A stretch of DNA of 58,404 nt from Pseudomonadota bacterium (GCA_034439715.1 JAWXAY010000052.1:1-58404); one strand, 5' to 3'; counted from the first letter of the stretch, positions 1 through 58,404 are shown. Notes: a model not told the origin generated them from the sequence alone. Numbers and translations are program-made.

Positions 1-252
1 GAATTTTAAAAAGATTTTGTTGTTTCATAGTAGAGGGAGATAACTGCAAAAGAAGTCTCAAGTGGGGCGAGGGGGTAAATTCAAAGCAAGGAAAACAAAG
101 ACACGGAGGCCGGATGGCTCGGATGCATGCGAGTAATCGAGTTAGGACTCCAGTTAAAGATCTCTATTTCAACTAGTGGCGAGATCTTTTCTTAAAGACA
201 TCCTGTCTCCACTAATAAAAGAAAGAGCCCACAAAGTGATATTTATCTGAGA

Positions 253-1428
253 TTAGGGTGTCTCAAGAATTGTAATATCAAAAAAGTCGTTAACATCTGA
301 AGTGGTCTCAGGCATATGTAGTAAACTGATAGAATGATTACCTGCCGCCAAGTTGTTAAGTGTAATGACAGAAGGAACAAAGACTTTATGCGAGAGAACT
401 TCATTCGTCAAAACCTTTGCTGTACCCACATTAACTCCATCAATAGCTACAAACATTCCTATAAGACCGCGACCGCCAGCGTTTGTGCGGTAACCACTGC
501 CATTGACAAAAACTAGGACTTTGCCCCCTGAAGTTGTAAAGCTTGAAATTGAGGGTAGGGCTCCTCGAATGTCAGATATTTGTGTTAGCTTTACACGGCT
601 AGGAACTTCTAAAACAGCAACATCGAAAATATCATCGCTATTTGAGAGTGCAGACGAAGAAGACAAGTTAATTTGATGGCTCCCAGCTTCCACGCCACGT
701 TTTACCACAGCCTTAGAGGCTAAGAGTTTATGAGAGTTTGGCTCATTGCTGAAAGTGCTTAGTCCAGCAAGATTGGCGCCATCGAATTGGATACCTAAAA
801 AAATCTGGCTGGCAATGGTATTGTAAGCTGTTCCTGATGTCATAATTAAAAGATCACCACCGGAAGTCAAAAAACTAGCTGGGCTCACTGGGAGCGGCCC
901 GACTTGTTGTTTTGCTAGATGCTGAGAGGAAAAACCTGAGTTGTCTGGTATTTCCATCACAGTCACATTGAAGAAGTCGTCTGCATTAGTTAAGGTGCCG
1001 ATTAATGGTAAAAGGGTTATTGTATGTGCTCCTTTAGCAACCCCATTCACTACGATTGCCGAAGAAGAAAAAGCCTTGTGAGAGGCAAGTTCATTAGTAT
1101 AGGAAGATGCCGATCCAATTGTGACTCCGTCTAAACTAACCGACATACCGATCTTTCCCGCCAACGTTAAGCGAAAACCAGAACCCGAGACAACAACGAT
1201 CAGTGTCGACTCAGAATTTGTAAAACTTCTTGTGTTCAACGGTAGTGGCCCAGGAGTTTGAGGCAGCAACTGATGTGACATGAGGTTCTTTAAAACAGGA
1301 TCTGGGATTGAATTCTTACTGTTTAAATCTAATTTTTGTTCGGAACAATTTTGAAATTGAAATATCGTCACCAAAACTAAAACAATACAACCCATGTACA
1401 AGGGTGTTTCCCGAAATAATTTCATCAC
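253..1428 (-). CDS. Putative lipoprotein with three tandem ~110-aa beta-rich repeats
   Basis: Hydrophobic N-terminus ending FQNC; the motif GPLP..SF...SG.G...DG...(T/S)NE..SHK...G.H.I.L...D.F.....E.P occurs three times. Confidence 0.75.
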   Translation of the reverse strand: MMKLFRETPLYMGCIVLVLVTIFQFQNCSEQKLDLNSKNSIPDPVLKNLMSHQLLPQTPGPLPLNTRSFTNSESTLIVVVSGSGFRLTLAGKIGMSVSLDGVTIGSASSYTNELASHKAFSSSAIVVNGVAKGAHTITLLPLIGTLTNADDFFNVTVMEIPDNSGFSSQHLAKQQVGPLPVSPASFLTSGGDLLIMTSGTAYNTIASQIFLGIQFDGANLAGLSTFSNEPNSHKLLASKAVVKRGVEAGSHQINLSSSSALSNSDDIFDVAVLEVPSRVKLTQISDIRGALPSISSFTTSGGKVLVFVNGSGYRTNAGGRGLIGMFVAIDGVNVGTAKVLTNEVLSHKVFVPSVITLNNLAAGNHSISLLHMPETTSDVNDFFDITILETP

Positions 1429-1704
1429 TAAACATCCTTTAGTATCTTTAAAATTTCTAACTCTCCTATCGACAAAAGTATGTATCGACTTAAGGCGTAT
1501 TCATAAAGTTGTTCCGACAATATAGAAGTGTCCCTCTTTGAGACGGCCAGAGAGACGATCAGAGCCTTTTAAAGGGTATCAGTTTATAGCCCTTGCCACT
1601 CAAATCGAGCCCTGAAAATATTACACGGTCTTACAGCAATTGTCGTTGGGGCAGATTTAAGAACCAAAATCGATCAATAGGGTTAATTAGACGGCGTTAA
1701 TCAT

Positions 1705-1720
1705 TGGTACACCTATTGCT
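1705..1720 (+). promoter_or_regulatory. Sigma-54 (-24/-12) promoter
   Basis: TGGTACACCTATTGCT: GG-N10-GC spacing, upstream of the large ORF. Confidence 0.6.
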
Positions 1721-1735
1721 TTTAATAGCTTCAGC

Positions 1736-4700
1736 TTGGCCTCTGAAATTTTGCTTGTTGGAGTATTAGTGGTACGTATTCGATATTTGAAATACATAAT
1801 AACGCTATTGATTTTAAATGCCCAGTTTGTTTGGGCAGGCAGTCTATACCTTCCTTATGATAAAAATTATCGGCCTGCAAAAGAACTTATTTACCAAGGA
1901 CAGATAATCGATGCTGATACAGTAGCCCAGTTAAAAAAATCGGGCTTTGACATAAGCACACTAAATCCCGCCGAGAGCGATGTTTGGGTAAATGAGCGAC
2001 TACCTTTTACCAATGAAGAAGAGCACGATTTTCCGACAGCTGAAACACCTCGCCTGGTATTTGATTCCGTGAAGGCAGCCAACAGATTAAAAAAGAAAGA
2101 AAATACCAGTAAACCTACATCGGCAGATTCCCAAGGTGTGTTTTTAGCTCGTGTCTTGGACGGCAACAAGCCCTATCACTTGGCAATCAGTTTAAACCTC
2201 CATCCTGCATTAATGAGGGCGGCGGCTTTAAGAGCCATGGGCTACCAAATTCCGTCGCCAAAATATTATAAAAAAGTGACTGTGGTTTTTGAAAACGACT
2301 CTATTATATTGGATGAAAAAGGAAAACCTAAAATATTTGATGACACTAAAAAGCCGGACTATGAAACTCGCCGTGTCTTTAGAGATGGATTTGCTTATGG
2401 TACTAGGCGAGGCGAAAGCCGTTGGATCGTCGATTACCCCGAGGACCGATCTGAAGTTACCGTGATCGATGTCCTTTTAGAGACTGCACGTATCGAAGTT
2501 CCCACCTTTCAATGGGGTTTAATTAAGGAAAGTCACTTAGGTAATCTTAGGCCCTTGAGAGCGCTTATTGTGCCTATGACCCTGTTCGATCTTTCTGAGA
2601 GCGTTAATTTGTATTCCTGGGACTGCGGTTATGTTTTTAACGACTCTGGGGTTTTGGTTCACCCGCAGGCTACTGTTTATGGTCAAACCACGATAGATGA
2701 CGCCCGCTGGATTATGAAGAAGCTTGCCGTTTTAACTCGCGAGGATTTTTCACAAATTGTGGCTTTGGGTAAGTACCCGCCGGATATCAGCCAACTCCTT
2801 TTAGAAAAAGTTATTTCTCGGCGAAATAGTTTGGTTCAATTGTTGAAATTAAAGCCATCTGAACTTGCTGGAGCTCCTCTTGAAATTCCCTATACCACTC
2901 ATGTCAATATCGGAAATATCGTTAACGGTAAACTGATGCAAGAAAATTACCCCGGATATGCCCAGCGCTTCAGTTGGGGTGACCCAGAGTCGCCACTTAC
3001 GACTGCAGAACTGACCCGCTACGGCGCGATGATGGGACTTTCTAGTGGAATCGGCCAAGCAATTGGTGAAATAAATAAGCATCTTCAAATTTTGACCGTA
3101 GGTGATGCTGTTGATAATCACATGAGCAGTATTAAAACGAGTTTGATTAATCATTTTAAAAGTAATCCCACGCAGCCTTATGAAGGGAAAGTAAAAACTT
3201 GGGGCGGGCCGCTCTTTAATTTCGGCATAGAGGCCAGTCGAAATATCGTGACAGGTACCTACTACGGCTTGAACCAAAATCAGGTTAATAAAACTCCCCT
3301 GCAGCTCGTTGATGTTTTAGGTGCGCGAATATCTGTCGGGCATTTTTTGGCAGTAGACACCTTGAGCCCCAATTATCTCCCTACAGTTTCTGCGAATATT
3401 AATATTGGCAGAAATTATGTGCACGTTCGCCCAGTTGCAAGTGTTAAAGCGGCGATGGAAGAAGGCTGGGGAAATCTTTTCATTCCCGGATTTATGAATG
3501 GATTAGGCGACATCATGAAACTCGACGAAATCATGCAAGGTGCTGACCCAGACACCTTAAGCAAAGAGGATCTCGAAAAAAAGGCCGAAGCCCTAAGCAC
3601 GGCAGTTGCTAAATTCATGTTAGAATTTAGGGAGGGCGAAGTATTAACGATTACTGACACGCTATCGCCCGATGTTACCGGTACCATTCGCTTTCCGCTG
3701 GCAGCCTTTTTGCCGGTAAATTTTAAAGACATGAATCCTATGATCACCCTTAACACGGGTGTGAACGCGGTAATTCTTCGTCGTACTACCATTACTAGAA
3801 CGAGTGATTCTCTGCACGTCTATTTGCAAAATCTAAATAGCAAGGCACTGCGTTTTTCGATTGATGCCCGTTTTTGGATAAAAATGTTAGAGGTAGCTCG
3901 CCAGAATAAGACTGGCCACATTTCAACACGAGCCTTTATTATTTCCGCTGACCCAAAAGGGTTTAGAGATAATTTTAATTTAGCTTCGGCTATGGATGCG
4001 CTACTTAAAGATAATAATGCCGAACCACTAGAACGCAACTATTCGCCCTATAAATTAAAACACAATCTCACCTCTGAAACCACAAAAGGTGGCTTCTTGT
4101 TCTGGTCAAGATTTAATTTAAATCGCGGCCATGAGCTTAATGTCATGCCGCCTGAAGACCCCGATAAACGTTATGATCCTAAAGATTTCACGCGAACTTT
4201 ATATGCAAAAACCACAAAACAGTTTGTAGGCATGCGTTTTTTGAACACTATTTCTGATGTGGTGGGGTACCTGACAGAACGAGAAAGTTTGATCTTTGAC
4301 AATCCAGGACCAAATCCCGCGCATTCTTTTATGGGGCAGTCTGTTTTTACTGAAATGAAAACCGACGCAGAAATCACTAAGGGAGTGCTCGAAAACCCGG
4401 TCAATGCGTCTGTTCAGTCGTGGCAGGGATGGATTTTATCTCAGGCAAAACTCATGAAGATTTTAAACAGAATAGACGAGCAAGTTCGTCCCGCCGACGG
4501 TGGGATTCCTATCATACATAGAGAGGCCTTCAATATGACGGAGGACCTTCAGTTTTATGACGTGCGTGCTAGTCTACTCATACACAAAGGTGGCATCGGG
4601 AAACTAATCGATGCACTTATTGGAAGTGCCGAGAGGCCACCGATATTTATTGGAGAAAAAAGTCGACTCCGCCGGCTCGATGACAAATTTACGGCAACTG

Positions 4701-5179
4701 ATCCGCAATTGGTTGAAGTCTTCAAGGACATTATGGGCCGCGAAGAATATGGCAATTACTGCCGCAGAATAGCACCAGAGCATAAACACAAACTTAACTC
4801 TTGGTTGATGAATGCTAACCACTTTGGTTATAAGCATGAGTGTCTTACCGACTGGATGGTAAAATTACTCAATCTACGACGAAGTTTTCCCGAAGAACCC
4901 AAAGCTCAGATTGACTGGATCAACGACGTCGTGTCATCGCTCATTGAAAACCTACGCACAGGTAGTTTTTTGAATTGGTTAGGAAAACAGAACTTCTTTT
5001 TTCAAGTTAAAGTGAGTGGCTTTAGAACCAAGGATGAAAACGGCGATAGCGAATATTATTCAAGCGCTCTGGGGACTCTGGGCGCTCAATATAATCCGGG
5101 AGTATTTAAGGAATTTATTAATAAGTACAAAATTTTAGAAAACGAAGTGGAAGGTAGTTACTTCGATGAGGGCAATTAA
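1736..5179 (+). CDS. Large secreted hypothetical protein (~1140 aa)
   Basis: Long ORF with signal-peptide-like N-terminus (..AQFVWA); start probably GTG 1770 after GGAG; adjacent to the S8 protease gene. Confidence 0.75.
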   Translation: MASEILLVGVLVVRIRYLKYIITLLILNAQFVWAGSLYLPYDKNYRPAKELIYQGQIIDADTVAQLKKSGFDISTLNPAESDVWVNERLPFTNEEEHDFPTAETPRLVFDSVKAANRLKKKENTSKPTSADSQGVFLARVLDGNKPYHLAISLNLHPALMRAAALRAMGYQIPSPKYYKKVTVVFENDSIILDEKGKPKIFDDTKKPDYETRRVFRDGFAYGTRRGESRWIVDYPEDRSEVTVIDVLLETARIEVPTFQWGLIKESHLGNLRPLRALIVPMTLFDLSESVNLYSWDCGYVFNDSGVLVHPQATVYGQTTIDDARWIMKKLAVLTREDFSQIVALGKYPPDISQLLLEKVISRRNSLVQLLKLKPSELAGAPLEIPYTTHVNIGNIVNGKLMQENYPGYAQRFSWGDPESPLTTAELTRYGAMMGLSSGIGQAIGEINKHLQILTVGDAVDNHMSSIKTSLINHFKSNPTQPYEGKVKTWGGPLFNFGIEASRNIVTGTYYGLNQNQVNKTPLQLVDVLGARISVGHFLAVDTLSPNYLPTVSANINIGRNYVHVRPVASVKAAMEEGWGNLFIPGFMNGLGDIMKLDEIMQGADPDTLSKEDLEKKAEALSTAVAKFMLEFREGEVLTITDTLSPDVTGTIRFPLAAFLPVNFKDMNPMITLNTGVNAVILRRTTITRTSDSLHVYLQNLNSKALRFSIDARFWIKMLEVARQNKTGHISTRAFIISADPKGFRDNFNLASAMDALLKDNNAEPLERNYSPYKLKHNLTSETTKGGFLFWSRFNLNRGHELNVMPPEDPDKRYDPKDFTRTLYAKTTKQFVGMRFLNTISDVVGYLTERESLIFDNPGPNPAHSFMGQSVFTEMKTDAEITKGVLENPVNASVQSWQGWILSQAKLMKILNRIDEQVRPADGGIPIIHREAFNMTEDLQFYDVRASLLIHKGGIGKLIDALIGSAERPPIFIGEKSRLRRLDDKFTATDPQLVEVFKDIMGREEYGNYCRRIAPEHKHKLNSWLMNANHFGYKHECLTDWMVKLLNLRRSFPEEPKAQIDWINDVVSSLIENLRTGSFLNWLGKQNFFFQVKVSGFRTKDENGDSEYYSSALGTLGAQYNPGVFKEFINKYKILENEVEGSYFDEGN

Positions 5180-8100
5180 AATGAAAAAAACAATTGCCGC
5201 ACTGAGGGGCTTGTTGGCTCTTATATTTTTGAGCGTACCGTTTAAAGGTGCTGCCGACACTGAAGTTATAGTTACGCCAACTCAAAAGAACGCTACCGTT
5301 ACGTTAAGTCGCATTTACGGCAATCCCTTAATTAAGTCTCATAAATTTGTTTTTTCTGAAAGTGAACGAACCGCCTTGATAGGCTTAGGGCGGAGTGATG
5401 TGGCGCAATCAGTAAAGTTAAGACTACGCCCTGGTCAGGATATTGAGAGTTTTAAAACTTGGATTCGAATAGAGAAACTCCCACTGCGACTTGAAGACGG
5501 CACACTGCCGATAGAAATGGATGAGCCACTCATTAGCGAGCAGTGGGGAGTAAAAAATCGAGGCAAATTGCAATCGATGTTTTTTGACCAATATCGCTCA
5601 CTTCAAGTCAAAGGTGTAAAAAACGAGGATGTCAATTCTGTCAGTATTAAACCCAAGACCGGCAAGCAAATAGTCGCAGTTTTAGACACGGGAGTCGACG
5701 TTAAACATCGGGACTTAAAAAATCATATATATAGAAATGAAAGCGAATGTACAGCTCTCGCTCAATATAAAGAGTGTTTAGATGTGGCTAAAAAAGAAGA
5801 CAAGACTCTAGATACCAAAGAAAATGCCAAGGCCATAGACGCCAAAACTAAAGTGTGTCATCAAAAATATGCAGAGATGGACACCGACGGCAATGGCTAC
5901 CCTTTAGACTGTCAAGGCTGGAGCTTTTTAGATCACAAACTTAATCCGCTGGCCAAGGTAACCGGAACTCCTGAATTTAAAGATCCCACGGGCCATGGAA
6001 CCCACATCGCTGGAATTATTGCGGCTGAAAGAAATAACTACGGCGTCGAAGGTTGCACCGAGAACGCACTGATTCTACCCGTAAAAGTCATGGGCCAAGA
6101 AACCAACGGTCCTATTCGGCCGCAATCTCATGAGCCTCTTCCCACTCCCAATCCCAAACCTATTTCGATAGATGAGGAACTGGCTGACGTAATCGCCAGG
6201 GGAATGCTTTATGCAATTCGTGCAAAGGCCAATGTCATTAATATGTCGCTGGGTTGGCCGACCGGCAAAGACTCCTACCTGATGAGACAAATGGTACAAC
6301 TAGCCCAGCATCAGGGGATTTTAATCGTGGCTGCGGCAGGAAATGATTCTACCGACGCGTCGGTCATGCCCTGCTTATACCCAGGCGTATTGTGTGTCGG
6401 TTCCCACAATCCAGACGGTTCTGTTTCGCACTTTTCAAACTTTGGAAGTGGCGTAAATCTCGCTGCACCTGGCTTTAGAATTCTCAGCACCTTTCCGATG
6501 GGTTCCAGCAAAATTGCTGCCAAAATTTATACAGATCTTGAAGGATTTGAATTTAAAGAGGGGACTTCGATGGCAGCTCCCTTTGTCTCTTGCGCCGCCG
6601 CCGAGGTTTTAGCGCAGGGACATAAACCTGACGAAACTGTAGCGCGCATAATGCTCGGGGCACGACCCAGTCGAGAAGTCTCAACTCACGAGCTTAAAAC
6701 ACAAGTTGAAAAGTATACTTTGAGTGGAAATCTCGATATTAAGCGAAGTCTTGAAGTCAAAGGCCAACCTCTGATTCTGCCTGTAAAAAAAGAACCTATT
6801 TCTGTCTTGTGGGATGGTCAAAGTGAAGAAATCAAATTTAGTTTCGGATTAAAAAACCTTTGGACGAGTGCCAAAAATGTCAGAGTTAGCATCAGTCTAT
6901 TAGCACAACCCGGTGTGACCGGGAAATTAAGACTTTCTGAAAGCTCTTGGCGAGTAAACGATTGGCGAGAGGGCCAGTATCATGACTTTAGCGCAGGACT
7001 TATAGTAGAAAGTTCTCCCTTTGAAAGCGAAGTTTTACTTAATTTAAAGATCAATGCTGACAACATGCCCGAAAGAAACATGCGCTTGCAAGCGACTATT
7101 GCGACTCTGGTCGGCAGTCAGTTCAAGGGCGTTAACAGCCACCATCTTAGAATCAGTGGGCTAAAAATGAACGACAATACTTCGCTTCACACTATTACAA
7201 ACCATGTCCCTAGTGGAACCCAGGACTATCTGGCCATCGAAGACTTAGACAATCAAGTAGGTTTTTATCTTCTTAAGCAAGAGGCTACCGGCGCAGACCA
7301 ATCGTATAAAGTGACCGCTAATGTACTTATTGAAAAAGTGAAAGATAATACTCTCGGAAAAATTTTTAAATTGGATCTTAATAGTGATGGAAGTGATGAC
7401 TACATTTTGATTTATGAGATTAAGAAAACCAAAGAGGTCAGGCGATTCACCTATGCCTTTTTGGCTTTTGATAAGGACCTCAAGCCTCTTGAGCTTCCCT
7501 TTGCTTCAGGTGTTACTTCTCGCTTTAAATATGAGAGCGAAATTTCTCCTTTTCCAGAAGATTTTCAGTGGGTGCGAACTGGGAAATTTCTTTTGCCAGC
7601 GTGGGTGTCGATCGGAATTTTGCTAAAAAGCACCAAGCCCGATCCGTGGAAACTTGAGCCAGAGGTCTCCCTGCAAAATCGCGCCTACGCAATAGGGTTT
7701 AACGACATAAATATTGTCTCTGAAGTGCAAGATTACAATCTGGCGCAAAAATTGAGTCAGAATTTCGCACAGAAAAAAAATGGTATCATGCCTGTGTTGC
7801 TAAACCGCGGCGAAGACTATTTGCGCGAATATGCGACGGGCGAGTTTTTTGATGGCCAAATTCAGAATGTCGTGCCGCTGGAGATGAAAAACTATCGCAT
7901 GTTGGTTGGAGAAAAAAACTCAAACATAGTGCCTCTGTCACCTAAATTAGAATTTAGCGGTACTAGCTTTATCACCATGGCTCATGGAGGCAAAGTTCGC
8001 ATGACATGGTTAAATTCCGAAGGGGTATCATTAGACAAAATGCTTGACCCGGTAAATACGGCTGATGCCGTGGTGCATGTAATAGCCGCTTTTTCTGGTC

Positions 8101-8510
8101 CTCATGTTCGGGCGGCATTTACGCAAACTAATTCAGAAATGCAGTATCACGATTTAAATACCGGCCGTGTGGCATTGACAAGTCTCAATCGTTTTAGTTT
8201 TGCACCCATGGCCACGTTTGCACTAACCACTTCACCCGTAGTGTCTTGGTCAAACCAATTTAAAACTAAAATGCCAGGGGTGCAGGTGCCAGCTGGGTTT
8301 GGTTTATCTGAAAGTTCTTTGGTAGTGGTGCCTGTGTATTCACAAAGTAGTGGTGAGCTAGAGCGACTCTCCCGCCCAGCAAGCTTAAGATTTATTGCCG
8401 GAAAGGGCTGCGAAGCCATGGGAGACCCAATTGACACGGGTGAAAATAGCCCTTCTCAGATTGTTTTTTTCTGCGGAGATAGATTTATTCGCGTGCCGCT
8501 GAGTTATTGA
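5166..8510 (+). CDS. S8 (subtilisin-like) serine protease with long C-terminal extension
   Basis: VLDTG, HGTHIAG, AAAGND and GTSMAAP motifs; signal peptide; start probably ATG 5181. Confidence 0.93.
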   Translation: MRAIKMKKTIAALRGLLALIFLSVPFKGAADTEVIVTPTQKNATVTLSRIYGNPLIKSHKFVFSESERTALIGLGRSDVAQSVKLRLRPGQDIESFKTWIRIEKLPLRLEDGTLPIEMDEPLISEQWGVKNRGKLQSMFFDQYRSLQVKGVKNEDVNSVSIKPKTGKQIVAVLDTGVDVKHRDLKNHIYRNESECTALAQYKECLDVAKKEDKTLDTKENAKAIDAKTKVCHQKYAEMDTDGNGYPLDCQGWSFLDHKLNPLAKVTGTPEFKDPTGHGTHIAGIIAAERNNYGVEGCTENALILPVKVMGQETNGPIRPQSHEPLPTPNPKPISIDEELADVIARGMLYAIRAKANVINMSLGWPTGKDSYLMRQMVQLAQHQGILIVAAAGNDSTDASVMPCLYPGVLCVGSHNPDGSVSHFSNFGSGVNLAAPGFRILSTFPMGSSKIAAKIYTDLEGFEFKEGTSMAAPFVSCAAAEVLAQGHKPDETVARIMLGARPSREVSTHELKTQVEKYTLSGNLDIKRSLEVKGQPLILPVKKEPISVLWDGQSEEIKFSFGLKNLWTSAKNVRVSISLLAQPGVTGKLRLSESSWRVNDWREGQYHDFSAGLIVESSPFESEVLLNLKINADNMPERNMRLQATIATLVGSQFKGVNSHHLRISGLKMNDNTSLHTITNHVPSGTQDYLAIEDLDNQVGFYLLKQEATGADQSYKVTANVLIEKVKDNTLGKIFKLDLNSDGSDDYILIYEIKKTKEVRRFTYAFLAFDKDLKPLELPFASGVTSRFKYESEISPFPEDFQWVRTGKFLLPAWVSIGILLKSTKPDPWKLEPEVSLQNRAYAIGFNDINIVSEVQDYNLAQKLSQNFAQKKNGIMPVLLNRGEDYLREYATGEFFDGQIQNVVPLEMKNYRMLVGEKNSNIVPLSPKLEFSGTSFITMAHGGKVRMTWLNSEGVSLDKMLDPVNTADAVVHVIAAFSGPHVRAAFTQTNSEMQYHDLNTGRVALTSLNRFSFAPMATFALTTSPVVSWSNQFKTKMPGVQVPAGFGLSESSLVVVPVYSQSSGELERLSRPASLRFIAGKGCEAMGDPIDTGENSPSQIVFFCGDRFIRVPLSY

Positions 8511-8608
8511 GGACTGTTAGTTATGATTTTAAATTTAAGGCCTCATTTGGGAGGCCCTTATAGAGGGTGTGCAGATGTTTTTTTTATTAACCACGAAAGG
8601 AGTTTCAA

Positions 8609-9346
8609 ATGAAACTATCTAAATATTTTTTGCCGATCATGTTGGTAGCTAGCACTATGACAACATTGGTTGGTTGCGGCGGCGGTGGCGGCGGAGCCTC
8701 TACTGATCCTATTTATGCCGGCTGGTATAACGTTTATGGTGCTCAATGTGGTAACCTTGGTCCCGGCTGTAACTACTATGCCAGTGGATTAAAAATCATT
8801 GACGTCGAGGATCCTAATTTTGACGGTAGCTACTTTTTGGAAAATGCTACATGGTCCTATAACGATTCCTACGGCGACCCCAAAATTCATACTGGTTGGG
8901 CTTGGCTAAGTCCAAACGATGTACTTTACGATGCTTTCGGGAATGCGCTAAATGAAAAGCTGAGCAAAGGCCGCGACCACGTTGGTGACGTTATTGAAGA
9001 TGAAGAGATTGTCGTTGCGCGTGCTGGTAGTGCTTTTTCTGAGAAATACGGCCTGTCTTTAGAGACAGGAATGCATGTTTCTCGAACTCTTCATGATCAT
9101 GCCATTTCGGGTAAAGATCGTGCCAGAACGCAGGCGGATGTCGATAGTACCTCTGGTACGCTTTACGGTGTCCCCGCTTTTAAAATTAGCTTCGCTCTTG
9201 AAAAAGCTAAACAGGGTGACCAATCAGCTTTAGAGGAAGCTTCAGCACAAGCCGCTTCAAACTGGGGAACCACCCCTGAAACGTTTAGAAGAATTCAGAC
9301 TGACTGGTTTGCTAAGCAAGTAAAACAGCATGAAAGTAGTTTATAG
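8609..9346 (+). CDS. Lipoprotein of unknown function, paralog 1
   Basis: Lipobox LVGC followed by poly-Gly; AAGGAG RBS; highly similar to 9681..10406. Confidence 0.85.
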   Translation: MKLSKYFLPIMLVASTMTTLVGCGGGGGGASTDPIYAGWYNVYGAQCGNLGPGCNYYASGLKIIDVEDPNFDGSYFLENATWSYNDSYGDPKIHTGWAWLSPNDVLYDAFGNALNEKLSKGRDHVGDVIEDEEIVVARAGSAFSEKYGLSLETGMHVSRTLHDHAISGKDRARTQADVDSTSGTLYGVPAFKISFALEKAKQGDQSALEEASAQAASNWGTTPETFRRIQTDWFAKQVKQHESSL

Positions 9347-9374
9347 AGAATCGAGCGCCATTAAACCTAAGAAG

Positions 9375-9405
9375 ACCAGAGGCAGTAATGTCCCTGGTTT
9401 TTTTT
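9375..9405 (+). terminator. Intrinsic terminator
   Basis: ACCAGAGGCA-GTAA-TGTCCCTGGT stem (one mismatch, one G-U) followed by a T run. Confidence 0.65.
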
Positions 9406-9441
9406 GTTTTTTTTTCTACTTTTTTCTATTGGGACTTGGGT

Positions 9442-9485
9442 CCTTTTGCCCCGATTCTAAAGAGTGGCCCCTTTTGCCCCGATTC
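9442..9485. repeat. 16-bp direct repeat CCTTTTGCCCCGATTC x2
   Basis: Exact copies at 9442-9457 and 9470-9485, intergenic. Confidence 0.85.
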
Positions 9486-9680
9486 ACCTTTTTTTACTTT
9501 TTTTTACGCATGCTTTTAAAGTAACACATCTGCTAAGTCCCCTCTGAAAAACCGCAAAGATATTTCTTTTAAAAAGATATGTTGATATAGATCCCATCAT
9601 GAATTTGGGGATTGACCTCAAATTATTAACCGAACAAAGAACAGAACGATCAAGAAACAAACTAACGAAAGGGGTTTCAA

Positions 9681-10406
9681 ATGAAACTTTCAAAATTATT
9701 AATGCCCATTTTAGTTGTGGCAAGTGCTATGACGACTATGGTTGGATGCGGCGGCGGCGGCGGCGAAGTCGATACTTATTATGCTGGCTGGTACAATGTA
9801 TACGGAGCTCAATGTGGTAACCTTGGCCCTGGTTGTAACTATTACGCCAATGGTCTACAAATCATTGACATCGAAGATCCCTATTTCCAAAACGACTATT
9901 ATCTCGAATATGATCTCTGGTCCTATTACGATACCTACGGCACATACTCACTTTATGCTGGTTGGGCGTGGATCAGTCCTACGGGAGTATTATATGATGC
10001 TTTCGGAACGGCGCTTAACGAAAAGAAAAGCGAAGGCCGCGATCACGTTGGTGATGTCGTAGAAGCTGAAGAAAAAGTAGTTGCTGGCGCAGCGGGAATC
10101 CTTTCCGAAAAATACGGCTTATCTTTAGATACAGGTATGCATGTCGCGCGCACTCTTAACGACTGGGCCGTTATCGGTCAAGACCGCGCAAGAACGAAAG
10201 ATGATATTGCAAGTGTCACACAAAAACTTTACGGCATTGACGTGTCTGAGGTTAAGTTAGCTCTTGAAAAAGCTGCTGCAGGTGATCTTGTTGCTTTAGA
10301 TCTAGCAGCTGATAAGGCCGCTTCAAACTGGGGAACAACTCCTGAAACTTTTAAAGAGATTCAGAAAACCTGGTTTGCAAAGCAAATTAAACAATACAGT
10401 AAGTAA
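9681..10406 (+). CDS. Lipoprotein of unknown function, paralog 2
   Basis: Lipobox MVGC plus poly-Gly; shares YAGWYNVYGAQCGNLGPGCNYYA with paralog 1. Confidence 0.85.
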   Translation: MKLSKLLMPILVVASAMTTMVGCGGGGGEVDTYYAGWYNVYGAQCGNLGPGCNYYANGLQIIDIEDPYFQNDYYLEYDLWSYYDTYGTYSLYAGWAWISPTGVLYDAFGTALNEKKSEGRDHVGDVVEAEEKVVAGAAGILSEKYGLSLDTGMHVARTLNDWAVIGQDRARTKDDIASVTQKLYGIDVSEVKLALEKAAAGDLVALDLAADKAASNWGTTPETFKEIQKTWFAKQIKQYSK

Positions 10407-10418
10407 TTCTTAAAATAT

Positions 10419-10483
10419 AAAAGGCACGGGCCTAGGTTTCGTAACGCACATATTTTACGATATCTAGGTCCGTGCCTTTTTTT
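10419..10483. terminator. Long bidirectional terminator hairpin between convergent genes
   Basis: 26-bp stem (10419-10444 / 10455-10480; two G-U pairs, one mismatch), 10-nt loop, A run on the left and T run on the right. Confidence 0.8.
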
Positions 10484-11537
10484 ATTTCGAAAATCTCATA
10501 GGACTCTTAATAACGGGCAGGCCTGATTTCTTATCCTTGCCAAAAAAATTTCGCGAACGTAGTTGAGGATCTCGCACTAAATCTTTAAAAGTATTAATTG
10601 GCCCAACTGGCACTCCCGATTTTTCAATTAACTGAATCCAAAACCGAGACGGCTTAGTTTTGAAGTGTCGTTCAATCACCGATTTTAAAAGCTGGCGATT
10701 TTTAACTCTGATGGGATTCGTTGCGAATTTTTTATCTAAGTGCCAACGAACTCCGAGGGCTTCACAAAACAGCCCAAATTGTTTATCGTTACCCACGGCC
10801 AGCACAAACGAGCGGTCCTTCGCCCTAAAAACTCCGTAGGGCACAATGGTCGGATGATCATTACCAAGTGCGACTTCCGGTTTTTTTGTGATGAGGTAAT
10901 TCATCAGGCGGTGACAGAGCCAACTAATTTGCGATTCATAGAGGGAAATATCACAGTGCTGGCCTTTGCCTGTTCGAGTCCGTTCGATCACTGCTGCGAG
11001 AATAGCGATAACGGCATAAAGACCTGTCGTGATATCGCTGACTGCCATGCCTACCTTTGTAGGTGTTTGTGCATTGGGTCCTGTAATACTCATAAGTCCC
11101 GACATCGCCTGAATAAGCAAGTCATAACCCGGTTTTTCTTTAGCGGGTCCAGTTTGGCCAAATCCCGTGATGCTTATATAAATTAATCGAGGGTTGATTT
11201 TTTTGAGCGATGAGTAATCGAGCCCAAACTTTTTTAAATGCCCCGTTTTAAAATTCTCAATTAATACATCGGCCCGTGAAATAAGTTTAAGTAATGCCTT
11301 TAACTGCTTAGAATTTCTAAAATTTACCTTTTTTATTTTCTTGTTACGATTGATTGATATGAAATAAATAGAAGTGCCCTTAAAAAACGGCGGGCCCCAA
11401 CTTCTGGTTTCATCCCCATTAACTGGTTCCTCGATTTTAAGGATATTAGCGCCAAGGTCTCCGAGTATTTGTGTTGCAAACGGCCCGGCCAGCACGCGTG
11501 AGAGATCGATAATTTTTAGGCCCTTTAGAAGTGACAT
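10482..11537 (-). CDS. CaiB/BaiF family (class III) CoA-transferase
   Basis: DLSRVLAGPFATQILGDLGA, GDETRSWGPPF, NRNK, ENF, PGYD motifs. Confidence 0.93.
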   Translation of the reverse strand: MSLLKGLKIIDLSRVLAGPFATQILGDLGANILKIEEPVNGDETRSWGPPFFKGTSIYFISINRNKKIKKVNFRNSKQLKALLKLISRADVLIENFKTGHLKKFGLDYSSLKKINPRLIYISITGFGQTGPAKEKPGYDLLIQAMSGLMSITGPNAQTPTKVGMAVSDITTGLYAVIAILAAVIERTRTGKGQHCDISLYESQISWLCHRLMNYLITKKPEVALGNDHPTIVPYGVFRAKDRSFVLAVGNDKQFGLFCEALGVRWHLDKKFATNPIRVKNRQLLKSVIERHFKTKPSRFWIQLIEKSGVPVGPINTFKDLVRDPQLRSRNFFGKDKKSGLPVIKSPMRFSK

Positions 11538-11678
11538 ATCTTTAGATAATTTGCATTAGGGCTGTGCATCGTGCAAGAACTGAAATTATAGACCAAGGCC
11601 TATCGTTTCAAAAAGTTAAGATCGTTTTAACTTGTTAGAGCTATTGTTCTTCCTCTAAAATGTGCCTTTGAGGTCAAA

Positions 11679-12161
11679 TTGAGTGTAGAAGGAAACCCCC
11701 TTACCAATAAACTGGTCATACAAGCATTTTCTGATGGAGTGGTGCACACTCTATCTACCATGGCTAAAACTATACCTACCGCCGAAAAGCCCTTTGTCGA
11801 CAAAAAGTACAATTCCAAAGGTGCAGTGGCAGGCATGATTGGGATGGTTTCAGGAAATATTAAGGGAAACCTCACGATCAGTTTTGAAAAAGAAGCAGCC
11901 CTGGCAATTATAAATAATATGATCGGCGAAACCCACACTGAGATTGATGAGCAAGTTTTGGATGCTATTGGCGAGCTTACTAACATCATTTATGGTTGCG
12001 CAAAAACTATATTAAATGAATTCGGCTTTGCGTTTCAAATGGCTATTCCCATTGTCATCGAAGGTCACGACGGAATCATCCCCATGCATAGAGGTACCAC
12101 CCTTGTATTGCCGTTTAAAACTGGTAATCATAACTTTTACCTAGAAATTATCGTTCAATAG
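11679..12161 (+). CDS. cheX: CheX-family chemotaxis phosphatase
   Basis: DAIGELTNIIYG (ExxN) motif; G.IG..SG...G.LT.SF pattern. Confidence 0.85.
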   Translation: MSVEGNPLTNKLVIQAFSDGVVHTLSTMAKTIPTAEKPFVDKKYNSKGAVAGMIGMVSGNIKGNLTISFEKEAALAIINNMIGETHTEIDEQVLDAIGELTNIIYGCAKTILNEFGFAFQMAIPIVIEGHDGIIPMHRGTTLVLPFKTGNHNFYLEIIVQ

Positions 12162-12250
12162 TCAGTTCGAGAAGGTCACAGCGTGTTAAGCGTGGACTGT
12201 CGACTTTTTTGATGGCTCTCTCATAGAACTAATTAATTAAAGGAGAATAT

Positions 12251-12832
12251 ATGGCAGTATTGGTTGGAAAAAAAGCGCCTAACTTCAAGGCGAAAACTGT
12301 TTTTGGTTCTGACGTTAAAGATGTCGAGCTATCTCAACTCGAAGGCAAATATGTTTTGCTTTTCTTTTACCCACTTGATTTTACTTTTGTTTGCCCCACA
12401 GAACTTCACGCCTTTCAAGAGGAACTTTCTGCGTTTAGAGAAAGAAATGTAGAAGTCCTAGGGTGTAGCGTCGACAGTCATTTTAGTCATGCAGCTTGGC
12501 TACAAACTCCTAAAAATAAAGGGGGAATTGAAGGCGTTAAATATGGCATAATTTCTGACCTTGGTGGAAAAATTGCAAGCCAATACGATGTGCTAAGCTC
12601 CGGTGGTATTGCCTACCGCGGATTATTTTTGATGGACAAGGAAGGCATCGTACGCCATCAAATCGTCAACGATTTACCGCTTGGTCGAAATGTTCAAGAG
12701 GCACTTCGTATAGTTGATGCCCTTCAACACTTTGAGAAAAATGGCGAAGTCTGTCCGGCCAATTGGACTAAGGGTGCCGAGGCTATGAAAGCAACTAGCG
12801 ATGGCGTCAGTAAATATTTAAGTAAACATTAA
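12251..12832 (+). CDS. ahpC: 2-Cys peroxiredoxin (AhpC/TSA)
   Basis: FYPLDFTFVCPTE and GEVCPANW motifs. Confidence 0.93.
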   Translation: MAVLVGKKAPNFKAKTVFGSDVKDVELSQLEGKYVLLFFYPLDFTFVCPTELHAFQEELSAFRERNVEVLGCSVDSHFSHAAWLQTPKNKGGIEGVKYGIISDLGGKIASQYDVLSSGGIAYRGLFLMDKEGIVRHQIVNDLPLGRNVQEALRIVDALQHFEKNGEVCPANWTKGAEAMKATSDGVSKYLSKH

Positions 12833-13428
12833 AAATACGGGTTTTCGCCGCTGGCGTGGTCGGTGACATCGACCACGTCAAGAATCTCAGGGAAAGCATT
12901 TCTAATGGTAGTTACTACGCCCTCACGCAAGGTGAGAGATGACTGACTACAGCCCTGACATCCGCCACCCATGCGAATATAAACAACATCGTCTTTGACT
13001 CCCACAAGTGTAATATGACCGCCATGACTGGCCACCTGGGGATTGATTTCAGTTTCAATAATTTCTTGGACTCGCTGAGCTTGGGGATCGCTTAGGTCGG
13101 CTGCGAACTCGCGGTTTTTCTCTGGCGGATTTTCTTCGATTGTACCTTGATCGAGTGCCATCTCCACATGTTCTTTTATCAGGTTACTGAGTGGCTCTGC
13201 TAATACTTCCCAGCCGACCCAGTCTTGCTTAGCAACGCACAAATATTCGGGGGCCACCTTTACTTCACTTGTCCAAGGGAAGCCAAAAATTTTCGAAGCC
13301 AGCGGTGAACGCAAAGCTTCTTGAGCGTTTGTATAATTGACTACTTCGTCACTAATACGAACGTTTAGGTAAAATCTACCTGATTGATTAGATTCAATTT
13401 CAAATTTCACGTTAACTGAATTTGTCAT
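12829..13428 (-). CDS. NifU/Nfu-family Fe-S cluster carrier
   Basis: Nfu N-terminal domain (SPLA..IF) plus INPQVASHGG...GGCQGC NifU-C domain. Confidence 0.88.
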   Translation of the reverse strand: MTNSVNVKFEIESNQSGRFYLNVRISDEVVNYTNAQEALRSPLASKIFGFPWTSEVKVAPEYLCVAKQDWVGWEVLAEPLSNLIKEHVEMALDQGTIEENPPEKNREFAADLSDPQAQRVQEIIETEINPQVASHGGHITLVGVKDDVVYIRMGGGCQGCSQSSLTLREGVVTTIRNAFPEILDVVDVTDHASGENPYF

Positions 13429-13555
13429 TCTTAGTGTCTCCTCTAGAGTGGAAGCTCTTATAACACGGAGATATCCTGATCAACACCTTGCCGCGAGGCA
13501 ATATGCGTGATAATTAACCCATTAGATGATAAGAACTTATAACGAAGGAGTTAGA

Positions 13556-14293
13556 ATGATTTTAATTATTGCTAGTGACGAATCGTCATATAAGAAGCTG
13601 TCAGAGTTTTTTGCCGAGAAAAAAATTCCAACTATTTTTGCCAACTCCTATATAAATGCTATTGAGTTAACCAAAACGACCACATTAACTGCCATCATTA
13701 GTGAATTCCAATTAGACGAACACACGGGAATACAGGTGCTCGGTCGCTTGCGAAGTTATGGTATTAGGGCTCCATTTTTTTTGATTACCAATCATGTTTC
13801 TGAAATTTCTCTCAAAGAGGCTTTCAAGCAGGGAGTCGAGGCCGTATTTAAAAAGCCGCTATCGGTAGAATTATTGGGTCAAAATGTTTTTGAATCGATC
13901 ACTCACAAAAATGAGTGGAGTTTGCGCAGAAAAAAACCGCGGGTGTCTACCAGCGTTCAAATTGAATTTGAAGCTAGTCAGTTGCAAGGAAAGTATACTT
14001 GCACGGCAACTAGCATTGGTCTTGGCGGTATGTTTCTCTGCTCAGGAAACATACTTCCTAACGTGGGAGATTTTGTTGCGTTTAGTATCAAGGCTTCCCC
14101 TCACAATCGTTTTCCAGTTGAGGGCGAGGGCGTTGTACGCTGGGTGAGACTTAATTCTTCAAACGAAGAACCGATTGGATTCGGAATAGAATTTTATTGC
14201 CTGACTGATGAGGGATACCAACAAATTAGCGAGCTTTATAATTCACTTCGAACAGTAAAACCCGCCTCTGTATTATTAGAGCACCAGGTCTAA
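13556..14293 (+). CDS. Atypical receiver domain + PilZ domain protein
   Basis: REC-like N-terminus (KP motif; Glu at the phospho-Asp position), RRKKPR then PilZ-like C-terminus (G.VRWVR...GFGIEF); ATG 13556 follows AAGGAG. Confidence 0.75.
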   Translation: MILIIASDESSYKKLSEFFAEKKIPTIFANSYINAIELTKTTTLTAIISEFQLDEHTGIQVLGRLRSYGIRAPFFLITNHVSEISLKEAFKQGVEAVFKKPLSVELLGQNVFESITHKNEWSLRRKKPRVSTSVQIEFEASQLQGKYTCTATSIGLGGMFLCSGNILPNVGDFVAFSIKASPHNRFPVEGEGVVRWVRLNSSNEEPIGFGIEFYCLTDEGYQQISELYNSLRTVKPASVLLEHQV

Positions 14294-14385
14294 ATTTTTT
14301 GACAACAAAGTTATTTCCGGCTAGGCTTAAGTCGAACTTTAAATTTTCAAAGTTAAGTACTTAAAATTATTAGGGAAATTTCGAA

Positions 14386-16740
14386 TTGACCGGACTTCGG
14401 CGAGCTCTCAGCGTGACTGTTTTTTTAACCATGGGCCTATTCATGCCCGAACTTGTTGTCGCTAAAGCAAAAACGGCGGCACAGGGCTCAGGAAAAATCA
14501 CTCAAATCAAAATTGAAGGTCACAAAAAGATCGAAACAGATGCTGTTAATGCAAAACTCCAGAGTCGTGTGGGCACTTTGTATGATCAAAATCGAGTTCG
14601 TGAAGATGTACAAGCGCTTTTTGAAACCGGATTTTTTTACGACATCGAAGTTGATTTACAAAATGTTTCAGGCGGAATCATCCTCACTTATCGTGTTACA
14701 GAGAAACCCACTGTTTCTGAAATCGCCTATAAAGGTAATGTTGAAATAAATGAAGACGACCTAAAGGAAGCCAGCGCCCTAAAAGCTTACGAGATACTCA
14801 ACTACAATAAGATCAATGAGGCGATCGACAAAATACAAAAATTGTATGAAGACAAGGGTTTCTTTCTTTCAACCATTAAGTATGACCTGGAGGACATCGT
14901 CAAGGGCGAGACGCAAAGGCTGACTTTTAGGATTCAAGAAAATGATCGCGTGGTTGTAAAAAAACTGTCGATTTTGGGAAATAAAAGTTTGAGCGATGGA
15001 AAAATTAAGTCGGTATTAAACACCAAAGAGGACGACTTTTTTAGCTTTATGAGTGGCGCCGGTGCTTTTAAGCAAGAGGCCTTTGACGTGGATCTGCGCC
15101 TACTGAATTATCTCTATTACAACGAAGGCTATATTTTAGTAAAAATTGATCGGCCACAAGTTTATGTAAGTCCTGACAAAAAAAATCTCTTTATTACCGT
15201 GCGTGTTGAAGAGGGCGAAAAGTTTGATGTGGGCAAAATTGATTTTGAAGGTGATTTATTGTTTCCGGAGGATGAGTTACGCGCGACCATTGACATCGAT
15301 AATTCCAAAACATTTGTTTATTCAACGATGCAAAAAGATCTGCAAAAGGTGACCGAAAAATATGGCGATCTCGGATATGCTTTTGCCAACGTGATTCCTA
15401 AGGTTCGCCCCAATGAGGCCAGCAGAAAAGTTGATATCACCTTTGAAATAGATAAGGGTCACAAGGTTTATTTTGGAAAGATTAATGTCGTCGGAAACTC
15501 TAAAACTCGCGACAAAGTAATTCGTCGAGAACTCAAAATCACAGAAGGCGAGCTCTATAACGAAACTCGTAAGCGGGAATCACTCGAGAATGTGCAGCGC
15601 TTAGGTTACTTTGACGAAATTCATTTTAATAATAATACGCCAGAAGACCGCCAAGATATATTGAATATCGACATTGTGGTTAAGGAACGAAATACCGGTA
15701 CAATTCAAATTGGTGCGGGCTATAGTTCCTATTCAGGTGCGGTATTCCAAGGACAGATAAATCAAATCAACTTTTTGGGTCGTGGGCAGAAGCTGGGAAT
15801 TAATATCGATGTTTCTAAAAAAAGAAGCGTCTTTAACTTTAACTTTACTGAGCCCTACTTTTTGGACTCAAATTGGTCTCTGGGCGTGGACGCCTATCAA
15901 AGAAAAGACAGCCTGCCTGATTGGGACAAGACCGTAAAAGGGGGGGCGCTCAGAGTAGGACATCCTTTAGCTGAATATCTTTCGGGTTTTTTGCGATACC
16001 GTTTGGACGACACGGAAGTAATATTGAATGGGGAGGAAGTTGATAAAGATATAGATCTGTACCCCGTAGAAACAGTAAATGGCATTACAAGTTCCGTGCA
16101 GGTAGCAATCGAGTATGATAAGCGAGATGACCGCTTTGCACCCACGAAAGGGCTATTTGCCGGCACATCGTTAGAGTACGCAGGAATTGGGGGAGATCTC
16201 GATTACACATTGGGGTCGGCAAGTTTTAGGTACTTTAATAATCTTTTTTGGAGTGTGGTTTGGCGCAATAACGTTACCTATCGTTTCATTACTTCAAATA
16301 GTGACAATAAAGACGTACCATTTTCTGAAAGATTTTTCTTGGGCGGACCCTATACGTTGCGTGGCTACGACCCGTATGCGGTGGGAAAACGAAAATTCTC
16401 TGATGTGGCCTATACCCGTTATCTATCAAATAATCCGGGTGACCTTGCGGGAGCAGAGATAGCGGCATTGAGACCCTTTGGGGGAACTCAGCAGGCCTAC
16501 TATCAAATGGAGTTTGAATTCTCGTTGATCGAAGAAGCAAAGATTAAAGGCGTATTGTTTTATGATATCGGCAACGCTGACGATGTTTTAAGTGCCTCGG
16601 GATTCAGAAGCGACATGGGTTTTGGCTTTCGTTGGTTTTCACCCATTGGTCCGCTTCGCTTTGAGTGGGGTATTCCTATTAGTCGTAGAGAAACAGAACG
16701 AGCAGTAGTATTTAATTTTTCCATTGGTGCGCCATTTTAA
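14386..16740 (+). CDS. bamA: Outer membrane protein assembly factor BamA
   Basis: POTRA repeats (GNSKTRDKVIRREL), LRGY motif, C-terminal SPIGPLRFEWG...F. Confidence 0.96.
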   Translation: MTGLRRALSVTVFLTMGLFMPELVVAKAKTAAQGSGKITQIKIEGHKKIETDAVNAKLQSRVGTLYDQNRVREDVQALFETGFFYDIEVDLQNVSGGIILTYRVTEKPTVSEIAYKGNVEINEDDLKEASALKAYEILNYNKINEAIDKIQKLYEDKGFFLSTIKYDLEDIVKGETQRLTFRIQENDRVVVKKLSILGNKSLSDGKIKSVLNTKEDDFFSFMSGAGAFKQEAFDVDLRLLNYLYYNEGYILVKIDRPQVYVSPDKKNLFITVRVEEGEKFDVGKIDFEGDLLFPEDELRATIDIDNSKTFVYSTMQKDLQKVTEKYGDLGYAFANVIPKVRPNEASRKVDITFEIDKGHKVYFGKINVVGNSKTRDKVIRRELKITEGELYNETRKRESLENVQRLGYFDEIHFNNNTPEDRQDILNIDIVVKERNTGTIQIGAGYSSYSGAVFQGQINQINFLGRGQKLGINIDVSKKRSVFNFNFTEPYFLDSNWSLGVDAYQRKDSLPDWDKTVKGGALRVGHPLAEYLSGFLRYRLDDTEVILNGEEVDKDIDLYPVETVNGITSSVQVAIEYDKRDDRFAPTKGLFAGTSLEYAGIGGDLDYTLGSASFRYFNNLFWSVVWRNNVTYRFITSNSDNKDVPFSERFFLGGPYTLRGYDPYAVGKRKFSDVAYTRYLSNNPGDLAGAEIAALRPFGGTQQAYYQMEFEFSLIEEAKIKGVLFYDIGNADDVLSASGFRSDMGFGFRWFSPIGPLRFEWGIPISRRETERAVVFNFSIGAPF

Positions 16741-16778
16741 AATTTAGACAAGATTAACTTTAATAAGGGGAGATATTT

Positions 16779-17315
16779 ATGAACAAAGTTGCAACGAGAA
16801 TATGCTTGGGTATGTCGATGTTCCTGTTAGTGCCAGGATTAGGCATTGCGGGCGATGATCTTAAACTTGGCTACCTGGATATGCAAAAGGCCATTCAGGC
16901 CACATCTGAAGGGAAGTCAGCTCGCGGAGAATTAGAGAAGATTTTTAACTCTCGGAAGACAGACCTAAAAAAAGTAGAAGACGATTTACAAACGAAGCAG
17001 GGAGACTTCAAGAAAAAAGAAATGGTACTCTCGGATGAAGTAAAGGCTAGAAAGCAAACCGAGCTTCAGCAAGATTTTTTGAAATACCAAGAGCAGCTCC
17101 AAAAGAGCCAGATAGAAATTCAAAAAAAAGAAGCGGAGCTTACTAAACCAATTATCGAAGGATTGCGAAAGACCATTGACGAGATTGCAAAAAGCGAAAA
17201 GTACACGATGATTCTTGAGAAGTCTCAGCAAGGAATTGTTTGGGCAAAGGCCGAAATCGACCTCACGGACAAAGTAGTTGCAGAATATGAAAAAACCAAG
17301 AAGGCCAAAAAATAA
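16779..17315 (+). CDS. skp: OmpH/Skp periplasmic chaperone
   Basis: Signal peptide, KLGYLDMQK, coiled coil, DLTDKV; position after bamA. Confidence 0.9.
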   Translation: MNKVATRICLGMSMFLLVPGLGIAGDDLKLGYLDMQKAIQATSEGKSARGELEKIFNSRKTDLKKVEDDLQTKQGDFKKKEMVLSDEVKARKQTELQQDFLKYQEQLQKSQIEIQKKEAELTKPIIEGLRKTIDEIAKSEKYTMILEKSQQGIVWAKAEIDLTDKVVAEYEKTKKAKK

Positions 17316-17317
17316 TA

Positions 17318-17770
17318 ATGGAAAGTATTGAAATATTTAAACGGTTACCGCATCGATACCCTTTTTGTCTTATTGATCGAGTCAAAGAAATAAAATTGAC
17401 TGCGGATCCTCTTCGGCGTTTGGGCCGAAAGGCAGTGGTCATTAAAAATGTGACTATCAGCGAACCTTATTTTGAAGGGCATTTTCCGGGTAATCCAGTA
17501 ATGCCGGGAGTGCTGCAGGTAGAAGCCGCCGCACAATCGTGTGCGATCTGTGCCTGCCGAGATGGAGATCCTCCTCAGGATTTTGCAATTGTTGGTATTG
17601 ATAACGCCAAATTTCGAAGGCCAGTGATACCAGGAGATGTCCTGGAAATTAATGTTGAAATTATTAAAGAAAAAGGAAAAATCTTAGTGTTTCAATGTGC
17701 TGGTTTTGTTGAGGGCCAGTTAGCCAACGAAATGACTCTCACGGCTTATGTGGCGGAGCGCAAAAGTTGA
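17318..17770 (+). CDS. fabZ: 3-hydroxyacyl-ACP dehydratase
   Basis: LPHRYPF, FEGHFPGNPVMPGVLQVEA, FRRPVIPGD. Confidence 0.95.
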   Translation: MESIEIFKRLPHRYPFCLIDRVKEIKLTADPLRRLGRKAVVIKNVTISEPYFEGHFPGNPVMPGVLQVEAAAQSCAICACRDGDPPQDFAIVGIDNAKFRRPVIPGDVLEINVEIIKEKGKILVFQCAGFVEGQLANEMTLTAYVAERKS

Positions 17771-18546
17771 TTCATCCCTCGAGTACTATTTCGAAAGCTG
17801 CTGAACTTTCTGAAGGAGTTACAGTTGGCCCGTTTTGCGTGATTCGCGGCAATGTCAGGATCGGCAAAGGAACGATTTTGCATAATTCGGTCACCGTAGG
17901 TAGTGAAAGCGGAGTTGTTGAGATTGGCGAAAATAATCAGTTCTTTGCCGGCAGTGTAATCGGCGGTCCACCACAAGATCTAAAATACAAAGGCGAAACC
18001 ACAAAATTGGTTGTCGGGAATAATAATATCATTCGTGAGTGTGTCACACTTAACCTCGGTACCGTGACGGGTAGTGGAGTTACAAAAATAGGTAATGGCA
18101 ATTTAATCATGGCTTATGCTCACTTGGGGCATGACTGTCAGATTGGCAATAACAATGCTTTGGCGAATTGCTGTCAAATGGCTGGGCACGTGGTTTTTGA
18201 GGATAATATTCACGTGGGTGGTAATTGTGGATTTATACAATTTACGCGAGTCGGAAAGTTTGCTTACATCGGCGCTCAAAGTACAATTAATAAAGATATT
18301 TTGCCTTTTTCGATTGCCCAAGGTAGCTATGCGCTTTGTCGAGCTACAAATAAAATTGGACTCGAGAGAGCTGGTTTTTCAAAAGATCAAGTTGCCAATA
18401 TACATAAAGCCATTCGCACGATAATTATGGGATCATTGACTCTCGAAGAAGCTGTAATTCAAATAGAGGCAGAGTGTGTGCTTGACGACAATGTTAATGG
18501 CATAATCAAGTTTGTGAAAGATGCAGAAAAAGGTATTGCCCGGTGA
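17767..18546 (+). CDS. lpxA: UDP-GlcNAc(3N) acyltransferase
   Basis: Hexapeptide repeats, PQDLKYKGE, AHLGHDC, N.IGLERAGF. Confidence 0.94.
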   Translation: MIHPSSTISKAAELSEGVTVGPFCVIRGNVRIGKGTILHNSVTVGSESGVVEIGENNQFFAGSVIGGPPQDLKYKGETTKLVVGNNNIIRECVTLNLGTVTGSGVTKIGNGNLIMAYAHLGHDCQIGNNNALANCCQMAGHVVFEDNIHVGGNCGFIQFTRVGKFAYIGAQSTINKDILPFSIAQGSYALCRATNKIGLERAGFSKDQVANIHKAIRTIIMGSLTLEEAVIQIEAECVLDDNVNGIIKFVKDAEKGIAR

Positions 18547-19523
18547 ATTTAAAAATTCGAACCGCAGTTATAGGTGTTGGTCATTTGGGGCGATTTCATG
18601 CCCAAAAGTACAAGTCCTTAGAAACTTGCGAACTAATAGGTGTTTGTGACAACCTAAAAGAACGTTCTGCTCAGGTTGCCAATGAACTCAATGTGGAGAG
18701 CTTTTCTGACCCTCGTGAACTCATAGGAAGGGTAGATGCCGTGACGATTGCGGCAAATACCTCAGCACATTTTGAATTGGCAAAATTTTTTTTGCAAAAT
18801 AACATTCACGTAAATGTAGAAAAACCCATCACTTCGACTTCCATAGAGGCTCGCGAGCTTTGCGAGCTCGCCAATAAAAAGAACTTAAAACTACAGGTGG
18901 GACATGTTGAGCGATTTAATCCCGCGCTGAAGGCGGCAAAAGCCAACCTAAAGTCACCACTTTTTATTGAGTGTCATAGGCTGGCTCCCTTTAAACCTCG
19001 GAGCTTAGAAGTAAGTGTCATGCTCGATTTGATGATCCATGATCTTGATGTAATTTTATCTCTGGTCAATCGCAAGGTTACCAGTGTCTCGGCCGTGGGT
19101 ACACCGGTGATGACCAAAACAATCGACATTGCTAATGCACGAATCGAGTTTGAAAATGGAGCTGTGGCCAATGTAACAGCAAGCCGAGTTTCTCAGAGTG
19201 CTTTAAGGAAATTTCGTGTATTTCAAAAAGACCAATACCTATCAATGGATTTTGGCTCCGGTGACGTTCAACTCATTACTAAAACTGGAGAGTTTGAGTC
19301 TAGTAGCTCGACAATACCGTTTAAAAGCGAGGCCTGGAACTTAGAAAAAGGGGATGCTTTATTAGAGGAGACCCGCTCTTTTATTAATTCCATTATTAAC
19401 AACACACAATGTGAAGTTACAGGTGAAGATGGTTTATTAGCACTTGAACTTGCAGAAAAAATTGGTCATGACATCGAAAAGCGACTTGCCCTCAATATTA
19501 ATAGTTTCGGCCGAGGCCTCTAG
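18543..19523 (+). CDS. gnnA: Gfo/Idh/MocA oxidoreductase, GnnA-like (UDP-GlcNAc 3-dehydrogenase)
   Basis: GVGHLGRFHA, EKP, VGHVERFNPA, DLMIHDLD; located between lpxA and lpxB. Confidence 0.75.
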   Translation: MNLKIRTAVIGVGHLGRFHAQKYKSLETCELIGVCDNLKERSAQVANELNVESFSDPRELIGRVDAVTIAANTSAHFELAKFFLQNNIHVNVEKPITSTSIEARELCELANKKNLKLQVGHVERFNPALKAAKANLKSPLFIECHRLAPFKPRSLEVSVMLDLMIHDLDVILSLVNRKVTSVSAVGTPVMTKTIDIANARIEFENGAVANVTASRVSQSALRKFRVFQKDQYLSMDFGSGDVQLITKTGEFESSSSTIPFKSEAWNLEKGDALLEETRSFINSIINNTQCEVTGEDGLLALELAEKIGHDIEKRLALNINSFGRGL

Positions 19524-20628
19524 TGCCCTTTATGCCGAAAGATTGTTAGAGGAAATTCGAAAGCGAAACCTTGAGCTGAATGTTTTTGGCGTCGGTAGCC
19601 GCGAAATGGAGCGTTTGGGTTTTGAGACTGTGGGCCGGTCCGAAGAAATGGCAGTTGTTGGTTTCAAGGAAGTCATTGCACACTATCCAAAAATTCGTAA
19701 AGTTTTTTATGAAATCTTGAGAATTGCTAAAGAGCGAAAACCTAAGGTGGCTCTTCTTTTAGATTACCCAGATTTTAATTTACGACTAGCTAAAAAACTT
19801 CATGCTCTGGGCATACCGGTTGTCTATTATATTTCGCCTCAGCTTTGGGCTTGGCGAAAGGGCCGGATCAAACTGGTTAAAAAATACGTCAGTAAAATGC
19901 TCGTGGTCTTTCCTTTCGAAAAAGATTTTTATCTAAGGGAAGGAGTGAAGGTTGAGTTCGTAGGGCATCCTCTGCTTGAAGAATTGACCGCGAATTTATT
20001 TAATCCGAGCGATCGAATGAAAGCACGCGCTCGATACGGTATCTTGGACGATGAACTGGTTTTGGGATTGATGCCCGGAAGTCGAAAGTCAGAGTTAAAA
20101 AATCATCTAAGCACTCAATTGGGAGTGGCGAAAAAATTAGGACTTAAGTATTCCAGATTGAAGGTGGCTTTGCTAGTGGCGCCGGGACTGGAGCGGGAGG
20201 CGATACGTAAGGAGTTGCGCCATGATGGAGCCGCACTAATTTTAATTCAAGCTCCACCATTTGAAATGCTGAGAATGATGGACGTGGTACTTGTGGCCTC
20301 CGGAACAGCAACACTGACAGCGGGACTCATGCAAATACCAATGGTAATTATGTATAAGATGAGCCCATTCAGTGCCTGGCTGGCCAAGAAACTAGTTAGG
20401 TCGACAAAGTATTTCGGCATGGTAAACCTAATATTGGGTAAGATGGTGGCTCAAGAGAGATTTCAGAATGACGCCAATGAGGCCCAGTTAGTCAGTGATT
20501 TAGAAGTATTATTAAGCGACCCCTTGAAGCGTGCTTCAGTAGGTGAAGAACTTTCAAGACTCCCACAGCTCTTGGGAGATAAAGGGGCAGCAAAGAGAGT
20601 GGTGGATTCGATGCGAGAGTATTTTTGA
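19468..20628 (+). CDS. lpxB: Lipid-A-disaccharide synthase
   Basis: DYPDFN, YYISPQLWAWR, FVGHPL, MPGSRKSE, SGTATL; ATG 19468 (ORF track start 19444). Confidence 0.95.
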   Translation: MTSKSDLPSILIVSAEASSALYAERLLEEIRKRNLELNVFGVGSREMERLGFETVGRSEEMAVVGFKEVIAHYPKIRKVFYEILRIAKERKPKVALLLDYPDFNLRLAKKLHALGIPVVYYISPQLWAWRKGRIKLVKKYVSKMLVVFPFEKDFYLREGVKVEFVGHPLLEELTANLFNPSDRMKARARYGILDDELVLGLMPGSRKSELKNHLSTQLGVAKKLGLKYSRLKVALLVAPGLEREAIRKELRHDGAALILIQAPPFEMLRMMDVVLVASGTATLTAGLMQIPMVIMYKMSPFSAWLAKKLVRSTKYFGMVNLILGKMVAQERFQNDANEAQLVSDLEVLLSDPLKRASVGEELSRLPQLLGDKGAAKRVVDSMREYF

Positions 20629-21671
20629 AATCGCTTTTGTTAGGGCCATTAGCTAAAGCTTTTTCGCTGGCAGTGGATGCACGCTACTGGTTGTATAAAA
20701 AAGAAATCCTTAATTCTCGGCAAGTCAGTGTGCCCGTTATTAGTGTGGGTAACATAACACTTGGTGGAACGGGAAAGACTCCGTTTGTAGACCTCATCGT
20801 TAAATATCTCACTGAGAAAAATAAGAATGTGGGATTGGTGAGTCGCGGGTATGGCGCTAAAGAAAAAAAGCGAGGTATCATCGATCAGAATCAAAAAAAC
20901 TATGGAAATTTGGCCAGTCAATTTGGTGATGAGCCGACTATGCTTCAGTGGAGGAATCCAACGCTTCATGTGGTTGTTAATCCAAATCGGTACAGGGCAT
21001 GCCAAGAGCTCATTAATAAAAAATCTGTAGAGATAATTGTCGCTGATGATGCTTTTCAACATCTCGCTCTTAAGAGAGACTTAGACCTAGTTTTATTAGA
21101 TGCAACTGAAAGCTATGAAAATTTTAAATTGCTACCACTGGGGCGAATGCGAGAAGGGTTCTCGTCACTTGAAAGGGCAAGTCTTGTTATTTTGAATAAA
21201 GCAAATTTAGTGAGCCTCGAGAAAGTTCAGAATTTAAGGGATTTGGTATTTTCTAAGTGCTCGTTTTTAAAAAATGAACCTAACCGCTGGCTAGAGGCCA
21301 ATTATGAATTTGAGGGATTTTTTCATCTCGAAACCGATAAACCATGGAGTGGGTCTTATAACGAAAAACTTCTTGTGCTCTCGGGTATTGCGAATAACCA
21401 AACATTTTTTAAGATGTGTCGGGATAAGTTTGGGAAGAGCGTGTATGGCGAAATGGGGTTTAGCGACCACTATGTTTACTCTAAAACTGATATGGCATTG
21501 ATTATGATTAGGGCAAAGGAGCTGGGGGCAGATAGGATCTTGATTACTGAAAAAGATGCCGTTAAGATTAGCCAATGGAAATCCGATATTTTCGTCTATA
21601 CAAAGCTGAAGGTGTCTTTGGTCGGAGACGGGCGAAAGCTTTATGACAAAATTGATCAGATTATTTCTTAA
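20625..21671 (+). CDS. lpxK: Tetraacyldisaccharide 4'-kinase
   Basis: SVGNITLGGTGKTP, SRGYG, GDEP, DDAFQH, PLGRMRE, TEKDAVK. Confidence 0.95.
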   Translation: MKSLLLGPLAKAFSLAVDARYWLYKKEILNSRQVSVPVISVGNITLGGTGKTPFVDLIVKYLTEKNKNVGLVSRGYGAKEKKRGIIDQNQKNYGNLASQFGDEPTMLQWRNPTLHVVVNPNRYRACQELINKKSVEIIVADDAFQHLALKRDLDLVLLDATESYENFKLLPLGRMREGFSSLERASLVILNKANLVSLEKVQNLRDLVFSKCSFLKNEPNRWLEANYEFEGFFHLETDKPWSGSYNEKLLVLSGIANNQTFFKMCRDKFGKSVYGEMGFSDHYVYSKTDMALIMIRAKELGADRILITEKDAVKISQWKSDIFVYTKLKVSLVGDGRKLYDKIDQIIS

Positions 21672-22530
21672 ACCCATTTTTCTATTGGTGTTTTTAATGC
21701 CGAGAGCGTTTCATAGACATCTCGGAAATTTTATTGGAATATTGTGGTTTGATATTTTACGAATTCGTCGTGGGCTCGTATTGGCGAATATTCGATTAGC
21801 CTATCCCGAATGGAACGATGACCGGATAGTAATGACGGCTAGACAAGCGATGTGTATTGTTGGTCGTGGCATTGTGGACGTAGTTCTCATACCCTTCATG
21901 AGTAAGTCTTGGGTTGAAAAGCATGTTGATTTTCGCGGAACTGAATATTATGAAGTTGCTCGTCAGAAGGCCCGACAAAGGGGTACTGGAGTGGGATTTT
22001 TGTCTCTGCATTTAGCCAGTGGGGATCTTGCGGTAGCCGCCATGTCAATAAGTGGTTTTCCGATTCATCTTATTACTAAGGAATTTAAAAGTGCCTGGCT
22101 CAATGATTTTTGGTTTTCAGCCAGAAAAAAACATGGAACTCGGTATATCTCGGATCGTAAGAGTAGTTTTGATATTTTAAAGGCGCTCAAAAAAAATGAA
22201 GTTGTCATTTTTGTCCTAGACCAATTTATGGGTCCACCCATCGGGACCGAAGTACTATTCTTTGGTCAGAAGACGGGCGCAGCGATGGGTTTAGCAGTTA
22301 TTGCTGATCGAGCCGAGTGTCCCATCTTACCTTGTTTTTCGTATTACGAAGAAAATGACAAGTTTGTAATTGAGCTTGGTCCAGAAATTCAATTTGATCG
22401 GGCGCTTGATAAAAATGAAATGATAAAAGGCATGACACAAAAGTATACTGATGTTCTTGAGGCCATTATTAAAAAGTACCCAGAGCAATGGATGTGGGTA
22501 CATCGTCGGTGGAAGGAATTTAAACACTAG
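21643..22530 (+). CDS. lpxL: Lipid A late acyltransferase (LpxL/HtrB family)
   Basis: H(x4)D motif HLASGD, DQ, FFG, PEQWMWVHRRWK. Confidence 0.85.
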   Translation: MTKLIRLFLKPIFLLVFLMPRAFHRHLGNFIGILWFDILRIRRGLVLANIRLAYPEWNDDRIVMTARQAMCIVGRGIVDVVLIPFMSKSWVEKHVDFRGTEYYEVARQKARQRGTGVGFLSLHLASGDLAVAAMSISGFPIHLITKEFKSAWLNDFWFSARKKHGTRYISDRKSSFDILKALKKNEVVIFVLDQFMGPPIGTEVLFFGQKTGAAMGLAVIADRAECPILPCFSYYEENDKFVIELGPEIQFDRALDKNEMIKGMTQKYTDVLEAIIKKYPEQWMWVHRRWKEFKH

Positions 22531-23540
22531 TGTATAAAAGAGCGCTCACTTTTTTAGGAATTTTGGTTGCTTTAGCAGGCTGTGCCCTTTTCAAAAAGGA
22601 TGGCGATATTCAAGCGCTAGCTCAAATTAAGGAATTTGATGCCGCATTAGCTATTAAGGAAGTACCAAATACACAGTCAGACCCCCAGCCACAGGTCAGC
22701 GTAGCGGCAACAAAGAAGCCAAAGCCTAAGCCAAAACCTGTCACAAAAAAAGCTTCTAGCGCACCTGCCACAGTTATCAAGAGAGAGCCTGAAATCGAAG
22801 ATTCAGCGGGCTTTGTCGGACGAAGGCCACTAAAGGATCCGTTTAGAGTCGGAGAAAAATCTGTGTTAGCAATAAGGTATTTGGGGCTTACCGCAGGGGA
22901 ACTATCTATAGAGGTAGGAAATTTCTTAGAGGTCAACAATCAAAAGGCTTATAATTTTTTATTGAACGTAAAATCTAATTCCTCGTTTAGCTATGTGTAT
23001 GAAGTTAAAGATTTAGTGCGGACTTTTGTGAGTTTTGAAACTCTATTGCCCCTCGGTTTTTCATTGCAAATTCGAGAAACGCGGGATCTCAAAGAATCTC
23101 GCAATGTGTTCGATTGGAAAACCTTAAAATCAAATACTTGGACAAAATTTATTTCGGATGGGGAAGTCAAAGAAGAAAAACAGGAGGGAAACTTACTTTC
23201 GTTTTCGCAAAATGTTTATAGTATCATGTTTTATTTACGAAACTTTGATTTAACCGTTGGAAAAAAACTAACTTTCAGAGTTTCTGACAAAGGCAAGAAC
23301 CTGTTATTCAAGGGTCGTGTTTTGCGTAAAGAAAAGCTGACGACCCCTGTTGGAGACTATGATACGGTAGTGGTTAAACCGGAGTTTGAAATGGATGGGA
23401 TATTCAAACCTGTTGGCGACATTTTTCTTTGGTTAACTGATGACGACAGAAAGTTCATTGTCAAAATAGAGAGTAAAATAAAAATTGGCACACTAGTTGG
23501 TGAGCTCAAAGAGCTTCAGCCTGGCGTACTTACACCCTAA
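22530..23540 (+). CDS. DUF3108-like lipoprotein
   Basis: LAGC lipobox; PFRVGE, TPVGDYDT, LWLTDDDRK pattern typical of DUF3108. Confidence 0.7.
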   Translation: MYKRALTFLGILVALAGCALFKKDGDIQALAQIKEFDAALAIKEVPNTQSDPQPQVSVAATKKPKPKPKPVTKKASSAPATVIKREPEIEDSAGFVGRRPLKDPFRVGEKSVLAIRYLGLTAGELSIEVGNFLEVNNQKAYNFLLNVKSNSSFSYVYEVKDLVRTFVSFETLLPLGFSLQIRETRDLKESRNVFDWKTLKSNTWTKFISDGEVKEEKQEGNLLSFSQNVYSIMFYLRNFDLTVGKKLTFRVSDKGKNLLFKGRVLRKEKLTTPVGDYDTVVVKPEFEMDGIFKPVGDIFLWLTDDDRKFIVKIESKIKIGTLVGELKELQPGVLTP

Positions 23541-23551
23541 GAATTAGTCCT

Positions 23552-24748
23552 TTGTCCTCTAGGAAACCCGACCCTCCGCTAAGTACAATAGAAGATATGG
23601 CGGTTACTTCGTGTCGGTATTTTACGGGTTATAAGCCTTGCGGGAAATCTGAAACCTGTGATCAGCTGTGTCCGAGTATTAGCATTCCCAGTATTCGATT
23701 GCTGGTAATTAGTCTAGAGGCAATGGGTTCGGTACTGCGCTCAACCGTAATCTTGCCAAGTTTGAAAAGAAAATATCCCAACTGCCATATCACTTGGCTC
23801 ACTAAGAAGCCATCTGATCGTATGATACATCCCAATCCCCTTATTGACCGTATCTTTACAACGAGTGCGGAAGATTTATTAAAACTTGAGGCACTCGAGT
23901 TTGATCTCACTTTTTGTCTTGAAAAATCTCTGGAGGCGGGTGGAATTTTAAATAAAGTAAAAACAGACTTAACCTACGGATTTATAATTGATAGAAGAAC
24001 GGGAGCGGTATTACCGGCGACTAAGTCGGCTAACGAACTCTGGGAAATCGGCATCAATGACCGAAAAAAGTTTTTTGAGAATACCAAGCCTGAAGCTCAG
24101 CTGTTGACCGAGGCCCTCGAGCTGGGGCCTTACAAAAGTCAATCATACTTCTGTCCTCTGACAGAAGGGGAGCAGTGTGAAAGCGAGAAGACGAGAGGGG
24201 CATGGATTCAGGGGTATAGTTTACTCGTAGGAATTAATACTGGCTGTAGTGATTTTATTAAATATCGACGATTTTCAATTGAGTTTCAAAGAAAGTTAAT
24301 AGCGGAAATCAAAAGAAAATATAATGCACAAGTGGTGCTACTTGGTGGGCCAGAGGAAACTCTGAAAAACCAACGAATTGGTTATGGACTCGATGTTATT
24401 GAGTCGCCTACTGACAGGGGCCCTAGAGCCGGTCTTGTTAGCACCAGGGCTTGTGATATCGTGATTAGCGGAGACAGTTTAGGCATGCATATGGCCATTG
24501 CAATGGAACGCTTTACTGTGGCGTGGTTCGGTCCTACTTGTGATCAAGAGATAGACTTGTTTGGACGTGGAGTCAAAATTCGATCTGAAGCAAGTTGTGG
24601 TCCCTGCTGGAAAAGGCTATGCCAGAAATCGACCATGTGCTACGATTTGGTCTCCATGGACAAAGTCTTGGACGGAATTAAAAAGGGTATAGAGTGGAAA
24701 GATTCAATCTCGTCATCCAGACAGCGTTTATCGGAGATCTCCTTCTAA
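23552..24748 (+). CDS. GT9 family glycosyltransferase (heptosyltransferase-like)
   Basis: MGSVL..T, SGDSLGMHMAIA, FGPT, CGPC..C; Cys-rich N-terminus. Confidence 0.85.
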   Translation: MSSRKPDPPLSTIEDMAVTSCRYFTGYKPCGKSETCDQLCPSISIPSIRLLVISLEAMGSVLRSTVILPSLKRKYPNCHITWLTKKPSDRMIHPNPLIDRIFTTSAEDLLKLEALEFDLTFCLEKSLEAGGILNKVKTDLTYGFIIDRRTGAVLPATKSANELWEIGINDRKKFFENTKPEAQLLTEALELGPYKSQSYFCPLTEGEQCESEKTRGAWIQGYSLLVGINTGCSDFIKYRRFSIEFQRKLIAEIKRKYNAQVVLLGGPEETLKNQRIGYGLDVIESPTDRGPRAGLVSTRACDIVISGDSLGMHMAIAMERFTVAWFGPTCDQEIDLFGRGVKIRSEASCGPCWKRLCQKSTMCYDLVSMDKVLDGIKKGIEWKDSISSSRQRLSEISF

Positions 24749-25680
24749 CAATTCCGTTATTAAAACATCTACGGCAAATTGATTCAAAAGCTCAAATTGT
24801 TTTACTTTGCAGGTACGGATTTGGCGATTTTTTTCTTCATCACAAACTTGTTGATCGAGTATTTGAAGTTAAAAAAGGAATAAGGAGCAACTGGCAAGAG
24901 GTTTCCCATCAGCTTTCGCAACTCAAATTTGAGAGGATCATTAGTCCGCATCAATCTTTCAGAACTGCGAGATTGGTTTTTAAACTAAATGCTAAAGAAA
25001 AAACTGGGTTTAAACGATTTTGGAATTTCTTGGCCTTCAATCAACGGGTTCGGTGGCGAAAGGATCTTCCGGAAGCCTTGAGACTACTTACGCTTATAAA
25101 AGATGTGAGGCCCAATCAAGATTATCTAAAAATGACGAATGAAATTCCGCAGGAATCGTCGCTGCAATTAGAGAGCGATGTCGGCTCACGAGAACCAATA
25201 GTATTTTTGGCGCCCGGAAGCGAGTGGGCAACCAAAAGATGGGGCATCGAAGGTTATACTCAGGTCGCTAAATATTTTTTAGATAAAGGTTTTGCTGTAA
25301 AAGTAATTGGAACACAGTCAGAAATCCATTTAGCTGAAATTATTTTAGCGAGCGCCAAGGGTTGCGAAAATCTTTGTGGTAAAACTACGTTGAGTGAGCT
25401 CTATGATCTTTTTAGAAAGGGAAAGTTATTGATTAGCAATGATAGTGGGGCAATGCACATGGCCGCTGTTGCTGGGCTACCTGTTTTAGCCATATTCGGA
25501 CCTACTGTTTTAAGTTTGGGTTACCGACCTTGGACTCCGAATGCATTAGTTGTCCAAAAAGAGCTTTCGTGTAGGCCCTGTGGCTTGCACGGATCCCAAA
25601 AATGTCCAATTGGGACTCATGAATGCATGAAGGGTATAGAGCCTAAAAAAGTAATTGATGCTGCACTTTCATTTTTATGA
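24694..25680 (+). CDS. GT9 family heptosyltransferase, WaaF-like
   Basis: QTAFIGD, APGSEWATKRW, SNDSGAMH, FGPT, CRPCGLHG. Confidence 0.88.
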   Translation: MERFNLVIQTAFIGDLLLTIPLLKHLRQIDSKAQIVLLCRYGFGDFFLHHKLVDRVFEVKKGIRSNWQEVSHQLSQLKFERIISPHQSFRTARLVFKLNAKEKTGFKRFWNFLAFNQRVRWRKDLPEALRLLTLIKDVRPNQDYLKMTNEIPQESSLQLESDVGSREPIVFLAPGSEWATKRWGIEGYTQVAKYFLDKGFAVKVIGTQSEIHLAEIILASAKGCENLCGKTTLSELYDLFRKGKLLISNDSGAMHMAAVAGLPVLAIFGPTVLSLGYRPWTPNALVVQKELSCRPCGLHGSQKCPIGTHECMKGIEPKKVIDAALSFL

Positions 25681-25692
25681 TAGTTTTCTAGA

Positions 25693-26643
25693 ATGAAGGT
25701 CTACCAAGGTATTCGGCATCTTAAAGAAAAATTAACTGGCGCGGTCGTTACGATTGGTAATTTTGACGGTGTTCATTTGGGACATCAGGCACTAGTTAAA
25801 AGAGTTTTAGAAAAATCTAATCAGATACGGGTAAAGTCAGTGGTCATGATTTTCGACCCTCACCCGATTACTTTTCTATACCCTGAGCGTCACTTTCAAC
25901 GAGTTTTTCCGATTTCGGATTTAATTGTAAGCATGGAAAATTTGGGCGTTGACGTATTGGTCGTTGAGCCTTTTTCACGCGAATTATCTGAACTTGATCC
26001 AGAGGCTTTTGTTCGCGAGTACATTGTGAAACCGTTTTCAGCTCGAGAGGTTGTCATTGGATACGATTTTGCCTTTGGTAAATCTCGCCAAGGGACGTCC
26101 GAATTTCTAAAATCCAAGGGTCGAGACTTTGGGTTTGAGGTTGAGGTATTTTCGCCTGTCAATGTGGCGGGCGTAGTAGTATCAAGTAGCGAAATAAGAA
26201 AAAACATTCTTTTGGGAAATATGAAAACCGTGAATTTACTTTTGGGCCGGTATTTTTATCTCGAGGGAATCGTAGAAAAGGGCGTGGGCCGGGGCCGAAC
26301 GTTAGGAATTCCCACTGCCAACCTCTCGCCAATTTGTGATATTTTTCCTAAGTATGGCGTTTATATTACGGATGTGGAACTTGAAGGAAAAAAATATAAG
26401 GCTGTGACAAACATAGGTGTTAATCCCACCTTTGTCGAGAAAAACGTAGGACATCCCAAAATTGAAACTCATATCCTTGATTATTCGGGCGACATTTATG
26501 GCAGAAGAATTCGCATCGAATTTAAGGAGTTTCTAAGAGATGAAAAAAAGTTTTCTAACCAAATGGAATTAGTAAAACAAATAGGTTTAGACATCAATCT
26601 CTCGAAAAAGTGGTTTGAGAGAGAGGGTGGTAATGATATTTAA
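25693..26643 (+). CDS. ribF: Bifunctional riboflavin kinase / FAD synthetase
   Basis: GNFDGVHLGH, SSSEIR, GRTLGIPTAN, NIGVNPT, ETHILD. Confidence 0.96.
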   Translation: MKVYQGIRHLKEKLTGAVVTIGNFDGVHLGHQALVKRVLEKSNQIRVKSVVMIFDPHPITFLYPERHFQRVFPISDLIVSMENLGVDVLVVEPFSRELSELDPEAFVREYIVKPFSAREVVIGYDFAFGKSRQGTSEFLKSKGRDFGFEVEVFSPVNVAGVVVSSSEIRKNILLGNMKTVNLLLGRYFYLEGIVEKGVGRGRTLGIPTANLSPICDIFPKYGVYITDVELEGKKYKAVTNIGVNPTFVEKNVGHPKIETHILDYSGDIYGRRIRIEFKEFLRDEKKFSNQMELVKQIGLDINLSKKWFEREGGNDI

Positions 26644-27460
26644 GTGGTCTGTAATTGGAAATCCTATAAGAAAAGAGCAGTATGAGAAGCTCTCTCGGTT
26701 TTTGGTTGAGAATCTTTCGATTCCCAATGAGCTCCAGCTTTTAGAGTCCAAAGAAGAAAATTTTATCCAAGATTTAAATTCTCAATTACAGGATTCTCAG
26801 GCTATCCGGTTTGACTTTCCATTTCCAAGATTGGCGTTTAGTAGTTTTGAGGAATTTCCTGCTGATCTAATGTTTTTGCGTGCGGCCGATTGCGCTGTCA
26901 ACCAAAAGGGCCGATGGTGGTTGAGGAGTTTGTTGACTGAAGCTATTCGACGCTTAATCGTACACAGTCAAATTAACTATGATCCCTCGGGAAAGGCAGT
27001 TGTAGTTGGGACGGGCGCCGGAGCTCGAGCCAGCATTATGGCTTTGGTCAAACTGGGAATAGGACATCTCAATGTTGTGAGCATTGATAAACCGGCCTTT
27101 GATATACTCGACAAAGACTTTAAAAGATTTTGCTTTAATGTGGACCTTAACTATATTCCACCAGAGAATATTAAGCTCTTAGGTAGAGAGCACTCAATCC
27201 TCATTAACTCCACACCTATAGGGCCTGAAAACAGTTTACTTGAAGACCTCACATTTTTTAATTACCTGACGGAAAAGGCCTTTGTTATCGACTTAAACTT
27301 TGATTCTGCCGACAGCACGCTGGTGAAGGAAGCTTTAGGTCTAGGTAAATATGTATTTACGGGACTTGATCTCTTGTTACACAAAGACCTTTATTGGTTA
27401 GAAGTCGCATTGGCCCAAAATGTCGAATTAAAAGTCTTTCAAGAGTTTTTAAAATCATAA
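26615..27460 (+). CDS. Degenerate shikimate-dehydrogenase-like protein
   Basis: VIGNPI, GTGAGARA, INSTPIG and GLDLL..K are retained; catalytic N-terminal motifs are not recognisable. Confidence 0.65.
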   Translation: MRERVVMIFKWSVIGNPIRKEQYEKLSRFLVENLSIPNELQLLESKEENFIQDLNSQLQDSQAIRFDFPFPRLAFSSFEEFPADLMFLRAADCAVNQKGRWWLRSLLTEAIRRLIVHSQINYDPSGKAVVVGTGAGARASIMALVKLGIGHLNVVSIDKPAFDILDKDFKRFCFNVDLNYIPPENIKLLGREHSILINSTPIGPENSLLEDLTFFNYLTEKAFVIDLNFDSADSTLVKEALGLGKYVFTGLDLLLHKDLYWLEVALAQNVELKVFQEFLKS

Positions 27461-27535
27461 TAAAAATGTTATTCCAGGACCTGCGTCCAGTTACAAAAAG
27501 TGTCACCTATGATTTAATTGATATTGGGAGACTCT

Positions 27536-29242
27536 ATGGGAAAACGGGGACTTGGCGATTTATTAGTTCGCGAAAAGCTATTATCGGCTGAGCAATTAGA
27601 GCGAGCTAAAAAAGAAATGGTAAGTTCTGGTAGCAAGCTAAGCGCCGCCATATCCAAACTTGGCTACGTTACGGATCGTAAAATTGCAGATTACGTTGCC
27701 CAGCAACACGGTTTGGTGGCGATTGATTTGGATCAATTTGAAATTGAGCCGGCAGTTTTAAAACTGGTTCCCAAGGACTTATGTTTAAAGCACACAATGC
27801 TGCCAATTAATCAGAGTTTAGGTACGCTGGTCGTAGCAGTGGCCGATCCGAGCAATATTTATATTCGTGATGACTTACGTTTTCTGACGTCGTCCAAAAT
27901 TGAAATGGTAGTGGCCTCTGAAAATTCGATATTAAATAATATATCTCGTTACTATGAGACTTCGGATTTTGGCTCCATGATCACTGAAATGGAGCAGACC
28001 GAAGAGGCTACTCAGGCTTCGCAATTTAGCGAGTCTGACAAAGTGGAGATCGCAAACGAAAGTGGCAAATCTGAAGACGCTCCTGTTATTAAGTTCGTAA
28101 ATATGATGATGACAGAGGCTTTTAAACAAAGAGCTTCGGATATTCATATTGAACCTTACGAGAAAAAGTTTCGAGTCAGATTTAGGATTGATGGTGTTCT
28201 CCACGAAAAAATTCAGCCTCCACAGGGGAGCGCCTCGGCCATTACCAGTCGTATTAAGGTTATGTCAAAGATGGATATCTCTGAGAAACGGCGTCCACTG
28301 GATGGACGACTAAAAGTAAAAACAAAAGCCGGAAAGGAACTTGAGTTTCGAGTAAGTTCACTGCCGACTTTGTATGGCGAAAAAATAGTGATGCGGATTA
28401 TAGACAAGTCTAAACTTAATGTGGGATTGGGTGAATTAGGTTTTGAGCCCGAAGACCTAAAAATATTAAGAGAGGCGATCCATATGACTAACGGTATGGT
28501 GCTGGTGACAGGGCCGACAGGTAGCGGCAAATCAATGACGATCTACAGCGCTCTTAACGAAATAAATACTCCCGATAAAAATATTTGTACCGCAGAAGAC
28601 CCAATAGAAATGAATTTAGAAGGAATAAATCAGGTGCAGATGCACTCTGAAATCGGACTTGATTTTTCTTCCGCACTCAGAAGTTTTTTACGGCAGGATC
28701 CCGATATTGTTTTTGTGGGTGAAATTCGAGATAAAGAAACCGCAGAAATTGGTTTCAAGGCTGCATCTACGGGCCACTTGGTGGTAAGTACCCTTCATAC
28801 AAATGATGCTCCTTCAACAATTGTACGATTAATGGATATGGGGGTTCCGCCATTTTTGGTAAATGCAACTGTGCATTTGGTTGTAGCCCAACGCCTCGTG
28901 GGAAAAATTTGCGGTAACTGTAAGAGCGCTGTCGATGTGCCTCGCCAAGTCCTCCTTGATTTGGGAGTCCCTGAAAGCGAAGTCGCTGGTTTTAAGGTCA
29001 TGAATGGCGGTGGCTGTGTCAATTGCAATTTTACAGGAATTCGTGGGAGGCTGGCCGTTCACGAGATGATGCGGCTTACACCATTGGTAAAGGACGCAAT
29101 TATGTCGGGTGCAACTGGTCGTGAAATTCGAAAAGTGGCTGTCGAAGATGGGATGAGTAGCTTAAGAAAGAATGCGCTGAAAAAGCTAAGTGCCGGTTTG
29201 ACGACAATCGAAGAGGTATTAAGCGCTACAATGAAGGATTGA
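27536..29242 (+). CDS. pilB: Type IV pilus assembly ATPase
   Basis: ASDIHIEP, GPTGSGKS, AEDPIE, LRQDPD, GHLVVSTLHTN, CxxC...CxxC; ATG 27536 after GGGAG. Confidence 0.95.
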   Translation: MGKRGLGDLLVREKLLSAEQLERAKKEMVSSGSKLSAAISKLGYVTDRKIADYVAQQHGLVAIDLDQFEIEPAVLKLVPKDLCLKHTMLPINQSLGTLVVAVADPSNIYIRDDLRFLTSSKIEMVVASENSILNNISRYYETSDFGSMITEMEQTEEATQASQFSESDKVEIANESGKSEDAPVIKFVNMMMTEAFKQRASDIHIEPYEKKFRVRFRIDGVLHEKIQPPQGSASAITSRIKVMSKMDISEKRRPLDGRLKVKTKAGKELEFRVSSLPTLYGEKIVMRIIDKSKLNVGLGELGFEPEDLKILREAIHMTNGMVLVTGPTGSGKSMTIYSALNEINTPDKNICTAEDPIEMNLEGINQVQMHSEIGLDFSSALRSFLRQDPDIVFVGEIRDKETAEIGFKAASTGHLVVSTLHTNDAPSTIVRLMDMGVPPFLVNATVHLVVAQRLVGKICGNCKSAVDVPRQVLLDLGVPESEVAGFKVMNGGGCVNCNFTGIRGRLAVHEMMRLTPLVKDAIMSGATGREIRKVAVEDGMSSLRKNALKKLSAGLTTIEEVLSATMKD

Positions 29243-29243
29243 A

Positions 29244-30311
29244 ATGATTACTTTAACTCAACTTTTAAAAACGACAGTTCAGCAGGAGGCTTCAGATCTT
29301 CATATTACAGCCTTCTCTCCGCCCGTACTGCGAATTAATGGTGCGATCGTTAAGGTCAGGGCAGAGAAATTTAGTCCCGAGGAATGTCAGAGCCTCCTTT
29401 ATTCAGTTTTGACAGAAGGCCAAAAGAGTCGTATCGAACAAACAAAAGAATTAGATTTTAGTTTTTCAGTAAAGGACGTCGCCCGATTTCGCGGAAACTT
29501 ATTTTTTCAGAGAGGATTTTTGTCAGGAGTATTTCGAAAGATACCAACGCTTGTCCCCTCACTTGAAGACTTGGGGCTTCCAAAAGGATTAGAGTCATTC
29601 GTAAATTTTCCTTCGGGTTTAGTATTAGTGACAGGTACAACGGGAAGTGGAAAGTCAACGACAGTAGCCGCACTTTTAGATCGCATCAATAACGAAAGAG
29701 CCGGTCATATAGTAACCGTTGAGGACCCGATTGAATTTTTGTTTAGCCACAAAAAGTGTATAGTGAACCAACGGGAAATTGATCAGGACACCTTCTCTTT
29801 TGCAAAATCGTTGAGACAAGTTTTGAGACAGGATCCTGACTATGTATTTGTGGGAGAATTAAGGGATCAAGAAACTATCGAAGCGGCCCTGAGAATTGCT
29901 GAAACCGGCCATTTGGTATTTTCGACCTTGCACACCAATTCCGCCGTCCAGACCATCTCAAGAGTCATAAATGTGTTTCCGGCTCAAGATCAAGAGCGAG
30001 TTCGCTCAATGTTGAGCTTCACATTACGGGGAGTCATTAGCCAAAGTTTAATTCCGAATACCACGGGAGGAAGAACTCCTGCCGCTGAATTATTGTTTGT
30101 GAATTCCGGAATTGCTAATTTAATTCGCGAGAATAAAATTCATCAGATATACGGATTGATGCAGATCGGTCAAGATAAGTCAGGAATGATGACGTTCAAT
30201 CAATGTTTAGTGCAACTGTTAGTTCGCCGAAAAATTGAGCTAAAATCAGCATTCGAAGTTACTCGCGATCCTGACGAGTTAGATCAATTGTTAAAAAAGG
30301 CAGGAGTATAA
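29244..30311 (+). CDS. pilT: Type IV pilus retraction ATPase
   Basis: ASDLH, GTTGSGKST, EDPIE, LRQDPD, AETGHLVFSTLHT, IANLIRE. Confidence 0.92.
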   Translation: MITLTQLLKTTVQQEASDLHITAFSPPVLRINGAIVKVRAEKFSPEECQSLLYSVLTEGQKSRIEQTKELDFSFSVKDVARFRGNLFFQRGFLSGVFRKIPTLVPSLEDLGLPKGLESFVNFPSGLVLVTGTTGSGKSTTVAALLDRINNERAGHIVTVEDPIEFLFSHKKCIVNQREIDQDTFSFAKSLRQVLRQDPDYVFVGELRDQETIEAALRIAETGHLVFSTLHTNSAVQTISRVINVFPAQDQERVRSMLSFTLRGVISQSLIPNTTGGRTPAAELLFVNSGIANLIRENKIHQIYGLMQIGQDKSGMMTFNQCLVQLLVRRKIELKSAFEVTRDPDELDQLLKKAGV

Positions 30312-30314
30312 ACT

Positions 30315-31511
30315 TTGGCATCGTACAAATTTGAAGCAAAGACAACAGCTGGCAAAACCGTAAGCGGTACGATAAAGGCAAAAAATGAAACCGATGCCAG
30401 AGTCAGGCTCAGAGCTGAACAGCTTGAGCCACTAAGAATAGTTCCAGTATTGGCCGCAGGAGATAAAGGTACAGGACCCGTACCATTAAAGGACCTACAG
30501 GTTTTTACGAGACAGTTTGCGACTCTGGTGTCGTCGGGAATTCAAATCGTACAATGCTTGGAGATGCTTTCGAATTCCTCTTCGTGTCTGCCACTTAAGG
30601 CAGTTTTAAACCAAGTCATTGAAGATGTGAATAAAGGAAAAACATTGGCCGCTTCGCTCGATGAGCATCCGAAGGCGTTTGATAAACTCTACCGTAACCT
30701 AATCCGTACCGGCGAAGAAAGTGGTGTACTTGAAGTGGTCCTTGGGCGATTGGCAATATATATAGAAAAAACGGTAAAACTTCGGGGCAAGCTGAAAAGT
30801 GCCATGATGTATCCGGTTGTTATTATAGTTGTGGCAGTTGCCGTAATTACCGGAATCATGGTTTTCGTGATTCCGAAATTTAAAGAGATGTTTAGTTCAA
30901 AAGGTAAAGATCTGCCTGAGTTAACTCAAATGGTAATTAATTTGAGCGAAGGATTTCTTTCATATTGGTGGTTAATTATATTCGTCGGTGCACTTATCTG
31001 GGTGACATTTATTCAATATATAAATACGTCCAATGGCCGCAAGGTCTTCGATCATTTTAGCTTAAGAATTCCGATATTGGGGAGTATTATTCAAAAGGGT
31101 TGCATAGCCAGATTCTCCAGAACGCTTTCAACTCTCCTGGCGTCCGGTATTCCCGTAGTCGAAGCTTTAGATGTTTCAGCGAAGGTGGTAAATAATAATG
31201 ACATCGAAGTTGCCATAATGGAGTCCAAAGAATCTATATTGAAGGGAAGGTCAATTGCCGAACCTCTCATCAAACATCCGATCATTCCGAATATGGTTTC
31301 GCAGATGATTTCTATCGGCGAACAGACAGGGTCGATGGATTCGATGCTTGCGAAAGTTGCGGATTTTTATGAAGAAGAAGTGGATGTCTCAGTGGCAGGG
31401 CTTTCTACTCTTATTGAACCGATATTAATGGTGGTATTAGGGGTGATCATTGCCGTCTTAGTGATTGCGATGTACTTGCCTATTTTTAGCATGGCTGACA
31501 CATTTGGGTGA
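30315..31511 (+). CDS. pilC: Type IV pilus inner-membrane platform protein
   Basis: FTRQFATL, GEESG, AMMYP, GEQTG, EP..M..LG, MYLPIF. Confidence 0.93.
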   Translation: MASYKFEAKTTAGKTVSGTIKAKNETDARVRLRAEQLEPLRIVPVLAAGDKGTGPVPLKDLQVFTRQFATLVSSGIQIVQCLEMLSNSSSCLPLKAVLNQVIEDVNKGKTLAASLDEHPKAFDKLYRNLIRTGEESGVLEVVLGRLAIYIEKTVKLRGKLKSAMMYPVVIIVVAVAVITGIMVFVIPKFKEMFSSKGKDLPELTQMVINLSEGFLSYWWLIIFVGALIWVTFIQYINTSNGRKVFDHFSLRIPILGSIIQKGCIARFSRTLSTLLASGIPVVEALDVSAKVVNNNDIEVAIMESKESILKGRSIAEPLIKHPIIPNMVSQMISIGEQTGSMDSMLAKVADFYEEEVDVSVAGLSTLIEPILMVVLGVIIAVLVIAMYLPIFSMADTFG

Positions 31512-33265
31512 TAATGGGAATTTTTGACAGGACCATTGAAAAAAGCAAATTTTCGCTTGATGTGACGTCGAGATTCGGCCAGGTATTGGTTGTTGAATCT
31601 ATTCGAGTGGTGTTTCTTAGCGCAATATTGTTGATAACTGTTGCTCTAAACGTTCACCAACCTCATTTTGTCAATTTTGACTTATTGAGTTCCGTGTACG
31701 GAATTCTAGCTGTTGGCTTTCTAGTTCACTTTGTGTACATTTTATTTTTTGAATACACTTTTAAGTTTTGGTTTGTTAGCGGAGGGATTTTTGCCTTAGA
31801 CACTTTGTTGTACACATCAATTGTGTACAACACAGGAGTTAGTCAGTCGATTTTTTTATTTTTATTTTTGGTGAATATCGTGTTGTGTGGGTTTATTTTT
31901 CGCACACGTGGTGCTTTGCTCTTAGCACTTTGGACTTCGATTTTTTTTAGTATCCTTATACTTACAGGTCGTGAAGAGTTAGGGCAAAGAGTAATCTATA
32001 TATTGGGTCTTAATAACCTTGCGTTTTTGAGTGTGGCGCTTCTTTCGGGTGTATTAAGCGATCAGATTAATTTTATGGGAATTGAGCTCAAAGAAAAGGG
32101 GCGAAGCCTAAAGATATTAGAAGACTATAACAAACTGGTTGTAGAGAATATTTCAACAGGACTTTTGACGGTTAACTTGAGCGGTGATATTCTTCATCAC
32201 AATCCTTTGTTATTAGTCCTTTTGAATCGTAGAGAAGACGTGCTGGGTAAAAATATTACAACTCTCTTTCCCCACTTTTCGGAATACATCAGGCCCAATC
32301 AAAAGGGGGAGCCACTAATTCGCGAGAATCTATTACCTCGGCGCCGAATCTTGCATATCAAGGACAATCTTAGTGAGCCGAGAGTATTTGAACTCATCAG
32401 TTCTTCATTGAGGAATACCATGGGTGAGAGCTTTGGTTTTATCTTATTGGTGCAAGACTTAACAGAGATAAGTCGACTCGAAAAAGACGTCAGGCAGGCT
32501 GAAAAAATGGCTGCCATCGGCCAGTTGGCAGCAGGCATAGCACATGAAATTAGAAATCCTTTAGCGAGTATCAGTGGCAGTGTGGAGCTGTTATTTTCAA
32601 TGCTTGAACAGCAGACCTCTGATGAGCGAAAGCTAATGGCAATTGTAATGAAAGAAATTAAGAGGCTCAATGGTCTAATTACAGAATTCTTAGATTTTGT
32701 ACGTCCGGATGCTCCTTTGGACAGAGCGGTTAATCTCAATGACGTTATTCAAAGTGTTATAGATCTGGTGCAAATGAATTCTCAAGTTAGTAAAGGTACA
32801 ATTAAATCACAGTTGGAATTAAAGGCAAAAAAAACAATTTTAGGAAATTACGACAAACTAAAACAGGCCTTTCTAAATGTCATTATTAACGGATACGAAG
32901 CAATGGAAGAAAAAACCGAAGGGCGACTCTATGTGACCACATTCGACCGGGGCGACTCCGTGGAGGTTCACATTCGAGACGAAGGCATGGGAATGAGTGA
33001 ATCTTCTAAGTCCAAAATGTTTGAGCCATTTCATACAACAAAAAAGCGTGGCACAGGACTGGGATTGGCAGTAACCCACAAAATTTTAGAAATGCATAGT
33101 GCCAAAGTTCGCGTTGAGAGTGAATTGGATAGGGGCACAGTATTTATTATGGAGTTTCCGGCTAATCATCAAATGATGGCTCAGACAAGTACCATTGATA
33201 ATAAATTAAAAATAGAAAACCAAGTTGAAAGCAATATTGCAAAGAAGAAAGTAAAAGGGGTTTAA
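31508..33265 (+). CDS. pilS: Sensor histidine kinase PilS-like (TM helices, PAS, HisKA, HATPase)
   Basis: AHEIRNPL H-box, N box, DEGMG, FEPFHTTK, GTGLGL; synteny with pilBTC. Confidence 0.85.
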   Translation: MIMGIFDRTIEKSKFSLDVTSRFGQVLVVESIRVVFLSAILLITVALNVHQPHFVNFDLLSSVYGILAVGFLVHFVYILFFEYTFKFWFVSGGIFALDTLLYTSIVYNTGVSQSIFLFLFLVNIVLCGFIFRTRGALLLALWTSIFFSILILTGREELGQRVIYILGLNNLAFLSVALLSGVLSDQINFMGIELKEKGRSLKILEDYNKLVVENISTGLLTVNLSGDILHHNPLLLVLLNRREDVLGKNITTLFPHFSEYIRPNQKGEPLIRENLLPRRRILHIKDNLSEPRVFELISSSLRNTMGESFGFILLVQDLTEISRLEKDVRQAEKMAAIGQLAAGIAHEIRNPLASISGSVELLFSMLEQQTSDERKLMAIVMKEIKRLNGLITEFLDFVRPDAPLDRAVNLNDVIQSVIDLVQMNSQVSKGTIKSQLELKAKKTILGNYDKLKQAFLNVIINGYEAMEEKTEGRLYVTTFDRGDSVEVHIRDEGMGMSESSKSKMFEPFHTTKKRGTGLGLAVTHKILEMHSAKVRVESELDRGTVFIMEFPANHQMMAQTSTIDNKLKIENQVESNIAKKKVKGV

Positions 33266-33267
33266 AT

Positions 33268-34674
33268 ATGAAGTCTAAATTATTGGTAGTAGATGACGAA
33301 GAGTCCATACGTGAGTTTCTCGAGATTATGTTAAAAAAAGAGGGATACCAAGTGACTCTTGCCGAAGATGGGCAACAAGCCATCGATCTTTTAAAAGGCA
33401 AAAGCTTTGACATGATTATTTCAGATATGCAGATGCCTCGCGTGACCGGCATCGAGCTTTTAAAGCACGTTAAGGACAACCATCCTGAGATTGTTTTTAT
33501 GATGATCACTGCTTTTGGTACAACTGAATCGGCTGTTGATGCGATGAAAATGGGAGCCTATGACTACATAACCAAGCCCTTTAAAATCGACGAAGTCCGC
33601 ATAAATATTTCTAATGCGTTAAGATCTCAAAATTTAGAAGTTGAAAACCGAGTTCTTAAAAAAGAAATGGAGAAAGAGTATAGTTTTCAAAATTTAGTGG
33701 GTAACTCCGAGGCCATGCATCGTATCTATGACCTCGTAAAGAGAGTTTCTTCCGCTCCGACAAATATCTTAATTACCGGAGAAAGTGGTACGGGTAAGGA
33801 AATGGTGGCAAAAGCCATTCATTTTAATGGCCCGTTAAAAACGAGACCATTTGTCACTATCAATTGTGGTGCCATTCCAGAAGCCCTGATGGAATCAGAA
33901 ATGTTTGGACACAAAAAGGGCTCCTTTACGGGTGCGATCGCCGATAAAGCGGGACTATTTGAAGTAGCTTCTGGAGGCACTTTGTTTTTAGATGAAGTGG
34001 GTGAATTACCGCTTTCGATTCAGGTTAAGCTCTTGCGATCTATTCAAGAGCGCGTAATTAGGCGAGTGGGTGGCATCGAGGATATTAAAGTTGAAGTTCG
34101 AATTATAGCGGCGACCAATAAGGACCTTGATGAAGGAGTAAGATTAAGTACTTTTCGGCAAGATCTCTACTACCGACTAAACGTTATTAATATTAAGACC
34201 CCATCTTTAAGAGAACGACGCGAGGATATTCCAACTTTGGCACATCACTTTCTTAAAAAGTATTGTGATAAATTAGGTAAGGTGGTTCATGGTATTTCTC
34301 ATGAAGCCATGGAGATATTAAAAAAATATGATTATCCTGGAAATGTCAGAGAGTTAGAAAATCTTTTAGAGAGGACAGTGGCACTTGAGGCGGGAGCTGA
34401 GGTTTTGCCTGAAAGTCTGCCACCGTATGTAAACACGCCTTCGGGACGCAAAATGGCTTCAAGTCACGAAATAGAAGTCACCGAAGAAGGTCTCGATCTC
34501 GATAAGGTTATGGGCCAAATTGAAAAAGAATTATTGGTAAAAGCGATTCACACCGCCGGTGGAATCAAAAAGAAGGGTGCTAAACTTTTAGGTATTACCT
34601 TTCGGTCTATGCGTTACCGAGTTGAGAAATATGGCTTAGGCATCATAACTGATGATGAATTAGACGATGAATAA
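33268..34674 (+). CDS. pilR: Sigma-54-dependent response regulator PilR-like
   Basis: REC, GESGTGKE, ESEMFGHKKGSFTGA, PGNVREL, Fis-type HTH. Confidence 0.88.
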   Translation: MKSKLLVVDDEESIREFLEIMLKKEGYQVTLAEDGQQAIDLLKGKSFDMIISDMQMPRVTGIELLKHVKDNHPEIVFMMITAFGTTESAVDAMKMGAYDYITKPFKIDEVRINISNALRSQNLEVENRVLKKEMEKEYSFQNLVGNSEAMHRIYDLVKRVSSAPTNILITGESGTGKEMVAKAIHFNGPLKTRPFVTINCGAIPEALMESEMFGHKKGSFTGAIADKAGLFEVASGGTLFLDEVGELPLSIQVKLLRSIQERVIRRVGGIEDIKVEVRIIAATNKDLDEGVRLSTFRQDLYYRLNVINIKTPSLRERREDIPTLAHHFLKKYCDKLGKVVHGISHEAMEILKKYDYPGNVRELENLLERTVALEAGAEVLPESLPPYVNTPSGRKMASSHEIEVTEEGLDLDKVMGQIEKELLVKAIHTAGGIKKKGAKLLGITFRSMRYRVEKYGLGIITDDELDDE

Positions 34675-34696
34675 CTTGCATTTTCATTTAACTTTG

Positions 34697-36379
34697 CTAA
34701 AAATTGTGGCTTAAGAATTGACCACGTAGCTCAGTTGGATAGAGCACTAGTTTCCTAAACTGGGGGTCGCAGGTTCGATCCCTGCCGTGGTCACCAATTG
34801 CAACAGAATTCGAACCATGACCCGTAAAAAAATGTGGGGCACGGTTTTTACCCGTGCCCACATAGTAAAATAAGTTAATTTTGTCCTCATGCAGTTCCAC
34901 TTTGTGCAGTAAATTTTGAAGGACGCGAACCCTGGTTTCAGCGCTTTCGCGCTCTGACAGAGCTTTGAGGCCCTTTAGAAAGCTTGTGTAGCCCTTAAAT
35001 TCATTCGGTAAATCTTGGGCTTGATTAGACTCCATAAAGTGCCGCTGATCATGTAGTGCATCTTTATCGTGTTCTAATTTTTGTATCTGACGATAAAATA
35101 AATCAGCCGATACGTCCTTTGGCAAATCACTAATTCGATCGATCAGATTATCCATTTTTTCTTGAACAGTACGCAATCGTTTCTCGATTTGCTTAAGCTC
35201 AAAGCTTTTGTCGATTTTCTTAAAATTTCGGTGAGCGATATCAATTAAATTTCTCGCCATTTTAGGATCAGTTAAAAGTTTCTTTATCTCGGCCCACACC
35301 ATGTCTTCCAGTTTTTTACCTGGAAATCTATGCCGAATACATTTTTTCACCTCACCCAACACAGTTTGGTGTTTAGAGACTGTTCCGTGCTCGTAATAAG
35401 GCACCTTGCCGCCGTTACCCGTGGCCGACTTACCCCAAAGTGACCCACCACACTCACCGCAATAAACAAGGCCCGTGAGTAAATACGGGTAACGGTTGTA
35501 TTGGCTCCTTCGATTCCGCCGATAATTTTTACCCAGAATTTCACGAGCCCGTTTAAAAGTTTCCTCATCGATAATCCCATCCCAAACGGCTTTGGTGTCG
35601 ATCTCATTGTCGTCTTTATCTTGGTAGGTTTTTAAGCCCAAATAAGCACGATTTCTTAAAATTCTGTACACGCCATCGAAAGTGAAAAACCCCAAACGTT
35701 TATTGCTGCCCCCACCTTCACATTCCTTTTTAATTACAAAACCACGGCTATTTAAAACTTTGGCGGTTTTTGACAAAGTTCTTTCTTTTAGAAATGTTTG
35801 AAAACATTCTTTCACCAAAGCTGCACCATCAGGATCAACTTCTAAATATCCGCGCTTACCAGCCATTAGCCTGTAACCCAGCGGCACACGACCGCCATTA
35901 TATAACCCACGCTGAGAGCGGGCTAAAATTGCAGCTTTAATCCGCTGTACAGTTTGCTTTCGCTCAAACTGCGCCATATTCACTAAATTAAACATCAGCA
36001 TTTCACCAGCGGGACTTGTGGTATCGAACGATTCATTCAGACTCTGGAACGCGCATTTTAGTTTTTGCATCAGATCCCAAATATCTGAAAAGTCTTTTAT
36101 TGACCTAGATAACCTTGAAAGTTCTGTCACCATCACAAGATTTACTTTTTTGCTTTTAATGTCGCCGAGTAACCGTTGCAGCTCAGGCCTATTGGTATCT
36201 TTACCGGATCTTGCTCGGTCAACATAAACGCCTGCGACCTCATATTGACGGCCCTCTTCATTTTTATGATTAACCCAGCGCTTCAAGCGCTCCTCTTGGT
36301 TTTTGATGGACCCCTCAGGGTTATCAGCTTGTTCTTCTGTTGATACTCTGATGTAAAAGCCCACTTTAAATTTCGACAT
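34697..36379 (-). CDS. Large serine recombinase (integrated-state form, 560 aa; C-terminal tail runs antisense through the tRNA)
   Basis: YIRVST catalytic motif, SGKDTNRPELQRLL, LSRLSRS, AQFER, recombinase domain (PLGY; ILRNRAYLG), zinc ribbon LLTGLVYCGECG, coiled coil. Confidence 0.95.
   Translation of the reverse strand: MSKFKVGFYIRVSTEEQADNPEGSIKNQEERLKRWVNHKNEEGRQYEVAGVYVDRARSGKDTNRPELQRLLGDIKSKKVNLVMVTELSRLSRSIKDFSDIWDLMQKLKCAFQSLNESFDTTSPAGEMLMFNLVNMAQFERKQTVQRIKAAILARSQRGLYNGGRVPLGYRLMAGKRGYLEVDPDGAALVKECFQTFLKERTLSKTAKVLNSRGFVIKKECEGGGSNKRLGFFTFDGVYRILRNRAYLGLKTYQDKDDNEIDTKAVWDGIIDEETFKRAREILGKNYRRNRRSQYNRYPYLLTGLVYCGECGGSLWGKSATGNGGKVPYYEHGTVSKHQTVLGEVKKCIRHRFPGKKLEDMVWAEIKKLLTDPKMARNLIDIAHRNFKKIDKSFELKQIEKRLRTVQEKMDNLIDRISDLPKDVSADLFYRQIQKLEHDKDALHDQRHFMESNQAQDLPNEFKGYTSFLKGLKALSERESAETRVRVLQNLLHKVELHEDKINLFYYVGTGKNRAPHFFTGHGSNSVAIGDHGRDRTCDPQFRKLVLYPTELRGQFLSHNF
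34720..34796 (+). tRNA. tRNA-Arg (anticodon CCT)
   Basis: Full cloverleaf: GACCACG/CGTGGTC acceptor, GCTC/GAGC D arm, CTAGT-TTCCTAA-ACTGG anticodon arm, GCAGG-TTCGATC-CCTGC T arm, A-CCA end. Confidence 0.97.
34772..34819. other. attL-type junction (tRNA half + element half)
   Basis: Core TCACCAATT 34791-34799; GGTTCGA (tRNA T loop) on the left and TCGAACCATG on the right. Confidence 0.8.
34826..34863 (-). terminator. Intrinsic-terminator-like hairpin inside the LSR ORF
   Basis: Minus strand ATGTG-GGCACGG...CCGTGCC-C-CACAT followed by a T run (A7 at 34826-34832 on the plus strand). Confidence 0.6.
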
Positions 36380-36381
36380 AA

Positions 36382-36570
36382 CTATGCCGCCCTTTCTGTT
36401 TTGGTTGAAAGGCTCGAGTTATTTAATCTATCCGCGGGATTTACTTTTTTGAACTGGCAAAAGTATTTATATAAAATTCGCGCGATGATCTCAAGCCTTT
36501 CATCATATTCGTTTGCGTTAACTTCAATTTTATAAATTTCTATTTTTTCTACTTTAAATTTTTTTGGCAT
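36382..36570 (-). CDS. Small protein directly upstream of the LSR
   Basis: 62 aa; AGAGGAG RBS; stop codon 2 bp before the LSR ATG. Confidence 0.7.
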   Translation of the reverse strand: MPKKFKVEKIEIYKIEVNANEYDERLEIIARILYKYFCQFKKVNPADRLNNSSLSTKTERAA

Positions 36571-36611
36571 ATTCGTTTTCTCCTCTACAAGTTTCGATTT
36601 CAGGTTCCGGT

Positions 36612-36821
36612 CCTATTAAGTCACAGTTCGCCGTTTTTAATTTTCTTCATAAGTTATAGTTTTGATTTATATTTTCTAAATTGCGTTTGTTCAGTAACTC
36701 CTCTTGTGTGTGATAAAGTTATACCTATGTTGGTAGGGTAGTTATATCTTGGTTGGTACGGTGGTTCTTGGGGTGGGTAATAGGTTTTGTGATCAAGCCC
36801 CGCGTGGCCCTATTAAGTCAC
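36612..36821. repeat. 13-bp direct repeat CCTATTAAGTCAC x2
   Basis: Exact copies at 36612-36624 and 36809-36821 upstream of the LSR operon. Confidence 0.75.
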
Positions 36822-36998
36822 GTCGGGAAGTTCGATCAAGTATTTTTAAGTTTATGATTTCATTTGTGATTGTCGACGCTGCAATTATTCAGCAATTCGT
36901 AAGATTCGGAGAGTATTGTGGGCATATTGCTACAATATTGCGGTCACATTGCTACGTTGTTCTTGCTACCGGCCAGGGCATTGAAGAACTGAACTAAA

Positions 36999-37310
36999 TT
37001 ACGCCACATCAATTTTAAAATGCGCATTGGGAAAAAGCTCACTTAAATATTTCACTAAGCGATCAAGCGTGAACTCTTCGATGTTGTAATTTAACACTTT
37101 ACTCATCAAAGCTTCATCAATGCCAATTTTTTTTGCCAACTCTTTTTGGCTAATGGCATTTTCGTTTTTATAAACAACGAACCTCTCACAAAGTTTGTAT
37201 TTCATTTCATCAACAGGGCTTGCGTCTTTCGGCAGAAGTCTAGCGGCTTGTCCGTGATCTAGTCTTTTTCTGACCTCATCCAATTTTTCTTTCGACGGAA
37301 ATTTTGCCAT
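36999..37310 (-). CDS. XRE-family HTH protein (antitoxin-like)
   Basis: SQKELAKKIGIDEALMSKVL HTH, FTLDRLV; downstream of a toxin-sized ORF. Confidence 0.85.
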   Translation of the reverse strand: MAKFPSKEKLDEVRKRLDHGQAARLLPKDASPVDEMKYKLCERFVVYKNENAISQKELAKKIGIDEALMSKVLNYNIEEFTLDRLVKYLSELFPNAHFKIDVA

Positions 37311-37316
37311 AAATTT

Positions 37317-37612
37317 TTACCTCTTAACTCTAAACGCGTTAATCACACCTAAAAAATCATCCGTAATACAAATAAGCAGCACGAGTCGATAGGGTTTATC
37401 GTCGTGATAGACAGGCTCAACCCTAAAGTAACGGAACTCACCATCGATCTCTTCAACCGGGAAACTGCCACCATCTAGTTCTTTACAAGCTCTAGGATAA
37501 TCTCGTCGGTTAAGTCGGGGTGTTTGATCTTATAATGCTGATCAATGATTACCCGGTTTACGTCCTGCCTATTAACAACCAACTGAAGTTTATACTCAGG
37601 CCGCTCACCTAT
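37317..37612 (-). pseudogene. Disrupted toxin-like partner of the XRE protein
   Basis: Frame A (ATA)GERPEYKLQL...IIDQHYKIKHPDLTDEIILELVK continues after a 1-bp frameshift near 37483 as ELDGGSFPVEE...KPYRLVLLICITDDFLGVINAFRVKR*; start appears as ATA. Confidence 0.65.
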
Positions 37613-38097
37613 GCAATGAGTCTATCATTAAATTGACGAATTTGTCAATTTAGAAGTTAAACCTATTCCTTGGGTCTTTTTTGCCAGTCCAAAAGGTCAC
37701 AATCTTTGGCAATTTAACGCCCAAGGTTTTCACCTCGCGTTTAGGGGCGAAAAAAATTATTCCCCTCATAATAGTCAAAACAATAAGTCCCAGATTCGTC
37801 ATATCGCATTTGAGTAATTTACCAACTAAAATGATAGTTCAAAAATAGTGAGTATGTTTCATCGCTTATAAGAATAAAAAATTTATTTTCAGTACGAGTT
37901 TTCGCGGGAGTTTTTTAGTAATATTTAATTACTGCTATCACCACTCAGCGCCTTCATGAACAACAAATAAATTAGAAAAGCCAGCATGTCGCAAATCATC
38001 TTGGCTAGATGCGCACGACAGACGAGTGTTTGGTAGCGCGGAAGAAGAATATTGTGGCCAGACTGAATTTCCATCTGACCATCTTTGCGAACCGATA

Positions 38098-38982
38098 TTA
38101 TTTCTTGAGGAGATTTTGAATATTCCTCATACAAAAGTTTCTGCTTTCGTTTAAGTCCATTTTTTTTAGGTTACACCAATCTCTAAATGAAAAGCTCACG
38201 TTAGACTCGCTGCCAACGGCCACCCAGCTTGCCTCTCTATAGGCTTCGTTCAGCGCCTCCCAAGCCTGCAATGCAGGTCCAATGTCCGTGATCGGGCCAT
38301 TACAATTTTTAAAAAAGAGATCTTGAGCATCATTAATTTTCTTTTCGATAGGAGCTTTCGCTTGTTCTTCTCTCTTAATGGACGAGAACGTTTGATAATT
38401 TCCAAATCCATATTTGGATACTTTACTGCTGAAAGCCATTTCTTCTAAATCGCCTACTGCAGTCAAAACCCGCTTCAACCCTCGAACACTTGCGGGCGGA
38501 ATTAAATCTTCAGTTTTGCGTTCCTTATTTAGTAGTAGCCGTCTGCCCTGAACGAGTTCGTGAAGAATTAGCTGGTCCTTAGCTACAACTTTAAATTTTG
38601 CTTCTTCAATAAAAATATCATTATCATCCTGACAAGCGCCAGCTGCTGTTTCAACTTGAATATGGCTTTTTGGATCCTCGCAAAGAATTTCGAAAGGTAC
38701 CAAGTGCCATGTCTTTTCTGCGAGAGGTACGCGGAGATCTTTTGCCAACTCTGGCAATTTTTGTTCAATTTGAATTAGTATTTCCTCTACAGATTTAAAA
38801 AAGCCTTCTTTTTCTGGATGGATTATTTTTCCCTGCTCCAGATCATCTATCAAAATCCAGTGACCGTTTACCTTGCCGTAGAAACCGCCACCAGGACCAG
38901 TTCCTCCCGCGAAGGCAAAATGGGGCGCCACTGTCAAAGTGATCGCCAGAAAGATTTGTTTCAAATTCAATAAGGCTTTCAT
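38098..38982 (-). CDS. Secreted hypothetical protein (AFA-GGTGPGGG N-terminus)
   Basis: Signal peptide, Gly-rich motif after the cleavage site, LILHELVQ (HExxH-like but lacking the second His); GGAG RBS. Confidence 0.75.
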   Translation of the reverse strand: MKALLNLKQIFLAITLTVAPHFAFAGGTGPGGGFYGKVNGHWILIDDLEQGKIIHPEKEGFFKSVEEILIQIEQKLPELAKDLRVPLAEKTWHLVPFEILCEDPKSHIQVETAAGACQDDNDIFIEEAKFKVVAKDQLILHELVQGRRLLLNKERKTEDLIPPASVRGLKRVLTAVGDLEEMAFSSKVSKYGFGNYQTFSSIKREEQAKAPIEKKINDAQDLFFKNCNGPITDIGPALQAWEALNEAYREASWVAVGSESNVSFSFRDWCNLKKMDLNESRNFCMRNIQNLLKK

Positions 38983-39003
38983 AAAAACTCCTAAGTTATG
39001 TTA

Positions 39004-39019
39004 TTCAATCCGTATGCCA
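39004..39019 (-). promoter_or_regulatory. Possible sigma-54 promoter variant
   Basis: Minus strand TGGCATACGGATTGAA (GG-N10-GA instead of GC). Confidence 0.4.
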
Positions 39020-39096
39020 ATATAGCGCGATGCGCTAAATGTTTCTAGATCTATTTGGTATAAAGATAAACGAATTTTTTACCGATTAGTAAAACA

Positions 39097-39918
39097 ATGA
39101 CCAAACCTTTAGATTTATTTAGTTTTCACGGCTATCGAAACTACCTCAAAGCATGGATTGAGCACGCCCGCGAAAACCAAACCTCAAATCTCTCGCGCTT
39201 AGCCGAAGCAATTGGGGTTAACCCCAGTTTCCTGGCTCATGTTCAATCGGGTTTAAAAAATTTGAGCTTTGAACAGGCGGCGCTTATTTCAAAAATATTT
39301 AATCATACAAATCTAGAGCGCGAGTATTTCTTCGCGCTGGTTCAAATTGAACGCGCTGGCACTCAGTTATTAAAAACATATTGGGAATCAAAAAAAGATG
39401 CCATTCTTGAAGAAAGATCTCGAGTTAAATCACGAGTCGGAAAACATCTAGAATTAACTTCAGAGGATCGCGCGATATTTTATTCCAGCTGGATTTATGT
39501 AGCGGTTTTCGTAGCAACTGCAATTAATGACGGGCAAACCCTTGATCAAATTGCTTCTCGTTTTTCTCTAGATCGCTCAAAGGCCGAAGAAATTTTAAAT
39601 TTTCTTGAGAGCAACGGTATTTGTGGACGAGAAAACTCTATCTATAAAATGGCTCAAAATTCAGTGTATATCTCAAATGACTCGCCATTGGTGGTTAAGC
39701 ATCACACTAACTGGCGCATGAAAGGAATTCAAAAAATGGATTCGCGGCAAAAAAATGAACTCTTTTATACTTCGCCGATGTCGATATCGGCTTCTGATTT
39801 TGAAAGAATTCGCGAATTACTCTTAAAAAGTATTGAGTCCTCTCAAAAAATTGCCCACGCCTCAGCAGCAGAAGAAGTCTTTTGCCTGAATCTGGATTTT
39901 TTTAAAGTAGCCACTTAG
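39097..39918 (+). CDS. TIGR02147/DUF4423-like HTH protein
   Basis: YRNYLK, LAEAIGV.PSFL..V..G.KNLS.EQA, FYSSWIY, HH.NWR, LNLDFF pattern; divergent from a secreted-protein gene. Confidence 0.8.
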   Translation: MTKPLDLFSFHGYRNYLKAWIEHARENQTSNLSRLAEAIGVNPSFLAHVQSGLKNLSFEQAALISKIFNHTNLEREYFFALVQIERAGTQLLKTYWESKKDAILEERSRVKSRVGKHLELTSEDRAIFYSSWIYVAVFVATAINDGQTLDQIASRFSLDRSKAEEILNFLESNGICGRENSIYKMAQNSVYISNDSPLVVKHHTNWRMKGIQKMDSRQKNELFYTSPMSISASDFERIRELLLKSIESSQKIAHASAAEEVFCLNLDFFKVAT

Positions 39919-40256
39919 CAATACCCTCAACATATGAATTCTAACCTTATGGAGTTTTGTAGCTGCTTTTGTTAACTGACGCTTTTCAGGTCAATTGGTG
40001 GGACCCGGTAAAACTGGCCTAAAATAAGCCCTTTAATGGCCTAAACTCTTTACCAGCTTCAAAAGTCGAATGAGGGTAAGAGCAATTTACGGCTTTAAAA
40101 CGTTTGCTATTGGACGAATCCAAAAGATTTACGATGGAAAGGCTGCTTTTCCGTCGAACCGGGACCTGAAGATCTTGAGGCACAAAGAAAAAGCATCTTC
40201 TAAAACGGATGGATTTAGAAAACTTCTTGTGCTCCAATGAACACATGGAGGTTCTG

Positions 40257-40832
40257 ATGCGTCTAATCACACTTTCTTTCGTGCTACTAATAAATTCATT
40301 TGGATATGCTAAACCAAATTGTTTTTTAAATGTAAGTCTCCCACTCAGTTACGTCATTGAAGGACCGATGGACTGGAAGGTTGGCCAACAAACGACTCAT
40401 CAAGCTACTCTGACCGACTCTACCGGCAGCCAACTTGTTTACTATTTTGAGGAAACGGTGAAGTCTGACGTTCAAGAAGGTCTATGGGTACAAACCATTC
40501 AATCGTCTGATTATGAAGAACAGAAAGATGTCTTTGACATTCTTTACGACAAAAAAACCGGCCAAGTTTTAAAATATATTATTAACGGCGTAAACTGCTC
40601 AATTCCCAGAAAAGAAAAATACAGAGTTCTTGAGACCCACTCAGAAAATGTGACTGTGAAGGCAGGAGCGTTTGAAAGTACCTACACCAAGGCAGAAGCG
40701 AGAAGCACTGGCTTTATGTTTGAAAATTGGATAAGTCCAAAAATTCCAATGACGGGTGTCGTGAAATCCAAATCATTTGAAACTGAGTTCAAAATTCCTG
40801 TCGAAGTAGAACTTTTAAGCTTTAAAATGTGA
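40257..40832 (+). CDS. Secreted hypothetical protein
   Basis: ATG after GGAGG; signal peptide; DWKVG, VTVKAGAFES, WISPKIPMTGVVK. Confidence 0.75.
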   Translation: MRLITLSFVLLINSFGYAKPNCFLNVSLPLSYVIEGPMDWKVGQQTTHQATLTDSTGSQLVYYFEETVKSDVQEGLWVQTIQSSDYEEQKDVFDILYDKKTGQVLKYIINGVNCSIPRKEKYRVLETHSENVTVKAGAFESTYTKAEARSTGFMFENWISPKIPMTGVVKSKSFETEFKIPVEVELLSFKM

Positions 40833-40956
40833 ATGGCGCTCGGGGCCGCTTAAACCACTTCGATAATTGCCAAAAGCTGGTGATAATTTTGCCGGCTTCA
40901 ATATCACCAAAATTATCTCCGTCTCGAAACACCCGTTCAACTTGTCAAAAAAAAGC

Positions 40957-41127
40957 TCAACGACTCGTTAGCTGATGCGTAAACTCCGAATAGCTAATCA
41001 TCTGTTTTTGCGCGTTCGCAGCTTTGTTCATCATCACTAAAGTGAAAACTTTTAGTTCGCCAACCAAGGCAAGATAGATCGCAAATTTAACAACAGACGT
41101 ATAAAATTGTAAAACCCCATTAATCAT
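40957..41127 (-). CDS. 56-aa small hydrophobic protein (below ORF-track cutoff)
   Basis: MINGVLQFYTSVVKFAIYLALVGELKVFTLVMMNKAANAQKQMISYSEFTHQLTSR; AAGGGG RBS; ATG overlaps the end of the HTH module by 8 nt. Confidence 0.6.
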   Translation of the reverse strand: MINGVLQFYTSVVKFAIYLALVGELKVFTLVMMNKAANAQKQMISYSEFTHQLTSR

Positions 41128-41329
41128 ATTGCCCCTTTCGTTTTAAGCGTTTTAAACGGCCCTTCACTTGTTCTAAAGTCAAATTCAAGTGCTCTGCGAT
41201 CTTCGCAATAGGCCACCGCTTAACCCATCTTAGTATTGCCAGCTCTGACAGGTTAAGCCTTTCTTTTTCCCACTGGATTCGATAATCTCGAACCACGGTG
41301 CATGGTTCGTATTGTATGGCGTGACCTTC
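41120..41329 (-). other. Orphan 69-codon HTH-like module: excised-state C-terminus of the LSR
   Basis: EGHAIQYEPCTVVRDYRIQWEKERLNLSELAILRWVKRWPIAKIAEHLNLTLEQVKGRLKRLKRKGQYD*; same frame across the ATT GGT GA core as the LSR; no upstream start codon. Confidence 0.75.
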
Positions 41330-41352
41330 ACCAATTTGGATAAAGTGCGAAC
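41301..41352. other. attR-type junction
   Basis: CATGGTTCG 41301-41309, core TCACCAATT 41328-41336, CGAAC 41348-41352. Confidence 0.78.
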
Positions 41353-41537
41353 ACCAGGCCGGCGCATTGCCGGTCCATTTCTTGAAAAGTCTCGTTTTTG
41401 ACTAATTTTGGCAAACCGTAAAGTTATTTGACACAATATGCGTTTTAGGAATTTGGATCGCTGTTCTTCTCTATTCGCGTTGCTATGTGAATGAGGGATC
41501 AAATCACTGAAGAGAGTTTGTATGGCAATGGGTTAAC

Positions 41538-41553
41538 TGGCACGCGAATTGCT
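41538..41553 (+). promoter_or_regulatory. Sigma-54 promoter
   Basis: TGGCACGCGAATTGCT, a consensus match 25 bp upstream of ORF 41579. Confidence 0.75.
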
Positions 41554-41578
41554 CTTTTAGGGAATTTCTGGAGGTTCT

Positions 41579-42235
41579 ATGAGTCGCGTATTTATCGCCC
41601 TAACTACGTTTTTTATATCGTCCGTATCATTAGCGGTTTCTCCACTTTATGAGAATTTAGCCAAAATCTTACCGGCTGGGTGGAGTCTTCCCGATGGCAA
41701 TCAACGAACGAAGGTAGGAGATTTTATGTTAAAAGAATTCCCCTACGAACGAGGTTACCGTATGAAAGATCCTTACAATGGGCCTGTCGAGGGGTATAAG
41801 ATTGTCACCTCACATAATGCTAAATCAGGTCGTAGGTATGCCATTTCGGTTATAATCGCAGATGGACTTGTTTTTGAATTAGGAATGAATGCGATGGGTA
41901 TAGATAAGGAAACTTATTTGAATGATCGAGAGGTTCTATGGCCAGAAAGAAGAGAGATCAAAATTCCGGCTGTTTTTAAAATAGATATGTCCGTCCCAAA
42001 GGGGAGTGATTTTAATAGGAATTTAACAGACCAATTTACCAAAGAGGCCTTGCATATGTCAGGGGTCCGATTTTCGCGTGAGGCACCAGAACACTTTGTG
42101 GCTGGATTTAGAGATATAAAACAGGTACGCACGTTTTTTTCAAATCTAGATGGTCTCTTTAAGAGTACGGCAAAAAAATTGGAAAGAAAACTCGTCTTAC
42201 GGTCTCGGACGTGTATGGGCCAGTTTGGATCATAA
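41579..42235 (+). CDS. Secreted hypothetical protein
   Basis: GGAGG RBS, signal peptide (SVSLA), C-terminal C...F motif. Confidence 0.75.
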   Translation: MSRVFIALTTFFISSVSLAVSPLYENLAKILPAGWSLPDGNQRTKVGDFMLKEFPYERGYRMKDPYNGPVEGYKIVTSHNAKSGRRYAISVIIADGLVFELGMNAMGIDKETYLNDREVLWPERREIKIPAVFKIDMSVPKGSDFNRNLTDQFTKEALHMSGVRFSREAPEHFVAGFRDIKQVRTFFSNLDGLFKSTAKKLERKLVLRSRTCMGQFGS

Positions 42236-42328
42236 TTTCAAACCGCGAATTCCAAGATAAAATCTTTTGAAAACTTCGGAACACGAGATTGATATGGATA
42301 TTATTAAAAAAGACTTGGAGTAACTTCA

Positions 42329-43378
42329 GTGTCCGCAATCAATTTGACATTTCTGCTAATAGTTCTTGTTCATCAACACAGCCTCGCCTCTGAAATATCC
42401 CCTCGAAGATGCGCAGATGTTTTTTCGCCTGTACTGATGCTAAATAGACCCGTTACTATACCCGATTCCTATGAACTACCCAACGGACGAAAACACTCTA
42501 AGTACAAAAAATTTATTTCTGAAATTTCGGAACTACGCGATAAAATTAACCTCCTGACAGAAGGCAAACTAAATCAGGTAGAGTCAGTAATTTACCCCGC
42601 AGCAGGCTTTGACTCTGGCTACCCCTTTTTGATGGCACCAAAGGCAAAGGTGGTAATCGCTCTTGATGATAATCCATTTATAACCCAGAAAAATTTTAAG
42701 CTCGAAACTTCACTAAAACCTGTGCAACCCTATGGGTATGCATCATATATGCATTTCTCGGCTATAGTAAGCTTGCCCGGATTGGCAAACCAAATTGTAG
42801 CCAATATCAAAGGACTCGACAAAAACATAAGAATTCGTTCTGTCGAGGCATTTATGATCCAAGGAGAATCTAAATATATGGAGGCTCAGGACGAGCACAT
42901 ACCTATTCATGGTTTGGTGAAATTTGATCGGGGTGACGGGACTCCAGAGCAGATCTATATTCACGTGAATAGATTTTTTTCTTCTCTTGAACCCTCTACC
43001 GTTACTATATTGCAAAGTTCGTGGTGGAGCGGAATGATCTCAAGTAGACGAATGGCTCTACTCTACAAAGGGGCAGCAGGAATAACAGGAGAATCGACAA
43101 TAGATGCGTTAGAGCAAATTTTTGCAAAAACCCCCGGCTCCGTTTATGTTGCCGCGAAAAATGAGGCTACCGTTAGATTTCTGAGCCGTTCAGACCATGT
43201 TCTAGTTCCCTTAGAAGAATCTAAAAGAGGATATAAAGAAGTTCTCATGCCTTATTTTCAAGATCCTAAATTAAAGAAATATAAAGTTCGTGCTAGGTTA
43301 GGCTACAATTCCATTGGCGGCAGGAAGGGTTGGGTCGACATCGTTATCGTACCTGAGAACTCCGATATCTTTGAATAA
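42329..43378 (+). CDS. Secreted hypothetical protein
   Basis: GGAG RBS, signal peptide, CADVF motif after cleavage, YPAAGFD. Confidence 0.7.
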   Translation: MSAINLTFLLIVLVHQHSLASEISPRRCADVFSPVLMLNRPVTIPDSYELPNGRKHSKYKKFISEISELRDKINLLTEGKLNQVESVIYPAAGFDSGYPFLMAPKAKVVIALDDNPFITQKNFKLETSLKPVQPYGYASYMHFSAIVSLPGLANQIVANIKGLDKNIRIRSVEAFMIQGESKYMEAQDEHIPIHGLVKFDRGDGTPEQIYIHVNRFFSSLEPSTVTILQSSWWSGMISSRRMALLYKGAAGITGESTIDALEQIFAKTPGSVYVAAKNEATVRFLSRSDHVLVPLEESKRGYKEVLMPYFQDPKLKKYKVRARLGYNSIGGRKGWVDIVIVPENSDIFE

Positions 43379-43403
43379 ATCAGGGGTCATTAACTAGATT
43401 TTT

Positions 43404-44384
43404 TCATTTGGAATGATCGCAGGCGCTTTCAATATCAACAACTGAATCATTACGATGTATTGATAATGCTTGCGGCTCAAGCGCGATGTCGTCAGATGAT
43501 GGCCGCTTAAGAATTTCATCTAAATCGGCTCTTAACTCTGCTGCTTCTACTTCTTTAAATGGTTGATTATCGAGTATGGCATTTAACCAAGCGGCTAAGC
43601 GAAATCCGGCTTGTAATACTCTTTCGTTTAAAGGATCAATACTCTTTTCAAAATAGGCCTCATTGGACCCATCCTTCCCTTTGTAAGTGGTGCCCCGGCT
43701 GCTTAGCGATTCATTGAGCCATGTCATAATATATGAGCTTTGCCATTTTGTTATTTCATTCTGACTAGGTTTACGTAGGTTTCTAAAATATTCCATGCCT
43801 GTTGGTTGTGGGGGCTTTTTTTCTTGCATCTGAAACGAAGGGTTCAAGAATGTACTAATTAGATGGGTATCCCACACTGCATGTAGATTTGTTTTGTTAC
43901 CATGCCATGACATATCTATGGAGTTTCCTCCCTTATCCTCGGCCACACCAACATGTAGTGGTTGATGCAAATCTCCTATAAAGTGAACTAGAAAACGTAA
44001 AGCGTCGGCTTTGGCCTTTCGGGAACCTTTGGGACTTCTCAAAACATCTTCTGCCTTTATAAGCGCTCTTACGATATCGCCTGCTTCTTGCTCAGAACTT
44101 GAAAGCGAATCTAAGGCGGAATAGTAATCATTTTTATTTGGGATACTGACATAATGATAGGGGCGCGTGTGCGGCCAATTACTGGAATATTTAATCTGGT
44201 CTGGCCATAGACTTGCCTGGGCTAGGTCTTCGCCGCTTTTTAACAAAGTCTTAATTCTTGCTTTTGCGACTCGGTTGAGGTTTTTTTCAGCAATAATACC
44301 AATGGCCTCGTGACCAGGAATTCCCCAAGAGAAAGCTGAAGCGGCATAGAAAAATACCAAGAAAGTGCAGATAAAAAAACGCAT
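43404..44384 (-). CDS. S1/P1 nuclease
   Basis: Signal peptide then WGIPGH, WPDQIK, HYV, HFIGDLHQPLH, DKGGN, NLHAVWD; ATG 44384 preferred over 44429. Confidence 0.93.
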   Translation of the reverse strand: MRFFICTFLVFFYAASAFSWGIPGHEAIGIIAEKNLNRVAKARIKTLLKSGEDLAQASLWPDQIKYSSNWPHTRPYHYVSIPNKNDYYSALDSLSSSEQEAGDIVRALIKAEDVLRSPKGSRKAKADALRFLVHFIGDLHQPLHVGVAEDKGGNSIDMSWHGNKTNLHAVWDTHLISTFLNPSFQMQEKKPPQPTGMEYFRNLRKPSQNEITKWQSSYIMTWLNESLSSRGTTYKGKDGSNEAYFEKSIDPLNERVLQAGFRLAAWLNAILDNQPFKEVEAAELRADLDEILKRPSSDDIALEPQALSIHRNDSVVDIESACDHSK

Positions 44385-44693
44385 TGAACCCCCAAATAGA
44401 CCGGCATTTTCGGCGCCGGGTAGAAACATCGAACCAATTATCGATTTATATCTGGATACATAAAAAGCGTATTAAGAAACCGCGCTTAATTCTACAAAAA
44501 TCTTTTAAATTTTATTTACTGATACTCTGCAGCGAGTGGGGTTTAGATTTCGAATATGGCAGAAAATGGGCAATGAGTTTTTAGTTTATGACAAGCATTT
44601 TTTAGAAAACTCAATTGGGACGCAGTTGTGCACATTTGTGCATTTATAAATCGACCATATTCGAGTAAATTCTTCTGAATAAAGGAGAAATAT

Positions 44694-45320
44694 ATGAGAA
44701 CTAGTCAAATTTTATTTTTTATTTCGACCACCTTAATGAGTTGTTTGGCCATAGCGGAACTCGACACCTATTATTGCACGACCGAATGTAGATATATCAC
44801 TACGGAAGAGAGAACTTTTTGGCCAGATATTGAATCCGTCCAGACCGATGAAGTGACGGGGTCATCAAAAGATCTCAACCAAGCATACCAAACTATGAAC
44901 GACAAGTGTCCTGGAAATATTTCTCCCAATTATAGAAGCAAAAAAGCTTATAGGTATGAAGAGCAAACAAAGAAACGCCATCTTTGTCGGAAACACGCAC
45001 TGAAGAAAATCACGGTGGAAGGCAGACATGAGTTTAATACGCCCTTCGTCAAAATTGGCAGTCTTTGCGAGAATTTTGATCCGGTTTGCATTCAATCGTA
45101 CCTTCATGCTTCTGAAGAGGGTTTCAAGCAGGCCGTAGGAAAGTGTAGCGATGCTGGTGGCGAAACTGACGGCAGAGTTAAAGTTGAGTCACTACCATTA
45201 AGAGGTGCAGATGAGTTGGTTCATTATGGTAGTTATGATGCGATCGGTGTGTATGCAGCATCTCGAGTTGAGATTCAGTGCAGTCAACTAGTTGACCTCG
45301 CTGAAATCGAAGCTCTATAA
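44694..45320 (+). CDS. Secreted Cys-containing hypothetical protein
   Basis: AAGGAG RBS, signal peptide, multiple Cys. Confidence 0.72.
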   Translation: MRTSQILFFISTTLMSCLAIAELDTYYCTTECRYITTEERTFWPDIESVQTDEVTGSSKDLNQAYQTMNDKCPGNISPNYRSKKAYRYEEQTKKRHLCRKHALKKITVEGRHEFNTPFVKIGSLCENFDPVCIQSYLHASEEGFKQAVGKCSDAGGETDGRVKVESLPLRGADELVHYGSYDAIGVYAASRVEIQCSQLVDLAEIEAL

Positions 45321-45481
45321 AAAATTGCAAAGATTCCCGACTTGGTGTCGTTTTATTTTTCCCGAAAACTGTTGGGACCTTTGGTGTCACTAACGCTCCA
45401 ACAAATTCCTACAAATCGATAAAATGCATCAGTTTTGCACAAATCGTAGGCAATAACTGATTAAGTCTTGTGCATTTTATT

Positions 45482-45497
45482 TGGTACCGTTATTGCT
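45482..45497 (+). promoter_or_regulatory. Sigma-54 promoter
   Basis: TGGTACCGTTATTGCT (GG-N10-GC). Confidence 0.6.
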
Positions 45498-45556
45498 CAG
45501 TTGTTTATTAAGGGAAATTTTTGCGCCCAGTTTTAATCTTTTAGGGGGATAGAAAG

Positions 45557-47344
45557 ATGCATCCAAATCCAGCACCAACACATTCACGTTTTAAACGGAC
45601 TATAATTTCCATCATAAGTTTAGCGTTTATGATGACCGGATTTGATTTTTCAAATGTGAACCAAAAAAATGCGCAGGGCCTTGGTTGCTCAGATTCGGGT
45701 GGTAGCAAAAATAATTTTGATAATCCCCCGACATTTCCCAGCGAAGAAGGCTATGGCCAAGTCGCCATTGACGTACAAGAATCCGACACGCACTTACAGT
45801 ATGGAGAGTTTGCAGAAGTTGAACTTTATCTAAAAGGTGAATATGAAACTCCGGTTGTTTGGCAAGTGCCCGAATATTCGGGTCTGCCTCCAGGCCTTGA
45901 GATGGTCGATAACAATAACGGGATTTTACTCTTAAAAGGGGAGCCTCGCTTCGTTGATCAGTGGTGTTTTATTATTTCAGCATGGACCCAAGATCAAAAG
46001 CAGGGATATCGAGAAATTTGTATAAATGCCGACGCCCCCCTCGATACGCAGCCTCTACCCACCTTCAGTACCGATCGCTACCTCGATGACGCTTATATAA
46101 ATCTAAATTATTCAGCAAACATTTCGTGGCAAAATCCGGCAAACCATTTTCGTGCTGATATCAGCCGCGAATCATTTCCTCAGGGCTTCAATATAGATGT
46201 TCAAGATACTTCAATATTACTCAATGGCACATTTACTGAAGCCAAAAATCATGTCTTTTGGATTCACCTTCAATCTGACGATAATCTCACCGAGGTTTAT
46301 AAACAGTTTCAGATTACGGTTTCTGATGAAGTGCAAACTCCTCCGCGTAGTTGTCCCGATGGTTATTACTACGACACAGTTTTGGGATATTGCGTACAGA
46401 ACCAGTTAGAGACCTGTCCTAATGGCACATTCTACGATCCCGTTTCGAATCTTTGCGTTCAGTATCCCCAACCGCCCCCGCAAGTTTATTGCGGCGAAGG
46501 TTATTATTATGATCACTACTCAAATCAATGCGTACGAATAGGCTACCCACGTTGTCCACTTAATTCACGCTGGGATCCTTACTACAATCGCTGTGAGCCT
46601 ACCTATCATCAGTGCTCGTGGGGTTACCGCTGGTCACATATTTATAATCAATGTATTCCCGTCGATAATCGCGTGAATTGCGGCTACAACGAGTATTGGG
46701 ATTCTTATTACAAAGCTTGTTTGCCAACGCGCTCACAAGTTTGTGGTTACGATGAATATTGGGACCGTGCAATGGGCCGTTGTGTTTCGACACATCGACG
46801 TGATTATTGTGGGTACGACAGATATTGGGATCCTTACTTAAATCGCTGTGTACCGAGAGATAATCGACGATATTGTGGACCCGGTTCGCGCTGGGATTAT
46901 GATTTGAATCGCTGTGTGAGGGTGATTGATTATAAATATTGTCCCGTTGGCTATCACTGGTCGTGGCAGTTGGGTCGTTGCGTACCGAATACTATAGTAA
47001 CTCGCCCTCCCAGGCCATACCCAGTGCCGCGACCCATTCCGCCTCGTCCTGTTCCCGGTCCAAGACCCGGGCCGCGTCCACGACCCACTCCGCCGCCGCG
47101 ACCACCACCTGATCGTCCACGTCCACCGCGACCGGTACCACCGCAGCCAAATCCTCGCCCAGTACCGAATCCTCGTCCGGTACCACCGCGGCCAACGCCC
47201 CCTCGTCCGACACCGCCACCTGATAGACCGGCGCCAGCACCACGTCCAACACCACCGCCTGATCGTCCGCGACCGACTCCGCCACCTGATAGACCGGCGC
47301 CACCTCCGTGTCGACATCCTGATCCCAGCAGGTGTCCACGCTAA
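45557..47344 (+). CDS. Surface/secreted protein: Ig-like domains + Cys-rich repeats + Pro/Arg tail
   Basis: LPPGL/FPQGF Ig-like strands, ~10 C..(G/N/D)..(W/Y)D.....C repeats, ~110-aa PR-rich C-terminus. Confidence 0.8.
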   Translation: MHPNPAPTHSRFKRTIISIISLAFMMTGFDFSNVNQKNAQGLGCSDSGGSKNNFDNPPTFPSEEGYGQVAIDVQESDTHLQYGEFAEVELYLKGEYETPVVWQVPEYSGLPPGLEMVDNNNGILLLKGEPRFVDQWCFIISAWTQDQKQGYREICINADAPLDTQPLPTFSTDRYLDDAYINLNYSANISWQNPANHFRADISRESFPQGFNIDVQDTSILLNGTFTEAKNHVFWIHLQSDDNLTEVYKQFQITVSDEVQTPPRSCPDGYYYDTVLGYCVQNQLETCPNGTFYDPVSNLCVQYPQPPPQVYCGEGYYYDHYSNQCVRIGYPRCPLNSRWDPYYNRCEPTYHQCSWGYRWSHIYNQCIPVDNRVNCGYNEYWDSYYKACLPTRSQVCGYDEYWDRAMGRCVSTHRRDYCGYDRYWDPYLNRCVPRDNRRYCGPGSRWDYDLNRCVRVIDYKYCPVGYHWSWQLGRCVPNTIVTRPPRPYPVPRPIPPRPVPGPRPGPRPRPTPPPRPPPDRPRPPRPVPPQPNPRPVPNPRPVPPRPTPPRPTPPPDRPAPAPRPTPPPDRPRPTPPPDRPAPPPCRHPDPSRCPR

Positions 47345-47396
47345 GAGTGGGAATAAGAGTTGCGAAAATAATATTTTATTTTTGACGGTATAATTG

Positions 47397-47429
47397 CTGC
47401 CTTACCAGAAATGGTAGGGCAGTTTTATT
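47397..47429 (+). terminator. Intrinsic terminator between convergent genes
   Basis: CTGCCTTACCA-GAAA-TGGTAGGGCAG then TTTT. Confidence 0.75.
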
Positions 47430-47446
47430 AAAGCTAAAGTATAAAT

Positions 47447-48724
47447 TTATCTTGAAGGATTATTAGAGCGTTGAGACCAGTTTTTGTTACCTGAGGGTTG
47501 AGGCCTTCTATGACCGCCGCCGCCTCCACCATGGCGTCCTCTGCCTCCGCGACCACGGGGAACGGGAGGAGGCGCGATCTGTCCTGGAGGTGGAAGAAAG
47601 GGATGATGGTCTATTATGGGAACCTTTAAGCCAATTGTCTTTTCAATATCCCGAAGATTAATTCGCTCGCTAATATCACAAAAGGCAATAGCCACACCAG
47701 CTTTACCTGCTCTTGCAGTTCTGCCAATGCGATGCACGTAACTCTCTGGCACATCTGGCAAATCAAAATTAAAAACGTGACTGAGGCCCGGAATGTCTAT
47801 TCCCCGAGCGGCAATATCAGTGGCTACGAGTGCCTTTACCTGGCCTAATTTAAAGCCTTCGAGAGCCTTCATTCTTGCGGCCTGAGACTTATTGCCATGA
47901 ATAGCCGAGGATCGAATGCCTGAGGCCTCTAAAAACTGACAGACTTTATTAGCGCCATGTTTAGTGCGAGTAAAAATCAGCGCCTGTTTTATATTTTGGG
48001 TTTGCATTAAATGCTTTAAAAGTTTCGACTTATTTTTTTGGTCCACAAAGACAACTTTTTGATCCACTTTTTCCACTGTTGTCGCTTGAGGAGTGACCGA
48101 AACTTTTACGGGATTCGTTAACAATTTATGGGCGAGCGACGCAATATCAGAAGGCATAGTGGCCGAAAACATAAGTGTCTGGCGCTGGGGAGGAAGCCTC
48201 GCTACTATTTTTCGAACATCGTTGATGAAGCCCATATCGAGCATGCGATCAGCCTCATCCAGTACAAAAATCTCGAGCTCATCAAGATAGGCTACTTTTT
48301 GATTCATCAAATCTAAAAGTCGGCCAGGAGTTGCAATCAAAACGTCCTGACCTAGTGCCATGGCCTTTACTTGTGGCTTTTGACTAACTCCCCCATAAAT
48401 CACAGTGCTAAAAAACTCAGAATTTTTGCCGTAGGTTTCAAAACTCTGATGAATTTGCGCCGCCAATTCTCGAGTGGGGGTAAGTATTAAAGTGCGACAG
48501 CGAAAGTTTTTTACGCGTCGAGGGTTGCGGCCAATAAAATCTAAGATCGGAATCGCAAAGGCTGCGGTCTTACCCGTTCCCGTTTGGGCAATTCCGAGAA
48601 GGTCACGACCGGCAAGTAATTGTGGAATGGCCTGTGCCTGAATCGGAGTGGGTTTAGTGTATCCAGCATCTTTAATGGCGGTTAAAATAGGATCCAAAAC
48701 ATTTAATGTCGAAAAGTCTGTCAT
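47447..48724 (-). CDS. DEAD-box RNA helicase (RhlE-like)
   Basis: Q motif, AQTGTGKT, PTRELA, DEAD, SAT, ARGID, HRIGRTAR; RGG-rich tail. Confidence 0.95.
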   Translation of the reverse strand: MTDFSTLNVLDPILTAIKDAGYTKPTPIQAQAIPQLLAGRDLLGIAQTGTGKTAAFAIPILDFIGRNPRRVKNFRCRTLILTPTRELAAQIHQSFETYGKNSEFFSTVIYGGVSQKPQVKAMALGQDVLIATPGRLLDLMNQKVAYLDELEIFVLDEADRMLDMGFINDVRKIVARLPPQRQTLMFSATMPSDIASLAHKLLTNPVKVSVTPQATTVEKVDQKVVFVDQKNKSKLLKHLMQTQNIKQALIFTRTKHGANKVCQFLEASGIRSSAIHGNKSQAARMKALEGFKLGQVKALVATDIAARGIDIPGLSHVFNFDLPDVPESYVHRIGRTARAGKAGVAIAFCDISERINLRDIEKTIGLKVPIIDHHPFLPPPGQIAPPPVPRGRGGRGRHGGGGGGHRRPQPSGNKNWSQRSNNPSR

Positions 48725-48875
48725 AGTGCCGTTTCTGTTAAGAGTGGAGAAGTGTTAATATTATTTGAGCAGAGGACTCTCTCAGCTCGAATGCGAATCG
48801 TCAAGGTTTAAGACTTTAAATGAACTCAAGGTTAAATTAACCCAGTAATATTTTCTACATGTCTGATGGAGTCAA

Positions 48876-50900
48876 TCAGCCATTGGGCTCGCCTGGTGCT
48901 TTTCTCTCGGCGAGGGGAAACCGGGGACTCATACTTGATTCCGAAAAAGGTTTCGGCAGATATCTGAGAATTTCGCGACGTGCGTTTTCGGGGTCGGATA
49001 CGCCAAAAAACCAAGATCTGCCATTTTTTAAATTAACTAACAGGCCTCGATTCCAGAGTGGACGCAAAAAATAAAAACGCGGAAAGACTTTTAGCCATGG
49101 AATATTGAAACTATACTTCGTTTCGATAGATTCAATTTCGCTTAAAGAAACATGCCGCGAGAAATAAGTAATGCTCTTGATGACTAATTCAGAATCGATT
49201 ATAAAAAGGCGCTTAGGGTAAGAGGCATAAAATCCCAAAATCATTGAAGTCAGTATGAAGGTAGAAACCGCATCGGGTAAATATTCTCCATACGCAAGGG
49301 AGTCACTTAAAAATGACAATTTGTAAAATGGCAAATCAACTACAAAAAACTCGACATAGGTAAACAAATAAAAGGCCACGACAAACAAGAAAATCTCAAC
49401 CACTTTAAAGGGGGGGTAGCTGACTTTACGCATCCACTTTAAATGGGAGTGGTCAAAAGGTTGAGTTAAGAATTTTTTAATGAGCATTAGGCTGAGTAAG
49501 AACACGCCAAAGAGCAGGACCAATTGTTCATAACGAAAAAGATAAGGGGGTCGATGGTTAAAGGAGTAGCGTTTTTGTGGGTCAAATAGTAATTGGAGGC
49601 GGGCATTAAAGCCCTCAGGCGTGATAAGACCTAAAATTTCGTGAGGTGAGCGGGTGTCTTTATAAAAGCGGTGATAATAAAAATAGAGTTCGGCAATTCC
49701 TAGCATTGTTTCGCTGTTGGCATCGTTAAGGTCATATTTTTGAAGATAGAGATTTTTGGCTTCCTCAAACTCTTCGGCACTCAATCCTGATTTTAGAGTT
49801 TGCTCATTAATAAGGTTTTTAACAAGCGAAAAATTTTCAGAAAAATTCGCCGGCTGTGTTTCAAAATTCAGAATTGCGTATCCAAAACGCTCGTTAAACT
49901 CTGAGGATGGTACTACTGAATAAGTTTGACCCTTTTTGTTTCTCAACTCTTTCATTAATTTGTGAGAGACGAAATTCATATACATTTCCAGAATTTCTTC
50001 GTCTTCGCGGGTGAGGTCCCAGGCCTTTGTGCCATAAGAGATCGAGGGTGTTTCGTTAGCGACTTTGGTTCTAACATACGGATGTTTTGTGGGGTTAATT
50101 TTTTCGATGGGTGGCAAAGTCTTACCTTTATAAACTGGGATTTGACCCCAGCTTTCTGTGATTTTTTTGATCACTTGAGACTTGTCAAAATCACCGGCTA
50201 TAAAAATTCGCATATTTGAAGGGTGGTAATAGTCTTTGTAATGCCGGAAGATTTGCTCCGCCGTCAAGGTAAGTGTAGAAAGCCGCTCTTCATCTTGTGA
50301 GAAGCCATGATCCTCAAGTTTAGCTCCAAATTCGCTTTCCCAAAAATCTGGTAGGCTGAGATTTTTTGGCTTGAGTTTGGCAAAAAGATCAAACCCTAAC
50401 AGGCTAGCAATAACTCCGGGCTTTCCTATCTCTAATAGTACTGACTGTTTTTCTTTATCGATATGGTCTTGAACAAACGTTCTGTTGGTGATCATTTTAA
50501 AATATTGATCGAGCAACCAATTTGATTTGTTACTTTTAATTACCGCCTTATAGATTGTTTTTCGGGCTTGAGTAAAGCCGTTGGCACTACCACCATTTTC
50601 TTCGATGAGTTGCAGGTAGGTCGTATCGTCTTTAAGTCTAATGTCACGAAAAACACTATGCTCCAAGAGATGTGAGACCCCCCAGTTTTCTTTAGTTTCG
50701 ACATCCCAGCCAACGTCAACCTCGAGAGCAAGGCCTACAATTCGGGATTCGTCGCTGGGAGCAAGAATTAATTTGAAGCCATTCGGAAACTCAACCATCT
50801 GCACATTCTCAAAAAGGCTGTCCTCAGCAAAGGCGAAGGCGGAAGGAAATAAACTGAGAAACACACTAAGAGTGACAAGCGAAATAAGTTTGGTTACCAT
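48876..50900 (-). CDS. M16 (insulinase-family) zinc peptidase with C-terminal membrane domain
   Basis: Signal peptide, GVSHLLEH (HxxEH), NGFT, ELRNKKGQTY; about three TM segments near the C-terminus. Confidence 0.85.
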   Translation of the reverse strand: MVTKLISLVTLSVFLSLFPSAFAFAEDSLFENVQMVEFPNGFKLILAPSDESRIVGLALEVDVGWDVETKENWGVSHLLEHSVFRDIRLKDDTTYLQLIEENGGSANGFTQARKTIYKAVIKSNKSNWLLDQYFKMITNRTFVQDHIDKEKQSVLLEIGKPGVIASLLGFDLFAKLKPKNLSLPDFWESEFGAKLEDHGFSQDEERLSTLTLTAEQIFRHYKDYYHPSNMRIFIAGDFDKSQVIKKITESWGQIPVYKGKTLPPIEKINPTKHPYVRTKVANETPSISYGTKAWDLTREDEEILEMYMNFVSHKLMKELRNKKGQTYSVVPSSEFNERFGYAILNFETQPANFSENFSLVKNLINEQTLKSGLSAEEFEEAKNLYLQKYDLNDANSETMLGIAELYFYYHRFYKDTRSPHEILGLITPEGFNARLQLLFDPQKRYSFNHRPPYLFRYEQLVLLFGVFLLSLMLIKKFLTQPFDHSHLKWMRKVSYPPFKVVEIFLFVVAFYLFTYVEFFVVDLPFYKLSFLSDSLAYGEYLPDAVSTFILTSMILGFYASYPKRLFIIDSELVIKSITYFSRHVSLSEIESIETKYSFNIPWLKVFPRFYFLRPLWNRGLLVNLKNGRSWFFGVSDPENARREILRYLPKPFSESSMSPRFPLAERKAPGEPNG

Positions 50901-51013
50901 GATATTTACTCATCGGAAGTCTAGGAACTAAACTTTCGGCCAGCGCGGAGATTCTTTTTTTGGGACATAGCGCGGCTGGCCAATGTATCATAAGGTTTTT
51001 AAATGGGTGTGAA

Positions 51014-52909
51014 ATGGTAACGAGCCTAATTCGCAAAACAGTCGGTTTGGAAAAATTTCCGAATTTTTGGCCACTGTTTTGGACGCAGTTTTTCGGCGCT
51101 CTCAACGACAATTTTTTAAAACAAGCTTTGATTATTATGGTGACTTACCAGTCCATCAAGGTTTGGGGAATGAGCGGTCAGACGCTCAATGCCTTTGGTG
51201 CCGGAATTTTTATTTTGCCCTTTTTTCTTTTTTCGGGACTAGCAGGTCAAATAACAGACCGCTTTGATAAATCGAAAGTCATAGTAGCGACTAAAATTTT
51301 AGAAATAGTTTTGATGGTTATGGCGGCAGTAGGTTTTTATTATCATCTGTTCGAATTTCTGTTTGTAGTCCTATTTTTTATGGCGGTACATTCTACCTTC
51401 TTTGGCCCTGCAAAATATTCCATCATTCCTGAAATTGTCAGCGAGGCCAAACTCACCGGCGCCAATGCTTATGTTGAAATGGGCACCTTTGTCGCTATAC
51501 TTTTAGGTAATCTGTGGGGGGGGTACGCCATTACCCGAGGCGGGGGCGCCGAAAAACTTGTGGGCCTCTCGCTGATAGTTATCGCTATTATTGGCTATCT
51601 TACAAGTCGTCATCAAAAGCCCGTGGCTCCCACTAATCCGGAATTGAAAATTGATATCAACCCCATTCCTTCGACAGTAGCCACAATTAAACTAGCCTAT
51701 AAAGACGCAGCTCTTTTTAATTCTATTCTCGGAATTTCCTGGTTTTGGTTTTTGGGTGCTGCAATTTTAACAATTCTGCCGACCTATTGTCGCGATCTCA
51801 TGCGCGGTGATGCGACAGTAGTAAACTTGTTTTTAGCCACTTTTACAATCGGGATCGCCGTCGGTTCTCTGTTGGCTGAAAAGCTTTCGTTTGATCGAGT
51901 CGAAATTGGACTTGTTCCCATTGGCGCCATGGGTTTGACGGTTACTCTATTTATGCTTTATTGGTTGAGGCCGGAATGGGTCGTGAGCAGCGACTCTAGT
52001 CATTATATCACATGGACGCAGTTTTTAGCTCTGGCTAGTGGACGTAAGATTTTCGCCTCTCTCTTTTTATTGGCGGTATTTGCCGGGCTTTATACTGTGC
52101 CACTTTACACCTTAGTGCAAAGTCGCAGTGATAAAAAAATGCGCTCCCAAATTGTAGCGAGTAATAATATTATTAATGCTTTTTTTATGGTGGTATCGTC
52201 ACTGTTTTTAATGGCCCTCGATCAAGCTCAAGTCAGCAGCTATTACACCTTTCTAATCTATGGTATTATGAACCTGGCTGTGTCGGCCTACATTTATTTA
52301 TTGGTTCCCGATTTCGCTTTACGCTTTATTACTTGGGGGATTGTCAATATCATGTATCGGTTGAAAGTGACGGGCGAAGAAAATATTCCTAGAACAGGCG
52401 CCGTCATTTTAGCTTCCAATCATGTCAGTTTTGTCGATGGTCTTATTATTGCTGGAGCCGTTAAGCGTCCCGTACGTTTTGTGATGGATTATTTGTTTAT
52501 GACGTTGCCTTTCATGGGTTGGTTTTTTCGTCATGCTAAAATTATTCCCATTGCTCCAACTAAGGATAGCGCGGTAATGTTGGGCAATGCCTTTGATAAT
52601 ATTTCGCAAGTCATCGCCAAGGGCGATGTTTTGGGAATTTTTCCTGAAGGAAAAATAAGTCGTGACGGAAACCTAAGTCGATTTAGACGCGGAATAGAAC
52701 GCGCGATCAGGCGAAATCCCACGGTTGTGGTACCTGTGGCCATAGTGGGTTTATGGGGCAGTTTTTTTAGTTTTAAAGACGGCCCTGCTATGAAAAAGCG
52801 ACCTCGCAGGTTTTGGTCAAGAGTGGAACTAAGAATTGGAAAGCCCATTCCTGCCAGCGAGGTTACCGCTGCCTTAGTTGAGTCCCGCGTACGCGAGCTT
52901 TTGGGCTAA
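51014..52909 (+). CDS. MFS (LplT-like) transporter fused to PlsC-type acyltransferase
   Basis: TQFFGALNDN, FGPAKY, NHVSFVD, FPEG; ATG 51014 (ORF track start 50960). Confidence 0.9.
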   Translation: MVTSLIRKTVGLEKFPNFWPLFWTQFFGALNDNFLKQALIIMVTYQSIKVWGMSGQTLNAFGAGIFILPFFLFSGLAGQITDRFDKSKVIVATKILEIVLMVMAAVGFYYHLFEFLFVVLFFMAVHSTFFGPAKYSIIPEIVSEAKLTGANAYVEMGTFVAILLGNLWGGYAITRGGGAEKLVGLSLIVIAIIGYLTSRHQKPVAPTNPELKIDINPIPSTVATIKLAYKDAALFNSILGISWFWFLGAAILTILPTYCRDLMRGDATVVNLFLATFTIGIAVGSLLAEKLSFDRVEIGLVPIGAMGLTVTLFMLYWLRPEWVVSSDSSHYITWTQFLALASGRKIFASLFLLAVFAGLYTVPLYTLVQSRSDKKMRSQIVASNNIINAFFMVVSSLFLMALDQAQVSSYYTFLIYGIMNLAVSAYIYLLVPDFALRFITWGIVNIMYRLKVTGEENIPRTGAVILASNHVSFVDGLIIAGAVKRPVRFVMDYLFMTLPFMGWFFRHAKIIPIAPTKDSAVMLGNAFDNISQVIAKGDVLGIFPEGKISRDGNLSRFRRGIERAIRRNPTVVVPVAIVGLWGSFFSFKDGPAMKKRPRRFWSRVELRIGKPIPASEVTAALVESRVRELLG

Positions 52910-54212
52910 TTTTTTTGCTGAAGTTGGTAATGTTTTTGAAAAGCGCGGCTTAGTAGAAAGGCCGAAAACGTCGCGACCAGTGCAAAAACACCTAAGACTT
53001 GAAACACGGGTTGCCATCCGCCTGTAGAGTCTGCAATTTACCTGCGCCCCAACCCGCTAGCGCTCCTCCGATATAGCCGACACCATCGACCAGGCCAGTG
53101 CATGTTCCAGCAACTTTTGGGCCTGCGATATCTAGCGATAATGCACCCCCTGACATGGAATAGGGGCCCAGTAGAAAAAAACCGCAAAGGCCGATTAAAA
53201 CCACGATGCTTATCAGGTTTTCTGGCTGAGATTTCATGAGATGGGCAATTATAAAAAGGCTCGCAGCCAGTCCGAGTAACATAATCCACATTGGTCTGGC
53301 ACGGTCGCCATTTTTGACGTATTTGTCGGTGTACCAGCCAAGCAGAATAGTCCCTACGCAACCTAATGTCGGAAAGACCGCCGAACTAAAAATAGCTGTC
53401 GTCGCGCCCATGCCAATATCAACGAGCAATTTGGGAGTCCAAGTAAAAAAGAAAATTCTTAAAACATGGGAGAAAAAACTAAAGATAAGAAGTTTATGAA
53501 AGAGGGGCATTTTTAATAGCTGGAGTATGTTTTCTTTTACGCTGCCCGATTTTTTTATGTGGGTTTTTTGATCTTCACTCGAGCCAAATGTGGTTCCGGG
53601 AACAACGTCTTGAGGAGTTTCACGCGAGGCGAGTGACGACCAAATGAGAATGAAAAACAAGACACCGGCGGGATACAAAAATAAACCTTTCCAGTCGGAT
53701 CCCATTTGCAATAGAAATCCTGAGAACAGCGCCGCTAGGACTCCCCCAAACTGAAAGTTTATACTGATGAGTCCCATTACGGTTCCGTATCTTTTGGACT
53801 CATACCAACTGCCAATCACCTTGACGAGTCCTCCCCAACCCATCGATAAAAAGAATCTGGCAAAACACCAGATCACTATAAAGTGGGTGAGGGTTGTGCC
53901 ATATGTAAAAAGCACGTTAAAAAAGATAGCGCCAATCATGCCTAACAAAAAAAACTTTTTTCCACCTAGTTTATCGGCGAGTGGGCCGTTGACGAATTTG
54001 CCAGCGGAGTAGCTGAGTTCCGAATAGGTAATTATTAGCCCGAGCTCCGCATTGGTAAGACCAAATGTTTCGCTTAAGAGGGGAAAGGCATTAGGCAGGT
54101 TAACTCGGCAAAGGTAGTAGCCGATATAACCAAAAAGCATGACTAAAAAAGTTGACGTCTGCCAACGCGTTAGACGGAGTATGTTTTCAGGGGATTCGCG
54201 TTTGAAAGTCAT
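52906..54212 (-). CDS. MFS organophosphate antiporter (GlpT/UhpT-like), frameshifted near the 3' end
   Basis: YYLCRVNL, KFVNGPLAD, GTVMG; ORF track stops at 52992, but the last TM helix (IADSTGGWQPVF...) continues in the -1 frame to 52906. Confidence 0.8.
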
Positions 54213-54421
54213 TGGAGAGTGAAGACAGAGCTCTTGGTTTTAATCGAGCAAGCGGGACAAAAGGCTTCTTCTTTAATGGCCAGGTTCCCATAGTCAACGG
54301 TATGAGTAAATTCGAGCGTCGTACCGCACAGACAGCAGTGCGTGAAGTTCTCAACGACCTCAATCAGTTGCTGGCTTTCTGCCTTGATTTTTTTAGCTAC
54401 GTTGTTCTTTTGTGCTGGCAT
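54209..54421 (-). CDS. Small zinc-ribbon protein
   Basis: CCLCG...CPAC; stop overlaps the MFS start codon. Confidence 0.7.
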   Translation of the reverse strand: MPAQKNNVAKKIKAESQQLIEVVENFTHCCLCGTTLEFTHTVDYGNLAIKEEAFCPACSIKTKSSVFTLQ

Positions 54422-54531
54422 AATTTTTTATCGGAATATGGGCGACAATTATTAGGCATTTCTTCAGTAGGCAATGCGTTAAGTTTCAAATATAATGACC
54501 CTAGACCAGGACTTTCATAAAGTCGGCCGCC

Positions 54532-54960
54532 ATGAATAGTGCCATCAATTATCTTTCTTCAGTTTTGGGAATTAGCGGAGTAATCGGCACGTATGCTAGA
54601 GGTAACACGGCATTAAATAAGACGCCCTTGTTTGTTTCAGTCTTGCGCTCACTGCGGCCGAGTTTACTCGCTCTCAACGAAGCCTCAATTCTATTTGATA
54701 AAATGCTTGCTGCCATAGGATTTAAGCGAGACAAAATTGAGTTTCTTGAAGTAAATGAAGTTACGATCACAGATTTAAAAGTTTGGACTGAGAAACATTC
54801 CCTAGTCGTTATTTTAGATAAACCCGAGCAAAGTTTATTATCAATCCAGCCCCATATTATTTGGTCCTATCACCCCCAAGAACTTTTAATAAACGGTTCC
54901 TTAAAAAAATTAGCATGGGAACACTTAAAAAGACTTTCTTTGGGAGGACTAAATGGCTAA
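54532..54960 (+). CDS. Hypothetical protein, truncated uracil-DNA-glycosylase-family-4-like
   Basis: LFDKMLAAIG and YHP..LL....KK.AW..L resemble UDG4 segments; catalytic and Fe-S motifs absent. Confidence 0.5.
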   Translation: MNSAINYLSSVLGISGVIGTYARGNTALNKTPLFVSVLRSLRPSLLALNEASILFDKMLAAIGFKRDKIEFLEVNEVTITDLKVWTEKHSLVVILDKPEQSLLSIQPHIIWSYHPQELLINGSLKKLAWEHLKRLSLGGLNG

Positions 54961-56236
54961 TAAACTCTTGATAACGGTCTTTTTGTTAGCTTTAAGTTTG
55001 GGCTCGTCAAAGTCTTGGTCGATTTGCACTGGCGAAATGACTATCAATGGCGCCATTGGCCCAGCGACTGTCGACTATTTGGAATCAACTCTTGAAAAAA
55101 CAATAGATAGCAAATGTGCGTCGCTGCTAATACTAATAAATACCCCCGGCGGGAATCTGCAAAGTACTCGGATGATCGTCGAGTCAATTCTCAGTTCTAA
55201 AATCCCCGTACTCTGTTTGGTTTATCCCAGCGGCGGTCATGCGGGAAGTGCTGGTGCCATTATTTTACAAGCGTGCCATGTTTCGGGAGGAATAAACCCG
55301 ACTAATATTGGCGCTGCCACTCCGATTCTAATGGGCGGCGAGGAAATGGGTAAAGATTTGAGGAATAAACTTGTCAATGACACCGTCAGTTGGGTTGAAG
55401 GCCTAGCGAAGTTGAGAGGGCGAAATCTTGGTTTTGCGAAAGATATTGTTGAAAAGGCTCAGTCATTGGGGGCCACTCAAGCCGCCGGAATTGGTGGAAT
55501 AGATTTTGTAGTCAATGTTAAAGAGGAGTTTCTCGAGAAATCTACAGGCAAAGAAGTTTTAATTAGAGAAAATTTAAAAGCTAAAGTTGAGGTGGGAAGT
55601 CTTGTCGAAATTAAACCGGGTTTGCGACATATCATTTTGGATTTTGTGGCCGACCCTCAGTTTGCCTATTTCATATTTATGGGTAGTGTAGCCCTCCTGT
55701 ATTTTGAAATTACCCATCCAGGAATTTTTGCCCCAGGAGTGATTGGCTCGATCGGATTGATTCTGTCGCTAATTTCTTTTCACAAATTGAATGTCTGGTG
55801 GGGTGGATTAGGACTTCTTTTTTTAGGTATTGTGATGTTGATTCTCGAGGCCTTTGTACCCAGCTTTGGAGTGTTGGGAGTGGGTGGAATCGTGGCATTT
55901 ACGGTTGGCAGTCTTTTTTTATTTGACCCCGTAAAATCGGGATATGTATTGCCGCTTTCTTCAATTCTACCGACGACCTTTCTGCTCTCGGGAGTCCTGC
56001 TGGGTCTAGGTTATTTAGTTTTACAGACGAGAAAAGTTAAAAAGCATGGTGGATTTGATGATGTGATTGGAGCAGAAGCTGTAGTTGTTTCAATCGATGA
56101 AGTGAACCCTTTGCAGGGATACCTTGAAATAGCTGGCGAAAACTGGAAGTTTCAGAGCGAAAGCGGTCTTCAGGTACATCAGAGAGTGAAAGTGTTGAGT
56201 CATAAAGAATTAGTTTTAAAAGTTATAGGTCTATAA
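54953..56236 (+). CDS. nfeD: NfeD membrane-bound serine protease (long form)
   Basis: NTPGG, AGSAG, NIGAATP, TM bundle, C-terminal OB fold (GENW). Confidence 0.92.
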   Translation: MANKLLITVFLLALSLGSSKSWSICTGEMTINGAIGPATVDYLESTLEKTIDSKCASLLILINTPGGNLQSTRMIVESILSSKIPVLCLVYPSGGHAGSAGAIILQACHVSGGINPTNIGAATPILMGGEEMGKDLRNKLVNDTVSWVEGLAKLRGRNLGFAKDIVEKAQSLGATQAAGIGGIDFVVNVKEEFLEKSTGKEVLIRENLKAKVEVGSLVEIKPGLRHIILDFVADPQFAYFIFMGSVALLYFEITHPGIFAPGVIGSIGLILSLISFHKLNVWWGGLGLLFLGIVMLILEAFVPSFGVLGVGGIVAFTVGSLFLFDPVKSGYVLPLSSILPTTFLLSGVLLGLGYLVLQTRKVKKHGGFDDVIGAEAVVVSIDEVNPLQGYLEIAGENWKFQSESGLQVHQRVKVLSHKELVLKVIGL

Positions 56237-56253
56237 ATTAATGAGGTGTTATT

Positions 56254-57003
56254 ATGGAATTTTTAATTCCAATAGTGGTGGGACTGGTGATTCTGGCAAG
56301 TGTATTTCGAGTTTTGCCAGAGTGGGAGCGGGGCGTGATTTTGAGACTCGGCCGCAGCATGGGCATTCGAGGGCCGGGCCTTATCATTTTAGTTCCCGTG
56401 CTTGAAAGTTTAATTCGCATTGATACACGGACAATCACAATGGATGTGCCGCCGCAAGATGTGATCACTTTGGATAACATAAGCCTAAAGGTGAATGCCG
56501 TGGTCTATTTTAGAGTGACCGACCCAGAGTCTGCGATCACAAAAGTTGAAGACTATTATTTTGCCACGAGCCAGTTGGCGCAAACCACTTTGAGGACTGT
56601 TATTGGTCAGTTTCAGATGGATGAGCTTTTGGCAAATCGCGAGAAAATAAATATCAGGCTACAAGAGATACTGGATAGGCAAACTGGGCCATGGGGTGTC
56701 AAAGTAGGATTGGTGGAAGTTAAACACATCGACCTGCCCAAAGAAATGCAACGTGCTATGGCCAGGCAAGCCGAAGCTGAACGAGAGAGACGCGCTAAAA
56801 TCATTAGTGCTGAAGGGGAGTTACAACGGGCGGCTAAATTGGCCGAGGCCTCTAACGTGCTCGCAGCTTCGCCATCAGCATTGCAATTGGCCTATTTACA
56901 AACGCTTACTGAGATCGCTGGCGACAAAACAACCACCATTCTTTTTCCGTTACCGATGGATATGATAAAACCGTTCTTGAATTATTCCCAAAAAGACAGC
57001 TAA
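56254..57003 (+). CDS. SPFH/stomatin-like (slipin) protein
   Basis: [36 protein letters not shown]. Confidence 0.95.
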
Positions 57004-57033
57004 ACTTGGATTAAGTAAGCATGGAGGCTTTTA

Positions 57034-58203
57034 GTGCAACAAGGTTTAGCAACAGTGATTGCGGTACTTCTACTATCTATTATCTCCTTAGCTGATCAAA
57101 ATATACGCGTGAGACTTTTTCATAAAGATAAAGTCACAGTCGAAGGACAAATACAAATTGTCGGGAGTGACCTTCAGCGCGGACAAAAGGTTAACTTCTT
57201 TTTAAAAAATGGCGAACCGACTTGGCGGCTTGAAAGTTGGTTTGAAAAAAAACCAATCGAAAGCAATAAATTTCCGGTAACAGTGCAAGGTACGACGCTG
57301 GAGTCCAGCTTTAAACGATTGCCTCCTTTTCTGAAAATTTGGCCCACATTTGTCGACGGTAAATTTAAGCGTTTTGACGTTGTAGGTACTTTTGAACTTG
57401 AGGAATATTTAGCCGGTGTATTGGGGGCCGAAATGCCGCTCTCGTGGCCGATTGAGGCGCTCAAGGCCCAGGTCATTGCATCGCGCACCTATGCACTCAA
57501 ACAAATGGAGAAACGAAAACTCGATAATTTTGATGTCGACTCCACCGTTAAGGACCAAGTCTACCAGTATGATTCCTATATTCCTCCGGAAAAGCGCAAG
57601 AATTTGACTGAAGCATTGGCGCAGACCAAGGGAATTATTTTGAGCAATGCCAAAGGCGAATTAGTCGAGACGTTTTATCATTCGGACTGCGGCGGAAAAA
57701 CAGACGATTCCTATCAGGTTTGGAAGTTTGGCAAGGTGGGTGGCGGTGCCGTCGACCAAAGTTGTGCTGTAAGACTAAAGAGTGCTTGGGAACATTCTGT
57801 GTCTCTCAAAGATTTTTTAAAAAAATTAAAAACGGAATTAGGTGAGATGTCTGGAAATCTTTTAACTATTGTCACGAGTGGGTCGTCGCCTGGTGGGCGA
57901 ATTGCCATTGTGCGATTGTTATTTGATAATAATAATAATTATTTGATTTCAAGCACACGACTCAGAGAGTTGATGGGTTTTTCTGACGTGAAAAGTACTC
58001 GCTTTGAGATTTTAGTTTCTGAAGATAAAGTAACATTTAAAGGGCGCGGATTTGGTCATGGTGTGGGAATGTGTCAGTGGGGAAGCAAGTATCTAGCTGA
58101 AGCCGGAAAGTCCTATAAACAAATTCTCATTCATTATTTTCAAGGTACACAGGTTTCGGCTATGAACGGCCCCGCCGAGGCCGTTTCTACAGCTGGACTC
58201 TAG
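57034..58203 (+). CDS. SpoIID/LytB domain lytic transglycosylase
   Basis: LEEYLAGV..AEMP.SW..EALKAQ..ASRTYA, DQVY, YHSDCGG, GFGHGVGMCQWG. Confidence 0.92.
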   Translation: MQQGLATVIAVLLLSIISLADQNIRVRLFHKDKVTVEGQIQIVGSDLQRGQKVNFFLKNGEPTWRLESWFEKKPIESNKFPVTVQGTTLESSFKRLPPFLKIWPTFVDGKFKRFDVVGTFELEEYLAGVLGAEMPLSWPIEALKAQVIASRTYALKQMEKRKLDNFDVDSTVKDQVYQYDSYIPPEKRKNLTEALAQTKGIILSNAKGELVETFYHSDCGGKTDDSYQVWKFGKVGGGAVDQSCAVRLKSAWEHSVSLKDFLKKLKTELGEMSGNLLTIVTSGSSPGGRIAIVRLLFDNNNNYLISSTRLRELMGFSDVKSTRFEILVSEDKVTFKGRGFGHGVGMCQWGSKYLAEAGKSYKQILIHYFQGTQVSAMNGPAEAVSTAGL

Positions 58204-58210
58204 AAGCATA

Positions 58211-58404
58211 TTATCTGCGTCGTCGAATTACTCTTTGTAGTCGTAAAGACGATAACAACATCAGCGGGAAAAAGAATAGTGACAACACGAGACTAATATA
58301 GAGACCAGTTGTGCCGCTCGCATTGCCACTACCACCGCCACCTTTAAACCCAGTGGCTACAAATCCACAAGAATTCATACTAGGTAATTCTTTAGCTGTG
58401 GAAC
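58211..58404 (-). CDS. 3' end of a gene entering from the right edge, with a C-terminal sorting-like signal
   Basis: ...SCGFVATGFKGGGGSGNASGTTGLYISLVLSLFFFPLMLLSSLRLQRVIRRRR*: Cys-Gly, Gly run, TM helix, Arg cluster. Confidence 0.6.
   Translation of the reverse strand, partial: STAKELPSMNSCGFVATGFKGGGGSGNASGTTGLYISLVLSLFFFPLMLLSSLRLQRVIRRRR

Follow-up and report, generated by a model that had tools for sequence, protein, structure and literature searches.

An integrative island at a tRNA-Arg gene with a putative attP inside its own large serine recombinase gene

Organization of the island and its boundaries

In the 58,404-nt stretch analyzed here (the window; Pseudomonadota bacterium GCA_034439715.1, JAWXAY010000052.1:1-58404), a large serine recombinase (LSR) gene ends in antisense orientation across a tRNA-Arg gene, and the element at the CCA end of this tRNA is probably an integrative island of ~6.5 kb, inserted by its own LSR (Table 1). 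The protein is an LSR by its N-terminal resolvase, Recombinase and zinc beta-ribbon domains, the last with an inserted coiled-coil (PF00239, 3.5e-33; PF07508, 1.4e-13; PF13408, 6.2e-11). Residues R11, V12, S13 (the catalytic serine region) and T14 are invariant across 32 LSR homologues, as are zinc-ribbon cysteines C307, C310 and C347 in the homologue alignment. Order in the AF2 model extends to around residue 510, and the long helices 392-417 and 426-450 lie between elements of the zinc-ribbon domain (ZD), as expected of an inserted coiled-coil. The LSR frame, on the minus strand, passes through A I G D into the tRNA-Arg antisense and continues for 31 codons past G529; all coordinates of the original prediction, which had the frame cross the core repeat after codon 529 and end as a 560-aa protein, were verified. 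In the model, residues 511-560, which include this tail, have pLDDT <50. The terminator-like hairpin inside the LSR gene has the lowest MFE among 49 windows of the ORF and recurs in relatives; it might halt most transcripts ahead of either C-terminus.

Table 1. Features of the island and its edges (positions in the window).
Feature	Position	Strand	Details
LSR ORF	34697..36379	-	560 aa
LSR core, codons 1-529	34793..36379	-	Resolvase, Recombinase, Zn-ribbon + coiled-coil, then linker (Pfam)
Integrated-form tail	34697..34792	-	31 tRNA-antisense codons + stop (sequence)
tRNA-Arg(CCT), putative integration target	34720..34796	+	ARAGORN; Rfam tRNA 67.5 bits
Putative attL	34772..34816	.	B arm 34772-34790, TC 34791-34792, P' arm 34793-34816; inverted repeat, anchored junction alignment
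Intrinsic-terminator-like hairpin + T-run inside LSR ORF	34827..34859	-	~20 nt upstream of P' arm
62-aa ORF abutting LSR start	36382..36570	-	conserved beside LSR in 11/16 islands
XRE-like HTH	36999..37310	-	Pfam
294-aa protein	38098..38982	-	no family match (Pfam/PHROGs)
DUF4423 regulator	39097..39918	+	Pfam
207-aa ORF	40209..40832	+	ORF call
56-aa ORF	40957..41127	-	ORF call
Orphan module, 69 codons	41123..41329	-	stop 41120-41122
Putative attR	41304..41353	.	P arm 41304-41327, TC 41328-41329, B' arm 41330-41353
Terminator-like hairpin just outside attR	41357..41385	+	possible tRNA-gene terminator

The 62-aa ORF next to the LSR has no family match and is a candidate directionality factor or regulator. 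Cargo and regulators occupy 36999..41127. Pfam and PHROGs searches found no phage structural or conjugation genes in the island, and Pfam found no second resolvase-domain ORF among the seven other island ORFs. A Replic_Relax gene, present in 11 of 16 related islands, is absent from this one, which may therefore be defective.

The two edges of the island are marked by a 9-bp core repeat, TCACCAATT, at 34791-34799 and 41328-41336; its spacing of 6,537 bp and the LSR phase of the distal copy are as originally predicted. The 9-mer is not significant alone, with three copies in the window versus 0.84 expected and at least three in 8 of 100 shuffles; what raises it above chance is a 26-nt inverted repeat just inside both cores (34800-34825 and 41295-41320, 77%), together with the same anatomy in related loci. 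A dyad of ~50 bp (GGTTCG…core…CGAACC) spans both island ends, and the in-island arms end in GGTTCG or CGAACC, each 24 nt off the central TC: the P arm of attR begins with GGTTCG on the plus strand, and the P' arm of attL terminates there in CGAACC, which in LSR sense is GGTTCG and encodes G-S. The B half-site consists of the tRNA T-loop GGTTCGA (from 34772) and the acceptor/CCA end. GGTTCG lies at -21, while GAACC, in LSR sense, lies at +25..+29 in the P arm and at +20..+24 in the tRNA arm. According to the excerpted text of Rutherford 2013 (PMC3783163), the attP half-site of LSRs is 25 bp and the ZD motif sits 5 bp nearer the centre in attB. The geometry of the putative sites agrees with this LSR type, namely a short pseudo-palindromic attP of ~50 bp and an attB motif ~5 bp inward. 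The dyad centre is TC in the window and palindromic GC, unusual for LSRs, in the relatives at tRNA-Leu, so the crossover may be placed one base off.

The P' arm is constrained at the DNA level: among loci, its Gly codon is GGT in 45/45 (background 28%), its Ser codon TCG in 48/53 (background 17%), and TTG ACA is nearly fixed. The B' arm has no conservation across loci. The hairpin just outside attR may be a displaced tRNA-gene terminator.

The orphan module and its counterparts in related elements

Translated in the LSR phase, the distal core and the DNA beyond it give I G E G H A I Q Y E P; the frame stays open for 69 codons past the Gly, ending in Q Y D before the stop. This module comprises a linker encoded by the P arm (up to YEP), followed by a predicted strand and a putative three-helix HTH. 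An in-frame TAG lies at 41402-41404, ATG, GTG and TTG are absent between it and the core, and the first candidate start is the internal GTG of a 58-aa ORF (41120..41296), each point confirming what had been predicted. Joined through the core, LSR and module would form a single in-frame protein of 598 aa. The module is under purifying selection, with dN/dS of 0.06-0.27 in the 13 closest pairs and a median of 0.31 over 139 pairs; the coding conservation on which the original prediction depends is thus present. The AF2 model (pLDDT 72) contains three helices. A Foldseek search returned no PDB match at E<=0.001, the best being DeoR/SorC and sigma region-4 HTH domains (TM 0.59/0.76, E 0.087), and all Pfam HTH matches were sub-threshold (best Sigma70_r4, 6.1e-4); the HTH-like character proposed at the outset therefore holds for the predicted fold but not at the cut-offs of curated families.

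Homologues of the LSR numbered 1527 at E<=1e-20, out of 7999 candidates. A Bdellovibrionota LSR family shares the layout. Of 80 related loci, 50 have a minus-strand tRNA at the 3' end of the LSR, and the last Gly codon falls exactly on the tRNA CC(A) in 35 of 35, a count restricted to loci that match the motif pattern and have a tRNA. A profile of the module detected 28 copies, in 24 of the 80 loci and in the window, all on the LSR strand and none on the opposite one, and G-x7-E is in frame in every copy. In elements that can be tested because their LSR ends in a tRNA and a module lies upstream, the LSR frame passes through the shared GGT in 15 of 16 cases, the sole exception (L051) being a broken LSR; other tRNA-inserted LSRs with an in-frame orphan module, for which the original prediction proposed a search, do exist. 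So do contiguous homologues, namely proteins of 658, 631 and 630 aa (P0005, P0213 and P0215) and open frames in L099 and in an L053 fragment. Both contiguous forms that could be placed on DNA (L099, L053) are junctions within tandem arrays, not circles.

The same comparisons bear on whether the module is instead a small HTH gene in its own right, encoding a regulator or directionality factor from an internal start, its LSR phase being a side effect of attP constraints. Gene callers do report stand-alone small proteins (91 representatives at E<=0.001, nearly all of 51-212 aa), and the internal GTG does provide an ORF; however, these calls still bear the G-x7-E-P junction peptide, the window offers no start between the upstream stop and the core, and in-frame starts before the core are absent from 10 of 17 locus rows, though not from the rest. 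The phase kept with the LSR, the contiguous fusions and a best-predicted contact made by residues upstream of the GTG (see below) also argue against a separate gene, which we regard as quite improbable.

More improbable still is a 9-bp repeat that matches by chance, with the island truly ending on the right at some other point. Such a match would suit the copy number of the 9-mer, and the B' arm resembles a decayed P' arm, so that older island DNA may extend rightward. An empty site was sought in related genomes and metagenome contigs and not found: the right flank occurred in 0 of 60 related genomes, and the lone metagenome contig that carries this flank has the integrated layout seen here. 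Against a chance boundary, inverted arms lie exactly at both cores, all 28 module copies share the junction geometry, and P0121, with 93% identity across the module, diverges exactly upstream of the core. The structural reading, in which attP lies within the LSR gene, the integrated protein has a tRNA-antisense tail and the excised form would carry an in-frame HTH module, is well supported by these comparisons.

The circle junction proposed originally was likewise not recovered: contigs from four metagenome runs, at 2-6x depth, contained only integrated junctions and no excision product. As neither a circle nor an empty site was seen, excision and a functional switch are steps that we infer.

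Possible consequences of module loss upon integration

Under the structural reading, attP (~50 bp) would lie in the LSR gene's 3' part, where a disordered linker connects the ZD to the strand-plus-HTH domain. Since attP lies inside the gene, integration would cut it and sever a conserved C-terminal DNA-binding domain. As part of one overall explanation, which we judge likely as a whole and to which the insertion of the island also belongs, integration leaves the LSR core (1-529) with a meaningless antisense tail and strands the last 69 codons, start-less, at the far end. The module would rejoin in frame only on an excised circle or at the junction with a tandem neighbour. The LSR would recognize tRNA genes by GGTTCG, the outer motif of its attP half-sites, which is also T-loop sequence and in the tRNA lies 5 bp nearer the crossover, just as attB differs from attP in known systems. 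The full-length form would be the integration-proficient enzyme, with a C-terminal strand that packs against the ZD next to the hinge of the coiled-coil and an HTH that contributes a further DNA contact. Loss of the module upon integration would then change the regulation of the LSR, so that the reaction would not simply be reversed.

Structure prediction provides the sole functional hint. Module residues 9-22 and 24 are predicted to dock on LSR residues 349-364, 378-389, 454-459, 492 and 498-513, which in the AF2 model make up the terminal hairpin and the helices on either side of the coiled-coil. The prediction, built on our own alignments, scored 0.76 against 0.01 for the best control; the mark was met by 116 of 157 solved complexes and by 2 of 215 mismatched pairs. 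Docking runs shared at least 66% of contacts, with partner pLDDT of at least 67. The contact may mean no more than that the strand belongs to the ZD fold itself. The SPbeta RDF binds DBD2 as well as the inter-hinge segments (PMC11722253), and the LSR surface predicted to receive the module resembles this binding place, the coiled-coil base of the ZD, which directionality factors contact in solved LSRs. Of the interpretation first proposed, the structural part is borne out by the family-wide layout, the contiguous proteins, purifying selection and the HTH-like fold; the state-dependent switch is still something we infer.

We tentatively hypothesize that the module could be a directionality device that recombination itself switches. 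The strand on the ZD/coiled-coil-hinge surface would lock the full-length enzyme, produced solely from DNA that bears attP, to integration, whereas the chromosomal copy, lacking the module, could excise freely, whether or not the 62-aa neighbour takes part. The integrase gene's own DNA state would then encode direction, and the family would read the universal tRNA T-loop and the CCA end as its attB half-site.

The layout may instead be neutral, the overlap of attP with the gene serving compactness or linkage, the LSR core 1-529 sufficing, and the module being dispensable with no switch. In the integrated form nothing is missing from the catalytic, recombinase, zinc-ribbon and coiled-coil parts, integrated tails range from 5 to 67 aa in relatives and have no conservation of their own, and the hairpin within the LSR gene may limit expression of any C-terminus. 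A trivial explanation was also raised for the DsiB recombinase by McMurdie 2011 (PMC3146451, excerpted text). Yet a dispensable, usually silent tail should decay, whereas the module is under purifying selection, keeps its frame and a fixed G-x7-E-P spacing in 28/28 copies, and is predicted to dock on the ZD. We consider a neutral layout rather unlikely.

Somewhat less probable still, integration could inactivate the LSR, as it does in SSV1: lacking its docking strand, the truncated enzyme would be unstable or inactive, and the island would be locked in place unless the full-length form came from a tandem neighbour's module or from a second copy. The predicted pairing of the strand with the terminal ZD hairpin is in line with this, as are the tandem arrays in which the inner LSR regains a module (L053, L099) and the frequency of decayed remnants, represented by module fragments on contig C26 of the same genome and by P'-like B' arms in three related loci (L071, L103, L074) and the window. 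On the other hand, the zinc-ribbon domains of other solved LSRs are not known to end in a strand of this kind, and most LSR genes adjoining tRNAs have kept an intact open frame, suggesting that selection goes on after integration.

With the proposed directionality role in mind, this large and little-described family seems to alter its own domain make-up with each recombination, integration removing the module and excision, presumably, restoring it. Serine integrases are prized for a direction set by a simple protein switch, and the natural mechanism of this bias is still being worked out structurally. If the module affects direction, it would be a natural counterpart of engineered integrase-RDF fusions and a route to self-limiting integrases. 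By imitating the T-loop in its attP, as seems to be the case, one family could use many tRNA species. Gene callers mis-annotate such elements, reporting over-long recombinases with antisense tails and orphan 'small HTH proteins'.

Relation to known integrases

The archaeal SSV1-type integrase, a tyrosine recombinase, has its gene partitioned by its own integration, split at about mid-gene and inactivated; here the enzyme is a serine LSR and only a C-terminal domain is removed. In the phages BPs and Brujita, as reportedly described by Broussard et al. in 2013, attP lies in a coding gene whose C-terminus depends on the integration state, forming a genetic switch. There, a repressor is split by a tyrosine integrase and a degradation tag is swapped, whereas the present case concerns a folded domain of the LSR.

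In Mx8 (IntP/IntX), as summarized in part of a review (PMC6070905), attP lies inside the integrase gene, and integration produces a recombinant gene whose 3' end is new and whose enzyme is altered in its properties, not destroyed; the excerpted Islander paper (PMC4383910) lists Mx8 and SSV integrases as extending across attP. The crossover within the integrase ORF and the changed protein are shared with our element, but Mx8 is a phage with a tyrosine recombinase and long arm-type att sites, unlike the serine LSR of a 6.5-kb island. As a serine recombinase, the LSR is like Mx8 and SSV1 in layout and not a member of their group.

Phage LSRs (A118/LI, SPbeta, phiC31, Bxb1), in the portions of PMC3783163 and PMC11722253 consulted, have the same domain order, a pseudo-palindromic attP of ~50 bp with 25-bp half-sites, an outer motif shifted 5 bp inward on the attB side, and a coiled-coil within the zinc-ribbon domain. 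Their attP lies outside the integrase ORF, their target is a protein gene or intergenic, and a separate RDF sets direction; here the ORF contains attP, insertion is at a tRNA end, and a C-terminal domain is tied to the DNA state. The excerpted Islander paper (PMC4383910, 2014) describes serine-family integrases as not known to target tRNA 3' ends.

The layout has already been remarked for a serine recombinase, DsiB of the Dehalococcoides ssrA islands, in the excerpted text of McMurdie et al. 2011 (PMC3146451). DsiB is a CcrB-like protein of ~540 aa at the island edge, whose ORF always overlaps attL and stops only outside the island, antisense into the end of the tRNA-like gene; its authors suggested that full function may require the circular form or a neighbouring island alongside. 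Those islands target ssrA (tmRNA) with a 20-bp repeat and carry a companion small serine recombinase, DsiA. By the layout described there, both systems have a serine recombinase at the island edge, an ORF across attL with its stop outside, and tandem islands. They differ in the target and repeat, here a tRNA CCA end and a 6-11-bp core, and in the DsiA-like second recombinase, which Pfam did not find among the seven other ORFs of our element. No conserved C-terminal domain is described for DsiB in that excerpt, whereas the stranded part of the present LSR is a strand-plus-HTH module under selection.

A recombinase frame continued through the att core

Read directly from the sequence, the minus-strand frame of the large serine recombinase (LSR) passes through the att core as ...S V A I G D H G R D R T C D... 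and, beyond G529, continues for 31 codons antisense to the whole of tRNA-Arg(CCT). The core recurs at the far end of the island in the same phase, where I G is followed by 69 open codons ending in QYD*; this module has no start codon between an in-frame TAG and the core. On re-check, everything that the original prediction had stated about the sequence was correct, including the recurrence of the core. Taken alone, the 9-mer is within chance in the window, with three copies against 0.84 expected and at least three in 8 of 100 shuffles.

Coordinates of the island features, related loci and neighbouring sequences
Feature	Sequence	Position	Strand	Remark
tRNA-Arg(CCT)	window	34720-34796	+	
LSR ORF, 560 aa	window	34697..36379	-	Resolvase, Recombinase and Zn-ribbon domains
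att core TCACCAATT	window	34791-34799 and 41328-41336		sequence search of window
Inverted repeat, 26 nt	window	34800-34825 / 41295-41320		77%
Terminator-like hairpin	window	34827-34859	-	
Small ORF abutting LSR	window	36382..36570		
56-aa ORF	window	40957..41127		
Module	window	41123..41329	-	
In-frame TAG	window	41402-41404		
B' arm	window	41330-41353		(G)GTTCG
Right flank	window	41337-42400		search query
GC-rich repeat region	window	46500-47600		repeat families D1-D6
Replic_Relax (PF13814)	L047	8781-9626		
Replic_Relax (PF13814)	L061	8738-9598		
Replic_Relax (PF13814)	L066	8724-9554		
Tandem array	L099	3922-15972		
Tandem array	L053	925-11725		
Host-side arm	L071	~1795-1821		(G)GTTCG
Host-side arm	L103	~3512-3538		(G)GTTCG
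Host-side arm	L074	~727-753		(G)GTTCG
Second LSR, 604 aa	L113 (own genome)	G000:C102:941-2819		
Module remnant	L121 (own genome)	G000:C26:21352-21483		
Module remnant	L122 (own genome)	G000:C26:23807-23932		

Conservation of the layout across the family

Of 7999 candidates scored, 1527 were homologues of the LSR at E<=1e-20; those named by source are mostly from Bdellovibrionota, and many of the homologues carry a tRNA-antisense-like tail directly after a conserved GSNxLT(N/F/I)G peptide. Genomic context was analyzed in 80 related loci from genome contigs, recovered with an alignment query; a single-protein query gave no relatives. The 3' end of the LSR meets a minus-strand tRNA in 50 of these 80 loci. 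In all 35 loci with both a motif match and a tRNA, typed as Leu, Arg, Glu, Val, Met, Lys or Ala, the final Gly codon coincides precisely with the tRNA CC(A), and the tail beyond it spans 5 to 67 aa (5 aa in 20/35). A profile of the 71-aa stretch comprising I-G and the 69 codons identified 28 module copies, from 24 of the 80 loci plus the window, every one on the LSR strand and most of them 3.5-11 kb upstream of the LSR. Each copy contains an in-frame G-x7-E that follows a GGT or GGC codon and in most cases precedes a P; in the junction pairs compared, the bases after the GGT or GGC repeat the tRNA-side core.

When junctions were anchored on the tRNA CCA end and G-x7-E, the LSR frame ran through the shared GGT in 15 of 16 two-ended elements, i.e., the window and 14 of the 15 related loci, the single exception being L051, whose LSR is broken. 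Other tRNA-inserted LSRs with an in-frame orphan module at the far end, which the original prediction had proposed to look for, thus exist, and because the frame is kept, excision would fuse LSR and module in frame across the family. These data support the att architecture as a general property of the family. Cores defined by the longest common substring in L044, L073, L048 and one row of L096 were rejected as chance matches.

Homologues with a contiguous LSR and module were also sought and found: P0213 (631 aa), P0215 (630 aa), an ORF of L099, an LSR fragment of L053, and P0005 (658 aa), in each of which the module lies downstream of the GSN-type motif. Loci L099 and L053 are tandem arrays in which the inner LSR or LSR fragment reads into the module of its tRNA-proximal neighbour, so a full-length enzyme can be encoded by the chromosome without excision. 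Querying with the module alignment for longer proteins gave none, which is weak evidence. In P0121, from another sample, the module copy is 93% identical, the sequence upstream of the core is different, and a deletion joins the module in frame to a homologue of the 56-aa ORF.

The related islands are 3.5-11 kb long; all 16 contain the LSR, and 11 of 16 carry a 62-64-aa ORF abutting it, of which the window has a copy. Replic_Relax, a conserved protein of ~280 aa encoded upstream of both the LSR and the small ORF, occurs in 11 of 16 islands (three are tabulated, alongside 8 more) and is absent from the window island, whose cargo consists of an XRE-like HTH protein, a DUF4423 regulator and proteins without a family match. 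Neither PHROGs nor Pfam gave a family match for the 62-aa, 294-aa and 56-aa ORFs, and neither detected phage or conjugation genes in the window island. The element looks small and integrative, possibly mobilizable, and the window copy may be defective.

Further traces occur in the window's own genome. A second, distant LSR (31% identity) terminates within tRNA-Ala(GGC), ~12 nt in from the tRNA 3' end, and its phase differs from that of the window LSR family. Two truncated module remnants, 2.4 kb apart and one with an internal TGA, had no tRNA within the stretches fetched and are probably relics of former elements. Elsewhere in the window, a region with GC up to 55%, against ~41% around it, contains many imperfect short direct repeats and may encode a repetitive Gly/Arg/Pro-rich protein.

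Geometry and constraint of the att arms

The 26-nt inverted repeat lies directly inside both cores. In LSR sense, the tRNA-adjoining island arm (P') begins with GGTTCG 24 nt before the central GA (TC on the plus strand), and the far-end arm (P) ends with CGAACC 24 nt after the centre; joined, the two arms would form a 50-bp dyad, matching a serine-integrase attP in length. On the tRNA side, the T-loop (tRNA nt 52-56) supplies the motif, at a distance of 19 nt from the centre, i.e., 5 bp closer.

Codon usage in P' arms was counted in the 53 of 81 sequences with a motif-pattern match. For the GS of the P' motif, Gly is GGT in 45/45 cases (background 28%) and Ser is TCG in 48/53 (background 17%), and TTG ACA, located 7-12 nt ahead of the shared GGT, hardly varies among the 53 sequences. 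This bias, together with the near-fixed TTG ACA, indicates that GSN..LT..G is for the most part a by-product, at the protein level, of the P' arm sequence. TTGACA is probably a recombinase-domain contact; read as a -35 box, it lacks a -10-like element at a suitable distance in the L061 junction, the only one examined. Likewise, the mirror motif of the P arm accounts for the E-P (GAA CCN) that follows the core. Beyond the P arm, codon substitutions point to a domain selected as protein: the module's coding conservation, checked in turn, gave low, purifying dN/dS values of 0.06-0.27 in the 13 closest pairs (dS 0.12-0.80), with a median of 0.31 over 139 pairs.

Just upstream of the P' arm, in the variable linker of the LSR, the reading frame contains a GC-rich terminator-like hairpin with a T-run; the hairpin is at 34859-34837 on the minus strand, and 34827-34859 is the full stretch. 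The hairpin is also present in L037, L043, L047, L056, L064, L075, L092, L096, L104 and other loci, several copies being preceded by an A-run and followed by a T-run. Its MFE was top-ranked in 11 of 53 loci and at rank <=1 in 18 of 53, and a T-run of at least 5 follows it in 29 of 53. Such a hairpin could limit how often either C-terminus gets made; it may also shield the tRNA from antisense transcription or yield stop-less LSR mRNAs.

The host-side arm beyond the far core (B'), adjoining the orphan module, carries (G)GTTCG at the exact P' register, with the frame reading C S H F I Q I G, and the motif recurs at this register in the host-side arms of three related loci. These arms look like degenerate remnants of an earlier LSR's 3' end, suggesting that elements accumulate at one tRNA and that island DNA of older origin may extend rightward of position 41336.

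Excision, the module and known integrases

None of 60 related genomes contained the right flank, and no empty allele was found in related genomes. Three genomes of the same family, G001-G003 (loci L029, L030 and L031), keep the sigma-54-type regulator and tRNA-Arg(CCT) with different DNA downstream in each, which marks this tRNA end as a variable hotspot. Junctions were checked in Logan contigs of four runs at a depth of ~2-6x, powerless against rare excision, and no circle or empty-site joints were detected; attL and attR are both spanned by contigs of metagenome run X7, and attR also by a contig of X8. A metagenome scan with the B' flank returned one contig, with the integrated layout of the window at 99.98% identity. 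The architectural part of the original prediction holds family-wide. No circle, empty site or activity was observed, the material covered being the 60 related genomes, the four runs and the metagenome scan. The proposed functional switch by loss or gain of the module would be plausible.

The module may have the helix-turn-helix nature proposed for it: an AF2 model (77 sequences) has three helices at a mean pLDDT of 72, but all Pfam HTH matches are sub-threshold, and the nearest solved folds in Foldseek, DeoR/SorC and sigma region-4 HTH (TM 0.59/0.76), reach an E of only 0.087, with no match at E<=0.001. In the AF2 model of the integrated form (560 aa), order extends to ~residue 510; residues 511-560, comprising the linker, attP-encoded peptide and tRNA-antisense tail, have pLDDT <50. 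When LSR 295-529 and the module were modelled as a complex, using own alignments, the score was 0.76 against 0.01 for the best control; controls passed, and solved complexes attained the score mark in 116 of 157 cases, mismatched pairs in 2 of 215. Contact agreement between runs was at least 66% and partner pLDDT at least 67. Module residues 9-22 and 24, upstream of the HTH, are predicted to contact the terminal hairpin 498-513, helix 354-370, and segments 378-389 and 454-459, which flank the coiled-coil. In the model, the predicted docking site would resemble in place the known surface at which LSRs bind recombination directionality factors; alternatively, the passing score may reflect only a strand belonging to the zinc-ribbon domain fold.

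In the literature searched, neither this layout in tRNA-targeting serine integrases nor an LSR family that targets tRNAs and strands a conserved domain is described, and the Islander paper describes serine-family integrases as not known to target tRNA genes (PMC4383910). Mx8 and SSV integrases run across attP (PMC6070905, PMC4383910). In Rutherford et al., the attP half-site is 25 bp and the zinc-ribbon motif of attB lies 5 bp nearer the centre (PMC3783163); the 5-bp inward shift of the tRNA T-loop motif relative to the attP arms parallels this difference between attB and attP.
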